In this document: piece by piece, positions 1 to 64,000 of the stretch
How the letters are laid out: each line of letters opens with the position of its first letter
Numbering within the stretch: position 1 is the stretch's first letter
Source of the DNA: Marsupella aquatica
Taxonomy: Eukaryota > Plantae > Marchantiophyta
Assembly: GCA_973895155.1 (NCBI GenBank)
Contig: OZ316893.1
Coordinates: forward strand, 1,550,860 to 1,614,859
Length of the DNA stretch: 64,000 nucleotides
Direction: 5' to 3'
Notes under the pieces: generated by a model
What the model was told of the DNA's origin: nothing
What the model saw: the letters and a program-made list of their open reading frames with translations, nothing else
The model's database searches: none
Made by a program: the position numbers and the translations under genes

Positions 1-621
1 TGTCCCAAAATTTTCCGTCCATTACCAGTTATTGTCGCATTGTCCATCTATCACGGGTTCTGTTTTACATTTCATATATTGTTTCAATTATCAAAAATAT
101 TCTTTCGCATACTAGTACAGGTTACGACAAGTTCTTCTTCGAAATTTATGCCAATTTTCCCTACAGTGAAAGCTCAATGTTCTTTTACGATTCACAACTA
201 ACCATAGACCAATCGTCATTTTTTACAAGTTTTACTGTCACATTGAAGCATTGGTCGATAACCGGTGCATCTCATCTATGCACAACTAATCATGCGGCAT
301 ATCCAGTTGTAGAATTAAAAATTTGATTTCAGCTTTACTTCAACTTCATCAACAGTTTATTGCTGGTTACAAATTACATGTCGACAGATTGTTAAATATG
401 ACTACTGCTTCGCAAGCATAAAAAAATGACTTGCTTCGCCAGCAGAAAAAGAGCTTTAGCAATTATAGCTCTCAACAAGGAGACTACTCTGAATATTTCT
501 GTACAATATGGATCAAGCTAATAGCACTGATGCAGTTTGATTGAGAAGATCTACACTACATGTGATAGATTTGTACAGACGGTGTCAAAAGGCCTAGACA
601 ATTTGGTTTACATCAAATTTC

Positions 622-1513
622 TCAGTGAAAGACTGGGGACTGGCGCAGCATCTCGTCAACGATCAAAGCCGCAAATCCGATCATGGTCAGACGGCCGTTC
701 CATCGCTCAGCTCTGGCATTGAATGGGCCCCAGCTGCGCGCATCGGTAGATTCCCCATTGATGATGGGAACCAGGGATGCGTAGGCGAAAATCTGCACTA
801 TTGCAATGAAGAACGGGAGTCCGACCGCGCCTGGAGCGAAGAGCTGCTCCATCACAGTTAAACCAGACGCCTTCTCGGCCAGGAAGGCCCACACGAATCC
901 CAACATTGCCTGCATGTTCACAGCCATCACAATTGGAAGAAGACTGATTAATTTCTCTTTGAAAAGAGTCGATTGCCTGACTACTACGGGAGAGTAGAAT
1001 TCCGTTCCCTTGTGGAAATGTCACATAGAGTACGCTACAGTCCGGCTAGACAGGCCTCAACATTTCATATGTAATTAACTCGCATAGAAATGTAATCTCC
1101 AGGAATTGCTTCCCTTACTATCTTTCGTGTACAGCTCAACCAATGAGAGCCTATGACAACTCCAAAGCTTTTTTGAAAACGAAACATCAAGGAATCCCAC
1201 CTAGATCCAGCTAGAGAACAGCGTCAAGAATTTTATTTCCTCAGTCAACTTCCGCTCCTAAAAGCCTAACATACTCCCTGGGAGCAAATGCAAACCAGCT
1301 CTTGGCGTGGTATGATGGGAAGATTCATTATTGATAGTGTAATTTACGACATACCAATCGCCCGTTGATGGTCTCGGGAGCGGCGCCATCGAACGCGAAA
1401 ATGCTGCCGAAGCTTCTGTCTCCAGTCTCGGGCCGCCTTTCGATTTCTGGGCGTGGGTAAAAGGATCCACTGCTGGGCACAGCTCCGAACACGGACTGCT
1501 TCTCGGACTGGTC
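622..1513 (-). pseudogene. ELIP: ELIP copy 1, 5'-deleted (exon 2 622-909; remnant of exon 1 1355-~1513)
   Basis: LHC motifs APETINGRL|AMLG and AERWNGRLTMIG with a GT..AG intron at 910-1354. Relative to copies 2-5 the sequence jumps at ~1513 from mid-exon 1 (DQSEKQ) into 5'-UTR sequence, so the ATG and transit peptide are missing. It also has an A>T change in the NGRLAM motif. Confidence 0.9.
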
Positions 1514-4156
1514 TTGCAAGACAGAACGAGGAAAAGTTCGGCACGAGCAGGTGAGCTGAGACAGAAGATCTTGAGTGTATGTTCTCCACAATGAATGGAA
1601 GAGCGGATGATGCAACACAAGTACTCTGAGGGAACTTATAGCAGCCGGTGGTGGATCTCGATCATCGATCAGAAAAGGTGATCGAATGACATCAGTGGTA
1701 ATCATTATTGCAAAGACAACCAGACTGGGCTAACTTAGACACCCGTCACTCAAAGAACATCTCTTAAGGGCTATTAATCTCCACCTTGTAGTTTTTCCGC
1801 CAGTATGTCTCGATTTCTGATCGACAAGTCTCTGTTGTTGATATATCTGCAGGTGATTCTCCTTGCATTATTTCTAGCTCAGTGCGACAGTTATCTTGGA
1901 AGCCTGCTGCAAAGCAATCTGGACAAAATTATTGTTGTGTCTGTTAATTCCCGTGGCAACTCCTACTTCGAATTGGCGTCCTTTCAATTTCCCAGCTGTC
2001 GAAACAAGGAACGAGATACGTGACCAACGAACTAACATATATAAAATGTTTCTGACCATTGAGGAAACTGCGATAAATCATTTTTCTGGGAATTCAGTAG
2101 ACCAGAATAGCTGTCGGGGGTTGGGATTGATGGTCCGCGCTAGACTTGCACAGATTTAGCATCATGATCAAGTTCGAATCAAGTTGAAATGCACTGCTTA
2201 ATTGCAGATGGTCGACCACAAGCCAGCTGTGCACGCGCATGAGTTGAGGCGCTTGACCAAATTCAGGCGTCGAGTTGTTGGCAGAATTTAGCGACATGTG
2301 TACAGTAACGGGAGTCGGAACACACTTGGCACGATTTTCAGTTGAGTGCTTCCGGTGGTGAGGAACTCAACACCCATCATTATGCAGTGCACTTATCCAC
2401 TTTATGCACTTCATCATAAGTGCTACATTGTGAAATATACAATTTACTTTACTGTGTCTAAGTGCAGGCTCTGGAGAAGACACCCCAAGCCTGCAGTTAT
2501 CCCATTTATGCACTTTATCATAAGTGCATGTTGCACTTCTCCATATGTGCCTGTTGCATTTTCCAATGAGTGCACATGAAATCTCTTATGCACTTCCACA
2601 AATATCTTGTCAGGCATTAGGCATCAACTTGTTACACCCAGAATCCTTCTAGTGCACAATTCAACTGGATAAACTTCCTGAGACTACAATGTGTAGTTAT
2701 ATGTTGCACTTATCAGTAAGTGCTTCTAAACACATGTGTTGCACTAATTGATAAATGCATATGTTATTATGTATTTGTAGTTTAGTGGTGGGCAACCTGC
2801 ACTTACAGAAGGTCCAACTTTTGGTACATTTACAAAAATATTTGATGTATTATTGAGTCACTAAACCACCACCCTGCATGCAGTTGCCCCTGGAATGCAG
2901 TTATACACACTGCAGTTATCCACTGTAGACTGTAATGCCCCAAAAACGAGGGTGGTAGCCCAAGACTATTTCGCCCTTTAATGTAAGTAAAAACTTGAGT
3001 GATTTTTGACAGGAAAAAGTGAATGTTTGAACCAGAAATTGAAATTAAATGGACATGCAAAAGTGGTTGCTATGCAATTGGCTAAAGACAAGAAAAAGTG
3101 AATCTATGAAATACAAATTGAAGGGATATGCAAGAAGTGGTTGCTGTGCAGCTGTCTAGCCAAAAACAAGAAAAAGTGAATGTTTGAAATAGAAAATTGA
3201 AATTAAAGGGCCATGCAAGAAGCGATTGCTATATATGCAATTGGCCAAAAACAAGAACCAGTGAAAAGCCATTCTTTAATACAGAGTGTGACTTTGTTTT
3301 ATATGGTAGTACCATATTTGGGTTTTGTATCTCCTACATTTATGGGGTTTAGTATAATCCCCTCCTCAAAAGAAGGGAGGTTGTGTGGAAACTCATGCAT
3401 TAAAAGTTACAAAGGAATTAATCACAAAAGTTTTTACTAACTTAAGTAAAATAATAAAAACAATGTGTTCTGCATCATAAACCTCAATGCTTCATATGTG
3501 TCTCTTGCATAGTAAGGCAAAGCATGTACTAGGTATAGTTGTACCACATGCACCATGCAGTTTATTTATCACTCTAAGATGTAATTTGCACACTTATGGC
3601 ATGGTGTATATTGACTCTATTGCACACAGTATATTCCCAAGTTTTGATGTGTGATTACCTGCAGGGCTTTCTGAGGGAATTGGCCTTCATTGAGCAAAAG
3701 CTTTACTGATGGCTTTTGAGTGTAGGAAATAACCAGACCCACACCAGAGATGGAGCAGGCATGAAGGTCCTGTTGCTCAGTGGTAATGCATAAGGGGTAC
3801 TAGGTTCAGTTCCTAGCCGGTTCATGTTGTTGAAAGTTCCAACTTACACCTAGTCCACAAAGTAGCTTACTCTAACATAATAAGAAAAGTTAGGTTCCTG
3901 GTTCAGAGAACTTGGATAGACATACTTTACCAAGGACATTAATCCAGCTTGTGACGGTTCAGATGAGGTGCCTCAATAATATCATATCAAATATTGTTTT
4001 TACCAATTAATAATATCCTTAGACTTTTCAAAATTGGCTTGAGCAATAGTATTATTACCTCCAATTGGCTAGTATGCAGATACTGTGGTTTATAACTAGG
4101 AGCAAGAAGTGTTCCAAGAACGAGTTGAAGGCACGGAAGTATAAAGGGTATGGATA

Positions 4157-4456
4157 TCTTACTTATAAAGCCCCTGGCCTAGGTTTCTAGAGTGAAGCCT
4201 CTAAAGGGTAACTCCATGACTCATAATTTCTATTTGCATTAAAAAATGGGTTCTATGCCCATACCATAACATATGTGCATAGAAAGAGAAATGTGCATAG
4301 AAAAGAATATGGTATGTTATAATTATTTATTAAAATGATGACATGCATGATTATTTTTTTATCATTCAAAGAATGTCAATAAGGTATGTATTTTGGTGAT
4401 AATTATATTGTACTCCCTTCTATTCATGGTTCAAAGACCGGGTTAATCCGGGCTAG
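4157..4456 (+). mobile_element. Non-autonomous Helitron-like element (~300 bp)
   Basis: Starts TC (TCTTACTTATAAAG), ends CTAG after a near-palindrome CCGGGTTAATCCGG, and sits between A and T with no TSD. The paralogous region at ~12340-12365 (ggttgtggcta|tgccatcagg) is the empty site. Confidence 0.75.
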
Positions 4457-5817
4457 TCCCATCAAATGGAGATGGTGAGCTATCTTCCCAAGATAGAACA
4501 AAATAGGTCTGGCAAATTATAGATGTGATTGAGTTTGGAAACTATTGATGGGGCACTCATTTCTACATATGCTGCATGCAATTGCAGTACTTGCGGTGTA
4601 CATGTATATGAGATGTAACCTAGCTAAAAGTTTGACTGTTGGCATGCAGAGTTAAGAGGCAAACTACTTATGAGCAGTATCGAGATGATGATTATGTTCA
4701 AAAGATAAACGATTAGATTTTCCCATGTACAATTGAACATACAGTAAATTCAGGTTAAGGTCAATGCATGGCCCTTCGTTTGGTTTGGTGAAGGTTTGAG
4801 TACACCATATCTTAGACAAATTCATTGTGAACAATATAAATACATCATCCAATTTCTTTTTGATTCAAGGTTTCCTGTTAGTCACCTGGACTCGAGCTTT
4901 TCTGTTGGTTTTCTGCATTCAAGCTTTTCCGTTTGTGAACACAACTACATCTGATGACTATGAGAAGATTTTTTCCTGAATCTAAAAAGATGTAGTTTCT
5001 GTTGTCTCAACAGTTTTGAATCCATTACCATTACCGTCACATTTATCACGGGTTCTCTTTCGCATTCCACATAATTACTGTTACACTCTTCAAAACCAAT
5101 GGTTACAATAAGTCCCCCTTCGAGCCTCATGTCAGTTTTGCCTCAGCAGAGGCTCAATGTTCTTTTACGAGTTTCTAACGGCTAACTACAGAATAATCTT
5201 TTTTTGGTACAAGCTAGATGATCACATCGAAGGATTAAAATACATGTCCAGCTTAGTAGTATCGATATTGAATTCTCATTTCATTCTGCGGAATTAGAGT
5301 ATTAGAATCACAGATCTAATTCTACTTTAGGTCAACTTGATCAGATAATAGAGTTTATTGACTACATAATACAAACCCATCGATATCAAACTTCTATTCC
5401 ATTCTGCGACAATTTAGTAGTAGAATTCTAATTAAATTCAGCTTTATTTCAGCTTCATCAACCAATAAAGTTTATTGGCTGGCTGCAAATTACATGTCGA
5501 CGGATTCAAAGGCTCGAAACTCCTTCACCAGCAGAATAGCTCTTACGCTAATTGAGTAACGAGCAGACTACTTTGATCAATATTTTACAACGTGGGTCGA
5601 GAGGACAGTAACTATTCCTTCGCCAGCAGAAAAGGAGCCTTGGAGATAGCTCTCACGCCAATTACCTAACCAGCAGACTGCTTTGATCAAAATTGTACGA
5701 TGTGGGTCACGCTACTATAAATACAGTTTGATTCAGAAGATGAAATAGTGCAATCTACTATGTGAGATCTGTACAAAAGGGCAAAAGGCCGAGGCAGTAC
5801 TGCCTGCTGCAAATTCT

Positions 5818-6967
5818 TCAGTGAAAGACTGGGGACTGGCGCAGCATCTCGTCTACGATCAAAGCCGCAAATCCGATCATGGCCAGACGGCCGTTCCATC
5901 GCTCAGCTCTGGCATTGAATGGGCCCCAGCTGCGCGCATCGGTAGATTCCCCATTGATGATGGGAACCACGGATGCGTAGGCGAAAATCTGCACCACCAC
6001 AATGAAGAACGGGAGTCCGACCGCGCCTGGAGCGAAGAGTTGCTCCATCACAGTTAACCCAGACGCCTTCTCGGCCAGGAAAGCCCATACAAATCCCAAC
6101 ATTGCCTGCATGTTCACAGCCACCACAATTCGAGGAACACTGATTAATTTCTTTTCAAAAAGTGTCGATTCGCTGAGTACTATGAGAGAACAGAGTTACG
6201 TTATCTCGTGAGAGCTATCTACAAGGCCTCAACATTTCATTTGTAATTGACTCGCATAGAAATGCAATCTCCAAAAGTTAGCTTCCCTTAATATCTTTCA
6301 GAGCTTATGACAACTCGAATGCTTTGCTGAAACCGAAACATCAAGGAATCCAACTAAAGCACCATTCAGAGGCTTTGTTAGAACAGAAACACCAAGGAAT
6401 CCCACCTAGAGAACAATGTTAAGAAATTGATTTCCTCAGTACATGCTCCGCTCCTCAAGGTTTAACACACTACCTAGTACCAAATACAAACCAGCTTTCA
6501 TGTACAGTTGGCGTCGTATGATGGGAAGATTCGTAGTGTTAGTTACGTACCAATCGCCCGTTGATGGTCTCGGGAGCAGCGCCATCGAACGCGAAAATGC
6601 TGCCCAGGCTTCTATCGCCAGTCTCGGGCCGCCTCTCGACTTCCGGGCGTGGGTAGAAGGATCCACTGCTGGGAACAGCACCGAACACGGACTGCTTCTC
6701 AGATTGGTCCGTCTCCTGGTGACGGAGAATTTCCTCCTTGGTGATCTGCCTCTTGGTCACCTTGTCTACGGCCTCGCGCAATCCCGTGGGGCTCGGGCCA
6801 TCCTCACTGGCTTGGCAGCGAAAGAATGGCGCTCTCTTTGGCGCTCTCTTTGGCGCAACAGGCAACCTCACGACTCCTCCCTTCAGTGCGTGGGCGCTGC
6901 GGCCCAAAACTGCCGGAGCTGAGACCACTGCCATCGACGACTGCATGACTCCCACTGTTGCTGCCAT
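5818..6967 (-). CDS. ELIP: ELIP copy 2, intact, 234 aa (exons 6551-6967 and 5818-6105)
   Basis: Ser/Ala/Arg-rich transit peptide (with a 12-bp duplication giving APKRAPKRAP), helix 1 ETINGRLAMLG, helix 3 ERWNGRLAMIG, phase-0 GT..AG intron at 6106-6550, TGA stop. Confidence 0.93.
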
Positions 6968-7271
6968 GATGCTTGAATCGGTTGCTAGATCGATGACAAG
7001 TTGAGAAGGACGCTACGGGGATGTACACCAAGTTTATAGTTTCAATGCAGAGAGGGAAGCAAGAAATAGAGCAGGATAGAATGACGAATGAGAAGGTGAG
7101 GTGAGAGAAGATATTGAGTATATGTTTTCCACAGTGAATGGAAGCACGGATGATACAACACGGGTGTTCTCAGGGGAATTTAGAGCAGCCGATGGTGGAT
7201 CTCGATTATCTGAATGTCATTGACATTAGTGGTAAATAATTATTTCAAAGACTGTAACCAGTCCGAGCTTA

Positions 7272-7295
7272 GACACCCGTCACTCAAAGAACATC
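7272..7295 (-). promoter_or_regulatory. Invariant 24-bp ELIP upstream motif GATGTTCTTTGAGTGACGGGTGTC (also 1738-1761, 14795-14818, 45595-45618, 49938-49961)
   Basis: Identical in all five copies despite divergent flanks, ~70-100 bp upstream of the TATA position. Contains TGACG and a CE3/ABRE-like ACGGGTGTC. Confidence 0.6.
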
Positions 7296-8039
7296 TCCCA
7301 AGAGCTATTAATCTGCACCTACAGTAGTAATTTTTACTGCTTCTCTCAATTTTTGATCGACAAGTCTCTGTTGTTGATCTACACCTACTTCTCCTTGAAT
7401 TAATTCTAGCCTGATGTGATATTTATGTTGGAAGCCTTCTGCAAAGCAATCTGGCAGAAACTTTGTCATATCTGTACCCCGGCTCCTTCTTCGAATTGGC
7501 GTCCATTCAATTTCCCTGGTGTCGAAACAAAGATTCCAAGTTACGAAATTGCGGACTAAATTTAAGTTCAATGTTTGTGACCATTGAGGCAACTCCGATG
7601 AATCAATTTTCTGGACCAGATATGGGGGGATAACAATAATGGTCTGCGCTAAAAATTGCAAAGATTTAGCATCGTGATCAAGTTCGAATCAAGTTGAGAT
7701 CCACTGCTTAATTGCAGATGGTCGACCACAAGCCAGCTGTGCACGCGCATGAGCTGAGGCGCTTGACCAAAATCGGGCGTCGACTTGTTGGCAGAATTTA
7801 GCGACAGTGTACAGTAAGTAACCATGTTGGAACACACTTGGCACGGTCTTCAGTTGACTGATTTCGGTGGTGAGAAACTGGACACCCACAATGGTGATGC
7901 GGTTCGACCTTTGCTGCAGCTAAACAAAGGCTCAAATTGTTACTCCAGACTACATCAGCTCTGGATAAGTGCACACTCCCGGGACGAGGTCTCCAGTCTC
8001 TAAGTCTAGGGTAATGAGGGTTTGGTGTACTAGCCCAGA

Positions 8040-8260
8040 AAGTGAGGAAAATAATGCTAATAGAAGCGGCAACCATCGGGAAGTCTTTATGAGCTTTGTG
8101 CAATGTGGGAACAGGTGCAAGTGAGGAAAATGATGCTAATAGGCACAGCAGCCGGGAAGTCTGAGCTTTGTGCAATGTGGGAACAGGTGAAAGTGAGAAA
8201 AATAATGCTAATGGAGTGACAGCCGGGAAGTCTGAGCTTTATGCAATGTGGGAACAGGTT
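8040..8260. repeat. Tandem repeat, ~72-79 bp unit x3 (second block at ~10263-10410)
   Basis: Recurring AAGTGAGGAAAATAATGCTAAT...GGGAAGTCTGAGCTTTGTGCAATGTGGGAACAGG. Confidence 0.85.
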
Positions 8261-8639
8261 TCTGACTAGAACCCAAGCCCAAACAATCATTATCATAAAT
8301 AACTAGCCCTATGCTTGTGAATTGCAAGGTGCAAGGAGGGCCTGTCTATAAGGAGTTGGGCCTGGGCATTTATGGGGGCCTGTATCTTTTCTGCCTAGTT
8401 AGGAGTTTTTTGTATTGGGATGAAGGACGATAAAAAGCTGGATCCCTTATTATAGTTGTAGGTACTTGTCCAGCAAACAAATTACTGGATAAGACTTCAG
8501 GTGCACAGGGTTATGGAAATGATAGCACCTACTTAGTAGAAAAGGTTACATACTGGTAACCTTTCTTCTTAATAGGAATTACATAACTACCACCTTCCCC
8601 CTAACCCTGAATGCAGCCCGAGCATTATTTTAGCAAATG

Positions 8640-11600
8640 GGATGTTTTGGGAGCACTGCACCAAGGTATAACCGGGCAATTATTTTTTGGGGTATTAAGG
8701 AAAAATGAGTGGCCTCACAACACACTGAATGTTATTGTGTTTAGTACTCTGAAATCGGCGGGGGCCTCTTACAGTCCCAGGTGTGACTGGTTGGGCCTCG
8801 CAATCAGGTGCCCGACCAGTCATGATTGTTGTCCCGTACCACAACATGCCCGGATGCCATCAAAGCAAAAAAATTGACGTATTTGAGACGCCCTAATAAG
8901 GTGTCTCATGTATAAAATAACATAAAATAGGAGGCCTGCAAGGCAGTCAGGAGCACCGCACCAAGGTATTACTGGGCAATTATTTTTGGGGGTATTGAGT
9001 AAAAATGAATGGCCTCACAACACATTGAATGCTATTGTGTTTATTGTGAAATTGGGGCGTCTTACGGTCCCAAGCGTGACTGGTTGGGCCTCACAATCAG
9101 GTGCCCGAAGAGTCATGATTGTTGTCCCCAACCACAACATGCCCGGATGCCATCAAAGCAAAAAAATGAGTGTATTTGTGATGCCCTAATAAGGTGTCTC
9201 ATGTATTAAAAAACAACAGGAGGCCTGCAAGGCAGTCAGGAGCACCGCACCAAGGTATAACTGAACAATTATTTTTTGGGGTAAAGGAAAATGAGTGGCC
9301 TCCAGACACACTAAATGTTATTGTGTTTACTGTGAAATTGGGGCCTCTTACAGTCCCGGGCGTGATTGGTTGGGCCTCACAATCCGTGCCTGACCAATCA
9401 TGATTGTTGTCCCCAACCACAACACGCCCGGATGCCATCAAAGCAAAAATATGGGTGTATTTGAGACGCTCTAATAAGGTGTCTCATGTATAAAAAAAAG
9501 TTAAAAATTAAAAAACAGGACGCCTGCAAGGCAATCAGGAGCACCACACCAAGGTATAACTGATCAATTATTTTTTGGAGTAAGGAAAATGAGTGGCCTC
9601 CTGACACACTGAATGCTATTGTGTTTACTGTGAAATCGTTGCCTCTTACAGTCCCGGGCGTGATTGGTTGGGCCTCGCAATCCATGCCCGACCAGGCATG
9701 ATTGTTGTCCCAAACCACAATGAAAACACTTGGGCGCAATCAAATTAAAGACGAAAATGGGCGCAATCAAAAGACAAAAATGGGCATAGGCGTCTCATAT
9801 GGTAAAACACCAGGCACCTCCCCGGGCAGCTCATGGGAGGCATGTGAGGCAGTCGGGAGCATGACAACAAGGTACAACCGGGCAATTATTTTTGGGGTAC
9901 GGATGAGGGTACGGAAAAATGAGTGGCCTCATGACACACTGAATGCTATTGTGTTCACTGTGAAATTGGGGCCTCTTACGGTCCCGGGCGTGACTGGTTG
10001 GGCCTTGCAATCGGTGCCCGACCAGTCATGATTGTTGTCCCAAACCATTTTCCATCCATTACCAGAACTTACTGCCGCATTCTCCATCTATTACGGGTTC
10101 TGTTTGAGGTTCTGTTTCACATTTCATATATTGTTTCAATTACCAAAAATATTCTCCAGTCTCTAAGTCTAGGGTAATGAGGGTTACTAGCCTCTAAGTA
10201 TATGGTAATGACGGTTTGCTGTACTACTTTAGGTTACTAGCCTATAATAACCTTGTGACCAGAAAGTGAGGCAAATAATGCTAATAGGCACGACAGCTGC
10301 GAAGTCTTTCTGAGCTTGTGCAATGTGGGAACAGGTGAAAGTGAGGAAAATAATGCTAATAGGTGCGGCAGCCGGGAAGTCTGAGCTTTGTGCAATGTGG
10401 GAACAGGTTTCACTCTAGAACCCAACCCCAAACAGTCATTATCATAAGTAATACTTGTCCAGGAAAAAGATTACCGGATAAGACTTCCCTTGCACAGGGT
10501 TATGGAAATGATAGCACCTAGTAGAAAAGGTTACATACTGGTAACATTTCTTCCTAACAGGAATTATGTAACTATCGCCTTCCCCCTAACCCTGAATGCA
10601 GCCCGAGCGTTATATTTGCAAATGGGATGTTTTGGGAGCATCGAACCAAGGTAAAACCTGGAAATTATTTTTTCGGGTACGGGGAAATGAGTGGTCTCAC
10701 AACACACTGAATGTTGTTGTGTTTACTGTGAAATCAGGGCCTCTTATGGTCTAGGGCGTGGCTCGCTGGGCCTCGCAATCAGTTGCCCAACCAGTCATCA
10801 TGATTATTGTCCCCAACCACAACATGCCCAGATGCCATCAAAGCAAAAAAATGGGCGTATTTGACATGCCCTAATAAGGTCTCATGTATAAAAAAATAAA
10901 ATAAGACAGGAGGCCAGCAAGACAGTAAGGAGCACCACACCAAGGTATAATTGAACAATTATTTTCTGGGGTACGGAAAAATGAGTGGCCTCATGACACA
11001 CTGAATGCTATTGTGTTTATTGTGAAATCGGGGCCTCTTACAGTCCTGGGCGTGATTGCTTGGGATTCGCAATCCGTGCCCGACCAGTCATGATTGTTGT
11101 CACAAACCACAATACACCTGGGCACAATGAAAAGACAAAAATGGGTATATTTGAAACACCCTATTAGGGCGTCTCATATGGTCTCACCAGGCACCTCCCC
11201 GGGCAGCTCATGGGAGGCTTGTGAGGCAGTCGGGAGCATGACAACAAGGTACAACCAGGCAATTATTTTCTGGCGTATGGAAAAATGAGTGGCCTCGTGA
11301 CACACCAAATGCTATTGTGTTCACTGTGAAATTGGGGCCTCTTACGGTCCCGGGCGTAACTGGTTGGGCCTTGCAATTGGTACCCGATCAGTCATGATTG
11401 TTGTCCCCAACCACAACTTGCATAGGCGCAATCAAAGCAGAAAAATAGTCGTCTCATATATAAAAAACCAAGCACCTCGCGGGAGGCCTGTGAGGCAGTC
11501 GGGAGCATGACAACAAGGTACAGTCGGGCAATTATTTTTGGGGATACAGAAAATGAGTGGCCTCACGACATACTGAAAGATATTTTGTTTACTATGAAAT

Positions 11601-11740
11601 CAGGGCCTCTTACGGTCCCGGGCATGACTGGTTGGGCCTCACAATCAATGCCTAACCAGTCATGATTGCTGTCCCAACCCATAACACATCCGGGGCGCGT
11701 AAGAAGCTGGAAAATGGGCTTATATGAGAAGCCCTAATAT
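8640..11740. repeat. Satellite-like array, ~270-320 bp unit, ~9 copies in two higher-order blocks (7991-10045 and 10155-11740)
   Basis: Recurring AAAATGAGTGGCCTC..ACACACTGAATGCTATTGTGTT..GGGGCCTCTTAC..CAGTCATGATTGTTGTCCC. Both blocks start with CTCCAGTCTCTAAGTCTAGGGTAATGAGGG. Confidence 0.88.
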
Positions 11741-12719
11741 AAAGTCTTTTTAACACAAGTAATGCCGTGTTTGAAGTTTGAGCCCAAACCATTCTAGATT
11801 GAGCACAAAATACAATTGAACTTGAATATCAAGTATCTTTGACACAAGTATGTTAAAGAATGCCACGTTTGAGGTTTGACCCTAAACTGTTCAACAGTGA
11901 ACACAAATGGTAAAAACTTCATGAATTTTTAATAATGCAAATGTCAACATTGAAACATAAAGCTGATATTAGAACACCGTGCTTTTCTGAGGGAGTTGGC
12001 CTACATTGAGAGCAAATTTCACTGAGGACTTCTGATAGGGAACACAAATGGCAGCGGAGGTACTGCAACAAGAGTAAGCAACGTTAAGCTACTGGTTCAG
12101 GAAGCTTGTTGATGGACGGATCGAGCGAACTTTGCCCAGGAAACGAGCAGAGCCTGTGACGTTCCCAATTGAAGTCCCTCAGTACCATCATATCAAAAGG
12201 CTTATTCCACAAATTACCACAGCTCGTACTCTTTTTCAGAATAGGCCTGAACAATAGGAGTTAGCCAGGATGTAGATACTCTGGTTTGACTAGGAGCAAG
12301 AAGTGTTCCATGGACAAATGTAAGGCACAGAAGTACAGAAAGGTTGTGGCTATGCCATCAGGTGGACACAGTGAAGGTTTTCCCACGACAGAACAAACAG
12401 TTGTAGCAAATTATAGATGTCATCACCTTGGAAACAATTGATAGGACAAATTATTGTGCACCTGATGTGTGCAATCGCGTGCACAATAATCTTGATATAT
12501 CATGATCATCTTGATAGTGCGAACTCTGCATGCCAACAACCTATTAAGTGACTATCAGGATGATAATGATATATAGAAGCTTTATATTTAGTTTGTTCAC
12601 ATAGATTTATTTCTGGTTCACAGTATGCACATTGAGGATAATCCATCTTTTTCGCTCGGTTTTGAAAAGGTTTTGGAGTGCAGTATGTCGTAGCACTCTA
12701 GATACGTGCGTTTCTATTT

Positions 12720-12985
12720 GACCATTCTACTGTTAACAATGTTTGTGCGATATATTGTTATTTGTGTTGTAAACTCTCTTCTGGATTTTAGATTTTCGGC
12801 GATTCGATTTGTCCATTCTACTGTTAACAATGTTTGTGCGATATATCGTAATTTGTGTTGTAACTCTCTTCTGGATTTTAGATTTTCGGCGATTCTATTT
12901 GTTCATTCTACTGTCAACAATGTTTGGAGGATATATCGTAATTTGTGTTGTAAACGACCTGCTGGATTTTAGATTTTCGGTTCAC
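12720..12985. repeat. Tandem repeat, ~90 bp x3
   Basis: CATTCTACTGTTAACAATGTTTG...CTGGATTTTAGATTTTCGG at ~12723, 12814 and 12904. Confidence 0.85.
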
Positions 12986-13621
12986 AAGTAATTATATGTG
13001 AAACTTATGGAAGGGCTTTCTGAAATAGAGCCTCAGCAGTGTTTTTTGGCACCACGATTTCTCGTCCGTGATCAGTTGACACATTTTCCATCCATTACGA
13101 ATGCTGTCTCACATTTCAAACATGAGAAGTATTTTCTCACAGAACAGGATATATAATAAGTACTACCGACTTAAATGTCAATTTTTCCTACAGCAGACGT
13201 TCAATGTTCTTTTAGAACACACAACTCAATGTTTGTGCAAAGTACATAATGACATTGAAGTACTAATCCACAATCGGTTCAATCTCATCTACATGAAGTA
13301 TACAATTGTTCACGCGCCAAACGATTCAGCATAATTATGTAAAGATGACCATTTACTTCACTTTCATCATCCAATTTAGCTCTTTGGCTGGATACAAGTG
13401 CCGACTGGTTCATACTCAATGACTATTCTTTCGCCAGCAGCAAGACAACAGCCTTCAAAACAGCTCTCTCGTTAACTAACGGGCAGACTACTTCGATCAA
13501 TTTTGTACAATGTGGCCCAAACTACTATTGGTACATTTCGATTGAGAAAATCTATAGTACAATCTGTGACACTTGTCGAAACGGCAAAAAGGCCGAGGCA
13601 ACACTGTCTACTGCAAGCTCC

Positions 13622-14497
13622 TCAGTGAAAGACTGGGGACTGACGAACCATCTCATCTATGATCAAAGCTGCAAATCCGATCATGGCCAGCCGACCATTC
13701 CATCGCTCAGCTCTGGCGTTGAATGGGCCCAACCGCGTGCATCTGTGGATTCCCCATTGATGATCGGAACCACGGATGCGTAGGCGAAAATCTGCACCGC
13801 TACAATGAAGAACGGGAGTCCTACCGCGCCTGGAGCGAAGAGCTGCTCCATCACAGTTAATCCAGACGCCTTCTCGGCCGGGAAGGCCCACGCGAAACCC
13901 AACATTGCCTGCATGTTCACAGCCATCACAATTTGAGGAAGACTGATTGAATTCTTCTCCAAAGGAATCGATTGACTGAGTACTACGAGAGAACAGAGTT
14001 CAGTCATCGTGTGGAAGTGTCAAATAGAAGACCCTTTATTGGCTGTACAGGCCTCAACATTTCATGTGTCAATCATAGTGTCATATACTTACCAATCGCC
14101 CGTTGATGGTCTCGGGAGCGGCGCCATCGAATGCGAAAATGCTGCCGAGGCTCCTGTCGCCAGTCTCGGGCCGCCTCTCGATTTCCGGGCGTGGGTAGAA
14201 GGAGCCGCTGCTGGGCACAGCTCCGAACACGGACTGCTTCTCAGACTGGTCTGTCTCCTGGTGACGGAGAATGTCCTCCTTGGTGATCTGCTTCTTGGTC
14301 ACCTTGTCCACGGCCTCACGCAATCCTGTGGGGCTCGAGCCATTCTCACTGGCTTGGCAGCGGAAGAGTGGCGCTCTCTTTGGCGCGACAGGCAACCTCA
14401 CAACTCCTCCCTTCAGAACGTGGGCATTGCGGCCCAAAATTGTTGGAGCTGAGATCACTGCCATGGACGACTGCATGACTCCCACTGTTGCTGCCAT
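13622..14497 (-). pseudogene. ELIP: ELIP copy 3 with a 1-bp frameshift in exon 2 (exons 14093-14497 and 13622-13908)
   Basis: Exon 2 is 287 nt versus 288 in intact copies. GGGCCC+AACC at ~13725-13734 versus GGGCCCC+AACC in copy 4 shifts the frame before helix 3. A homopolymer assembly error is possible. Confidence 0.8.
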
Positions 14498-14719
14498 GAT
14501 GCTTGAATCGGTTGCTAGATCGATTGACAAGTTAAGCGAAGGCTACAGGGACGTATACCAAGTTCCTAGTTTCAATGCACAGAGGGAACCGAGAAATAGA
14601 GCAAATTAGACTAAGGAAAAGTTTTCCACGAGCAGCTGAGCTGAGAGAGAAGATCTTGAGTGTATGTTTTCCGCAATGAATGGAAGCACAGATGATGCGA
14701 GGCCGGGGTTCCGGGGGGC

Positions 14720-14727
14720 ATTTATAG
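14720..14727 (-). promoter_or_regulatory. TATA box (CTATAAAT) of ELIP copy 3; equivalents at ~45520-45527 and ~49838-49845
   Basis: Positionally conserved TATAAAT about 200-225 bp upstream of the ATG in copies 3, 4 and 5. Copy 1 has TATAAG and copy 2 has TCTAAAT. Confidence 0.6.
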
Positions 14728-14959
14728 CAGCCGGTGGTGAATCTCGATCATCGATTAGAAGGTCCATGACATGAGTGGCAAATCATTTGGCAAGGACACC
14801 CGTCACTCAAAGAACATCTCCCAAGGGCTGTTAATCTCGACCTTGTAATTTTTGCGGCTATCTCTCGATTTTTGATTGACAAGTCTTCGTCATGGATCTG
14901 CAGCTACTACTCCTTGGATTAATTCTAACCAGGTGCGACAATTACAATAGAAGCTTTCT

Positions 14960-17107
14960 TTTTTTTGCCTTGAAAGACCCAATTGAATTCCATTCAAAAA
15001 GTCAACATACAAAAAGGGGGGCCCAATAGGCACCAACCCAAAGGACCAAAGGTCGAAGCGCTAAGACCGGGGAGGCCGGTACCAGGGAAGAAGCTGGCCC
15101 CCAAAAGGAAGGCGCCTAAACAAGTAATTTAGAGACTACAGCCGGAGCAGCAAACTCCTAAAGACTGGCCAGTGATCAGGTTCCGGCGGGGTTCCTTCCA
15201 GTGGGTCCGTGAGAGAGCAAGAGCTCAATTAGTCAGTCTGCAGTGCAACTTCCAAACCTGAGATAAGATTCTGATTCACGGGGGACGTGGAGGGACAGGT
15301 GGAACTTGGAGAGCTTCATCGTGGATCTCCCACAGGCCTACCCAGGTGCCGTAGTTAAAGGACATCTCATTTCGGGCCTCTCTTGGGGTGGTCTTGCCAG
15401 CCCTAATGCGGACTCTGTGTCGTGCCCAGTCCTTTCGGAGGTAAATTCCGAGTCGATGCTAGGATTTCCGAATAACCCCCTGTGGGTTAGGTCTGATGTG
15501 TTCAAAAAAATGTGTGCTTCTGTCCTTCCACACATTCCAACAAATGATAGCCCGTAGGGTATGCCAAAGCTTTACCGGTGTATCCCACTCATCAGGTAGT
15601 GGCACTCCAACAAAAATGTGTGCGGGCTGAAGGCGAATTGAGTTGCCCGGGCTAGAGAATGCACAAAGTTGGAGAACACATTCCACCCATCTCCAAATGA
15701 TCTGAGACTGATGACAACTCCATATGCAGTGAAGTATGTCTTCCTGTTGATCCAGTCCACACCGGGTGCACCAAGTGCTGGAATCGGAGGGTGGTAGCCG
15801 CGGAAATCTCCAATGTTGTGTTGCCAAGATCCTATAAATCAACTGCCACAAGTAGCAATTTTCACTAGCAGCCCGAAAAGGTAGCCAAGTATCAGCCCAT
15901 AGCGTAAGTGGATCCGGTCTCCAGTTCAAGCTGATGGCCCATTTCTGCACCGCTTTGTGAAGGGATCCAGAAGTTGTACCTTGAATTTCCCTCAGATGTG
16001 CAGTGTGGGTGTCCAGAAAGGGAAGCCCATCTTTCCACTCATATTGTAGCAGGGGTGAAAGGGATCCCAGAGGTCTGCCAATCCGCTGCTTGAGAAAGGG
16101 AGCTCTACCGTGTGATCTCACCAGAACCTGGTGTAGAACGGTACCGATCGGGGGAGTTGAGTTGACTGATTTGTAGAGGAGTCCATTTGCCACCTTGAAG
16201 GTCTGCCGTGGATGTGAAGTATCATTAAATCTCTGCCATTGGGTTGTGACCCGATTCCGCTGTATTTGGTATTCCCAAATGAACAGAGTTCCACAGGGCA
16301 TGATGGCTTCCATAAAGATAGGAACGAGTTGCTCAGGCTCGCCATGTAGTTCTGGTACACTCCTGAGGTTGGCAATAAGCTTGCGGTAGGCACGGGCGCA
16401 ATTCCCTGGGAGTATCAAATTCGGGCCTGTCTCCCATTCGATGAAACTTCCCTGTACATCAAGGACATCCTGCATGGAAATAAATCCTGCCCTCCTGATT
16501 TTCCTCTGTGGATTGCTACGGCATTTGGCTGCATTAGCATGGACGTGATTGATGTGCGGGGTCCAAAGAGGAAGATCACGCCATCCTTCTAAATGAGCAG
16601 GGGGTGTGGGACGGAGGTTCTTCTTGATGACGTTCCACCCTGTACAAACATTGGTCCAAACCTTCGAACCATTGTGTGGCAATGTGTGGCAGTGTGAGAA
16701 TACCCACGAGAAGTCCTCCCCTCCCCATTTCTGCTTAGAGAGTTGTTTAATCTCGTGCTGTAGAATTCGACGCAGTGGGTGATCCCCTTCGGCCAGTGCC
16801 CAAGTGATGAAATTGCCTGCCAATGCCCTGAATTGCGCCACCAATGAGATGAGTCCTAGTCCCCCCAGCCGCTTCGGTCGAGTGATAGTAGCAAAGGCAA
16901 CCCTCGATCGGGCCTTCTCGTTCTGCCCTGCCCACACGAAGGCAGTGATTTTTCTTCTGAAGTGTAGCCAGGTGTGCAGCTGCCCAGTCCAGACCGTGAG
17001 CATAAACCAAAGAGTGCTCATGACTAAATGGTTAGCGACCGTGACACAAGCAATAAGGGACCCCGAACTCCGACGGACCTTGTCTAGTCTGGATTCAAGC
17101 TTCTCCG
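14960..17107 (-). mobile_element. 5'-truncated LINE (L1/Tx1-like) inserted in the ELIP copy 3 upstream region
   Basis: 16-bp TSD ACAATAGAAGC(T/G)TTCT at 14944-14959 and 17108-17123, with the single empty site in copy 4 at ~45741-45756. Short poly(A) (T run on +) at 14960-14966. Encodes the ORF2 C-terminus. Confidence 0.9.
15276..17107 (-). pseudogene. LINE ORF2 C-terminal fragment (post-RT region plus zf-RVT)
   Basis: Motifs FVW..RVAF.TITRPK.LGGLGL and WCTRC...EDILHCIWSC. After the in-frame TAG at 15459-15461 the frame stays open to a TGA at 15276-15278. Confidence 0.82.
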
Positions 17108-18269
17108 ACAATAGAAGCGTTCTGCAAAGCATCTGGGGAGACAGTCTGTGATTTCTGTTCCCCATCTCTTTCTTCGAATAGCCATCCTTCAATTTCCCAG
17201 GTGTCGAAAGAACAAACGAGATACGTTACCAAATGACGGACTAATATAATATAAAATGTTTGTGGCCGTTGAGGCAGCTCCGATGAATCAATTTTCTGGA
17301 AAATTCAGGAGACCAGATTGATGGTTTGGCGCTAAAGTTGCAATGATTTGGCATCATGTTCACTGATCAGGTTCGAATCGAATTGAAAGCCACTGCTTAA
17401 TTGCAGATTGTCCACCACCAGCCAGCTGTGCATGCGCATGAGTTGAGGCGCTTGACCGAAATCGGGCGTCGACTTGTTGGCAGAATTTTGCGACATGTGT
17501 ACAGCACGGAACGGGAGTTGGAACACGCTTGGCACAGTCTTCAGTTCAGTGATTTCGGTGGTGAGAAACTCGACACCCATGATTGTTGGTCTTGTTCGAC
17601 CTTCGCTAGCGAGGAACGGAGGCTCGAATTGTTTCGCTCAAGACTACATGAGCTCTGGATAACTGCACACTCCCGGGAAGAAGCCTCTTGTGCATACTGG
17701 AGTGTTTGTACTAAGTTATAAGTACATACACTTGATATTTACGTTTATCAAAAATAGAAAAAAAATTATGTAATACATTAAGATGACATATTCCAAAGAA
17801 CTCCCCCTTCTCTTTCCTTCTCTTTAATAGTGACTCCATGGGAACCCCTTCTCTTTCGCTCTCTTTAATAGTGACTCCCTCTTACTAATAAAGCGCAAAC
17901 TGCATACTACTTTTCGCAAGGTAGGGTCTAGAGTGAAGCCTCTAGACCGTAACTCTATGGTCATTATGTGCATGGAAAAAACTTATGACATGACTATGAT
18001 ATATATACATGCCAATTTTATGTGATAATTTTTAAATATTTACACTAAGAAAATATAGGTAGTATTGTTAGGTATTTACTCAAGGTCTAGGGTTACGGCA
18101 TGTAACCGTAATTAGACTAACCGTAGTCGGAGATGTGGTTAGGTTAACTAGGATGCACACTATATGCCAAGCGGTGTTTGCTTGGATAAGTGGAACTTAG
18201 GCTCATTGTTACGGACACTACAACACTACCAACCCCTTTTGCGAACCCCGTCCCATCGCAACTAACAAA

Positions 18270-19880
18270 CACTAGTACATTTTACCTCCTTTTTCCGATT
18301 CTCTCCACATCGGACGCCTTTGTAAAATAAAATTTGAAAAACCATATATCCGATACTACTAGCATCGCAACATGCCATTTTAATAGTATCGGATATCGAC
18401 AATCGGACTTCTATCGGAAAGTCCGATGGTGGGAGAATGGGAAAGTCCGATGGTGGGAGAATGGGAAAGTCCGATGGTGAGAGAATGGGAAAGTCCCATG
18501 CTAGGAGAATGGGAAAGTCCGATGGTGAGAGAATGGGAAAGTCCGATGCTAGGAGAATGGGAAAGTTCGAAGCAATCAAAATGGGATATGCATTTCAGCG
18601 GACGCGACATGCTCAGGTCACCCATCTCTTCCTTTAATTGGGTTTCTACTTTCATTTGGAACTATGAGCTAGGTGCCCATCTCCCTTGACATGTGAACTC
18701 TTCAAATTTTCTCAACTAATTGGTCACCCATCCCAATTGCTATTCCTCCAATATGAGCTTAACTTTGTGGTTCTTATTCCTTACATTGTACATGCAAGCT
18801 TAGCACTTTTGTTGTTTGACTTAGAGTGTTTGGGGATTTTATACACTTGTGAGTTTACTAAGACCCATAATTTGGACCCATTCTTGATCCATTTTTCTCT
18901 ATCATGAGATTAGATCTTTGCATCAAGTGACCTATTCTAGTTACCCTATTACATTCCCCTAGGAGAAACCAATAGAAATCTGGCAGGGGTCATTCATCGA
19001 TAGTAAAGCCCTCCTTCATTAGATTTGATATGGGATAATTATGGCTTATTAGTTATGGATGATATTTTGGTCCTTCCAAAGCCTCAACGTCAATGGCTCC
19101 TGATTGTCTCATCTTTTATCAACTATGTTGTTGTTGGACTTGCAACAAAGACTACATGGGACAAGCAACCTCCTTCTAGATGATGTATTTTGGACTTGGC
19201 ATGTTGAGCACATATTTCCGTAAGGGAACAATATGTTGGGTCTTGGAATGAGGCAAAAACAACACTCAAGTCCATTTGCCTCAAGTATGAAGTTATTCAT
19301 GCATGCAAGAATGATTGCATCTTTTGGGAAGAGTATGTCGGTGCAACCACATACCCCATCTAACACATCAAAACTTTTCATTCTAACACAATCAAAAATT
19401 TTCTTTTTGTCATAACCGGACTTTCCCATACTCCCAGCATCGGACTTTCCCATTCTTCCAGCATCGGACTTTCCCATTCTTCTAGAATCGGACTTTCCCA
19501 TACTCCCAGCATCGGACTTTCCCATTCTCCCAACATCGGACTTTGCCATGTTAGCACAATCGGATATAATATCCGTTATTATTAACTACGGAAAGTTTCC
19601 GATCAATATTGTAACGCACATCATTTTCGTTACAAAAAACATCGGACATATCAATCAAAGTTTCTATTGAGGGATCCGATGTTTTTTCTAACAGATATGA
19701 TCCGTTTTTTAACGCATCGGAAAGGTTCCGTTGTCAATTATATCGGAAATGAAGATATCCGAAGCCGAGAGTATGGCATATTGCCATTTTTTGATAATCG
19801 GAATTTCCGATGCTAAAAGAATCGGACGCCGATTGTTCGCAAAAATTGAGCATCGGAAATCAGCTTAATATGTACTAGTG
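18270..19880. mobile_element. Second, non-autonomous CACTA element nested in the left end of the large CACTA
   Basis: TIR CACTAGTACAT...ATGTACTAGTG, TSD AAA, and inverted arrays of a 24-bp unit (GGGAAAGTCCGATG.. at ~18415-18570; CATCGGACTTTCCC.. at ~19416-19550). Confidence 0.88.
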
Positions 19881-20474
19881 AAAGGACCAAATTATGAAAT
19901 TCCGGCGTTTGCAAAACGCTACGCATCGCAACCCTTTCACATTCTTTGAAACCCACAGCTTCGCAATCGGACTTTCGCAACCTCTTCGCAACACCTTCGC
20001 ACACTGCGAAACTTATTTTATCGCACATAAATCACATTTATGCGATCTCGACAGACTCTTTATCGGTTTGCAACGCGCTCTGAACTATAACTTATTTGCG
20101 AAGCTGTTGTCTTGACAATTCTGTTGCCATTCATATGGTATCGCATAACTGCGTCAGTCAGGGTGTCGCACAATTGCGGAACCAAAAGTATCGCAATGTT
20201 CCAATACTCAATGTATGGCAAGTTTGCGATAGTATGGCGTTCGCATGTATTTCGCAAGGATAGTTTGAGGGCTGGGTTTTGTATATTTGGGTTCATAATT
20301 GGGTTGGGGTCTTATTGCTCCACATGAAGATACCAAAGCAAAACTTTATATATGCCAAAAATCCCTGAATGTACAAAAATTAGGGTTTTCTAAAACCCTA
20401 TGGGGTATCAAATACCAAGACACTGTCCTTTGACTAATCCATATGCCATATGGAGTGAACTACATCTGCATCCT

Positions 20475-22525
20475 CTATAATGGAGCCCGCCTACTCCTCT
20501 TTGCTGGCCTCTTCCCCTTGTCCTTCTTGCTTTGGGCGGGACGAGCTGGACGGGAGGGGGGTGGTGGTGGTGGTGGTGGTGCCTGCTGCTCCTCCCCATC
20601 TGGCTCATCCTCATCATCGTCATCATCCTCATCATCATCCTCCTGGTCTCCTGGTGTGCTAGGTGTGGCAGCACTCCCTGCCCCTTTGGACCCACTCGTG
20701 GTGGCCCCGGTAGTGTCCCCATCATCAGCGCCGCTATCCTCCTCACTGCTATCCTCACTCCCCTCCTGCTCCTCCTTATCCTGCTTCCATGTCACAAGGT
20801 TAATTCGGGTTTAGGGTTAATAGAAAAAATGTATAAACCTTATAAATGGAATGGGTGCGGGTTTAGAAAGGGTACTACAAATCACTCACACTAGCCAACT
20901 CTGCATCAACCAACTCAAAGAGATGTTTGGCCCCATGCTCTGCCCCTATCTCCATCTCCTTTGTTGTTATCTTGCGGCGGTACCTCTTATACTACCACAA
21001 AAAAATGAAACACCAAAACATAAGGGGCCCGGGTTAGTAACTAAGGGTACTTAAGCAAAAAAGGAATCCTAAAAAGGGTAAAAAGGGTACCCTAACCAGA
21101 AAAAAACCCCTTTACCCTAACAAACATTTGTCACTCGACACTAAACATTTTTCAAAATGAAACAAGCTTTGCGAAACTCCCACCTTCGCAAATTCAAATA
21201 TATTTAAGTTTGCGAAATAGACTGCGAATCGGATTGCTTCGCAATGGCTTCGCAAACCTTACGGGAAAAAGGTTATAATAGAGTTTGCGAAACAATTGCG
21301 AGGCAACCCGCTTCGCAATTGTTTCGCAAACTGTGCTTTTAAAAAAATCCGAGAAATGGCTAAGGCACGCAATGTGTCAGGGTGACCTAAAACGAAAGGG
21401 GAGGCCATAAGGGGTAAAGCAGAGGTCTGCGAGGGGCATTGCAGGCAAGCAAACAACAATTGAAGGCGAAGGAAAAGAAGTAGGGGAGGAGGGGAGAGGA
21501 CTCACGAAGGTTGCTTTCAGGCCAGGAAGTCCACCTTGCCCCATCTTGTGTGTGGTCTTGGGGCGTTTGCTGACTCGGTCTACTGCAAGGATGAACTTCT
21601 GGGGTGGTGTCCCCACTTCATCCACGATGTGCTGCAGCTGAGAGACCTTCTCAGCCAATGCCTTGAGGTCTTGGTCTGACTTCCCGGCCTGAAGTGCCTT
21701 GGCCTCCTTCTCCTTCCAGAATTGGAGGTCCTTGGCTGCTTTCAGCTGCACCTCGACCTTATAGAACGCGTTCCACACATCCTCTGTGAATTGCACTGGC
21801 CTCCTCATGTTCCTGTACTCCTGCAAGCTTGCCAGGTAGGCCCTCACCTTCCTCCTATCATGGTATCGTGCTTGAGACATTGAATTCGAAATTCTATCTG
21901 CAAGCCACTGGTCATCAATCTCTGCTCCATTTCTGAATGAATCTTTGACCTGAGTCATTACTTTCCTCTGCTCTGCTCTGCTTAGTTTCCCCCACTCAAC
22001 ACCTCGTGCAAAGCTAGTCCTCACAGCAAGCCTGATAGTGCTCTTTGCCCCAGTGTAGGCCAACTCAGTAGGAATGCCCTCAACCAAGGCAATCAATGGC
22101 AGCTTCTTCCTCTCTTCCTCCTTTTTCCGCTGCGCCTCACGTTGTGCTCGAATCTCATCTCGTTCCTCCCTTCTCCTCTTCTTTTCGAGGGCTGCAGGAG
22201 AGAGTACTCCTGCCTTAGCCCTCTCCTCCTTCTTTCGTTTCTTCTCTCTGGCCTTCTCCTCAGCTGCAGCCTTTGCCTCTTTCTCCCTCTGAGCCTGCCC
22301 TGCTGCAACCCCGGTTTGCAAAGCTTTCCCTAGAATTGCACTCAAAGAAGCAATCCCAACTGGTGTACTCAAATCCAAATGGCTCAGTTGTGTGGCATTG
22401 AGATGCTCGGCCATCAAATTCGTCCATTGATTACTCTCCTCATTCCTATTCCCTCCATTGCCATTGCCACTCCCACTCCCACTTGCCCCTGCCCCATCCC
22501 CTCCACGCCCTCCACTAGAATCCAT
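20475..22525 (-). CDS. CACTA accessory (TnpA / Ptta-En/Spm-like) protein, 3 exons (21506-22525, 20890-20991, 20475-20780), ~475 aa
   Basis: Two phase-0 GTGAG..AG introns join into one open frame. It has a coiled-coil N-terminal region, RP..F.EDVW and HKMGQGG motifs reminiscent of Transposase_24, and an acidic/Pro-rich tail ending in an NLS-like KKDKGKRPAKRSRR. Confidence 0.7.
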
Positions 22526-23878
22526 AGCTATCCAACACCAAGCGCGCGCAAGCTCTCCTCCTGCCCTCCCTCACTTCAAAAAACGTCGAATGGGCCTCGT
22601 AACCCGGCGGGAAGGTCCGAATGCCCAGACAAAATACATTTGCAACGCAGTCCGCATCGCAATTTGCGAATCAGCCCGCTTCGCAACTAGTATCTCAACT
22701 TTCCAAAACCAATGCAAAACCACACGCTTCGCAAAGCTGCAGAGACGCGAAAAAACGCTCTCGGGCTCTGTTTTTCCGAAGCTGTTGCGAAACATTTTGC
22801 TTCGCAAATAATGTGACCAAATTCTGAAGCAGGTTGCGAAGCAGGTCGGTTCTCAATATCGTGGCAATTCCTGGCGAAATTTTTTTTCACATTCTTTCCC
22901 TCCTCCTTTTGTTTAGGCCATGTAAGTTATACTAGGCCCTTTTGTGCAATTAAGAAATTCCGCCGTTTCAAATCCTAGCATTTGTTAGGGTTGGGTCTTG
23001 GATGAAGTTGGTTTTTTAGGGGTTAAAAGCGAGATTACCAGTCAAACCTTCCGTTTTTTAAGCTATACATGGTGTGGGTGTAGGCTAATTTTGATAAGAG
23101 TTGGGTTTTGGTTTAAAATTAATAAGTGAGGAAAGGGTTTAGGATTAAAGTTGGGTTTGGGTTTAGGGTTTAAGTCTTTAATTTTGGGTTTAAGCAGGGT
23201 TTGCATTTATGGTTGTAGGCTTTTAGGGTTCAAGCAAGGGTTTAGGGTTTAAAACAAAAGAGAGGAAGGGGATTGGGAGTGAGGGTCTAGGTTTTTGTAA
23301 TAGGTCAGAGGTTTGGGGGTGAGGGTTTGGAAAAGGCAAAGCAAGGTTAGATGAGATTAATGTTTTAGTTGTTTTACCATGGGTTTTATGGGTTTTAATG
23401 GGTTTATGGATCTTTTGGGTTTTAATGGTTTTTCCATGGGTTTTATGCTAACAAAGGAGGAGGAGCTATGACAACTTGCAGGGTGCGGCACTTTTGCATG
23501 AATTGATACTAGCTAATGCGTATGCATCGTGAGAGCCCGGGCATCTGGAGGTACGGACTAAAATAGATGGGTCTAGTTAGGCTTATTCATGTAATTAAAA
23601 TTTTTGGTTCCCACTATCTATAAAGAGGACATGTATGTAAGGTGTTCGCTTTGTGTACTTGCAGCTTTTCTCATACTTCCAGATTCGGTTCATTATTTTT
23701 GAGCCACAAGACCTATTGGCACCGCTGAGCCTGGGTCTCAGAAAGGTATTTTTTAGTGTTCCTTTTGTGTTTGGTTTCATGTCATCATTACTTGAGAACT
23801 TACATTTGTCCAGCTTGATATTGTGATGTTATTTGGTAATAACCCCTAACTTGCAAATTATACATCTTTGTAGGGGCA

Positions 23879-25029
23879 ATGTCTTCATCTTCTGAGATCT
23901 CCACCACAGATTCTTCCTCCTCCGATGAAGATATACCACCTCCTCCTCAACCTCACACGACTGCACCTCCTCCTCGTGGTCCACCCCGTCAGCTTTGCCA
24001 ATGTGCCAAATGCGTGGGTCAGGTTTCCCAAAAGTCCTATATATGCACCCAGCATATTGAGAGATATGGACGTTACGGACGTCATACAACAGGGGCTTCC
24101 TCATCCCATGTGGTAAGTGTTTACGCCTTAGTTTCTACCCTATTTCCACATCGCAATGGTGAAGGTTTTTAATTTCACACCTCTTGTTGTTTGTTTTGGT
24201 TTGGGTGGAATAGGTATCTAGTAGGCCTAGACCTGCGGCATCAGCACCTTATGTCCCATCACAAGGTGTTCTAGATGCTATAGGCAATGCATTCTCACAA
24301 GCCTTGGGTCTAGCAACAGCCCCCTCCAGTCCTAGGGCAGTTGGGGGTGAGCCTATTGTCCCAAGAGGGAGAAAGCGTTCCAAGAGACGGCCCCGAGGGG
24401 ATACTGATTTGTACAAGGCAGTGGTTACCGGTAGGTGGGGTGATTGTGAGTTTACTGGCACATGTGTTCCTATCATCAAGGACTGGGATCCCCAGACTCT
24501 TGGTTTGCCACAAGAGCTTTCCTATGGTGAGGAGGTAGAGGTTTGGGGAAGACGTTGGGTTATCAAACCTTCCACACTTGGGGATAGACATGGCTATGGA
24601 GTTTTTGCTTGTGAAGACATCATTGTGGATACCAAGAGTGGTAGTGGTGGACGCGGTCGAGAAGGACCTACGTTGTTTCCTTATGGTGGACCCATCTACA
24701 AGAGAAGACATTGGAACATGATCCTTGCACAACATCCTGAGTGGAAGACTTATGCCTTGGAGTTAGATACTTTTGATGGAAACACTAGGAGGTATAGTGA
24801 GCAACGGGTGATAGATGGGGACCCCATACGAACTGGGAATATAGTTGGTTTCATAAACAGTACTGTGGGGACTCGCCACAAGCGTAGGCAAAATTGTGAG
24901 TGGGTATTCATTGAGTGTCCTCCACCAGCCCCTTATGGCTAGACATATCATCATGACCATTGTCTGGTTGTAGCTACTAGGACCATTCACTCAGGTGATG
25001 AGTTGTTTACTCACTATGTGTGGGATTAG
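23879..25029 (+). pseudogene. Transposase-associated Zn exon (23879-24112) plus SET-domain exon (24214-25029) with one in-frame TAG at 24940-24942
   Basis: Exon 1 encodes CQCAKC...H..RYG and ends at a GTAAGT donor. Exon 2 has SET motifs GYGVFACEDI, YGG, IDG..GNIVGFINS, and, after the TAG, VVATRTIHSGDELFTHY. Confidence 0.8.
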
Positions 25030-26815
25030 AAAATGACCATACACATGGCGTTTGGCCACATTTTGTATTTACACCAGTACCGATATTATTTCATGTTTGC
25101 ACACCCCCATATATTCTTCTACATGTTGTAACTATTTGCTTTGTAACTTTCAATTGTTTGCATTGTTTTTAGAATGTGCGACCCTCTCAAAATATGTTAC
25201 CGCAGAGATTGAGAGCAGCATATCGAGAAATGGGTATGCCGGAAGAAGGACAAGGCTCTGAGTCACATTCCTCATCAAGTGACAGTGGAAGCAACAACCC
25301 TGATCGCAATGTACCCAGAACATATGAACAGGTTATTGATGACCAAGATAGAGCCATGGATGATTTTATGGTTGATTGGTTTGGTGTTGACGTCCCTGGT
25401 GATGATGCTGAGGTGTCTGCTGATCAAGGAGGTCATGTGCCCCCCAATGATCCACGACCAAGACATACCCCCGAGGGACAGCGCCAATGGGAGGAAGCAG
25501 AGGAACATGCCCGAACTCCTATCTATGAGGGTGCTCGTTTGAGTCGTCTTTCTGCTATCTTGGGGTTGATGAATCTACAGGCCAAACACAAGGCAAGCAA
25601 TGCCTTGTTATCTGATATGTTTGCATTTTGCCATGACCTTATGTTACCTTCTGGCAATGTGTTGCCAGGAACTTGGAAGGAGGCCAAGCGTGTTCTCTCA
25701 TCAATTGGCATGGAATATCATATCATTCATGCATGTGTGAATGATTGCATGTTATTTCATGGGGCCGATGAGAAGAAGACACAGTGTACTGAATGTCATG
25801 AGCCACGGTATGACCCCAACATGATTACAAAGAAGGTGCCAAGAAAAGCTGTTCGTTGGTTTCCCATCATTCCTCGGTTGTTGCACATGTACAGGTGTTC
25901 TGATTTGAACACGATTTCGGACCGAACAAGAACTATTTCCTCTAAACGAGAAGTGTATTTTCATTTTCCGCCGAATCTCGCGAAATCGGCAGTTTTTTTC
26001 ATCAAAAACACGTTTTTGGGGAAATAATGTAATTCATATCGGAGTTTGGATTGAAACAGCAAATTTAATAATGATCAAAACCAATGAAATTCATGCTAAC
26101 AAACATTCATATTATCAAGGAACAATTAGATCCGAAAAACTTTCTCCTCAATCTCATATTCACGCTCTCCGAAGATATATGAAAGGTCTTATCTATAAAT
26201 CCATATCCACGTTTCGAGCCAAGTGCGATAACTGTATCGGACTCCGGATTTGAGCCACGAAAGCTCCGACCCAATCTTAGTTTTCTCAGTTTTTGGATAT
26301 TTACCAAAAATATTTTACATCACAGTCGATAAGAATTACTGCACGATTCGTCAAACTTACCTTGCAGTTACCTCCGCAATTGACCAGTTACCTCCGCAAG
26401 TGACCATAGTCAACATGCCATTCTTTCAACAGCAATGCGCAGTCCGATAAAATTATCGCGAAAACTACGGGCGACAAAAATACTAGTCGACAATACTAAG
26501 ATCCTTTGGTTCATCGGTTAAATTTCAAAATTCCTATCCATATAAAGAAAACTTTTCGCAATACCAACATCAGATAAATTTATCGCTTCAATTTCAAAAT
26601 TGCAACTTCCATATGAAGGAACCACTTTTGCAATACCAACATCAGATAAATACACTCTGAACCACACAACCCGAAGTCAGGGGAGGCAGAGTCAATTACA
26701 TTCAAAGTGTTTCTTTACAAGCTCTTCTCGAGCAAACCTTAGAGCACCCAAAATCGACTAGAGGAATGAGGAGTGCGATAAATTTATCGGATGTTCGCAG
26801 CAATGCCTCATCCAC

Positions 26816-27364
26816 TCAGACTCGTCCATGCCATGCAAGAATTGTCCGCTTCCCGCTTTCTCCAAGATTTATCCAAACTCTACGAAACTGATCTAACTGC
26901 TCATACGAAAAGCACCCAAGCATATCTATGGGAGGGAGGAAATGAGTTTCCTCTCGGAAGACCCTAGCAATATGTATGTTTGAGAGAAGGTCGGCATTAG
27001 GAATGCTTGCGAGCATTTTGTTTATGTCATTGATCTCACGGACTACATATTTCAATAGCGCCCAAAATCGTGTACCAACAACAAGATGGTTCCATTTCTT
27101 TGAGGTAGCTCCAAGACAAATGATTGTTCTCATTCGAGTTAGTCGTTCTTCTGGTAGAAGTTTTAGGTCAAGGCCAAGGTGTTCATCTTGTGTGCAAGAC
27201 AAGGCTAGGAGGGGCCAAATATGAGATTCAACGAGTTGATCGGGAAGTCCATTCAACAAACTTCCGCATTCCACACCGGGCACTTTTCCTCGAATATATT
27301 TCCTACGCTCGTGGGCTAAAACGGATCCCATCTTTGCAACAATTAGATTCTCTGATGCAGCCAT
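26816..27364 (-). CDS. Cargo ORF, 182 aa, F-box-like motif
   Basis: ATG-initiated open ORF. LNGLPDQLVESHIWPLL...ICLGATSKKWNHLV resembles the F-box consensus (LP...I...L...(V)xKxW) with an insert. Confidence 0.5.
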   Translation of the reverse strand: MAASENLIVAKMGSVLAHERRKYIRGKVPGVECGSLLNGLPDQLVESHIWPLLALSCTQDEHLGLDLKLLPEERLTRMRTIICLGATSKKWNHLVVGTRFWALLKYVVREINDINKMLASIPNADLLSNIHIARVFREETHFLPPIDMLGCFSYEQLDQFRRVWINLGESGKRTILAWHGRV

Positions 27365-27537
27365 GAAGCAGAGCTACCAAAACCACCAATAAAAATACCT
27401 TCAATCACCAGGTGTAACCGAACACATCCACAGTACCAACCCTGCACGATAGTTTAACGATTAGGACTCGTGACATATTATATTCGCTGCGCAAGGGTAG
27501 GACTTGTTTATTTAAATATGTCCTTACAAGACGCGCC

Positions 27538-27888
27538 TCAATGAAAAGGTCGAAACACTCGTCGTGAAAGGTTCACCCAAGGGTCTTTGTTCCAAATCTT
27601 ACAACAGAAGTGAGCCTGTTTGTGGTACTTGTTGTCAAGACGACGACAACAATAGTTACAAGAAAACTCAAAAGAATGTAAACACGCCGTTAACATCAAC
27701 CTCGAACGAATTGGAACTCCTGCATCATTCATTCCGCAAAATTCAATGCGGAGAGGATTCTGCCTATCTCCAGGATCAGTACCACCCATCCACAATGCTC
27801 CTATACCGATGGGGAGAACTTTGAGTCGCACGAGTCTCTTGTACAACCGGCGTGCACGTTTGACACGATTTTCAAGGAAGATAGCCAT
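27538..27888 (-). CDS. Cargo ORF, 116 aa, basic with a Cys/His-rich C-terminus, unknown function
   Basis: ATG-initiated, CLH..SCNYCC...H..H.CC cluster, same strand as and upstream of the F-box-like ORF. A TATA-like CTATATAAAG lies at ~28481-28490 on the minus strand. Confidence 0.35.
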   Translation of the reverse strand: MAIFLENRVKRARRLYKRLVRLKVLPIGIGALWMGGTDPGDRQNPLRIEFCGMNDAGVPIRSRLMLTACLHSFEFSCNYCCRRLDNKYHKQAHFCCKIWNKDPWVNLSRRVFRPFH

Positions 27889-30800
27889 TTGTCACAATAC
27901 CTATTGTCCATAGAGTGCAATCAACCTTCCGTTGTGCCTCCTAAACCCGACAACAGTGCGACATCAGAGATGAAGATGAGTCTCCAAACAAAACAAAGGA
28001 AAATTATTCTCACAGGAGGATGCGATAAGTTTATCGCACTCCGCATTCGAATTGAAAATATGACTTCCTCAGACACCTAAGCCCTGAATTCAATCTTTCA
28101 CAAAAATGACAACTCCGATAAATTTATCGAATTCTCAATTACTCCTCTTTCCATGAAAGGAATGAAGACTCCGATAAATTTATCAGAATGAAGGCAATAC
28201 CTCTCTAAACACTGGATCAAATGATTGCAACAGAGGAATGCAGAATGCGATAAATTTATCGTAGTCCGCTCGGATCTGGACATTTTACACTAAATGACTA
28301 GTTAGTCTTACATGGAGAACTTGAACAGGAATGGCTGTTCCGATAAATTTATTGGGTTTTCGGTAGAAAGAGTCGAATCGCTTGGGAGGAATGTAAGACT
28401 CGATGGGAGTTTGGTATTCGCTCTCAGTCAGGAGATATTTGCTCTAGCGAAAGCAAACGTTTTATGGGCAGCCCACTCCTCTTTATATAGGAGACGCTCT
28501 AAACCATGGTTAATTTCCCCTTAACCATGGTTAAGTTTCCCCTTTACCTGGGTTAGTGCGTGGTCGTTCCTGGATTACGCGGTTCGGACCAAGTTACTCG
28601 CAGTTCGGACTTTTTCACTGGCAAAATGTAAAACCCGATGCACGTATCGCTCCCTGCATTCCCGCGGCAATGCAATGGAGGAAAGTGGCGTTTCGGAGAG
28701 TTTTGGCCAGTTTTATCGGTCATTGCATTGCCTTAGAAAAAAAACGGGATCGGGCTAAACGAGAACTCCGACACACTTCTCGGTCGGTCCGAAATCGTGT
28801 TTTTGGCAGAGTTGATGGTAGGGCATAAGACTCATTGATCAGAGCCTGGTGTTATGCGGTTGCCAATTGACTCTCCTGCAGTCAAACATATTGAGGAAAC
28901 ATGGCCAGACTTTGCACATGATCCTCGTCATGTGAGGTTGGGATTGGCATCTGATGGGGTTAGTCCTCATGCCCTTGGAGGCAAGGGAAGACCTACATCA
29001 GTTTGGCCTATGGTTGTGATGAATTACAACCTTCCACCATGGCTATCCATGAAGAAGGGGTTCCTCTTGCTGTCTTTGATTATTCCAGGTCCAAAAAAGG
29101 TGAAGAACTTTGACACTTATTTGGCACTATTGATTGGAGAACTCCAAAAACTGTGGGGTGGAGTGTGGGCATATGATGGCAGGAAAAATACAGGAGGCAT
29201 TCCACGTGTATTTAAATTGAGAGGGGTAGTTTGTTGGACAATGCATGACTATCCTGGTAAGATGACTTTTTGACCATATGCCACCCTTCTTTGATATGCT
29301 CTTTAATATACTTGTTTGTCATGTGACAACCCTAACATTTAGTCTGGTTTTATTTTTGGTGTAACCAGGGTTTGGCTTTGTCTCTGGATTGCAAACTCAG
29401 GGGTACAAAGCTTGCTCCACCTGTGGTCCACAATTGCAAGATATGGCAATTTGGTCCCCATGGCTTAGGAAGATTGTTTACATTGGGCATACAAAGTTTC
29501 TTCCGATGGGGCATGAGATGAGGTCTGACCCACTTTTATTTTCCTCCTTTGACATGCCCCTTGGTGATATGCGGGAAATTCCGGAACCAACAACTTTTGG
29601 GCATTGGAAGTCACTAGCTGATAGGGTGGCAGACCCTGATGATCCCCTCACCTTTGATGGTACTGGGTTGACGAGGTGGAGTATACTAGCCAGTTTGCCC
29701 TATTGGTCAGAGTTGAAGATCCGCCATCTTTTAGACCCCATGCACATAGAGGGAAATGTGGGGAAGGCGTTGATAGCTCATTTTTATGGGGAGAAGGACA
29801 CTAACTTCAGGGAGGCATGTGAAGAGTTGGAAATGCATCCAGATGTATGGGTACAAGTTGATCCTGCCACAGGTTTGGAACATCGTCCTTCTGCTCCTTG
29901 GGTGCTTAGTGTTGGCCAAAGACGTGAATTCCGGAATCGTATAGGGGAGATGCGATTTCCTACAGGCTATGGTGCCAATTTGAGGAAAGCTTTTGGGATG
30001 GAGGACAATCACAAATGGCCACGGTATCTCAAGACACATGACTATCACCGCTTATTGCAGCATATATTGCCAGTGGCAATTATAGGTTGGGGACCAAAGA
30101 AGTGCAAGATGCCATTTGGTCATTGGGTCGTTTGTTGAGATGGATATGCTCAAAGGAGATATATGTGGAAGAGATTCCTGGAATGGAGGTATTGGCTGCT
30201 GAGGTGGTTTGCAAGTTGGAGAAGGCCCTCCCTCCTTCCTTCTTTGATTGTCAGGTTCATTTACTTGTGCATCTTGTGAGGGAGGTTGCCATTGTTGGTC
30301 CAATTCATTGTCGATGGATGTACTGGCTTGAGCGTTACATGTCAGTCTTGAAGGCTTATGTACGTAACCGTGCACGAGTGGAGGGAAGCATAGCTACAAG
30401 ATACTTGGCTGCAGAGAGCATGTTTTATTGTAGTAACATCTTGGCCACCATTGATCGAACTTTACCACATACTTGGATGGAGGAGAGGCAAGAGGAGGAG
30501 GACCGTTTAACAGGAGCAACAAAAACACGCATGCTTACATCAACAGAGTGGACACAGTTGAATACATTCATGTTAAGTAATAGCAATGTCATGGATGAAT
30601 GGAGGGAGTTTTATGACAATGCCAAAAGAATGAGTCAAAGGGCAAGGATTTTTCCTAAGTTGCATGAGTTTATGAAGGAAAAGTTGGTTGAGTTGGATGG
30701 CATTTTGGCACAAGGAGGAGATGTCTCACAGTTTCCTACTATGACAAATGACATTCGGACCATTGTTCATGGCCCTTTGAGAGTGGTAACATCCAAGATG

Positions 30801-33363
30801 GCCATGTGGACCCAAGGGAGACACTTCAGGTTTCACTAGTTCCTAACCTTGTTTTCCATATTCATGTACTACTACTTAAGATATAGTAATCATTTTACTT
30901 AAGATAAGTGTGTTTTTCTCTTTTGGTATGAAAGGTTCCTCATAACATGATTAGTGTTTTTTGTGTAGTAGTAACAATATATGGGTCTTGTTAATTTCAG
31001 GATTTCTTCCCTTGATGAGAAGAGGGCTCGTACTTTTGATTGTGAAGTTCAAGGGCAGTTTTGTCAGGACTCCCGGAGTAGCCGACATGACAGGAACATT
31101 GTTCGTGATGTTGTGCCACATTATGGGAAGATAGAGGAGATTTTGGTGGTCTCATATGACAACCAATCTAAGTTTGAGGAGTATGTCTTCAAGTGGAAGT
31201 GGTTCAAAGTGAACCTTGTTGGTAATAATCGCACTGTACTCCAAGATGAGAGTGGGTTTACACGGTTGAGGACAAGTGCCACTAGTTTTCAAGCATCTCA
31301 TTGGCAAACGTCAGAGCCATTTACTTTCCCATCTCACTTGGAGCAATGTTTCTACGTTCCATACCCCTTAGACCCAGAGTGGTCACTTGTCATCACATAT
31401 GTGCCACAGTCTCGTTCCATTGTTTCAGACAAGCCAGACACTATTTTTGTGTCAGATGTAGAGGACATTGAAGGTGACCAAGTGTGAGAGACACTTATGG
31501 ATATTTAAACCAAAAATCTATATCATGGATTGTTCATGTTGTTTCTTAATTAATATTTCATACACCATTAGTGTGGTAGGTATTTTCATTTTGGACTCCT
31601 ACTTTCAAAAGAGGTCATGCATATAAGTGACATGGGTACTCCCTCCCTTATCCCTCCTCCCTCTTTGAACCCAAACTCTCCTTCCTCTTCCAAAAACTCC
31701 ATAGCTTTTTCTCCTCCCTCCCTCTTCGCTAAAGTCTCCTATTTTTAGTAAACCCTCTTTGGACTCCCTTCTTCCTCCGTCCCTCATCCACCTTCCAACT
31801 CCCTTCCTCCCTCTTTCACCTTTCACCTCCCTCCCTCCTCCTTCCCCATTCAAACTCTAACCTAGATGCACACACAAGTCTAACATAAACGTTTGCAAAC
31901 TGTTTGCGAAACTAAACAAATCCCAACCAAATCGCAATTCTGCCATTTAAACCGTTTCTCAATTATTCCATACTATACGCTTCACTATTTTGCGATATCC
32001 AGACCATCCCACCTTTACCATCCACATCGTTTCGCACATTTGCCATACAAACCCATCGCAAATTGTTTGAAGCTAACCTTTTTGCAAACATCCTCCAATA
32101 CTAATTGTTTTGCATCATTAATGTTACCGTGGTTTCGGACTTTTGGAGCGGTCGCGGAGCCTTCGTAATGTGTTTTGTAATCTCTGTAGTTTCGCAAAAT
32201 ATTGTGATACAATAAAGTTCCCAAAATGTTTGCGATGCAAATCGCATGGAAGACCAAAGTTGCAATACCACAAGTATCGCAAATTGCGATGCGTATTGAG
32301 TCATCAACGGTTTGAAGCATCTGGAATCGCAAACGTGTGTCCGGACGCAAATGAGCTTCGCAAAAGGGCAAAATATGTTGTAGTGGGAGCCACTTGAGAG
32401 ATGAGGAGAGCTTACACTATGGAGACTTGGTTTAGCCAACGGGCTTAGAGTTCAGTAAAGTTCTCTTGTGTGTTCCCGTGGACGTAGCCTCGAGGAGGTG
32501 AACCACGTATCTCTTGTGTCGACTACTTGCGCGTTGGATGTGTCATGTGCTTATCGTTACGAGTGTTGTCTATGCTCAACAATTGGTATTAGAGCATCCC
32601 TGGGAGGTGACATTGTTCGTGACGGGATTTCGTGACGATTTTATTTTTTCCAGCGTTGAGTGTCGGTGGATTTTCCGGAGTTCCGTCGCATAGAACTTGG
32701 AGTTTATGGGCTCAACGAATAGATCGGGGCAAGGGCTTTCTAACGGTGCAAAGAAATCGTTGAACGAAGATCGTGGTGCGGAGAGATCTAAGTTTTCATC
32801 GTCCTGGAATTTGTGAAGAAAGTTGGCAACATTCGTGTTCGACGGTTTTTCAAAGGAGGGACCAGAGTTTGTTTTCCCGACAGTGTGAGCTCTAGGGTGA
32901 AGGAGGCGTCGCATGTTGTAGCTCTACTTGTAGATCGGGACGAGCTGATCGTTTTGGTAGATGGTTTGTTGCTGAGTGTGTAACGAGTGCGTCACAACGA
33001 GCAAAAACAACATTCTGATTTTCTGACCGGCTATGGAGTCCTCTTTTGCCTGAGCGAGGTTTCTCGTCATTGCGCTCAACTCGGAGGGAGAGACGTGAAG
33101 TGCTTGGGCTGAACGGATAGATCACGAAGAGGTGATCATTTTGAGTCCAAGATTGATGATTTCGCCCATGGGAGGAAGGAGTTCTGAGTTTTTGTCACTG
33201 ATTGACCAGCAAACGGTGCGGGTGCGCAAATCTTTCCAATCCACCGACATCGGTTTCTGATTCTTCACCATAATCCGAACATTACAAGTTGCAAGCTCTT
33301 TTCGTTTGATGTCCACAAGCATTTTTGGATTTCTTACGAGCCAATTTTTTGTTCGAAAAATAT

Positions 33364-33365
33364 TC

Positions 33366-33404
<39 letters not shown>
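33364..33404. repeat. (CT)n microsatellite
   Basis: Direct reading of the sequence. Confidence 0.9.
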
Positions 33405-33408
<4 letters not shown>

Positions 33409-35918
33409 GCATTTGACCTACAATACTGAATAAAATTAAAATTATCTATAAAGGATGAAAATCTTACATACAACTAGTAAAAAATTAAAAAATTGCCCTA
33501 TACCGTGGCTTATATTACAGATACTTTACTAAATACGTAAAAATACTTCTTACATGTATTAGGTTTTACTAATGTAAACCACCACCCTGGCGGCTGCCCT
33601 AACAGCGCTCACGATTTCATCCCGTCACGCAGCTGCCTCCCCTAGTTTCCCTGCATACCTTAAAAAGCACTGTAGTTGTTCATTATGTTCATTCTAGGCG
33701 CATCTTGCTCTATGACTGTTCCTGACTAGGTCCTTTCCTAACAACTGTTTACGTTGGAGATAGCGAGTTGCTTCTTGAATTTTTTTCCTGACAGGATATT
33801 TTTCTCAGTACATTGTGACACCTTTTCTGTCAGCTCTCGTTGGTTTAGCTTGACATTATCTATCATTGCTCCAGTACTCTAGATTCTCTATTGTAGTGAC
33901 TTTTCCATAGAGCACTGTTGTGTCTGTTTTTCACACAGGCTCCACCAGCATGGCTCAAGTCTCTCTAGGTATGATTCATGCTTTTTCCTGGTTTATTACT
34001 CCTTTCTTCTCTATAGTGCTAGCCTGAAATTAATGTACGTCTCCCCGTTACCGCCGCGGTTCAATGGTAGCAGAAATGTACAACAAGAATCATTTTTTGA
34101 GAATCTTGATTCACCCTGGGGACGGGGGCTGAATGATGACCTCGGGGATGTATTGCAGTTTGTGTCCACTGCTCTTTAATTTCAGTTGATGGTCTACTTC
34201 AATTTGCTTGACCAGCTTATATGAAGCTTTTTATACTAAGGGTTTTTTCCTACACCATCTAATGGCACCTTTGCTGTGACACTGGAATTGTTCATATATG
34301 TTTTTTATAAAATAGTACCATCAATCCTATTACCTTGCACATGTCCAACTTTACCATACTGTGTTCTGACTTTTTATGCGTTCCATGCCATATCCTATAA
34401 ATATCCTCTTTGAAAACCTGTCCTTTTTGCACTATTTTTTTGTCTACAATAAGTGTTGCTTTATCTATACTACTCATGTATATAGGTACTGACAGCTTCT
34501 TACTAGGCTTTTCTGCTTTATGACTTTTCAGTCCTCTGATCTATACTCCTAGGTCTTTTTGTTAGACCTTGTACTTATTAAATCCCTTCCTTTTTTCACC
34601 CGGTTCCTTTGATACTTTATTGTGCTCCACCCATGACTGGGGACGCTATAGTGTAACATACTTTTCTTATGCGTTTACTGATCTCTGACTCATGCTAGGA
34701 TATAGCTACAGTGTAAATATTGACCTCAACAAGTCTCGGACCTGTTTTCTCCCTCATAATGGTCAGGCTGTATTATTATGTTAATCTATCTACTTGCGAA
34801 GGACTTGGTGTATGTGCTCATCCATGTGTTGCTATCTCCCTGCCCTGACCTATGATGCCGTGACTTTTTATGTGACTTGTCAATGTAAAGTATTGACTTG
34901 GCCTTGAATGGGTGTCGTCTTTTTAACATATCTCTCTCTCTCTCATCATTGGAAGGAAATTTTTCTTTGGGGCCCCTTGCCGGTGACGAGTGCGAATTTG
35001 GCTTCTTTTGTGGTTATTTCCTTTGTATTTTCAGGGGTCAACCCCCTTTTGTGTGTTTATACATACGTCTTTACCCCCACCCCACCCCCTCATCGACACA
35101 CGGCCCTCCCTGCACCCCGGATACGCGAGCTGCAGCCGCGGCTGCATTCACGACCAAAGCGTCGGCCGGCTGCTTCTTTGCCCCCATGTCATCGCCGGTC
35201 CTCCCTCACCCTCCCGCCGGTTGCCACTCCATCGCGGCCCTTCACGCAGTCGACGACTGCTTCCGACAGCCATTTTGCGGCTGCTTCTCCCGACAGCCCC
35301 GCACGACCCGCCCTGTACGCGCCCATCCACACGACCCCTGCCCCCCCTTTTTTTTAAAGCCCGATTTAATAAAGGGGATTTAAACCCCCTTTAGCCCCTA
35401 TCTTTTACTCTTTTTCCCGGTTTCTGATTGGTCGCCACATCCCGGGACCTGCCGCCCTCCACTTTAACCGCTTGGACAGGGGGAACGGCCCCCTGTGAGC
35501 CCTGCTGCTCTGTGCGGGAATATTCCGGAAAATAGAGAGAGTATTTTCGGCCGTCCATCGAAGATTCCATTCGCCAAACGATAACTTTTTTTGGTTCGTC
35601 TTTGGCAAGTTGCTAGCCATCGGAGTTGGCAACGCGGTGCACCAAAAGAATTGCATTTCCGACATCGGGTACTAGTTCATATTTTGGTTATTCCCCGAGG
35701 TGGTCAAAACGGGGGAGAATTCCAAGTTTTACCCACCCCGACCAAAAAGTGAATAACTTTTACGTCGGAGTTCGGTTTCAATTTTGGTTTTCAATATTGG
35801 AGAGCTAGGCTTATGGGCTATGCAGCGGTGATAAGTTTTGAGTTTTTTTAAGAAGTTGAAAAAATGTCATTTTTTCTTGCATTCTCACATGAGTGATTCA
35901 TAGGAGATTTTCGAAGAA

Positions 35919-36917
35919 GTGGATCTTGAAGCACGAGGATCACCACGACGGTTTGAGGAGGAGAGAGAGGAGCAGGAGGAAGCGCATGTGACACCGGTAC
36001 AATCACCGGTGCAAGGAGTAGAGAGGATTGTGAAGGAAAAACAGATGGCATCTAGGTTCGGAGGTGTCAAGTTTGAGGTGGAGAAGTATGATGGGCGTAC
36101 GGACTACTTGCTCTGGGAGAAGCAAGTGAAAAGAGTTCTTCACGCTATGGGCCTAGATCATCTTCTCTCTACACGAGAGATGTACGATGATGAGGAGGAG
36201 ATTCCACTCAAAAGGTGGAGGCATGAACAAGTAATTGCAGTGAATACGGTGATGCTTTATTTGAAACCGCATATCATCAAGAAGTTGGATGACTACGCGG
36301 ATTGTGCATCTCTGTTCAAAGCCCTAAGGGAGAAGTACTATCGGGAGGATGCATCAGATCGATTGTACAAGAAGTCTCTCTTGATGAGCCTTAGGCTCAA
36401 AGAGGGGAACAAACTCCAGGATCACTTGGATGAATTTGATAGCCTAGTTGTTGATTTGTCTAATCTCGGTAAGGGCGTTGAAGAAGAGGACAAGGCCTTG
36501 CTTCTTCTCAACTCCTTACCCCCATCTTATCAGGGTTTGAAGCAGGTTCCCTTGTATAGAGACTTGAAGTCTATTTCATACTATGAGGTGGTAAGCTCTT
36601 TGCTGTCAGATGATGCACAGAAGAAGTTGGGTCAAGCCCAGACAGCATTGTCATCTGGTGATGCCTTGAATGTGAATCGTGGGAGATCACAACGGCGTCC
36701 CGAGCAGCGCACGAATGGCAAGGGACGAAGTAAATCTAGGACAAGATTTGCTTCAAGGGGGAAGTCCCAAGAGAGAAAGCCAGTAGTCTGCTGGAAGTGT
36801 CACAAGGTTGGTCACGTTAAGAGGGATTGTAAGGGTAAGGCAGTTGTATCTTCATCAGCCAATGTGGCTAGTGCTGATGGAGAAGTTGATTTACTCAATG
36901 ATGAGTATGTTTTATGA
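35919..36917 (+). CDS. gag: Copia Gag (likely ATG at 36045)
   Basis: KFEVEKYDG..DY.LW, LLLNSLPPSY, and zinc knuckle CWKCHKVGHVKRDC. Confidence 0.9.
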   Translation: MDLEARGSPRRFEEEREEQEEAHVTPVQSPVQGVERIVKEKQMASRFGGVKFEVEKYDGRTDYLLWEKQVKRVLHAMGLDHLLSTREMYDDEEEIPLKRWRHEQVIAVNTVMLYLKPHIIKKLDDYADCASLFKALREKYYREDASDRLYKKSLLMSLRLKEGNKLQDHLDEFDSLVVDLSNLGKGVEEEDKALLLLNSLPPSYQGLKQVPLYRDLKSISYYEVVSSLLSDDAQKKLGQAQTALSSGDALNVNRGRSQRRPEQRTNGKGRSKSRTRFASRGKSQERKPVVCWKCHKVGHVKRDCKGKAVVSSSANVASADGEVDLLNDEYVL

Positions 36918-39900
36918 AGTCAGGAGTATGCCCTGTGCACATCATCTAGAAGAGCAAATGATGTATGGATTCTTGATTGTGCTTGCTCCTTTCACATTTG
37001 TTACATTCGCGAGTATTTTAATTCTTATTCTGTGTCAAACGGTTCAGTTTTGATGGGAAATGATCACTCCTATCAAGTTGAGGGTATTGGGTCTGTAAAA
37101 ATTCAAATGTTTGATGGCATTGTGCGCATAGTGTCCGGAGTCAGGTTTGTACCTGGCATGCGTAAGAATTTGATTTCACTCGGTGTGTTGGATACAAATG
37201 GTAATCAATGGCGAGTAATGGATGGTGAACTTCAAGTCATATCGGGAGAGACAGTGATTTTGAAGGGGAGCAGACAGAAGAATTTGTATTGTTGCAGGGC
37301 AATACAGTATGTGGAGAGGCCAATGTAACCAAGTCTCACAAGGAAATGACTCAACTGGCCTCATTCACAATTGGGTGTACCTCGCAGGAACCACTTTTAG
37401 GACTCAAAAATATGTTTTTTAAGTGAAAAATGACTTTCGTAACATGGAAAAAGGTTCATCATGATTTTATCTCAAGACATTTAAGTCTAATTTTTTCACA
37501 AGACTATTTTACATGGTGTAACCTACCTCACCATGTAGATACATCAGGTTTTTAACTGTTTTAAGGGATCCTGTTATTGATGGCCCTAAATAAGCCAAAA
37601 TTACTGATGATTTTTGTCCTGTACATAAAGATTTAGTGTGTGTCACTATTTAAGTTTTGAAATATAAGATTATGCTATTAGTATGCATGCTTTGGTAAAA
37701 TTTCATTATCTAAAATGCATTTTTTAGAGTCCTTTTGAGTCCTAAAATGATGTGACCCATTGCGTGACAAGTCCTTTTATCAATCTTTGAAGGACATATA
37801 AGGAAACCTTCAAAGTCTCAAATGCTAGATAGTTTAATGAATGTTACCAACCTATAGGATGTTTATTAAGTGTAGTACATCAAATTTTCTATATCATCTC
37901 ATTACACCCTAAAAATGATATCCTAAAGCATAATAAACTATGGTCATTTTTGAGTGTGACGTTCCTTTTGGGTCCTCCAATTGTGAATGAGGCCAACTGT
38001 GGCATTCACGGCTAGGCCACATGAGTGAGAAGGGTTTGGCTATCTTGCGGAAGAATGGGCTCATTTCTGATTTGCAGTCTTGTAAATTGGAATTCTGTGA
38101 GCATTGTATTTTTGGAAAGCAGCATCGTCGTGCTTTCGGTGTTGAGCGGCTCTTGAGTACATACATAGTAACGTGTGGGGACCATCCCCGACTCCCTCAC
38201 ATTCTGGAAAATTGTACTATGTATCCTTCATTGACGATTACTCAAGATTTGTATGGATTTATTTCATGACGCATAAGTCTGATGTCTTGTCCATTTTTAC
38301 AAAGTGGAAGGCCCAAGTGGAGAATCAGACAGGAAACACGGTTAAGTGTTTGGATACCAGGGTGAAGAGTCTGAGGTCAGACAACGACGAGAAGTACACT
38401 TCAATAGAATTTGAAGAGTATTGTGTAAAACAAGGGATAACTCGTCATCTCACCATAGTTTATACTCCGCAACAGAATGGTGTCGCTAAGAGGCTCAATC
38501 GAACACAATTGGAGCGGTCACTGAGTATCTTGAGCCAATCAGGTTTACCACCAGAATTTTGGGCAGAAGCTGTCAATACTGTAGCTTATTTGGTAAATCT
38601 TTCTCCTTCTAGTGCAATCAATTTCAAAACACCGTTTGAAATGCGTTATAAACGGCAAGGAGACTATCATGGCTTGGTAGTTTTTGGAAGTGATGCATAT
38701 GCTCTCACACCAAAGCAGAATATGACCAAGTTGGATCCTACGTCCAAGAAATGTATTTTTCTTGGGTATCAGAGTGGTGTGAAGGCCTACAGGCTATGGG
38801 ATCCTATTGCCTGTAAGCTTGTTGTCAGTAGGGATATTTCCTTCAATGAATCCAGATTATTGAAGAAGGGGGAGAATACTCAGGTCTCCTGTACAGACAA
38901 AGGAAAATCTCATATCCCGGATCTCATTGAGGGGGAGATTGATCATGAAGTACATGATCGGAGAGAAGGAGGTGCTCCAAGCATGGAGCTGGTTCCTGTG
39001 CCAGAGGAACAAGAGGAGTTTGTTGATGCTGGTGAGCAGCAAGTGGATGTTGCTGAGCTTCAAATTGTACCAGTAGATGCAATTCAACCGGAGTCATCGA
39101 CTAGAAGAACATCTGGTCGCACTGGACGCGCTCCTCCTAGGTATGGACAGTGGGTTGATTCATCTCAACTGCAAGAGGACGATTTTGCAGTTGATGATGA
39201 GGGTGATGCGTTGGTTTTGGAAGAAGGGGAACCTTCTTCATTTCATGAGGCAATGCTTCTAAGGAGAAGCAGGAGTGGACTGCAGCAATGCAAACGGAGA
39301 TGCAGTCACTAAAGGACAACAAAACTTGGGAGCTTGTTAAGCTGCCTAAGGGTCAGCAAGTGGTGGACAGCAAGTGGATTTACAAGCTGAAGGATAATTC
39401 CGCAGGAGGTGGATCGAAGGTCTACAAGGCTAGGTTGGTAGCAAAGGGATTCACACAAGAGAAAGGTGTGGATTACAATGAGGTCTTCTCACCAGTTGCT
39501 AAGTACTCTACAATACGGCTATTGTGTGTGCTTGTTGTAATGTTTAGTCTACTGCTAGATCAGATGGATGTTGTCACAACTTTCCTCTATGGCACCTTGG
39601 AAGAGGTGATCTTCATGAGACAGCCGCTAGGTTTTGTGAAGAGATGACAGGAGGAATTAGTTTGCAGATTGCTAAAATCCTTGTATGGATTGAAGCAATC
39701 ACCAAGACAATGGAACAAGTGGTTTGACGATTGGATTTGGTCACAAGGTTTTCACAGGAGTGTGTTTGACCCTTGTGTATATTTGAAACCGGTGAAGAAT
39801 GTTGTCTTTGGGTTCATTGTTTTAGTACTTTATGTGGATGACATGCTTATTGCGGCCAAGGATAGGTGTGAGATTGTTAAGCTTAAGGCACTGCTAAGTG

Positions 39901-40805
39901 CAGAGTTTAAGATGAAGGACCTAGGGCCAGCTAAGAGGATTTTGGGTATGGAGATCACTAGGGACTTGGAGGCTGGTAAGCTATGGTTGACACAAAGCAG
40001 TTATGCGAGGAAGGTAATTGCTAGGTTCAACATGGGGGATAGTAAGCCAGTAAGTACCCCTTTGGCTGCACACTTCAAATTGTCATCGGCTTTTTGTCCT
40101 ACAGATGCGACAGAGAAGGGGCAGATGTCAAAGGTTCCTTATGATAAGGCAGTGGAAAGTCTCATGTATTTAATGACTTGCACTAGACCTGATCTTGCCA
40201 TGGCTATGGGTAAGGTGAGCAGGTACATGTCAAATCCAGGGAAGGTACACTGGGAAGTAGTGAAGTGGATTATCAGGTACTTGAAGGGTACCGTGGATCA
40301 TGGTCTTTTATTTGATGCAAATGCAAAGAATGCAAGATGCTATGTAGATTCTGACTATGGACAATATCTGGACCGAAGGAGATCAACAACAGGGTACGTG
40401 TTCACACTTGGCGATGGATGCATAAGTTGGAGGTCTATTTTGCAGAAGTGTATTGCTCAGTCTACTACAGAAGCGGAGTATGTTGCAACAGCGGAAGCAG
40501 TGAAGGAAACAATTTGGTTGGATAGACTTATCACTGAAATGGGATTGCCACAAGGGAATGTGAAGCTCCATTGTGATAGTCAAAGTGTGCTCCACCTTGC
40601 TGTGAACCAGGTGATGGACAGTAGAGTGAAGCACATAGACGTCAGGTACCATTTTATCAGGCAGGCTGTGTCTGATAATTTGTTTGAACTAGTCAAGATA
40701 AACGGTAAACTCAACCCAGCTGACGCATTTACCAAAGTGATTCATTCGGAAAGTTTCTCTAGACATCGTGATGTGCTGCAGGTTTTGCAATTGCGTCACA
40801 AGTAA
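36918..40805 (+). pseudogene. pol: Copia pol (protease, GAG-pre-integrase, integrase, RT, RNase H), disrupted
   Basis: WILDCACSFH, LWHSRLGHMS, FIDDYSR..LRSDN..TPQQNGVA, YKARLVAKGFTQ, LYVDDML, and STTEAEY..CDSQS..KHID. Several frameshifts and stops plus a MITE insertion. Confidence 0.93.
37357..37994. mobile_element. 638-bp MITE / non-autonomous TIR element in copia pol
   Basis: 18-bp TIR GGCCTCATTCACAATTGG / CCAATTGTGAATGAGGCC, 4-bp TSD AACT, AT-rich interior. Removing it restores MTQLWHSRLGH. Confidence 0.92.
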
Positions 40806-42230
40806 GGGTTTTTCTTAACATTCGTTGTAATTACTGATATATGTTCTTCTTCACTCCTAGTAATAGGCTACGGCTTAGTTCTGGTTTGCTCTAGTTAGAG
40901 AGGGGAAACCATGTTGGTTTTCGTCCAGAACTTCCCGCTGAGGAATCATATAGGTTAGCAGTATTACCCTCCCCTAGACCAGAGTCAAGGGGGAGATTGT
41001 TAGGTATTTACTCAAGGTCTAGGGTTACAGCATGTAACCGTAATTAGACTAACCGTAGTCGGAGACGTGGTTAGGTTAACTAGGATGCACACTATATGCC
41101 AAGCAGTGTTTGCTTGGATAAGTGGAACTTAGGCTCATTGTTACGGAGTCACTTGAGAGATGAGGAGAGCTTACACTGTGGAGACTTGGTTTAGCCGACG
41201 GGCTTAGAGTTCAGTAAAGCTCTCTTGTGTGTTCCCGTGAACGTAGCCTCGAGGAGGTGAACCACGTATCTCTTGTGTCAACTACTTGCGCGTTGGATGT
41301 GTCATGTGCTTATCGTTACGAGTGTCGTCTATGTTCAACAAGTATAGCCCCATCACAACATATTACATAGAACATGGATGTGCATACAAAAAACCTGTGC
41401 ACATGAAGGAGAATGATATATTATATATGACTATTAAAATGATGAGTTTTTTTTATCATTTCATTAATGTTCAAAGAATATGAATCGAAAATATATTTTG
41501 ATAATTCTTTTATTGTCCTCTTCCCTATTCATGTTCAAAGAACGGGTAGTCGGGGCTAGTTGGAAGTTCATTTCAAATTCCTGGGATGCATGTGGAGTTA
41601 CATCACACTATTGGTCACAAACAAGAACTGTGTTAAACAAAAAGCACCAAACAAGACTATGTGTATTTAAAACTAGTCAAAGAAAAAAAGTTTGACCTTG
41701 TAATTGTAAAAACAATTAAAATTGTAAAAATAACATTTCAAATAAACAAAGAAAAGGGTGAAAAGTGGGTGACAAAAAATAACCTTTGGATGGGTTGTGA
41801 TTGATATATCAATGTTTTCTAGTAGATTATAAATTTTATATTTAAGTAACAAAAAAAACTCTTCAACTACTATAACATTTACCAAGATAAGGTAAGAAAC
41901 TTTTCAGTTACTATGGAAAAAGGAACACCAAGGGGAGAACATAAGAAATCATTTGACTACTATGGATAAAGAATACCAAAGGAATGTAATGAATAAACAC
42001 TTTGGCTTAATATATAACATTTTGCATGGACTCTATGGTCATAGGAGTACCAAGGGAAGGTTGTGCATGCACTTATTCCATTAATAATCTACTAGTTTTT
42101 GTCTCTTATCTCCATATTAAAACCTATTCCAATATGTGACTCTTCATGTGTTCTAATTTAGTTGTTGAATACCATCAAACTTACAAAAACAAGAGTCCTC
42201 GAACTAATTGGGCTCCTTTGCTTTGGGACC

Positions 42231-42234
42231 CTAT

Positions 42235-42308
<74 letters not shown>
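42231..42308. repeat. (ATTT)n microsatellite
   Basis: Direct reading of the sequence. Confidence 0.95.
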
Positions 42309-42311
<3 letters not shown>

Positions 42312-42989
42312 AAAGGTATATGCCAACTGCTGCTGCAGTACCTGAAGCTAAAATCAATAAATCTAAGTTGAGGGAAAACATGTGCCCTTGTATAAAGGTG
42401 CATGTCTAACCACAAGACGGTTTGCACATGCACTTATATTTATAAGTCCTGCCCACTATGTACTTAGAAAAAGTTCAAAATGGTAAGGATTTGGCTTATA
42501 TAACTTGAAGCCTTGCCGTTACCCAAGGTTTAACTGTTTTTACAATACTGTTTGCAGGTGGTGCTCAACTGCAAGGGCTATGTGACTAATAATGATTGTA
42601 ATTGAATGAACTAGAGCAATGTATTTTCTCTAGTTTCACCCCCAAGATCTAATTCATCCCAAACTGACCTCCCTCTCTCAGTGAGTAGTACTCTTCTTAT
42701 TTTATAATCTTCTCACTTGACTTGTTTTGAATGTTCCTGACATGGACCTGAATTGACTGCTCTTGGGTATCACTCCAACTAGTCTAAGAGCTACTTTTCA
42801 TTACAAAATGATATAACTTTGAATTCTCAAAGACCACCCAATCACTCATTATTAATTGTCGCTGACTAGCTTCCAAAACTTTTCAACAAACAAATTTAAC
42901 TCGGAATTTCCCCTTGATATGAGGCAAAATTTGTTGTCCTTGGAATTGTTCTGATTGATTTGGAAAGGTCTTTCCTACAAGTTTAATGG

Positions 42990-43369
42990 TGTTGAGTATA
43001 AACAACAATCATAACGGGAAGTCCATGAACCATCCAATGCACAAGTGTCGACACAAAGAGATATGTGCTTCACCTCCACAGGAGACTACGTCCACGGGAA
43101 CACACAAGAGCTTTACTGCACTCTAGGTCGACCGGCCATACCAAGCATTTATAGCACAAGTTCTCCCTATCTCTTATTTGACTCAACAACAATGAGCCTG
43201 AGTTCTTACTCTCCAAGCAAACACCACTTCGGTATAGTGTGTAGAGCCTGAGTTCTTACTCTCCAAGCAAACACCACTTCGGTATAGTGTATGTGTAGCA
43301 TGACTAACCTAACCTAGTCTGCGACTAAAATTAATCGTTACTATAGACTTATAAGACTAAATACTAACA
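42990..43369 (-). mobile_element. Solo LTR of a related copia family
   Basis: TG..CA ends, 5-bp TSD AATGG (42985-42989 and 43370-43374), reverse-complement similarity to the 343-bp LTR (GCTCATTGTT, CTTGTGTGTTCCCGTGGACGTAG), and an internal ~50-bp tandem duplication. Confidence 0.85.
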
Positions 43370-44345
43370 AATGGGATTTTTAGTACAAAATGATATGTAC
43401 TGATTTCAAATTTTTTCTGGGTACTAGCTTTACTATTTGTCAACTTAAACCATATCTGAGCTTAGAGTACATTATCCTGTAAACAATGTTAGTGAGATAT
43501 ATGGTAGCTTGTGATGTAAACTCTTATGGATATTAGATTTTCGGTTGACAAGCAAGTATATGTGAGTCTGATGGGAGGGCTTTATGTAATGTATATGGTA
43601 GCTTGTGATGTAAACTCTTCTGGATATTAGATTTTCGGTTGACAAGCAAGTATATGTGAGTCTGATGGGAGGGCTTTCTTTAATAGAGCCTCAGTAGTGA
43701 TTTTTGGCACCACGATTGCTCTTCCGTGACCAGTTGTCACATTTTCCATCTATCACACGAATGCTGTCTCATATTTCAAACATTTCTCCGTATATGTGAG
43801 TCTGACGGGAGGGCTTTCTGTAATAGTGCCTCAGTAGTGTTTTTTGGCACCATGATTGCTCTTCCTTGACCAGTTGTCACATTTTCCATCTATTACGAAT
43901 GCTGTCTCATATTTCAAACATTGAAAAGTGTTTTCCCACAGTATAGGCTGTAGTAAGTTACTACCGACTCATATCGATGTTCCCTACAGCAGATGTTCAA
44001 TGTTCTTTAAGAACACACAACTTCACCATTTTGTGCAAAGTACATAAAAAAACATTGAAGTACTAATACACAATCGGTTCAATGTCATCTATATGAAGTA
44101 AAAAATTGTTCACGCGCCACACGACTCAGCATATATATAGATGAACATGTACTTCACTTTCATCATCCAATTCAGCTCTTTGGCTGGCTAAGAGTGTCGA
44201 CTGGTTAATAGTGAATTGACTATTTTTTTCGCCAGCAGCAACTAGCTTTCAAAACAGCTCTCTCGTCAACTAACGGGCAGACTACTTAGATCAATTTTGT
44301 ACAATGTGGACCAAACTACTATTGGTACATTTTGATTGAGAAAAT

Positions 44346-45295
44346 CTATAGTACAATCTGTGACAATTGTCGAAGCGGCAAAAACGCCGAGGCAACACTG
44401 TCTACTGCAAGCTTCTCAGTGAAAGACTGAGGCTGACGGACCATCTCATCTATGATCAAAGCTGCAAATCCGATCATGGCCAGCCGACCATTCCATCGCT
44501 CAGCTCTGGCGTTGAATGGGCCCCAACCGCGTGCATCTGTGGATTCCCCATTGATGATCGGAACCACGGATGCGTAGGCGAAAATCTGCAACGCTACAAT
44601 GAAGAACGGGAGTCCCACCGCGCCTGGAGCAAAGAGCTGCTCCATCACAGTTAATCCAGACGCCTTCTCGGCCAGGAAGGCCCACGCGAATCCCAACATT
44701 GCCTGCATGTTCACAGCCATCACAATTTGAGGAAGACTGATTGAATTCTTCTCCAAAGGAATCGATTGACTGAGTACTACGAGAGAACAGAGTTCAGCTA
44801 TCCTGTGAAAATGTCAAATAGAGGACGCTATGCTCGGGCTGTCCAGGCCTCAACATTTCTAATGTGTCAATCATAGTGTCATATACGTACCAATCGCCCG
44901 TTGATGGTCTCGGGAGCGGCGCCATCGAATGCGAAAATGCTGCCCAGGCTTCTATCGCCAGTCTCGGGCCGCCTCTCGACTTCCGGGCGTGGGTAGAAGG
45001 AGCCGCTGCTGGGCACAGCTCCGAACACGGACTGCTTCTCAGACTGGTCTGTCTCCTGGTGACGGAGAATGTCCTCCTTGGTGATCTGCTTCTTGGTCAC
45101 CTTGTCCACGGCCTCACGCAATCCTGTGGGGCTCGAGCCATTCTCACTGGCTTGGCAGCGGAAGAGTGGCGCTCTCTTTGGCGCGACAGGCAACCTCACA
45201 ACTCCTCCCTTTAGTGCGTGGGCATTGCGGCCCAAAACTGTTGGAGCTGAGATCACTGCCATGGACGACTGCATGACTCCCACTGTTGCTGCCAT
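44346..45295 (-). CDS. ELIP: ELIP copy 4 (exons 44891-45295 and 44346-44702) with a late frameshift extending the C-terminus
   Basis: All three helices intact. A 1-bp loss at ~44432 replaces SPVFH* with PQSFTEKLAVDSVASAFLPLRQLSQIVL*. Confidence 0.85.
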
Positions 45296-46581
45296 GATGC
45301 TTGAATCGGTTGCTAGATCGATTGACAAGTTAAGCGAAGGCTACAGGGACGTATACCAAGTTCCTAGTTTCAATGCAGAGAGGGAACCGAGAAATAGAGC
45401 AAGTTAAAGTAAGGAAAAGTTTTGCACGAGCAGCTGAGCTGAGAGAGAAGAATTCTTGAGTGTATGTTTTCCGCAATGAATGGAAGCACAGATGATGCGA
45501 GACCGGTCTTCCGGGGGGCATTTATAGCAGCCGGTGGTGAATCTCGATCATCGATCAGAAGGTCCATGACATCAGTGGCAAATCATTTGGCAAGGACACC
45601 CGTCACTCAAAGAACATCTCCCAAGGGCTATTAATCTCGACCTTGTAATTTTTCCGGCTATCTCTCGATTTTTGATCGACAAGTCTTCGTCATGGATCTG
45701 AAACTACTCCTTGGATTAATTCTAACCAGGTGCGACAATTACAATAGAAGCCTTCTGCAAAGCATCTGGGGAGACATTCTGTGAGTTCTGTTCCCCATCT
45801 CCTTCTTCGAATAGCTGTCCTTCAATTTCCCAGGTGTCGCAAGAACGAACGAGATACGTTACCAAATGACGGACTAATATAATATAAAATGTTTGTGGCC
45901 GTTGAGGCAACTCCGATGAATCAATTTTCTGGAGAATTCAGGAGAGCAGATTGATGGTTTGGCGCTAAAGTTGCAATGATTTGGCATCATGTTCACTGAT
46001 CAGGTTCGAATCGAATTGAAAGCCACTGCTTAATTGCAGATTGTCCACCACCAGCCAGCTGTGTACGCGCATGAGTTGAGGCGCTTGACCGAAATCGGGC
46101 GTCGACTTGTTGGCAGAATTGTGTGCCATGTGTACAGCACGTAACGGGAGTTTGGAACACACTTGGCACAGTCTTCAGTTCAGTGATTTCGGTGGTGAGA
46201 AACTCGACACCCATGATTGTTGGTCTTGTTCGAACTTTGCTACCGACGAACGAAGGCTCGAATTCTTTCGCTCAGACTACATGAGCTCTGGATAACTGCA
46301 CACACTCCCGGGAAGAAGCCTCTTGTGTATAACTGGAGGGTTTGTACTAAGTGATAAGTACATACACTTGACATTTGCGTTTTTCACGAAAAAAATATTT
46401 TAATGTAATTTTTAATTAAGATGACAGTATTCCAACGATCTCCCCCTTCTGTTTCCTTCTCTTTGTTTCCTTCTCTTGAATGGGCGGCTTTGTCTTCTCC
46501 CCTTTTGGCGTTTTGCCTTTTGGCACTTTGATATATTTTAACAAATAACAAAGGTAGAGATGCCAACAGCTGCCGTAGCAC

Positions 46582-46812
46582 CTGAAGCTAAAATCAATAA
46601 ATCTAAGGTTGAGGGAAAATATGCGCCCTTGTATAAGTGTGCATGAAACAATCTGAAGCTAAAATCAATAAATCTAAGTTGAGGTAAAATCAATAAATCT
46701 AAGTTGAGGGAAAACATTCGCCCTTGTATAAGTGTGCATGAAACAATCTGAAGCTAAAATCAATAAATCTAAGTTGAGGGAAAACATGCCCGGGTATAAG
46801 TGTGCATGAAAC
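46582..46812. repeat. Local tandem expansion of CTGAAGCTAAAATCAATAAATCTAAGTTGAGG units
   Basis: 3-4 copies here, versus one copy in the paralogous region at ~42342. Confidence 0.8.
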
Positions 46813-48672
46813 CACAAGACGGGTTGCACACTTATATTTATTAGTCCTTCCGACTATGCACTTAAAAAAAGTTCAAAATGGTAAGGAAAAGGGAAAAACT
46901 TGAAGCCTTGCAGTTACCCAGGGTTCAGGGTTACTCTAAGCTGCAACTGTTTTTACGATACTGATTGCAGGTGGTGCTCAACTGTAAGGGCTAAGTGACT
47001 AATAATTATTGTAATGGAAGGAACTAGAGCAATGTATTTTTCCTCTAATTTCACGCCAAGATCTAATTCATCCCAAACTGACCTAGCTCGCTGAGTGAGT
47101 AGTACTCTTCTTATTTTATGACCTTCTCCTTGACATGTTTTGAATCTTAGTTCTCCTTGAAATGGAGCTGAATTGACTGCTCTTGGGTAGTTGGAAATGG
47201 CTTAGGAATCTCTCCCACGTACTAGTCTAAGAGCCAATTTTCATTACAAACTTATATAGCTTTGAATTTCAAAAATCACCCAATCACTCATTATAGACTG
47301 TGCTGGCCTAGTCCAAAAGTTTTTGACAAACAAATTTAGACTTTGAATTTCTCCTTGACATGAGGCGAAATTAGCCGTCCATGGAGTTGTTAGGATTGTT
47401 TGTTATGATTAAGAAGTTTATAGGGCTATCTGTAACCCAAACGAGGTGGGAAAAAATGGCACCCAAATAAGACAAACAATTAAAGGCAGCGACAGCCAAC
47501 TGACGAAAAAACCAAGTTAGGGGGGACCCTCAACTTGAAAATATGTAGTTGAAGCCATATTAGTATTGTAGTTCTGAACTTTCGTGGCCGGAAATTGTAA
47601 ATCATCATTTTTGGAATTCTATTTTTTTTCAGATTTGTTACTGGTCTCAATCGTCACTTTCAATCTAGAAAAGGCATCAAATGAGTTTTCAGACTGTAAA
47701 GAGTTTTATCCGATTTCAATTATACTGGAAATAGTAAGTGAGTGCTAAAAGTAAGACTGGTTTCAGGATTGATTTAGTTAAGTAGCCAATCTCACATTTT
47801 CTTCCTTGTGTACAACAATGTCTGTAGGAATCCGAGTGGGCAAGGCTTCAATTTGGTGAAAGAGTTTGGGAAAATGCACTATCAAACCCATAAACACAAT
47901 GTGTATACACTAGTAGTGGAGTGCAATGTGTATGATTCCAATAGTAATGTCCTAGACAATTGTCAAAGATAAGTTTTGTTGAGTGGAAGTGTTGGCAAGA
48001 TAAGTGAGCAGAGAATTGATAAATTGGCCAGCAATTAGATCTTATATAGTGTGCCAGCTCACAGAAGAGTGATGCGTTGGGTAGAGTCATGGATTAGTGT
48101 GGTTTTTAAAACATATTCTGCTATTGGAGAAAATCTCATCAAAATCCAAATGATCAATAAATCTTCCACCAGAATTGTATTTCATAACACAGAGCATGTA
48201 AATTATTCATAACACAGAGATATTCATAACCCTCATAGTCAAAAATTTAATTCACAATCAGAGTAAATGATTAACAGCAAGATTAAAGCACGATTTCATA
48301 GAATATATTTTAGATTGAAGCATGACATTTCAATCAAATAGAATCAAAAACACAAGTTATCATGTGACAGGTATAAAAACAGAAGGGAAGTTTCAAATTT
48401 ACTTCAATTTCGTCGGCCAGTATAGCTGACTACAAATTGCATATACACGGCTTATTCAATGAATGACGAGATTTCGCCAGCAGCTAGAGACGAGCTTTTC
48501 GTAAACAATCTTCTCTCTCATTAACTATCGAGAAGACTGTTTTGATCGATATTGTACAATGCAGATCAGACTGACCACTATTGGTACAGTTTGATTGAGA
48601 ATCTATCGTGCAATCTGTAAAATCTGTACACAAGGGCAAAAGGCTGAGTAGTTTTGTCGACTGCTAAACTCC

Positions 48673-49645
48673 TCAGTGAAAGACTGGGGACTGACGAACC
48701 ATCTCATCTACGATCAAAGCCGCAAATCCAATCATGGCCAAACGACCGTTCCATCGCTCAGCTCTGGCGTTGAATGGGCCCCAGCTGCGTGCATCGGTGG
48801 ATTCCCCATTCATGATGGGAACCACGGATGCGTAGGCGAAGATCTGCACCATTGCAACGAAGAACGGGAGTCCGACCGCGCCGGGAGCGAAGAGCTGCTC
48901 CATCACAGTCAATCCAGACGCCTTCTCAGCCACGAAAGCCCACACGAATCCCAACATTGCCTGCAGGGTCACAGCCATCACATTTGAACACTGATTAGAT
49001 TTCTGTTCGAAAGGATTCAATAACCAATCTGAGTACAGCTCGTTGAGACAGTGGTAGCTCAGTCTGTGTGCGGACGGAACTGTCCTCTAACATTTCTTAT
49101 ATTAATTCGCCTGAAGTGCAGTTTCTAGAATTGCTTCCGTTGCTATCATTGAGCTATTATTACAAGTTCCGTTCCTGAAAATTCAAGATCATACTCACTG
49201 CAGCAACAACAAGCCAACTCTCGTGGTCTTATATACTTACCAATCGCCCGTTGATGGTCTCGGGAGCGGCGCCATCGAATGCGAAAATGCTGCCAAAGCT
49301 CCTGTCGCCGGTCTCGGGCCGCCTCTCGACTTCCGGGCGTGGGTAGAAGGAGCCGCTGCTGGGCACAGCTCCGAACACGGACTGTTTCTCAGACTGGTCT
49401 GTCTCCTGATGACGGAGAATTTCCTCCTTGGTGAGCGGCTTCTTGGTTACCTTGTCCACAGCCTCTCGCAATCCTGTGGGGCTCGGGCCATTCTCACTGG
49501 CTTGGCAGCGGAAGAGTGGCGCTCTCTTTGGCGCGACAGGCAATCTCACGACTGCTCCCCTCAGTGCGTGGGCGCTGCGGCCCAGAACTGCTGGAGCTGA
49601 GACCACTGCAATGGACGACTGCATGACTCCCACAGTTGATGCCAT
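48673..49645 (-). CDS. ELIP: ELIP copy 5, intact, 230 aa (exons 49241-49645 and 48673-48960); most divergent flanks
   Basis: Complete transit peptide plus three-helix LHC motifs, phase-0 GT..AG intron, TGA stop, TATA box retained. Confidence 0.94.
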
Positions 49646-51870
49646 GGTGCTTTCGGTTGTGATATCGATGTGAAGCTGAGAAGTAGGCTACAGGTATACC
49701 AAGTTTCTAGTGTCAAAGCAGACAGGGACGCGAAGGAATGAATGAAGATTGACCTGGAAACCTTTTAGAAAGATCTTCAGTGTATGCTTTCAACAGTGGA
49801 CGCTGCACGAATGATATGCAGAAGAGTTGTCCAGGGAATTTATAACTGCCGGAGTCAAGGAGTTGGGGCGGGGCCTGATCTCGAAAGGTCGATGTCGTTA
49901 GTGCTAAATAACCTTTTTGAAAGGCAGTGCATGCATGGACACCCGTCACTCAAAGAACATCACTACGGGGGGTAGCTACATGCACCTTCTAATTTTTCAG
50001 TCTCACTTACAGAAGTCTCGAGTTCCACCTCCTTTCAATTTCCACTTTCCCAGATCTCGAAAGACGGAATGAACGAGCTATCGTGAATGAGATATGGGTG
50101 AACGAGATTAAAGGCTAACATAAAATAAAGTTAAATTCTGATATTTGAAAGAACTCCGATGAATCCATTTTCTGCAAATTCACTAGACTTGTCGGGGGAT
50201 CAAATTGATGGTTGAGCGCTAAACCTGCAAAGAGTTTAGCATCATGATCAAGTTCGAATCAGATCGGAATCCGCTCGTTAATCCCTCAAACTCGACCACC
50301 AGCCAGCTGTGCACTGCGCATGTTGAGTTCAAGGCTGTGACCAAACTCTACCTGTTCAGGGTCGAGTTGTTGGCAGAGGTCAGTGACATGTGTACAGTGA
50401 CCAAACTCTACATGTTCTAGCACACTTGGCACCGTCTTCAGTTCAGTCAATTCGGTGGTGAGGAACTAGACAGCCATGATTGTGATCGATGGAGCAGTTT
50501 GGGCCATTGCGCCGAGAATCAAGCTCAGTGATTTCGGTGGTGAGGAACACGACAGCCATAATTGTGATCGATGGAGCGGCTTGGGCCTTTTGTGCCCAGA
50601 AACAAAATTAACTAATTAAGGCTATGCAGAGTTGCAGACCAGAGCACTACGTCGTAATAGGAGCAAACGCATAACGATTTTGTATGCATGTTTGCACGTG
50701 GTGTTCAACGGCATAGGCGACGTCGTCCGCGTATGCGCTCGACACCTTCGCGAGGAGGTCGTCAAGGACGTATGTTGCATGATTGTGCCTCGTACTTGCG
50801 CACAACAAAAGACTTTATGGGCCCTGATCATCAAAATGGGGTCGCCCAGATATCAAAATAGGGTTGCATATATAGGGGGATCCCGGGAACTGCACATCAA
50901 AATATGACTTGTGAACCTAACAAACAATTCACACCACCTATCATGATAGCAATTACTGAGGTTAAGAGGCAAATCTAAAGCCCAAATAAACTCAATATTC
51001 ACTAACAATGTTCACACCCGGAAGCTTAGTAAAGGGCAAATCTAAAGCACAAGTAAGTTCAATGTTCACAAAACAATTCACACCAAGGAGTGTTGTGCGC
51101 ATACATATCGCTACACAACATACATCGCTTGTCACATACATCCAGACATAGTCACACTGTCGCATCACAAATACAAGAGAATGGAATACAAGTGGAACTC
51201 ATGTCCACACATGTCCAAAACCCACAATAATCTCCATACAATCGGCACAACGATCTCGGTCAACAATACCCCATCGATCCCGCACCGATCCGATCACACA
51301 CGTATGTCAAGCCAACGCACCTTGCACTACTCAAGGAATCCACGTTACACAAGCGGAGCTCACAGCCACCATAGCCACACTCAAGCTCCTCTCTCTCCAA
51401 GGCTCAACATTGAAAGATGACCTTTCAATGCCTCACAAGTGAGAAGTACCCTCTCACACAAACCTGACAGAACCTTATCGGCTCCAATAGCACTCATACC
51501 AAACGTACATACTCTAATAGCACGATATACTACTACACTACTCAGAATGGTGTGACAGCTGTCGTGCGCATACATATCGCTACACAACATACATCGCTTG
51601 TCACATACATCCAGACATAGTCACACTGCCACATCACAAATACAAGAGAATGGAATACAAGTGGAACTCATGTCCACATATGTCCAAAACCCACAATCGC
51701 CCCCCTAGCTGGGAGTAAGGTCCCCTAACTCTAGCTAGCCATGAGTTCTACAAGGTTGATATACACCTTTTTAGGTGTGAAGATCAGGAGGCCGGGTGCA
51801 AGTGAGCCCCATCGATCACCTACCTGCAATCCATATCTGCCAAGAGAACACAAATGATAACTAGTCGGTT

Positions 51871-53451
51871 TCACCGACACTGAGGACACAACCATGATCC
51901 ACTAGGAATCACCTGCAATGGTGGTGTCAAACATGACATGTGCCATCCTCTAGAACACTTATCACAAATCAACATAGTAGCTGCTCCCTGAGCAGATCCA
52001 CACAACATACATTTCAAGCCAGCACGAACATGTGCCAAGCTTGGATCTACTGTACCATCAATGTTGGGAAGGTGACATGGTGCACAGTTGCGCACATGAT
52101 CCTTCCAAACCATACCATTGCGTCCCTCCAACATCAGGACACCAGAAGGCAACACTTCATGCACACGTAAGATTGTTCGGCCTGCGGTCACATCAAGTGT
52201 CGTGGGTGCTGTCTGCTGCAAATAAACATAATCACCAGGATGAAATCGTCGAATGCTTGCACGGTAACCTCCTCCACGAATAGTGGCATACCTCAAAGTA
52301 TCACGATGTTGGGCAATGGCAAGGTTGTCAAAAGCCATGGGCATCACTCTCTGAAATACCCGTGCTCTCTCTGAACACACCTTGACCCAAACATCAGGAT
52401 CATCCAAGTTCACAACTGGTGCAGCATGACGACGAATAGCTGCTGGCAAATCTGGCTCTCTACCATAGAGCAAAAAGTAGGGTGAGAAGGATGCAAGTGA
52501 TGCTTGCCGACTGAAACGGTAGCCCATAACTAACCAAGGTAGCTGGAGATCCCAATCTCCCAGATGACCAACCTGCAAGCCATACTTACGCAATCCTCTC
52601 TTCACAGTTTGCACAACTCTCTCAGCTAATCCATCTGCCTCAGGATGATCACGAGAGGTAGTGCGATGATCAATCAGAGCTTGTTCACACAAACTCTCAA
52701 ACTCTCCACGGAACTCAGTTCCCTGATCAGTCAACACCTCAGTTGGTGCTCCAAAATGACTGAGTACACGATCCAAAAATGTAGCAGCAACTCCTCCACT
52801 GGCTTTATCTGGCAACGCCACTAGCTCAATCCACTTGGAGAAGTGCTCCACCATGACCAAAACATACCGATTATGACGTTGGGTAAGAGGTAATGGACCA
52901 GCAAAATCCAAACTCCAACGATATCCCAAACCCATGATCGGTAACGGGTGCAACTGGGGAGTGGGAGCATTAAATGATGCTCTCACTCTGTCACATACCA
53001 CACACTTAGCTATCAACTGCTGGACATGAGTGTGCATACCACGCCACCAATACTGTGTCTGTAGCAAGCTGTAAGTGCGCTTCACACCAAAGTGACCCAA
53101 CTCCTCGTGCGCATGTCGCACCAAATGTACTCGTTGTGATGGTTTTGGTACCACCAACATCCTACCATCATGCAGTACTCTCAAAAGATGGTTTCCCTCC
53201 CATCGAAACCTCTTGGCTCTCTGTAGAACCCTGTCACGTTCCTTGGCATCAACACTGCCAACAATAGAACTATTGCGCAGATATTCCAACACTCTCACAT
53301 CATTGTGAATATCTTGCTGTCCAGAAGTTACTTCACCAACATCCACATCTGAAGACTCATCATCCACTCCATCCAATGAGGTAGAGTCCACAGATCCACT
53401 GTATGCTGGCACCCAACAAAGAAAGGCAGATGCATGCCATCCTGGCACCAT
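51871..53451 (-). CDS. Gypsy integrase (HHCC plus DDE core) with a C-terminal PHD finger
   Basis: AHEELGHFG..CVVC, WSLDFAGP, LTDQGTEF, HPEADGLAER; C-terminus CMLC..LICDKCSRGWHMSCLTPPL..IP.GSWLCPQC (C4HC3). Confidence 0.93.
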   Translation of the reverse strand: MVPGWHASAFLCWVPAYSGSVDSTSLDGVDDESSDVDVGEVTSGQQDIHNDVRVLEYLRNSSIVGSVDAKERDRVLQRAKRFRWEGNHLLRVLHDGRMLVVPKPSQRVHLVRHAHEELGHFGVKRTYSLLQTQYWWRGMHTHVQQLIAKCVVCDRVRASFNAPTPQLHPLPIMGLGYRWSLDFAGPLPLTQRHNRYVLVMVEHFSKWIELVALPDKASGGVAATFLDRVLSHFGAPTEVLTDQGTEFRGEFESLCEQALIDHRTTSRDHPEADGLAERVVQTVKRGLRKYGLQVGHLGDWDLQLPWLVMGYRFSRQASLASFSPYFLLYGREPDLPAAIRRHAAPVVNLDDPDVWVKVCSERARVFQRVMPMAFDNLAIAQHRDTLRYATIRGGGYRASIRRFHPGDYVYLQQTAPTTLDVTAGRTILRVHEVLPSGVLMLEGRNGMVWKDHVRNCAPCHLPNIDGTVDPSLAHVRAGLKCMLCGSAQGAATMLICDKCSRGWHMSCLTPPLQVIPSGSWLCPQCR

Positions 53452-53493
53452 CTCCCTATCTGACTCATCATGCCATCTGGCTCCAGTCTCATC

Positions 53494-54951
53494 CTACTGA
53501 CTGGTACATGGATTGCGGCTTAATCCATCTGCATCCAAGTTCACTTTTCCAGGCCTATGCACCACCTGGAAATCATACTCCTGTAACAACAATGCCCATC
53601 GTGCAAGCTTCCCTGTAAGCTTGTCAGACTCCATTAACCACTTAAGAGGCTGATGATCAGTGATCAAGGTGAAGGGGTTACCAAACAAGTAGCAACGAAA
53701 GTGTGAAACAGCCCATACTACTGCCAAACACTCTCCCTCATAAGAGCTATACTTAGCCTCTGCTGAATTGTTTGATCTACTGGCATAAGCCACAACAAAC
53801 TCATTCCCCTCATCATCCTTCTGAGTCAGCACTGCTCCAAGTCCTACTCCACTCCAATCAGTGTGTAGCTGAAATGGTCTGCCTGAAATGGGTCTTCTCA
53901 AAATAGGGGATGATGCCAACCTTTGCTTCAACTCCTGAAAGGCATGCTCCTGGTCATCACCCCAAATCCATTCCTGATCCAACTTAGTGAGTATGGTCAA
54001 AGGTTTAGCAAGCTGGCTAAATCCTTTAACATACCTCCTGTAGTAGCTCGCCAATCCCAAGAATGCACGAACTCTACTCACATCAGTAGGACAAGGAATC
54101 TGTGTAATGGCCTCCACTTTAGTCTGCTGTACACCCAATCCCCCTGGGTATATGGTGTGGCCCAAATACTCAATCTGGTCTTGGAAGAACTTACACTTGC
54201 TAGGATGGAGCTTCAACCCATGTGCTCTCAATCTCTCCAACATAGTCTGCAAGTGCTGCTGATGTTCTTCCACAGTAGAAGAATAGACCAAAATATCATC
54301 AATATAACATCTGACAAAATCCAAACCTGCAAGGATTCGATCCATGACTCTCTGGAACTCAGCTGGTGCATTCTTCAACCCAAATGGTAAGAATAACCAT
54401 TGATACAAACGATCTTTGCCATAAGAATCAATCCCCCACAATGCTGTCTTGGACCTGTCAGCATGCCTAATTGGAAGCTGATGGTATCCTGCCCTCAGAT
54501 CCAATGAACTGAAAACCTTTGCATGCCCCACAACATCAAAGATCTCCTCAGGTGTGGGCATGGCATATCGATCAGATTTTGTCTAGCGATTAATAGATCT
54601 GTAATCACCACACATGCGCCTATCTGTGTAATTGCCATGCACATCCTTCTTGGCTGGCATCACTGTGGCAGATGCATACTCCCCATATGAAATCTCCACC
54701 AATCCAGCCTCCAACAAATCTTGAGTTCTGCTTTGAATCAGAGCTCTCTCCATGTCACTATAACGGTATGGCCTACGAAAGATTGGCGCATCACTAGCCA
54801 ATTCAATCTGAATACCAGGGCCCTTCAATGTCCCCAAATCCTTCATGCTGAATGCAAAACAATTCCAATAACTCTTCAGGAATCGATGCATGCGACGTCT
54901 CTCCTCCCCTGTTAACTTAGGGCCAAGCTGTGGTTCCCAACTCTCCACCAA
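53494..54951 (-). pseudogene. Gypsy reverse transcriptase plus RNase H (in-frame TAGs at 54583 and 53494)
   Basis: RRMCGDYR, LDLRAGYHQ, PFGLKNAP, YIDDIL, LHTDWS, YEGECLA, TDHQPL, DADGLSR. Confidence 0.95.
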
Positions 54952-55038
54952 ATCCCTAATATCTCTTTGTAGGGTAGAAGAGATAGCCGATGATTGCTAT
55001 TTAGCAGTAGATTGAGCAGTCCCTTCCTGCTCAACAAT

Positions 55039-56140
55039 CTATCCAGCCGCCAATCCTGTCATAGGTCCATGGACTGTCTGCTCGCCCCCAGCTGTGGTCA
55101 ATACTGTCTCAGTGGACCGCAAGCTCACCAAGGGACAATCAGTAATTCCGGCAGAGCGCATCCGCAATTGTTCAGCTACTCCCAAGCTGATAATCCAAGT
55201 CAAACAATTCAAATCCATTGCTTGACCAAGAACCTGGCGCCGCAAACCCTCTGACACAGAGGCAACTGCAGTGGTGCCAGTCAAAAATCCCATAGCACGC
55301 TCTCTCTCATCAGCAGTAGGCTCCACTAACTGCTGGAGAGTTGTGTCCCATACAAGTTCAGGGCCACCTGCTCTGAATGCATATGAAGCAGAGTGGCTTA
55401 CAAGAGTGGGTAATGCACAACGTGGGCACCCAACTGCATTGACCATTGCCAATGGAGGTCTATTAGGTTGGGTCACACCCTGTGCACGACACCCTGGATC
55501 CAAAATATCATCCACCACTAAGGCTGGTGAGCGTGGAATGCTGTCAAATGCGCGCTTCAGCACCTCACATGGGATCAAATTAGTCCACCACAAGCGTGGA
55601 CGATGTGCACGAGAACCCACACGTGCAGCATCCAATAACACAGCAGGTCCAATCCAAGACCTCACCTGGTGAACACTAGCAACAATCCGACTACGATCAT
55701 CACCTAACAATGGCATATTCTCCAAAATGTATGCTGGAGACTATGTCTGATGTAGCTGGAGATGACGTAGCACCCGTAACATCTCCCAAAACAATGCAGA
55801 GCGTGGATCATGAAGTCCATGCCCAACGCCAGCTCTAGATTGGCCCTGACATGGCCAACCAGCAATCACCAAATCAATGGGGCCAACACGATGCAGATGA
55901 TCCGCCCCCAGCAATGAAATATCAGCAGGTAGTGCATGCTGATAACCACGAACAGCATCCACTGGCAGTAACTATGGATATCTATCCACCAACATAGCCA
56001 CATGTCGCAATGAGACCCTCCGTGTTGTCTCATCTATCTCCACATACAAATAACGACGCACAGGAATTCCTGCCTGAAGAACAGCAGCCAATCCAGTGCT
56101 AATCCCACCAAAAAGATCCAACAAACAAATACCCTCCGGT
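55039..56140 (-). pseudogene. C5-cytosine DNA methyltransferase domain (DNMT3-like) within gypsy pol
   Basis: Motifs in canonical order: I LLDLFGGIST, II VEID, IV DLVIAGWPCQGQS, VI ILENM, VIII AHRPRLWWTN, IX ERERAMGF, X RRQVLGQAM. Same frame as RT, broken only by TAGs at 55972 and 55741. Confidence 0.9.
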
Positions 56141-56689
56141 GGATACTGCCAAGCAATAGGAGTGGTATCCAATGGTGAAAGAGTCACAGGTCCATCTGCA
56201 AGAGACTGCTCTGCTCCTGACTGTGGTGTAAAAGCATGACGCCATGCATCATGTACCAATCGTGCTGCTGCCTGTGGCAAGGCCTGTGCAGTGCCCCACA
56301 CTGGTGGCACAACACTGCCAACAGGTAATCCTCGCATGATGTGCTCCTCATGAGACTCCTCCAATGGTGGAACATCGGCTGCATGCGCATTACCCTCAAT
56401 CAAATCATCCAGTCTAGCAATTACACCACTGAATGCTGCCAAAGACAATGGTGTGGATTTAGGGCCTCCCACAGGTCCACTAAATCTCACTGGCAATTTG
56501 CTCAATCGAGCATCTTCTGACTGCCAATCAGGTCTACATGACACTGATTCCTCCCAAAAATCAAGAATAAATCCCATGGGGTAGAGCACTGTACATCCCA
56601 CCAACACATCATATGACTCTACCTTAGTCAGAATAGCTCGCGCCTGTATCTGTGAGCTATCTGTGGTATGACCTTCCTGAATCCTCAAA

Positions 56690-58981
56690 TCAAGTGGTCT
56701 CCTGGTGATATGCTGTGTAGGTGTAGGTCCCCCCAATTGAAGTCTGAATGGGAAAGGGACAATCCTCCAAATCCTCTGGATGCAATCCCAATCCACGTAT
56801 GGCAGACTTCCCCAACATCAAGGGCTGAGCACCAGTATCCAGTAACACTCTCTCTGGCTGGTATACTGCTCCAGAAGGCCCAACTAATCGGAAGATACCA
56901 CTCCGATTATCCAATGACACAACACTAGGTTTAAACCTAGTCCTCTCAAATGCAGGGCGTGCTGGTAAATCCACCAACCTCGCTGCTGCTGCATGCCATG
57001 TCTCACTAGTAGCAGTAGGTGGCATGGTCTTCATTGCATCAACACTACAAGTTGCTTCTGCATGGGAAGCAACCACTGGAGTGTCCTCACAGAGTGTAGC
57101 TGCCAATCTGAACACTTCTGCAGGACCAACTCCCAAGTTCAGCATGTCTGTCGCTGAAAATAATGGGGTGCGTACTATGGCAGTAGCCGCCCCCAGCAAG
57201 GTACATGTCATCCCTGCTGCATCACTACCTGATTCTGCCAACTTACCCACATCAGGGTTTGTCCGAACCGGGTTCATAGAGGCAGTCTGAATTGTCTCTG
57301 ACAATGTAAAAGACTGAGGAAACTTTGTCTGCCGACGTGCATCCCCCCTTTGTGGATCTAACTCCACTACTGCTCCTCGGGGCTCAAGAGCTTTGGCTGC
57401 CCCACGTGTCAAAGCTGCTGATGCATCAATATGTGCAGTGCCACACATGAATCCCATGGTGGCAAGGTCTCCATCAGCTCCATAAGATGTGGAAGGACCA
57501 TGGGATGTGGAAGGTCCATAGGATGTAGATGCCCCATCACCAGAATTAGGTCTCACCTGGGAACTAGCCATGGCAGCTAGTTGTTGCTCCAATTGAGCAA
57601 TCTTAGCATCCTTTGGATCTATGGTTATAGCAGGGGCAGCGTCACCTCCCTGTCTCCCTGCATGTGGCATGCCATGACCACGTCCACCACCTCTACCTCC
57701 TCTTCCCTGATCATGTGTACGGGATCCTCCTCTCCGTAACTCAGGGTGGAGTGAGAAACACCTATCCTTGGTGTGTCCAGGAGCTCCACAATGATCACAC
57801 TGTCGCTGATCAGGCGCTGATGCTCCCCCTGATCCTCTATAATCTGGACAATATCTCTGTGCATGATCCCCACCACAGGTCCAACATCCTGACTGTTGTC
57901 CAGCATAAGAGGGCACAGGTCTCTGGCTGGTAGACTCTCGTGCAATAGGCTTCTCCCTCTGGCTCTTCTGTGCAGTAGGCTGTGGTGTGGATGTAGATGC
58001 AGCTTTTGGTGCTTCCTTGGCAAATCCGGAAGTCACCACCTTCTCATTCACCATATTGAGCTCAATGCGCTCAGAAAGGGTGAAAACAACTGCTAATGTG
58101 GGATCTGCATCCCTAAGCAGAGTGACATCTCTCACTCTGCGTCGCAATTCTCTGTCTAGAATTGCATACCAAAACTGGACTGCCTGAGCCTCTGTCACTC
58201 CCTTGGTGACAGTGATCAATCTGCGCATACGTGTGTATGCCTCACGTAGGCTCTCTCCAGTCTTGCGTTGGAACTCTTGAAGACCCTTCAACTTATCAGT
58301 TCTCACACCCTGATAGTTCTGCTTCAGTACCTCAAAGAATTCCACCACAGGATTAAATGTTGGCGCAACTCCAGTTCCTGTCACAATCACACCGGTAAGA
58401 GTAGTGGTGGATGCTGCTGGAGTGCTGCTGGTGGATGGTGTGCCACTCTGGCTAGTGCTGCTAGAAGAAGCAGCAGCTGTGGCAATGGGTTGGGCAGCCG
58501 CACTAGTGCCATAGGTGATGGACACGTAATTAGGCAACCAATGCTGCCTCCATGCCTCAATCTCAACCAAATGAGCCTTCCGAAACTCATGGTAGTCATC
58601 CATGGGTGGCCCCTCCAAATGCTGGAATAATCCCTTCCATGCCATGAAAGGGGTAAACAACGTGACGTTACGCAATGTCTGCATATCGCACCACGTATCA
58701 AACTCCTGGATGAAGTCATCCAGATCAATTGTGCCAACTGCACCAGAGTATCGTCGTGGGCCCTTTGTAGCCCCGTACATCTCGTCCATATCCCACAACA
58801 AAGGTGCAACCACCTGATGATGAGGAGAACTGGTCACTGAGTCCTCATCAGAATCACTGTTTGAAGCTGCACTGCTAACTGCTACCAATGCCGCTGGCCG
58901 AAACTGTGCCCCACTCCGAGTGAAACCGGTCCGTCGTCCATCGGGTAATCCAGCAACACCAGAAGAATCTGTGGTGACCAA
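56690..58981 (-). CDS. gag: Gypsy Gag (two CCHC knuckles) plus start of the aspartic protease
   Basis: FQRKTGESLREAY, CWTCGGDHAQRYC, CDHCGAPGHTKDRC, VLLDTGAQ. A frameshift near 56700 leads into the 55972-56796 frame. Confidence 0.9.
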   Translation of the reverse strand: MVTTDSSGVAGLPDGRRTGFTRSGAQFRPAALVAVSSAASNSDSDEDSVTSSPHHQVVAPLLWDMDEMYGATKGPRRYSGAVGTIDLDDFIQEFDTWCDMQTLRNVTLFTPFMAWKGLFQHLEGPPMDDYHEFRKAHLVEIEAWRQHWLPNYVSITYGTSAAAQPIATAAASSSSTSQSGTPSTSSTPAASTTTLTGVIVTGTGVAPTFNPVVEFFEVLKQNYQGVRTDKLKGLQEFQRKTGESLREAYTRMRRLITVTKGVTEAQAVQFWYAILDRELRRRVRDVTLLRDADPTLAVVFTLSERIELNMVNEKVVTSGFAKEAPKAASTSTPQPTAQKSQREKPIARESTSQRPVPSYAGQQSGCWTCGGDHAQRYCPDYRGSGGASAPDQRQCDHCGAPGHTKDRCFSLHPELRRGGSRTHDQGRGGRGGGRGHGMPHAGRQGGDAAPAITIDPKDAKIAQLEQQLAAMASSQVRPNSGDGASTSYGPSTSHGPSTSYGADGDLATMGFMCGTAHIDASAALTRGAAKALEPRGAVVELDPQRGDARRQTKFPQSFTLSETIQTASMNPVRTNPDVGKLAESGSDAAGMTCTLLGAATAIVRTPLFSATDMLNLGVGPAEVFRLAATLCEDTPVVASHAEATCSVDAMKTMPPTATSETWHAAAARLVDLPARPAFERTRFKPSVVSLDNRSGIFRLVGPSGAVYQPERVLLDTGAQPLMLGKSAIRGLGLHPEDLEDCPFPIQTSIGGTYTYTAYHQETT

Positions 58982-59939
58982 CCCTAACCTAATCTATGTG
59001 CTAACCCTAAGGGCAATCTATCCCTGTCAGCACCACAAGCACTCAGTGTTGGGCATCACTCCAACATCACCAAGAGAGAAATACATAGCACACTAGAATG
59101 TCTAGTTGCAAACCCGGATCACTCCTATGGAATCAAGCGCCCACATGAAACTAACATGGTGCATAAACAGGAAACATGTGTGAAGAGGATCCAGAAACAA
59201 GAATGGATACCATTCAACTCTCCACACAAAAGCAAATGCAAATCAATATGACAATGTGCATAAGGTTCAAGGAAGAGCCTTCATAATAGGCTTCACAATG
59301 GCACTCCAATGTTGTAGATGAGAACCAAGGCAAAATTGGTTCAATCTGTGAGTCTAGGTGGACTCAGAAGTATCAAAAACCCTAAAACAGCATCTGATTT
59401 GGCCTAGAATAGGCCTCTAAACAAATTGGGAAGTGTATAAAGCCCCCTGTCGCTTGAATCTAAACAACAAGTTGTCAAAGCTTGTGTGTACACAAGGTGG
59501 GATGAGAACTTGCCAGTTAAGCGCTCACGGCTGGGAATAGCCCTGGGATGGGTGACCTCCTCGCGCTCGACCTTGTGCCTCCCCTCGCGCTCACGGCCCG
59601 AAATAGCCCCGGGATGGGTGACCTCGACCTCGCGCCTGCCTGCGCTCGCGATGGGTGACTTCGCGCTCACGGTTGGGAGCACTTTCGGGATGGGTGACCT
59701 CGTGCGCCTCACACCTGACCCCAAAAATGACTACTTCCTTCACGAAAAGCTCCCGAAAACTGTCAATTTCCTTCATGAAAAACGCAGCCCTTCCACAGAA
59801 CTGGCAGCAGCTTGATTCAACACCTTTGACCCTCGTTTCTTTCACTGAAACGATGATACCGTCGCACGGGGCATTGGCAGCTCCGTTCCTTCAGGAAAAG
59901 AGCCGTCGCTTCACCTGCGCCTTGCCAACATCGTCCAAC

Positions 59940-60030
59940 AATAGCCGGCAATCAGATCTGAAGCCCCACAATAGCCGACAATCAGATCTGAAGCCTCATA
60001 GTAGCCGGCAATCGGATCTGAAGCCTCACG
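59940..60030. repeat. 30-bp tandem repeat x3 in the gypsy 5' leader
   Basis: ATAGCCG(G/A)CAATC(A/G)GATCTGAAGCC(C/T)CA repeated. Confidence 0.85.
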
Positions 60031-62133
60031 GATCGACTTCCACTGTCCAACATCTACTCAACATTCGCTTTCCTCCACGAATCATCAATCGACCTCCAAC
60101 TCAAAACCTGTCACCAATCACAGATCTGTACATCGATCGGGAAGCAAGCCGATCGGACAACAACGATACAGGTCAAGATACCAACGATCTGTTCGATAAC
60201 AACACACGATCCGAGCTACCACGAACCGTCGACAACTCAATCAATCGAACTTCTGTCCGCACAGTCCGTACAACAGATTTCGAATGTGATCTTTCAATGT
60301 AATCTCCATACAATCGGCACAACGATCTCGGTCAACAATACCCCATCGATCCCGCACCGATCCGATCACACACGTATGTCAAGCCAACGCACCTTGCACT
60401 ACTCAAGGAATCCACGTTACACAAGCGGAGCTCACAGCCACCATAGCCACACTCAAGCTCCTCTCTCTCCAAGGCTCAACATTGAACGATGACCTTTCAA
60501 TGCCTCACAAGTGAGAAGTACCCTCTCACACAAACCTGACAGAACCTTATCGGCTCCAATAGCACTCATACCAAACGTACATACTCTAATAGCACGATAT
60601 ACTACTACACTACTCAGAATGGTGTGACAGGAGGTTAAAGGGCCAATTCACAGGTAAGTTCAATTTTCACAAAATGGATAACAAATTTTTATAGGATTTC
60701 TTGAGATTCTAGAGCATTGATACTTTGCAAAATGACTATACTACTTCCAAAAATGTTGTTGCAAAAGCTTATTTTTTCTATGAAGCATTGCTCTTATTAT
60801 ACGATTGTAGTAAATTTTCTATTGTAAGTCAAAGTGAAATTTGAATTTGCATGAGCATTGTTGTGGAATATGATTTTTCAAAGACCATTACTTTCAAAGA
60901 AGGTTTTGACTAATTTTAATGCTACAATGTTACCTGAATTTATTCTTTTGGAGTATTGTTGATGTTGATGAATCTTAGTTTTCAAAGAGTTACAAAGAGA
61001 GCTTTGAGTAATTTTTCTGTTGCAGAGCTACCAGAAATTATATTCTAAGTCATATGACGTTGCTCTTGTTACAAGGAGTCAGTGCTTTGAGTACTTTGTT
61101 GTTGCGGAGCTATGGGAGATTTCTAATGTGGACCTTCAATGAATCCATTCCATTCACTGACATTCTCAATTTGATTTTAGGTGCTCATAATGTTCTTAGA
61201 GTGACGGAAACATAGGTAAACAATTAATAAGATAAATTTTCATCCATTTGCAGTTGGATTGTCTCATGATTAATAGGTGAAATATGGTCTGTCCCCTGTC
61301 ACTTCTTGGGGATAGTTGGAGACAACTTAGCATTCTATCCAGGCAGTAGTTTAGTGATCTATTACACCACAAGCCCTATGCCAATGCGTTGCACTGTGCA
61401 AGGAGGGCCGGTCCATAGGGAGTCGGGCTGGGGCATTTATGGGGCTAGGGTTGCACATTTCTTCCGGCAAGGGTCATGAAAAACAACTAATCAAATCCAA
61501 CGGCTTTGGATCTCCCGCCCAGGAGCTTTTTTGTATTGAGATGAAGAACAAAAAAAGCAGGATCCCTTATTTTTGTTGTAAATATATGTCACATTTGAAT
61601 TTGATGTGTAATTATTGGGATGCGAAACAATGTCCCCAAAGTCCTGTAAAGCCAAGAACCTTGGAGCGAGTTCCATTGCAGCGTTTATTAGGGAGTCTCA
61701 ATATTGTGACGGCCTGGGTTTTGGCCACCAGTGACAACTCCTTCACGGCCATGGGTAAACAAGGGATGGGCATCTACACAAGGTAGGGTAGTCCACACCA
61801 GCTGCCCGCCGGTGTAGTCCTGTGATTGTCACTTTGTAGTCTATGTTGGCATGGGTGTTGAGGCTGTCCGTCAAACATCAAACACATGTCTCTCAAAAAA
61901 ATGTGCCCAGAATATTTATTAGGGTCCCTTTTATAGGCACTCCTACATGTCTGTCAAGTACGTCATCCACAGTATTGAGACCCCTATAAGTACGGCACAA
62001 GGGTGGAGGCATAATTATGCATACAGTCATCTCTCTGTAAGTGCAAAATACATAAGTGCAGAGCCAGTATAATTGCAAGGTGTCCCATTCTTTTCCAGAC
62101 TCTTTCCTCACAATCTTGCACTTTTTGTAAGTG

Positions 62134-62540
62134 CAATAAAGTTCTGCACTAAACTACAAATATATAAATGCAAACCCTCTATAAGTGTTTATGAGCACAT
62201 TTCCTTGGCAGCAATAAAGTTCTGCAGTAAACTACACTAAACTACAAATATATAAATGCAAACCCTCTATAAGTGTTTATGAGCACATTTCCTTGGCAGC
62301 AATAAAGTTCTGCAGTAAACTACACTAAACTATAAATATATAAATGCAAACCCTCTATAAGTGTTTATGAGCACATTTCCTTGGCAGCAATAAAGTTCTG
62401 CACTAAACTACAAATATATAAATGCCAACCCTCTAAGTGTTTATGAGCACATTTCCTTGGCAGCAATAAAGTTCTGCACTAAACTACAAATATATAAATG
62501 CCAAACCTCTATAAGTGTTTATGAGCACATTTCCTTGGCA
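62134..62540. repeat. Tandem repeat, ~76-88 bp x5
   Basis: CAATAAAGTTCTGCA(C/G)TAAACTACA..ATATATAAATGC..CTCTATAAGTGTTTATGAGCACATTTCCTTGGCA repeated. Confidence 0.9.
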
Positions 62541-64000
62541 AGTCCTTGGACGTACAGTAATTGTCATTATCACTTAGCGTCAAAATTGCATTTATGAGGT
62601 AAGGGATCACCTTTAGGTCATAGATGTAAATTTTACAAGGAACTCAGCAGAATGTGGACTGACAAACGGGGCCATTGCACTTGGACACACTACACTCTTG
62701 TGGACGTAAACTTTCCTGAAGTTTTTCCATTGTATGTGTGTACATGAAGCAACTGAACCTTGGGCCAGCTTGGCCTGGGAATTATGAAAATTGAATGAGG
62801 AATAGAGTAAAGTCCAAGTGGCAACAATGTAGGATCAAACTTTTCTTATGTAAGAAGCTGAACTGAATCTTAGTATAAAAGTGTCAACTGAAGCCTACTC
62901 TTAAGGGCCTAGGTCTGAACCCTCTAGACCTTAACTCACAATAGAGACAAAACTGATAATGAGGTTCAATAAGGTTCAATAGTGCGTTCTCTAGGATTCT
63001 TCCTTGTAGCATATAGACTGGTTTCTTCTCAGGATCTGTTCTGGGGATCACTTTTACCCTGCTGGCCGTCCCATCGTTTGGAGATGAAGGATTTATGAGA
63101 TATGGAGAATTTCCATTTTCCTTGCGATGAATCTTTCTTGTGGATGGAGCACATCAGATTATCAGGTCCCCCCTTCTAGTCAGGCCTACTGAATAGTCTG
63201 GTCTATACTCTCGACAGTGGCTGGGGCACCCCATGTGAGCGGTGAGGATATAGCCCTCTGTCCTTTTCTCGGGGCCTTTGGTATGTCGCAGCCTGAGGCA
63301 TCAGGCTCAGAATATGGTTGGGGATTCGGGCTCCGGTAGCTCTCCATTCATGCCATTGGGAAGGAATTCGGTTTCAGACATATGATGGGATCATCCTGGT
63401 GTTCCCTTCCTCTTTTGGGCAGGTTTTCGGTCGCTGACGTTGACTGGCAGATTCTTGTTGTCCCCATCACCTTGTGGGGAAGGTCCTAGGTTTCTGGCTT
63501 TTGTTGGAGGGTCCGTAGCGTCTCTTTCAACTCCAATCTGGCATTGCTGCGGGAGCCTTTTGGCTGCCTTATCAAGAATTGCAGGCAAGTGCAGGGTCTT
63601 GGCTGCAGGGTGTATTCATCGATTCGATTATGTGCCGATTTGCTCTTCATCACGCACCAGGGTTACCTTCTTTGACCCATGATCATTCCTCCTTGCTTTG
63701 TTCCGGCTTTGGCAAGTCTGTTGACTAAGTGGGGAGACTGCAGCAACTCTCAGTCCAGTCGCGGCAGACCTCAATGTAGTGGCGGCATTCGTTCAGCGTG
63801 TTTTGGGGACCAGCAGGGTATGGTCTTGGCCATCTTTGGGACAGGTTCTAGGGTAGTCTCCTGTTTTGTGCAGCCAGGATCCATCCAGTTAGAATAGCAC
63901 TTTTGCGGTTCCTATGGTCACTTTAGGTTTTTCGTCTACAGGGCAATCAATCCCCTCTTTCCGTCTCCCTCTCCCCAGGCGGATTGGACTGTATTGCCCT

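Follow-up and report, generated by a model that had tools for sequence, protein, structure and literature searches.

We found that a CACTA transposon of the liverwort Marsupella aquatica carries a SET exon between exon 1 and the TnpD exons of its transposase gene, that this exon encodes a SET fold, and that exon 1, the SET exon and TnpD have alike been under long-term selection. The element lies in the window, the stretch of 64,000 nucleotides that was analyzed and to which all coordinates refer. Our preferred reading, to which we assign a probability of roughly 0.55, is that it is a decayed member of a CACTA family of bryophytes, that intact copies of this family splice exon 1 to either of two acceptors, and that one of the two products, a zinc-motif-SET protein, would be the element's own lysine methyltransferase. 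The gene is laid out as follows.

23879..24112, + strand: exon 1, from ATG 23879, 78 codons; a Ser/Pro-rich start, then a C-x-C-x2-C-x13-H motif
24113..24213, + strand: predicted intron 1a, GTAAGT...ATAG, 101 nt, GC 0.39
24214..25030, + strand: SET exon, with linker, beta-hairpin and SET core; TAG at 24940-24942; first Met at residue 169
25031..25172, + strand: spacer, T-rich, 142 nt, ending in the TnpD acceptor
25173..29258, + strand: first TnpD exon downstream of SET; encodes the start of PF02992; broken by an insertion and by TGA 28836-28838
29371..30830, + strand: TnpD exon, with the remainder of PF02992 and with PF13960; frameshift near 30087
31002..31487, + strand: last TnpD exon; PF13952 at 26.1 bits, under its cut-off of 30.6

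The SET exon lies within a CACTA element

The element and the sequences that flank or interrupt it were delimited as follows.

18216..32385, + strand: CACTA element, ends CACTACAACA / TGTTGTAGTG; about 9.7 kb without its two nested insertions
18213..18215, + strand: left target-site duplication GGA, flanking the CACTA element
32386..32388, + strand: right target-site duplication GGA, flanking the CACTA element
18270..19880, unstranded: nested small CACTA derivative, ends CACTAGTACAT; AAA duplication and 24-bp subterminal repeats
25908..28801, unstranded: 2.9-kb insertion in TnpD; terminal inverted repeats, TTTG duplication of 4 bp

An earlier note on this DNA had called the element a CACTA transposon, and terminal repeats, a GGA duplication, TnpD domains and subterminal repeats are indeed all present. 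The terminal inverted repeats read CACTACAACA from 18216 and its inverse ending at 32385, and the same start was found upstream in two metagenome loci (L005 and L007). The element splits a copia-type LTR into halves that match the partner LTR, near 41.1 kb, at 98.7% and 95.9%; the partner carries GGA only once. The subterminal motif TTGCGAA occurs 6-40 times per kb near the element ends and flanking a divergent ORF (see below), and 0.03-0.16 times per kb elsewhere. TnpD gave Pfam scores above cut-off for PF02992 (130.7 bits) and PF13960 (114.6 bits), and the C(2)C and H(3-4)H motifs, which the accessible text of PMC12730594 defines for CACTA TnpD, are present in the list of open reading frames as ACSTC and LKTHDYH. 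A search of longer proteins with the TnpD N-terminus returned four distant matches, three of them named from angiosperms.

The small CACTA derivative and the 2.9-kb element are later insertions into the CACTA element. An alignment of a contig from sequencing run X1 begins at 19881, at the boundary of the small derivative, with 29 more letters unaligned, and the 2.9-kb insertion is skipped by contig joints in all four DNA runs. The small derivative is non-autonomous, contains a TnpD remnant and sits 54 bp from the left end of its host; the 2.9-kb element is abundant, and its terminal inverted repeats begin AACACGATTTCGGACCGA.

The internal stop codon of the SET exon is private to the window copy

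The SET exon matched PF00856 at 29.4 bits (cut-off 22.4, E 1.1e-6) when its stop codon was read through as X, and the part before the TAG gave no match; the SET assignment of the earlier note is therefore borne out by Pfam once the TAG is read through. PF00856 was also matched by 26 of 30 SET family members. It had been proposed that TAG 24940 arose from CAG, and position 24940 was found to be C (CAG) in all 27 covering contigs (3, 7, 13 and 4 in runs X1-X4, DNA runs from two studies that together cover all 30 bins). The stop is thus private to the window copy relative to the sister copies in these four runs. The codon aligned to it is sense in 25 of 26 metagenome loci, and L008 also has TAG. 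The window copy departs from the sister-copy contigs at T83, K141 and C235 as well.

Long sister-copy contigs differ little from the window (in one case by 1 difference over 1226 nt), and because they read CAG at 24940 and skip the 2.9-kb insertion, the family looks young and its SET exon open. The TAG had been described as the only lesion. This is true just for the SET reading frame, where it is the single break; in the element as a whole TnpD is broken three more times, by the insertion at 25908-28801, by TGA 28836-28838 and by the frameshift near 30087, so the window copy is dead in both products.

The order of exons is conserved among mosses and liverworts

A search with the SET exon recovered 42 proteins, of which the named ones are from Calypogeia fissa, Sphagnum species and Riccia sorocarpa, and a profile search recovered 72. 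Clustering at 50% identity gave 145 clusters with matches within E 0.001, including a few unrelated ones among the weakest, and one cluster at 90% identity has 360 members. We also collected 33 metagenome loci, of which 23 were testable for layout (a complete SET end plus at least 220 nt beyond it). Of these 23, 22 share with the window the order exon 1, SET, TnpD, the remaining locus ending six bases past an AG, and two Riccia gene models (P0056 and P0064, about 40% identity) run SET into TnpD.

In a tree of 52 SET cores the window pairs with a Calypogeia protein (99/93) within a clade that includes Sphagnum. This tree holds family members only, with two long branches meeting in it, and so does not place the origin of the domain. 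Within it, the SET of Calypogeia, a leafy liverwort, falls with that of the moss Sphagnum and apart from that of Riccia, another liverwort, and the window is separated from Sphagnum-type loci by a dS of only about 0.8-1.4; the grouping could reflect old paralogous families or transfer between bog plants. TnpD of five Sphagnum-type loci (L009, L010, L013, L023 and L028) shows, opposite window position ~29965, a gap of about 100-160 nt, likely an intron that the window's family lacks. Distant SET family members with different cysteine-rich N-termini were seen in Ginkgo (P0195, Gb_21150) and Calypogeia (P0136 and P0220), and these could represent genes of the host, domesticated copies or the origin from which the SET was captured.

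The SET core has been under purifying selection

The window was compared with those loci that cover at least 60% of each part, with bootstrap confidence intervals (CI). For the SET core (28 loci) dN was 0.138 and dS 0.884, with pN/pS of 0.25 (CI 0.17-0.35). The values were similar for the Tnp21 part of the transposase (8 loci; dN 0.143, dS 1.10, pN/pS 0.19), for exon 1 (12 loci; dN 0.134, dS 1.36, pN/pS 0.17) and for DUF4218 (pN/pS 0.27), and the bootstrap intervals of the SET and transposase parts overlap. The SET linker is much freer, with pN/pS of 0.60. Hence the SET core is under purifying selection, as the transposase is. Among the metagenome copies themselves SET and TnpD show near-neutral decay (ratios 0.40-1.29), as is expected of dead copies.

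These results bear on the idea that the SET exon is a passenger, a fragment of a host gene captured in the manner of Pack-CACTA elements and decaying neutrally. The broken state of the window copy would agree with it, as would the distant relatives in one Ginkgo and two Calypogeia gene models. However, the passenger idea is already contradicted by the constraint on the SET core between families and by the exon's position, which is shared by 22 of 23 loci and by Riccia models that are about 40% identical, and the sister copies read CAG; we consider it very improbable.

Exon 1 may be spliced to either of two acceptors

The end of exon 1 at GTAAGT 24113 in phase 0 was reproduced, in both coordinate and phase, and so were the two phase-0 acceptors, since an AG precedes 24214 and 25173 and both are in phase 0. 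The donor GT of exon 1 is kept in 11 of 11 loci and the SET acceptor AG, in phase, in 19 of 20. The first Met of the SET exon is residue 169, so translation of this exon depends on one upstream, and exon 1 is very probably spliced to the SET exon. Of 22 loci, 19 retain the TnpD acceptor AG, always 21 nt ahead of the TnpD Met, and the seven codons between the two look coding (pN/pS 0.33, CI 0.09-0.90). We consider it probable that splicing also joins exon 1 to the TnpD exon, the SET exon being skipped as part of a 1060-nt intron. A 5' UTR intron ahead of exon 1 is likely.

The earlier note had also seen a transposase-associated zinc motif in exon 1. The motif is there; exon 1 gave no Pfam match, PF13963 included, and the link to that domain comes down to a weak profile match. 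In relatives PF13963 scored 13-15 bits, under the cut-off of 27.7, in 3 of 39 proteins. Compared with the N-terminal motif of P0045, a PF13963-bearing TnpD with the same zinc-motif spacing, exon 1 scored 10.2 bits, more than all 500 shuffles; against P0047 it scored 3.0 bits, a value that 3 of 500 shuffles attained. Exon 1 may thus be a degenerate, PF13963-like transposase-associated domain, a weak assignment. Exon 1 of the metagenome loci matches that of Sphagnum proteins.

Proteins gathered by their likeness to SET or to exon 1 included 33 that bear exon 1. Of these, 19 are gene models, which may or may not rest on RNA, with exon 1 joined to SET, 12 read into the intron and two are of the Riccia type; 0 of the 33 join exon 1 straight to the TnpD exon. 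Contigs of the five sequencing runs span the introns and spacers, behave as DNA, contain no exact splice joint and have no bearing on expression. In one Logan contig of 2141 nt (P0086) the zinc motif and SET form a single continuous ORF; the contig derives either from a spliced mRNA or from a family that lacks intron 1a.

A fusion of SET to TnpD, or read-through from one into the other, was rejected because the SET stop is conserved, none of 23 loci has the GT that the window shows near the end of SET, and the phase of the spacer varies between families. The spacer contains neither a donor-like GT nor AATAAA, and the SET exon and spacer hold no internal donor resembling that of exon 1: the only two sites in the SET exon with 6 of 8 matches were the acceptor itself and a phase-1 site.

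A different arrangement would be two tandem genes, in which exon 1 belongs only to the SET gene and TnpD is made from its own promoter, starting at the Met at codon 8 of its exon. That Met is kept in the window, in the loci and in the two Riccia models, which fits an independent start, and the absence of a direct exon 1-TnpD joint from the 33 proteins also agrees with two genes. Furthermore, several Arabidopsis EnSpm families are arranged in this way, according to the available text of PMC13547354 / bioRxiv 10.64898/2026.08.24.746577. Against it speak the kept in-phase AG and the coding-type conservation between this AG and the Met, the short T-rich spacer of just 142 nt from the SET stop to the TnpD acceptor, and the resemblance of exon 1 to the usual N-terminal domain of TnpD. 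Two tandem genes appear unlikely.

Under alternative splicing of exon 1, a single promoter, with a TATA-like site near 23618 upstream of exon 1, and the choice of acceptor would determine the product. Use of the near acceptor would yield the zinc-motif-SET protein of about 350 residues, and use of the far acceptor a zinc-motif-TnpD protein.

Fold and active site of the SET domain

The predicted SET fold was found by modeling and structure search, on the close relative P0010. The model of this intact relative had a pLDDT of 76 and a pTM of 0.74; one of five fold models reached a pLDDT of 70, and the full-length fold, at 41.8, was set aside. A VIA search with the P0010 model gave SET proteins in each of the 50 rows listed, the best being SETD8 (Z 11.7, rmsd 2.6 over 128 residues), and SET proteins likewise ran throughout the matches listed by Foldseek. 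A sequence search of solved structures gave nothing significant (best E 0.3).

The bryophyte SET shares its fold with SETD8, MLL/COMPASS, EZH2 and the Legionella protein LegAS4/RomA (Z 10-11.7) and has the GxG, YxG, Asn and ELxxxY positions in common with them. It differs in an extra N-terminal beta-hairpin and in having no post-SET region, and at 16-26% identity no single family stands out. SETD8, MLL/COMPASS, EZH2 and ASH1L match within about 1 Z unit, so no methylation target is indicated. Similarly, bacterial, human and algal-virus SETs score about equally, and a viral or bacterial origin is therefore not singled out; a word-pattern search of viral and prokaryote collections found no SET relative, which is weak evidence. 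The SET exon had been described as ending without a post-SET Cys cluster, and a post-SET region is indeed lacking: the alignment of the P0010 model stops at residue 339 of SETD8 and residue 338 of SET7/9, leaving the post-SET region unaligned, and most family members terminate a few residues past the Tyr of ELxxxY.

Of the 52 SET cores, 49 and 51 retain the glycines of GxG, 46 the motif Asn, and 52 and 49 the Glu and Tyr of ELxxxY; YxG is also kept. At the positions that we take to be the Arg and His of the RFxNH motif, Arg is replaced by Gly in 45 of 52 and His by Ser in 49 of 52. The accessible part of a published SET paper describes GxG as cofactor-binding, the C-terminal Tyr as catalytic and post-SET segments as aiding cofactor and substrate binding. 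The source on a Legionella SET protein, as far as its text is available, reports it as active, and the alignment printed there also lacks the motif His.

Methyltransferase activity is plausible but not assured, and we give the SET product an even chance of being catalytically active. The kept catalytic positions, together with long selection inside a mobile element, suggest that the SET helps the element. Our leading guess for its role, a tentative one, is anti-silencing. The zinc-motif N-terminus shared with TnpD may guide the SET product to the element's chromatin, where the mark that it sets would counter silencing, a step that we likewise regard as doubtful.

It is quite possible, although short of even, that the splicing is as we propose and the SET product is instead an inactive binding module, a methylator of non-histone targets (e.g., the element's own proteins) or a damper of the element. 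The missing post-SET region, given what such segments do in known SETs, the family-wide replacement of the motif Arg and His, and the fold matches that indicate no target would all agree with this. Nevertheless, the cofactor-binding GxG and the catalytic Tyr are kept in 49-51 of 52 cores, and the Legionella protein is reportedly active with the motif His likewise missing. The most inclusive form of our preferred reading holds that CACTA elements throughout mosses and liverworts use mutually exclusive splicing to attach the transposase's zinc-motif exon to a pared-down SET enzyme, so that one promoter would give both a transposase and a writer whose mark on the element's chromatin opposes silencing, from an undescribed SET subfamily that functions without a post-SET region; we consider this somewhat unlikely. 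If true, it would constitute an enzyme-type anti-silencing system in land plants.

Relation to known SET-bearing elements

SETMAR (Metnase) is a domesticated in-frame fusion of a SET domain with a mariner transposase. As in the bryophyte element, SET and transposase are in one gene; the bryophyte element differs in being mobile and in having a stop codon at the end of its SET exon.

Our literature search, with most subscription journals outside its coverage, as well as Repbase and bioRxiv supplements, where such families may be listed, found no publication describing a plant CACTA with a SET exon. The earlier note knew of no CACTA with this layout, but SET-bearing transposons are already in print, even in the same superfamily. 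Red-algal Plavaka elements (EnSpm/CACTA superfamily) carry a PF00856 SET cargo, of putative function there as here, in the gene PAG2 (bioRxiv 10.1101/2025.02.11.637652). In the available text PAG2 is a separate gene in elements of 17-19 kb, with SET fused to a PF01555 DNA methylase, whereas in the bryophyte element the SET forms an exon within a TnpD gene of plant type (PF02992/PF13960); PF01555 had no match in 30 SET family members or in pieces of the window. SET genes are also described, in the accessible parts of PMC12730594 and PMC4067079, in HarbingerS and MuDR elements of Phytophthora and in Helitron/Helentron, DNA transposons of other superfamilies and hosts; unlike the bryophyte exon, the Helentron SET is its own intronless ORF.

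A precedent for the proposed splicing is found in maize En/Spm and Arabidopsis EN/SPM3, which make TnpD and TnpA from one spliced gene, and Arabidopsis Spm3 TnpA has anti-silencing activity, according to the available text (PMC13547354, bioRxiv 10.64898/2026.08.24.746577). In these elements, as proposed for the bryophyte family, a single CACTA gene yields both transposase and accessory product; the latter is a DNA-binding regulator, whereas the bryophyte one has an enzyme fold.

Transposon SET cargo is thus known from oomycetes and red algae, and the published descriptions, in the text available, come without a functional test. The recent amplification of the present family, the intact-looking members in sequenced mosses and liverworts and the prediction of two splice junctions make the role of a transposon-borne SET directly testable. 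If active, the protein would also reveal the working of a SET domain that lacks a post-SET region. The family also matters for annotation: the Sphagnum members among those listed are annotated as ordinary 'SET domain-containing' or hypothetical proteins.

A divergent ORF and other features of the window

21377..22525, - strand: divergent ORF, first ATG at 22525; a second exon may be 20475-20810

This ORF is head-to-head with the transposase gene and bracketed by TTGCGAA clusters. It had no notable Pfam match and a pN/pS of 0.38; a homologue occupies the same position in L002, L005, L007 and L014, and two other metagenome loci with more than 2 kb of upstream sequence have none. From its position only, we regard it as a candidate TnpA-like accessory gene, which would be separate and divergent in the bryophyte element, unlike the TnpA of En/Spm.

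Finally, the copia-type retrotransposon into which the CACTA element inserted spans 18140-18215 and 32386-41400, with gag at 35904-36917 and its 5' LTR split by the element. Tandem arrays were observed elsewhere in the window, at 8650-11650 (units of ~290 bp) and 62144-62566 (88-bp units).

Follow-up and report, generated by a model that had tools for sequence, protein, structure and literature searches.

The element analysed here is a degenerate member of a Ty3/gypsy-type retrotransposon clade with permuted terminal repeats, and this layout is a feature of the whole family rather than a one-off. It lies in a 64,000-nucleotide stretch of Marsupella aquatica (contig OZ316893.1), hereafter the window, and reads on the minus strand as B', internal region, polypurine tract, A', GC, B, A. 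We consider it probable that such insertions arise by ordinary reverse transcription, end joining into a 2-LTR circle and integrase cleavage of the circle at a palindrome inside the LTR.

Layout of the window element

The left terminal repeat, B' (60298..60629, minus strand, 332 bp), starts with TGTCAC and has TG..CA ends; we infer that it comprises the downstream part of U3, the RNA start, R and U5. At the far side of the internal region, a polypurine tract of A, six G and CG (51698..51706, minus strand) is followed by AT and by A' (51560..51695, minus strand), which is the upstream part of the reverse-transcribed LTR and spans 136 bp, also with TG..CA ends. A GC spacer (51558-51559, minus strand) leads into the second copy of the left repeat, B (51228..51557, minus strand), and then into the right terminal repeat A (51091..51226, minus strand), with CA at its end. 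The target site duplication GGAG bounds the element on its 5' side (60630..60633) and its 3' side (51087..51090). B' and B of this copy differ at 1 of 330 positions and A' and A at 4 of 136. Both flanks are covered by one 67-bp repeat family, as expected if there was a single insertion site.

Two joints stand out. The A'/B joint is the palindrome GACAGCTGTC (51554..51563), in which two attachment-like ends meet head to head around the GC spacer; it occurs once in the whole window, at 51554. The B/A joint (51226..51229, minus strand) resembles an end-joined LTR-LTR junction, retaining the AT that follows the polypurine tract and missing the final bases of B'. The permuted order given in a preliminary description of the window is borne out by the repeat coordinates on the minus strand, and its account of the GGAG duplication, the CA-GC-TG palindrome and the B/A joint likewise holds. 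The methyltransferase domain, the predicted self-priming, the short form and the precedent of KnitGypsy-Dnmt3, all described below, are absent from it.

Coding regions

The order of pol domains is PR-RT-RH-IN with a gypsy-type reverse transcriptase. A gag-like frame with the start of a protease (56690..58993, minus strand; a weak Asp_protease_2 match below the cut-off) is followed by a C5 cytosine methyltransferase domain with in-frame stops (55200..56135, minus strand; PF00145, E 1.7e-9, scored on a translation with X in place of stops). The methyltransferase, also recognised by its motifs, sits between protease and reverse transcriptase, a position that is the same in related lineages. Reverse transcriptase and RNase H (53494..54996, minus strand) are broken by stops, and the Ty3 enzyme is the best match to the former among solved structures (E 3e-68). 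The integrase, comprising H2C2, a DDE core and a C-terminal PHD finger, occupies an open frame of 540 aa (51871..53493, minus strand); its core matches PF00665 with the spacing D-59-D-34-E, in agreement with the DDE integrase described earlier. The domain scan gave no match to a chromodomain after the integrase, where the PHD finger is found instead, and no tyrosine recombinase was matched in 20 frames (6 + 14; the element's open frames of at least 100 aa).

The permuted layout in other copies

Metagenome loci were found by their integrase, and the best 80 of 478, from 17 of 64 collection parts, were scored for their termini. Duplicates (L002/L011, L023/L024, L033/L034, L036/L044, L053/L055 and L003/L009) were removed, and 24 of the 80 had no A segment, owing to short downstream DNA or membership in other lineages, and stand outside the form counts. 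Among these best 80 of 478, both ends were present in 16 distinct loci, 9 with the long form and 7 with a short form, B'-internal-A'; the integrases of these related loci are about 46-76% identical to that of the window. An ordinary LTR pair was found in 0 of the 16, and A was missing before B' in every one. Where A' was followed by a complete B (31 loci in the same sample), the sequence always continued into A, never into flanking DNA. Exact 4-bp duplications bound 10 of the 16 loci (5/9 long and 5/7 short; chance about 0.005 each), and 3 further loci have a 4-bp duplication with one mismatch.

The short form may be a distinct insertion product, the outcome of A'/A recombination or an assembly collapse, which look alike in these loci. 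L045 was rejected as a short form, having proved to be a deleted long form. The L004 and L090 contigs show A, palindrome and B running directly into the internal region; the closed loop of L090 may be an assembly collapse, and either could alternatively be an ordinary or tandem copy. Solo B-A copies fall outside the sample, since its loci were found by integrase.

Contigs of 5 out of 16 runs, from 3 studies, were also compared over two stretches of the element without flanks. Among the ends listed, the end of A met 11-51 different flanks in independent runs, and left ends were far rarer: five contigs of X14 ended freely at the start of B, one of them extending 7.7 kb, and X15 and X16 each had a single long contig with a left end at B. 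That the window reflects either misassembly or a single aberrant integration by an ordinary element is extremely improbable given contigs of other samples with the same ends and joint, 28 distinct long-form loci of other lineages (best 80 of 478) and L091, in which A' and A are identical; in its favour, the layout of this very insertion is known from the assembled contig alone. The one-off alternative raised earlier is also contradicted by the lack of ordinary LTR pairs among the 16 loci with both ends.

The reverse-transcribed LTR and its priming

With the polypurine tract ahead of A' and the primer site behind B', the reverse-transcribed LTR is A-GC-B, as first proposed, and we rejected the alternative B-A. 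The predicted primer-binding site at the end of B' (60289..60300, minus strand) lacks the TGG of a tRNA 3'-end site and is complementary to a predicted self-primer within B' (60479..60490, minus strand), the 3' arm of a 9-bp hairpin. The sole B'/B difference falls in this self-primer, at 60487, and the predicted fold of the mutated B' does not contain the self-priming pairing; in the window's B, the 12-nt match is intact at 51418-51407. The match is perfect over 10-17 nt in 7 of 17 copies and extends over only 6-9 nt in the other 10, and complementarity of this kind occurs in four lineages with sequences that differ between them. By predicted pairing, this is a putative Tf1-like self-priming signature.

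Within single elements, A' resembles A and B' resembles B more closely than across elements, also in the joint-side halves (p<=0.0008), the pattern expected of LTRs that share a template. Two columns suggested strand-biased deamination between A' and A, which was not upheld in the full comparison (C>T 71 and 75, G>A 62 and 85).

Origin of the joint and the insertion ends

In our preferred reading, the RNA would begin within B' and self-prime, like Tf1, at the site right after B', and the usual strand transfers and the polypurine tract would yield a linear A-GC-B...A-GC-B molecule. Its ends would be joined instead of integrated, giving a variable B/A joint, and the DDE integrase would then cut both strands after CA at the palindrome of the upstream LTR and insert the product with a 4-bp stagger; such a cut would leave 2-nt 5' overhangs identical to those from 3' processing. 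One-LTR circles, cutting of both palindromes or later A'/A recombination could give the short form, which, lacking a 3' terminal repeat, would be a dead end. The circle and cleavage steps are probable ones, proposed from the structure of inserted copies. DNA circles are usually seen as a dead end. In retroviruses, integrase is able to cut both strands after CA where two LTRs meet in a palindrome (PMC1180852, PMC4372172), and end-joined 2-LTR circles do form in plants (PMC5338827). Titles cited in PMC1180852 report that retroviral integration from circles is inefficient or absent.

The joint itself varies among 23 copies of one lineage, the third. On a tree of these copies, which has no well-supported branch, joint classes required 11 changes versus 11.7 when shuffled. 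The same 23 copies include 10 with an identical joint, one of the joint classes is clustered in the tree (14 of 500 shuffles; branches poorly supported), and joint length is equal in 5/5 copies of the second lineage. Such uniformity would fit copying as in PAT and Ngaro elements, with an RNA that extends beyond the B/A joint into the final A, inheritance of that joint, reconstruction of both ends on the internal A'-GC-B as template and a DDE integrase in place of the tyrosine recombinase; the topology equals the split direct repeats A1-internal-B1-A2-B2 (PMC8969392, PMC4157794), and the absence of a mirror form (see below) is also accounted for. We regard this reading as rather improbable. The polypurine tract lies immediately ahead of A' and the primer site immediately behind B', which marks the ordinary LTR route; the halves of A and B beside the joint vary together with A' and B' of the same element; the joint classes as a whole do not track the tree; and joints either lose bases or retain 0 to 3 of those that come after B'.

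The palindrome CA-GC-TG is kept in lineages whose LTRs are otherwise unlike, the rest of B included, and insertion ends across the family are TGTC and GACA with the central GC lost. This GC is in CHG context. One pattern scan fixed the spacer at two bases, so the 2-base gap was instead read from locus coordinates. In 7 of 17 more distant loci, the palindrome lies 59-164 nt downstream of a G run. A single-protein query found no relatives in viral contigs; an alignment query found 9 distant loci, 27-36% identical, and the palindrome is absent in L081, the one such locus inspected.

The earlier proposal of a circle cut at the palindrome agrees with the ends at the palindrome and the loss of GC, but not with another of its predictions. 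A double-stranded 2-LTR circle has two identical palindromes, so that opening the other one would give a mirror form, B-A-GC-B'-internal-A', of which we found 0 loci versus 9 long forms (best 80 of 478; about 0.002 if unbiased). This absence counts against a freely opened symmetric circle and is not explained by our preferred reading. It would be explained, against 9 long and 7 short forms, if the same ends and a newly made B/A joint came about with no free symmetric circle, through single-strand joining or two cDNAs head to tail. In one single-strand variant, the plus-strand 3' end would be ligated to, or jump onto, the left end, the last-made minus strand would halt at the upstream palindrome, and integrase would cut only where a strand is available, so that the upstream palindrome is always the one opened. 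This alternative is compatible with all data that favour the circle, its strand-specific steps are purely inferred, and we hold it to be unlikely, with a better claim than PAT/Ngaro-like copying.

Relation to known elements

The element shares with Ty3/gypsy (Metaviridae) the order PR-RT-RH-IN, a DDE integrase, a polypurine tract, TG..CA ends and a 4-bp duplication, and differs in that no full LTR pair flanks the internal region (window and 16/16 loci; best 80 of 478), the attachment ends lie within the LTR and Pol contains a methyltransferase. A primer site complementary to LTR-internal sequence, predicted for the window element from pairing, is also found in the self-priming Tf1/sushi and Tcn1 groups (PMC7175516, PMC6317226); unlike those chromoviruses, the window integrase carries a PHD finger and no chromodomain. 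Split direct repeats with the A1-internal-B1-A2-B2 topology are known from PAT, TOC1, Kangaroo and Ngaro, which use a tyrosine recombinase and make no duplications, whereas the window element has a DDE integrase and 4-bp duplications (PMC4157794, PMC8969392). The proposed cut resembles cleavage of the 2-LTR junction by the integrases of foamy virus and HIV-1, in which a head-to-head palindrome is opened behind CA on each strand and the spacer is lost (PMC1180852, PMC4372172). There, the palindrome arises from joined cDNA ends and the cut, a contested or back-up pathway, regenerates the usual linear molecule; here, it is encoded within the LTR and the provirus is permuted in every copy seen with both ends.

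Closest in description is KnitGypsy-Dnmt3 of Klebsormidium nitens (de Mendoza et al. 2018, PMC5890265), whose Pol adds a cytosine methyltransferase to the Gypsy domains. Its DIRS-like layout is already known from the legend to Fig. 4c of that paper, which leaves the arrangement unexplained, and the window element shares both this arrangement and the methyltransferase inside a Gypsy Pol. Ends, duplication, palindrome, priming, short form, mechanism and land-plant copies are not given in the legend or the text passages covered on KnitGypsy-Dnmt3, and Fig. 4c and Supplementary Figs 13-14 may show more. A K. nitens integrase-PHD protein 51-52% identical to the window's is a candidate member of KnitGypsy-Dnmt3; the K. 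nitens name is absent among 63 longer methyltransferase matches. A 2026 preprint (10.64898/2026.05.21.726589) names Gypsy-DNMT3 and, in the portion available, does not discuss its repeats, and the Troyka element, as presented in the available part of PMC12440569, was set aside as unrelated. Across open-licence papers and preprints, with subscription papers and Repbase reports outside the scope, we found no account of the ends or mechanism.

Implications

On balance we lean, by a small degree, towards the broader view of an old clade, with members in green algae, charophytes and bryophytes, whose integrase attachment sites have shifted away from the ends of the cDNA and now lie in a palindrome within the LTR. 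The circle would then be the obligatory integration substrate, and an element with a DDE integrase would have come, by convergence, to the split-repeat life cycle that tyrosine-recombinase elements follow, in dependence on end joining. For retroviruses, the status of 2-LTR circles as true integration precursors has been under debate since the 1980s (PMC1180852). In this family, each copy with both ends present (best 80 of 478) has the scar predicted by the circle route, so the question can be tested on a natural system, whose Marchantia polymorpha relatives have 65-82% identical proteins.

Since paired full LTRs are found in no copy, software built on such pairs, including the tool relied on by the survey in PMC6317226, would overlook these elements or misplace their boundaries. 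Ages estimated from LTRs and counts of solo LTRs would also be incorrect for the clade. Relatives of the family occur in liverworts, peat moss and algae, which extends the Gypsy elements that carry a methyltransferase beyond a single alga into land plants.

Layout and spread of the split-repeat element

The element (51091-60629, minus strand) reads in the order flank-CTCC, B' (60629-60298), internal region, polypurine tract, AT, A' (51695-51560), GC, B (51557-51228), AT, terminal A (51226-51091) and CTCC-flank, where A' and A are copies of the upstream part of an LTR and B' and B copies of its downstream part. Between B' and B there is 1 difference in 330 positions, and between A' and A there are 4 in 136. 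The palindromic 10-mer GACAGCTGTC, which spans CA-GC-TG at the A'/B joint, occurs once within the window, and the flanks left and right of the element both belong to one 67-bp repeat family. All details of the preliminary description on repeats, joints and flanks hold on re-examination.

An alignment of 36 integrases led to 80 related loci (the best 80 of 478), in which we mapped A and B from three references and removed duplicate loci. Within this set, 28 distinct loci carried A'-B-A after the integrase (1 cut in A, 1 internally deleted), 22 passed from A' into flanking sequence (3 with damaged ends), 1 was truncated within B, and no A was obtained from 24 rows; where a full B followed A', A came after it in 31 of 31 rows. 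Both ends were present in 16 distinct loci, comprising 9 long forms (B'-internal-A'-GC-B-A) and 7 short forms (B'-internal-A'), and A preceded B' in none of the 16 (58 to 3391 upstream bases inspected). Exact 4-bp duplications flanked 5 of the 9 long and 5 of the 7 short forms and duplications with one mismatch 3 further long forms, while L032, L019 and L054 had no flanking duplication. The preliminary description had proposed scoring the termini of other copies to tell a system from a single aberrant insertion; with no ordinary A-GC-B at both ends among the 16 loci, the layout is family-wide. The split-repeat gypsy architecture is real and clade-wide; a one-off insertion or an artefact is very improbable.

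The one-off question was also addressed with contigs of public sequencing runs, where counts refer to the ends listed and so leave room for ordinary ends in those runs. For the stretch 51200-52400, at least 43, 21, 40 and 45 contigs in four runs had loose ends exactly at the end of A, and the low consensus agreement of these ends (0.36-0.39, median length 145-255, among the ends listed) points to many unrelated flanks. At least 27 and at least 7 contigs in two runs departed at the start of A, with a consensus that begins like the end of B. For the stretch 51430-51600, with a third study included, at least 50, 44, 51 and 11 contigs had a loose end at the end of A, many ended exactly at 51557, and in some a preserved palindrome was followed by a diverged B. 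At the start of B, free ends were scarcer than at the end of A among the ends listed (at least 5 contigs in run X14, one extending 7.7 kb; one long contig each listed in runs X15 and X16).

The element ends are TGTCATG and CACGACA or transition variants in lineages with integrases about 70% and about 50% identical to that of the window; the B repeats of these lineages cannot be aligned with B of the window. Among 17 further loci, the palindrome core was found 59-164 nt after a G run in 7 (12-57 of 1000 shuffles each) and L004 had a variant of it; 6 of the misses have <800 bases downstream. L091, a long form in which A' and A are identical, is young. In L004 and L090 the palindrome and B run straight into the internal region. 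For L090, a closed loop from the same bin as L091, this is probably an assembly collapse. The terminal A of L063 and L077 stops one 15-bp subterminal unit before A' does, at an upstream CACRACA, reflecting either an alternative cut or later slippage. L090-L095, relatives of this element of plants and algae, are on contigs assigned to genome bins of bacteria or archaea, probably as eukaryotic contamination.

Coding content and known systems

Downstream of a gag-protease frame lies a pol frame interrupted by in-frame stops, which encodes a C5 cytosine methyltransferase (PF00145, E 1.7e-9, stops read as X), reverse transcriptase (RT) and RNase H, with the Ty3 RT as best match among solved structures. 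The integrase frame is open (H2C2, D-59-D-34-E, PHD finger), and its integrase-PHD part has named relatives in Calypogeia, Marchantia, Riccia, Sphagnum, Klebsormidium and Haematococcus, a range that points to a bryophyte as the probable host. No tyrosine recombinase was matched in the 20 frames scanned. The element works like Ty3/gypsy up to the cDNA but differs in having no paired LTRs, and resembles PAT/Ngaro in its repeats but differs in having target duplications and no recombinase.

L027 and L066 differ in the position of the methyltransferase, which follows RNase H and precedes integrase instead of being placed between protease and RT; the palindrome of L066 is still present, 112 nt after a G run. 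Gene models of Marchantia polymorpha (P0123-P0133 and others) have a methyltransferase domain 60-67% identical to that of the element and probably represent retrotransposon copies of this kind that were annotated as genes.

In the open-licence papers and preprints searched, the layout has been noted once before, without explanation; according to a figure legend, KnitGypsy-Dnmt3 combines Gypsy domains with repeats arranged as in a DIRS element (Fig. 4c in de Mendoza et al. 2018, PMC5890265). Within that scope, the searches turned up no account of the ends, the duplication, the palindrome, the short form, the priming or the route, nor any report of the layout from land plants.

Proposed synthesis of the cDNA

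A G-rich tract lies directly upstream of A' in all lineages, and a tRNA-type TGG is absent after B'. Instead, complementarity links the bases after B' to a site within B. It extends over 10-17 nt for 7 of the 17 copies (shuffle p <=0.005) and over only 6-9 nt for the remaining 10, with 12 nt in B and 8 nt in the mutated B' of the window. Four lineages pair through different sequences, and between L004 and L090 a change affects both sides of the pairing. Folding from the predicted start gave a helix in the five best cases and not in the window's B'. Judged by sequence, this complementarity is the signature of Tf1-type self-priming (PMC7175516). A short hairpin (51408-51430 in the window; also in L009, L004 and L090) has the predicted self-primer as its 3' arm and a repeat of the primer-binding site as its 5' arm, so that transcripts beginning before the loop would mask their own primer.

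With polypurine tract and self-primer in place, ordinary LTR strand transfers, an established pathway, would give a linear A-GC-B...A-GC-B. In agreement with such transfers, A' and A (16 copies) and B' and B (7 copies) were more alike inside one element than between elements, and this held when transversions alone or the joint-adjacent halves were compared. Because the copies are old, A' had its own A as nearest neighbour in only 4 of the 16.

Proposed integration route

Cutting both strands after CA in CA-GC-TG would leave a 2-nt 5' overhang on each of the two ends, as is the case for processed LTR ends. Circle junctions are reportedly cut in this manner by the integrases of foamy virus and HIV-1 (PMC1180852, PMC4372172), while other work, cited in PMC1180852, describes circles as poor integrase substrates. 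The loss of GC and the 4-bp duplication are what a palindrome cut and subsequent strand transfer would leave, and a one-LTR circle opened at the palindrome would yield the short form. We consider it reasonably probable that the long form arises from a 2-LTR circle opened at the palindrome by integrase.

The B/A joint bears on an alternative in which this joint is inherited, as in PAT elements. Across 23 copies of a third lineage, between 0 and 3 of the bases found after B' are retained at the joint, or a base has been gained, or some have been lost, with 10 of the 23 identical; a second lineage has one joint length in all 5 copies. Joint classes changed 11 times on the tree of the 23 copies versus 11.7 in shuffled data, nearest neighbours shared a class in 6 of 23, and one class clustered weakly (14 of 500 shuffles) on a tree without any strong branch. 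The evidence leans towards a joint made anew in each cycle; PAT-like inheritance of the joint is considered rather unlikely. Imperfect end-joined 2-LTR junctions are described from plant circles (PMC5338827).

A 2-LTR circle would hold two identical palindromes, and opening the downstream one would give a mirror form, B-A-GC-B'-internal-A', of which there were 0 loci versus 9 long forms. This asymmetry is the weak point of the circle route: either the upstream site is favoured, through methylation, the loading of protein or the state of the strands, or something other than a symmetric circle is the intermediate. The latter, a strand-biased or dimer route, is the less probable reading, though not a negligible one. 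As for the 2-LTR circle, methylation is possible as the source of site bias, since the spacer lies in CHG context and decays as if methylated: at the A'/B joints of 34 loci it was GC in 11 and AC, GT or AT in a further 20, the pattern that methylated CHG cytosines in the centre of the palindrome would leave on deamination. The mechanism proposed for the clade is specific and testable, with the missing mirror form as its one clear unexplained asymmetry.

Other features of the window

A 588-aa frame (15459-17225, minus strand) had no Pfam match above cut-off and presumably resembles the C-terminal part of a LINE ORF2. A broken CACTA-type transposase (25173-31487; PF02992, DUF4218, DUF4216) and a broken Copia element (35904-40805; gag, integrase, RVT_2) were also present, the latter possibly bounded by the repeat 32386-32582/41145-41341. 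Several similar, dispersed copies of a chlorophyll a/b-binding-family gene, possibly ELIP, lie at 6431-7012, 14081-14542, 44346-45340 and 49115-49687, along with further partial copies, and PF00504 was matched in one of the pieces.

Follow-up and report, generated by a model that had tools for sequence, protein, structure and literature searches.

In which of its proteins does a plant retrotransposon carry a DNA methyltransferase, and what does the enzyme do there? The question is raised by a 9.5-kb Ty3/Gypsy element at positions 51091-60629, minus strand, of the window (the whole 64,000-nucleotide stretch of Marsupella aquatica DNA analysed here). Retrotransposons with their own cytosine methyltransferase were previously known from algae and protists. 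The present element is flanked by a 4-bp target duplication, and its minus-strand frame from 56817 to 51871 holds in this order the C-terminal half of a protease, a C5-methyltransferase, reverse transcriptase (RT), RNase H, integrase and a PHD finger. From the 5' to the 3' end its features are the following.

60630-60633, no strand: target-site duplication, 5' side, GGAG on the plus strand
60300-60629, minus: repeat A1, 5' end of the element, starts with TGTCA; 331-nt match to A2 at 99.7%
60479-60490, minus: 12-nt mid-A stretch complementary to the primer-binding site, predicted self-primer and RNA 5' end; one mismatch in A1, perfect in A2 (51407-51418)
60289-60300, minus: predicted primer-binding site, directly after A1, complementary to mid-A
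56743-58789, minus: Gag and N-terminal half of aspartic protease; first Met at 58789, LDTGA at 56842-56828
56730-56742, minus: one-base frameshift in the protease, near 56737; close relatives (P0122) are in frame, not a family feature
55153-56130, minus: DNMT3-like C5 cytosine methyltransferase domain, motifs I-X linear; stops at 55972-55974 and 55741-55743
55000-55152, minus: linker closing the Gag-protease-methyltransferase frame; private stop at 55039-55041
54991-55001, minus: family-fixed stop in the context AA-TAG-CAA-TCA; stop at 54997-54999
53497-54996, minus: reverse transcriptase and RNase H; YIDD at 54306-54295, private stop at 54583-54585
52021-53493, minus: linker and integrase; HHCC zinc domain, DDE core at 52914-52612, private stop at 53494-53496 just upstream
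51874-52020, minus: C-terminal PHD finger, PF00628 at E 1.2e-10
51698-51706, minus: polypurine tract, directly before B1
51560-51697, minus: repeat B1, 138 nt, ends with GACA
51554-51563, minus: palindrome GACA-GC-TGTC at the B1/A2 junction; halves match the two ends of the element
51228-51557, minus: repeat A2
51091-51228, minus: repeat B2, 3' end of the element, ends with CA; 97.1% to B1
51087-51090, no strand: target-site duplication, 3' side, GGAG on the plus strand

The order protease-RT-RNase H-integrase with a DDE core is that of Ty3/Gypsy elements, and TG...CA ends as well as a target duplication of 4 bp (4-6 bp is expected for Ty3/Gypsy) are both present. Two complete identical LTRs at the element ends are absent; the repeats are split instead, in the layout A-ORFs-B-A-B, in which A1 likely holds the promoter, R and U5. 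Elements of the DIRS class, such as SymbioDIRS-Dnmt3, possess a tyrosine recombinase. The seven element ORFs scanned gave no match to such a recombinase, which is the DIRS/Ngaro criterion, and an rve integrase was found. Gag contains two CCHC-like knuckles (57886-57848 and 57799-57758); the Asp_protease_2 and Retrotrans_gag profiles both score under their cut-offs in the element. An assembly artefact or a nested insertion was rejected as the source of this architecture: the order protease-methyltransferase-RT occurs in 64 of 81 loci of the family and both target duplications are intact. The observed-to-expected ratio of CpG is 0.35 in the element vs 0.63 in the rest of the window, and that of CHG is 1.23 vs 0.94. 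The CpG depletion is compatible with CG methylation, be it by the enzyme of the element or by that of the host. The nearest named relatives of a neighbouring ELIP-like exon come from the liverworts Calypogeia (67%), Riccia and Marchantia, which makes a liverwort the likely host.

The methyltransferase domain carries what we take to be C5-methyltransferase motifs I to X, in linear order: I (LFGGISTG, 56115-56092), II (YVEID, 56046-56032), IV (GWPCQ, 55860-55846), VI (ENM, 55722-55714), VIII (AHRPR, 55608-55594), IX (ERERAMGF, 55308-55285) and X (RQVLGQAMD, 55239-55213). With X written for each stop, it matches PF00145 at E 1.3e-9 (38.3 bits vs a cut-off of 22). In the PDB, DNMT3A is the best match by sequence (E 4e-12), followed by DNMT3C and DNMT3B, whereas DRM2 reaches only 1e-3. 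An AlphaFold model of the domain (pLDDT 79.8, pTM 0.82) was compared with solved structures and matched DNMT3A/B at E ~1e-17, DNMT3 being alone among the top-ranked matches listed. By motif order and by the nearest solved relatives in both sequence and fold, the domain is DNMT3-like, non-permuted and not of the DRM type. This agrees with the first-pass annotation, which had read the kind of enzyme from its motifs and suggested the PF00145 search. Its further description of the domain as complete holds for the family and fails for the window copy. The catalytic Cys of motif IV, the Glu of motif VI and the Arg pair of motif VIII are all present there, and the copy as a whole is dead, with five private stops (55972, 55741, 55039, 54583 and 53494) and the protease frameshift near 56737. 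Two of these positions, 55741 and 55039, are open in other copies from four public sequencing runs (among the differences listed, 40 of 347), and 55972 is open in the relative P0122. A programmed frameshift between Gag and the rest was rejected, as the shift lies inside the protease and the relatives are in frame.

Relatives of the domain are numerous: 219 of similar length and 73 longer were found, the named ones in Marchantia polymorpha (many loci, up to 71-77%), Calypogeia fissa, Riccia sorocarpa, three Sphagnum species and Mesostigma viride. Searching with a profile retrieved 512 clusters at E up to 1e-30, a count which may include host DNMT3s, and the best 150 are all below 3e-69. In one public run, the 5821 contigs found on the 1.95 kb searched at the methyltransferase domain point to many divergent copies. 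No Klebsormidium-named protein is among the relatives found; Closterium and Mesostigma relatives are present. The family shows two layouts, with the methyltransferase either between protease and RT or between RNase H and integrase. Among 30 clusters looked up, the named members are Closterium with the former layout and Scenedesmus with the latter. Members with the latter layout make up a large sister group in which one chlorophyte is named, and the complete order RT-RNase H-methyltransferase-integrase-PHD is found in 47 proteins. In the RT tree (FastTree, without an outgroup and with eight near-duplicate rows omitted) the 17 rows with the methyltransferase before RT form one side of a branch with support 98; a quick tree of the methyltransferase, likewise without an outgroup, holds element sequences only. 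A viral or bacterial source of the domain was rejected, the IMG/VR matches being weak and partial (best E 1e-13 and 3e-13). The one strong match in genome_contigs, locus L111, bears a cyanobacterium label; it is an intact element of the family and most likely a contaminant.

In an alignment of 104 rows, restricted to those with at most one stop and sufficient cover, the motif IV Cys is kept in 98 rows, the motif VI Glu in 103 and the two motif VIII Arg in 96 and 101; the Pro preceding the catalytic Cys is replaced by Glu in 12. The Nei-Gojobori dN/dS of the domain is 0.135 between loci L028 and L029 (dS 0.25), 0.085-0.10 in their comparison with L111, 0.14-0.16 between the window and clade A, and 0.25 between the window and L028. 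It lies at 0.085-0.19 in 8 of the 9 between-lineage pairs in clades A and B with finite dS, and at 0.25 in the remaining one, with dS close to saturation in most of the comparisons between lineages. The corresponding RT values are 0.04-0.11, and pairs of recently decayed copies give 0.15-0.59. Stop-free domains number eight among the 70 of full length (69 loci and the window), with L067 counted on a slightly shortened match; a search for such copies had been proposed from the window alone. Absence of the domain from other members, lack of purifying selection and a catalytically dead consensus had been named as grounds for giving up the first reading. What was found is a domain present across the family, with dN/dS of 0.09-0.25 between lineages and the catalytic Cys in most rows. 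Judged by these alignments, the family keeps its catalytic residues in most members and is under purifying selection, with methyl transfer itself as the predicted activity.

The reading frame of the enzyme is the next point. The first-pass annotation placed it inside pol, packaged with pol, and ended it at 55039. The latter position is a private stop of the window copy, and the frame of the family ends at 54997-54999, where the window reads AAA-TAG-CAA-TCA. The domain is indeed in the same phase as RT, with the family-fixed stop between them; it forms the end of the Gag-protease ORF, and the stop precedes RT, RNase H, integrase and PHD finger. The same residue is the last of P0122, the closest protein, which has 72 aa past motif X vs 71 in the window, a difference of one residue that fits an indel at 55048. 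Proteins from Marchantia, Calypogeia and metagenomes end 88-143 residues past motif X. Positions 54991-55006 are invariant at a 2% threshold in the three deeply covered of four runs, in contigs, which drop rare variants, while 54985-54990 and 55007-55011 vary.

A survey of 81 loci, of which 64 hold both the methyltransferase and the RT N-terminus, gave 65 rows with the window. A stop 8-16 codons before RT occurs in 32/32 rows of clade A and 4/4 of clade B, with a sense codon there in 0/36; most clade A loci are near-copies from few metagenomes, and the 36 rows represent perhaps 4-5 independent lineages. The stop is followed by CAA or CAG in 34 of the 36. The contexts in clade A are TAG-CAA-CCC (18 rows) and TAA-CAA-CCC (10), with TAG-CAA-CCA, TAG-CAA-CTC, TAG-TAA-CCC and TAG-CAA-TCA (the window) once each; those in clade B are TAG-CAG-TTA (two), TAG-CAA-TCA (one) and TAG-TAG-CCA (one). 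Exact CAR-YYA follows the stop in five rows (window, L006, L028, L029 and L111), against a background of 6/2373 and 8/2417 in-frame codons; the Sphagnum-like subfamily has CAA-CCC, not CAR-YYA, and TAA rather than TAG in 10/31 loci. The clearest layout is that of L028, with 2417 codons and a single stop: 1369 codons of Gag-protease-methyltransferase, the stop, and 1047 codons of RT-RNase H-integrase-PHD. L111 is built in the same manner. Decay as the origin of the stop at 54997 was rejected, given its invariance in the runs and its fixation in clades A and B. In these two clades the methyltransferase ends the Gag-protease frame and does not belong to the Pol ORF. There is no fixed stop in clade C: of its 29 rows, 20 run on without a stop for more than 30 codons, and seven have in common a stop where others have a sense codon. 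Gag-level supply is therefore not required by all members.

According to the text of PMC3542737, type I read-through is marked by the motif UAG-CAR-YYA, and read-through is stimulated by two adenosines 5' of the stop. On the strength of its sequence context the conserved stop is likely read through; four folds gave no consistent 3' RNA structure past it. Most ribosomes would stop at UAG-CAA-UCA and yield Gag-protease-methyltransferase, and a minority would read through and add RT-RNase H-integrase-PHD. Therefore, given its position in the Gag frame, the methyltransferase would be made with every Gag. It would be in large excess over RT in the particle, where the protease would free it. An unlikely alternative is a true stop, with RT-RNase H-integrase-PHD made separately, either after re-initiation or from an RNA that is shorter or spliced, the methyltransferase still travelling with Gag. 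It draws on an ATG two codons past the stop in 30/31 clade A loci of the CAA-CCC context, but the window (first Met ~37 codons in, in the RT N-terminus), L006, L028 and L111 have no early ATG, CAR is kept in 34/36 rows, and the frames on either side of the stop are always in phase in undamaged copies.

Under read-through the methyltransferase would meet the newly made cDNA in the particle, and may mark this naked double-stranded DNA, probably at CG, before or during integration. We consider it distinctly unlikely that an abundant enzyme acts mainly on chromosomal DNA and damps integrated copies of the family or its competitors. Such self-limitation was raised in section 11 of PMC5890265, and supply at the level of Gag would exceed the need of one cDNA per particle, but no targeting module belongs to the domain itself, the PHD finger sits on the integrase, and selection at the level of the element could hardly maintain an effect in trans.

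Marking of cDNA presupposes a route by which the cDNA is made and inserted, and the split repeats offer a concrete one. The layout A-ORFs-B-A-B is also found in L038, L043, L046, L053 and L061, and its 3' half in L050, L060 and L062; among six complete elements the 4-bp duplication is exact in four, near in one and absent in one. In 8/8 elements the primer-binding site is complementary to mid-A over 11-17 nt, vs at most 9 nt in controls (47-172 control 20-mers per element), and its sequences differ between clades. By analogy with Tf1, this suggests self-priming, with the mid-A 12-mer as the predicted RNA 5' end: the RNA would begin in mid-A and prime itself on the primer-binding site, and the plus strand would start from the polypurine tract. 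From the positions of the primer-binding site and the polypurine tract it follows that B+A is the working LTR. A G-run before B and the palindrome at the B1/A2 junction occur in all three clades.

The two junctions differ in kind. At A2/B2 the end preceding the primer-binding site is bluntly joined to the start following the polypurine tract, cleanly in the window and within a few bases elsewhere, and this looks like the junction of a 2-LTR circle. At B1/A2 all three clades show GACA-NN-TGTC (TATC in some copies), each half of which is one of the inserted ends. In the proposed route the cDNA ends would be joined bluntly, which would give the A2/B2 junction; the DDE integrase would then cut the GACA-NN-TGTC palindrome of the left LTR with loss of two bases, and A-ORFs-B-A-B would be inserted with a 4-bp duplication. 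The mirror product A-B-A-ORFs-B, which would be expected as well from a symmetric 2-LTR circle, is found in 0/32 5' ends (~26 distinct insertions). The integration route must therefore be asymmetric, and the same count led us to reject random cutting of such a symmetric circle. In a Ngaro-type route the element ends are templated from RNA, and this may be an alternative way of integration. A DDE integrase does cut a palindrome in circular DNA in foamy virus (PMC1180852). The palindrome there is the end-to-end 2-LTR junction, as far as the text of that article describes it, whereas here it lies inside the LTR, and its cutting would permute the LTR.

The palindrome also bears on another conceivable use of the enzyme. 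All three clades retain the CACGACA arm although CpG is depleted, and only one of two mirror products is seen, so that methylation of its CpG might restrict cutting to one of two sites. This would explain the pairing of split repeats with a methyltransferase, which occur together here and, as described in the text of PMC5890265, in KnitGypsy-Dnmt3 and SymbioDIRS-Dnmt3. Such a role in integration is very unlikely in our opinion: L038 has CATGACA at the site, though possibly by later decay, and the sequence preference of the integrase alone could conserve the arm. The least probable account is retention of the domain as a nucleic-acid-binding or RNA-modifying module without DNA methylation, for although the Klebsormidium KnitGypsy-Dnmt3 domain gave no methylation in yeast, a result called inconclusive by its authors (PMC5890265, text), the catalytic Cys, Glu, both Arg and the SAM-binding motif are kept across ~35-50% identical sequences and the glutamate of the DNA-type ENV motif is kept in 103/104 rows.

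The PHD finger adds a possible destination to cDNA methylation in the particle. None of 88 PHD fingers of the family has a Trp two residues before the His, and the nearest solved structures are those of CHD4, DPF3, ATXR5, KDM5, PHF21A and UHRF1. These relatives read H3 tails unmethylated at K4, as does the ADD domain of animal DNMT3. The PHD finger of the element is predicted to bind the H3 tail unmethylated at K4, and would steer the new copy to chromatin without H3K4 methylation. A new copy would, as a result, resemble old methylated host repeat DNA. The complete reading builds on the observed architecture, fixed stop, intact catalytic residues, purifying selection, repeat layout and 4-bp duplications, and it proposes Gag-protease-methyltransferase in bulk, Pol by read-through, self-priming, end joining, palindrome cutting, cDNA methylation and steering by the PHD finger. 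For this chain as a whole our confidence stands midway between doubt and belief. A bolder version is put forward tentatively, with more doubt than trust. In it, an ancient green-lineage Gypsy clade, from chlorophytes to bryophytes, would have an active DNMT3 as a core part and a novel DDE-integrase route through self-primed cDNA, an end-joined circle and an internal palindrome cut. A leaky stop in land plants would have shifted the methyltransferase from Pol to Gag stoichiometry, and the enzyme in the particle would pre-methylate the cDNA and maybe mark the cut palindrome.

Elements of this kind, split repeats included, have been known since 2018, when KnitGypsy-Dnmt3 of Klebsormidium nitens was described by de Mendoza et al. 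(PMC5890265). According to the text of that article, the two share the Gypsy domain set, an intron-less non-rearranged DNMT3-like domain, DIRS-like repeats A1-ORFs-B-A2-B and purifying selection on the domain (Ka/Ks <0.2 there). They differ in that KnitGypsy-Dnmt3 comes from an alga and has the methyltransferase in the RT-RNase H ORF, whereas the present elements come from land plants and the methyltransferase closes the Gag-protease ORF in clades A and B. Clade C shares the KnitGypsy-Dnmt3 trait; the window family and clades A and B do not. A PHD finger, read-through or self-priming is not mentioned for KnitGypsy-Dnmt3 in the text of PMC5890265, whose figures and supplement may overlap with the present findings. 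SymbioDIRS-Dnmt3 of Symbiodinium is also a retroelement-borne DNMT3, but it belongs to a DIRS-class element of dinoflagellates, is described as an independent capture, and methylates CG de novo in yeast (PMC5890265, text). The same article bears out the Symbiodinium and Klebsormidium precedents named in the first-pass annotation. Of the extension which that annotation expected, the land-plant host, the PHD-bearing integrase and the split LTRs are all present here, with the split repeats already known from KnitGypsy-Dnmt3.

Single traits have counterparts elsewhere. DAM-LTRs/EpiLTRs, also of the Ty3/Gypsy type, likewise combine a DNA methyltransferase with a domain that reads histones, but in them these are an adenine methyltransferase, alone or together with a DNMT4-sister cytosine enzyme, and a chromodomain (bioRxiv 10.64898/2026.05.21.726589, in part). 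The same preprint sets them apart from streptophyte Gypsy-DNMT3, and the portion of its text covered here has 0 occurrences of Marchantia or moss. In Tf1/Sushi and Tcn1 the primer-binding site is also complementary to a stretch inside the LTR, with no tRNA, but these have ordinary LTRs and no methyltransferase is reported for them in the text of PMC7175516 and PMC6317226; Tcn1 belongs to the chromovirus clade. PHD and Marchantia have 0 occurrences in the REXdb main text (PMC6317226). An in-frame UAG between an abundant protein and the polymerase is known from type I read-through in tobamovirus and from gammaretrovirus gag-pol (PMC3542737, text). The UAG-CAR-YYA of the element is exact, as in tobamovirus, but its stop sits after protease and methyltransferase and does not separate Gag from protease. 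Among LTR elements, read-through from gag into pol is described as very rare (PMC3441728). Later papers place Gypsy-DNMT3 elements in "streptophytes", with land plants unnamed in the portions covered here (PMC12344493, PMC11244446, PMC11982613, bioRxiv 10.64898/2026.05.21.726589). The literature searched, with subscription journals outside its coverage, contains no report of the family in bryophytes or chlorophytes, nor of its stop or priming. Among the findings not met in that literature are the methyltransferase closing the Gag-protease frame before a fixed stop, the anatomy of priming and junctions, and the methyltransferase between RNase H and integrase in the sister group.

The land-plant range, the fixed stop of the read-through type and the anatomy of priming and junctions make the mechanism testable. 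The conserved stop means that the elements would control the amount of methyltransferase relative to RT, which constrains its role, and the repeat anatomy gives a concrete account of how DIRS-like split repeats can come from an integrase element. In Marchantia and Sphagnum, ORFs of the family carry the annotation of DNA methyltransferase genes, which can lead to overcounting of host DNMT3 genes. Multi-copy families are present in Marchantia, a tractable model, and with them the question why a retrotransposon carries its own cytosine methyltransferase can be put to the test in a land plant.

The DNMT3-like domain is found in two positions among the related elements. In 47 proteins (e.g. P0164, P0165 and P0298) it is located between RNase H and integrase, giving the order RT-RH-DNMT-INT-PHD, and one of the proteins with this order carries the name Scenedesmus pol. 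In the RT tree, which was built without an outgroup and with eight near-duplicate rows left out, a branch supported at 98 sets the 17 DNMT-before-RT rows apart from 54 DNMT-after-RH rows.

The Marchantia and Sphagnum gene models P0126, P0130, P0133 and P0159 continue from DNMT into RT, with part of the linker missing. It is likely that spurious introns were called in these four models across the family-fixed stop between the two domains. Two family members, the locus L111 (a whole contig) and the protein P0021, are catalogued in bacterial metagenome assemblies (Synechococcales isolate; Obscuribacterales MAG). Most likely, these bacterial labels reflect plant or algal contamination.

The predicted self-primer forms the 3' arm of a hairpin, the 5' arm of which is a repeat of the PBS sequence (A2 of the window element, 51407–51429; related locus L028, ~8825–8855). 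This hairpin may mask the predicted primer within the 3' repeat. Eight loci (L014, L065, L012, L020, L040, L056, L073 and L077) possess only one B, at the 3' end, and the A-ORFs-B unit of L014 and L065 is flanked by a 4-bp duplication. The single-B copies may be 1-LTR-circle insertions or may result from B-B recombination or assembly collapse.

The other features of the window are listed below.

Repeats and further putative mobile elements in the window
586–1625, 5782–6994, 13585–14524, 44379–45322 and 48637–49687: five similar repeats
8650–11684 and 62144–62566: arrays with units of about 300 nt and 88 nt
18389–18610 and 19366–19564: 24-nt tandem array and its inverted copy, ~850 nt apart
29365–31484, + strand: three ORFs, putative transposase pieces
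35904–40802, + strand: putative second LTR element, recognised by eye from ORFs whose gag-, integrase- and RT-like words follow the Copia arrangement

The repeat at 48637–49687 codes for an ELIP-like (early light-induced) protein of the chlorophyll a/b-binding type with its nearest named relatives in liverworts (Calypogeia, 67%), and the five repeats are likely an ELIP gene array. The 24-nt array and its inverted copy are possibly the two termini of an element of foldback or MITE-like type. The three ORFs resemble, and may be, fragments of a CACTA/En-Spm-type transposase.

In the window element (51091–60629), A1 differs from A2 at 1 of 331 nt and B1 from B2 at 4 of 138 nt. Despite these near-identical repeats, its ORFs contain a frameshift and five private stops. 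The copy may have been already defective and then moved in trans.
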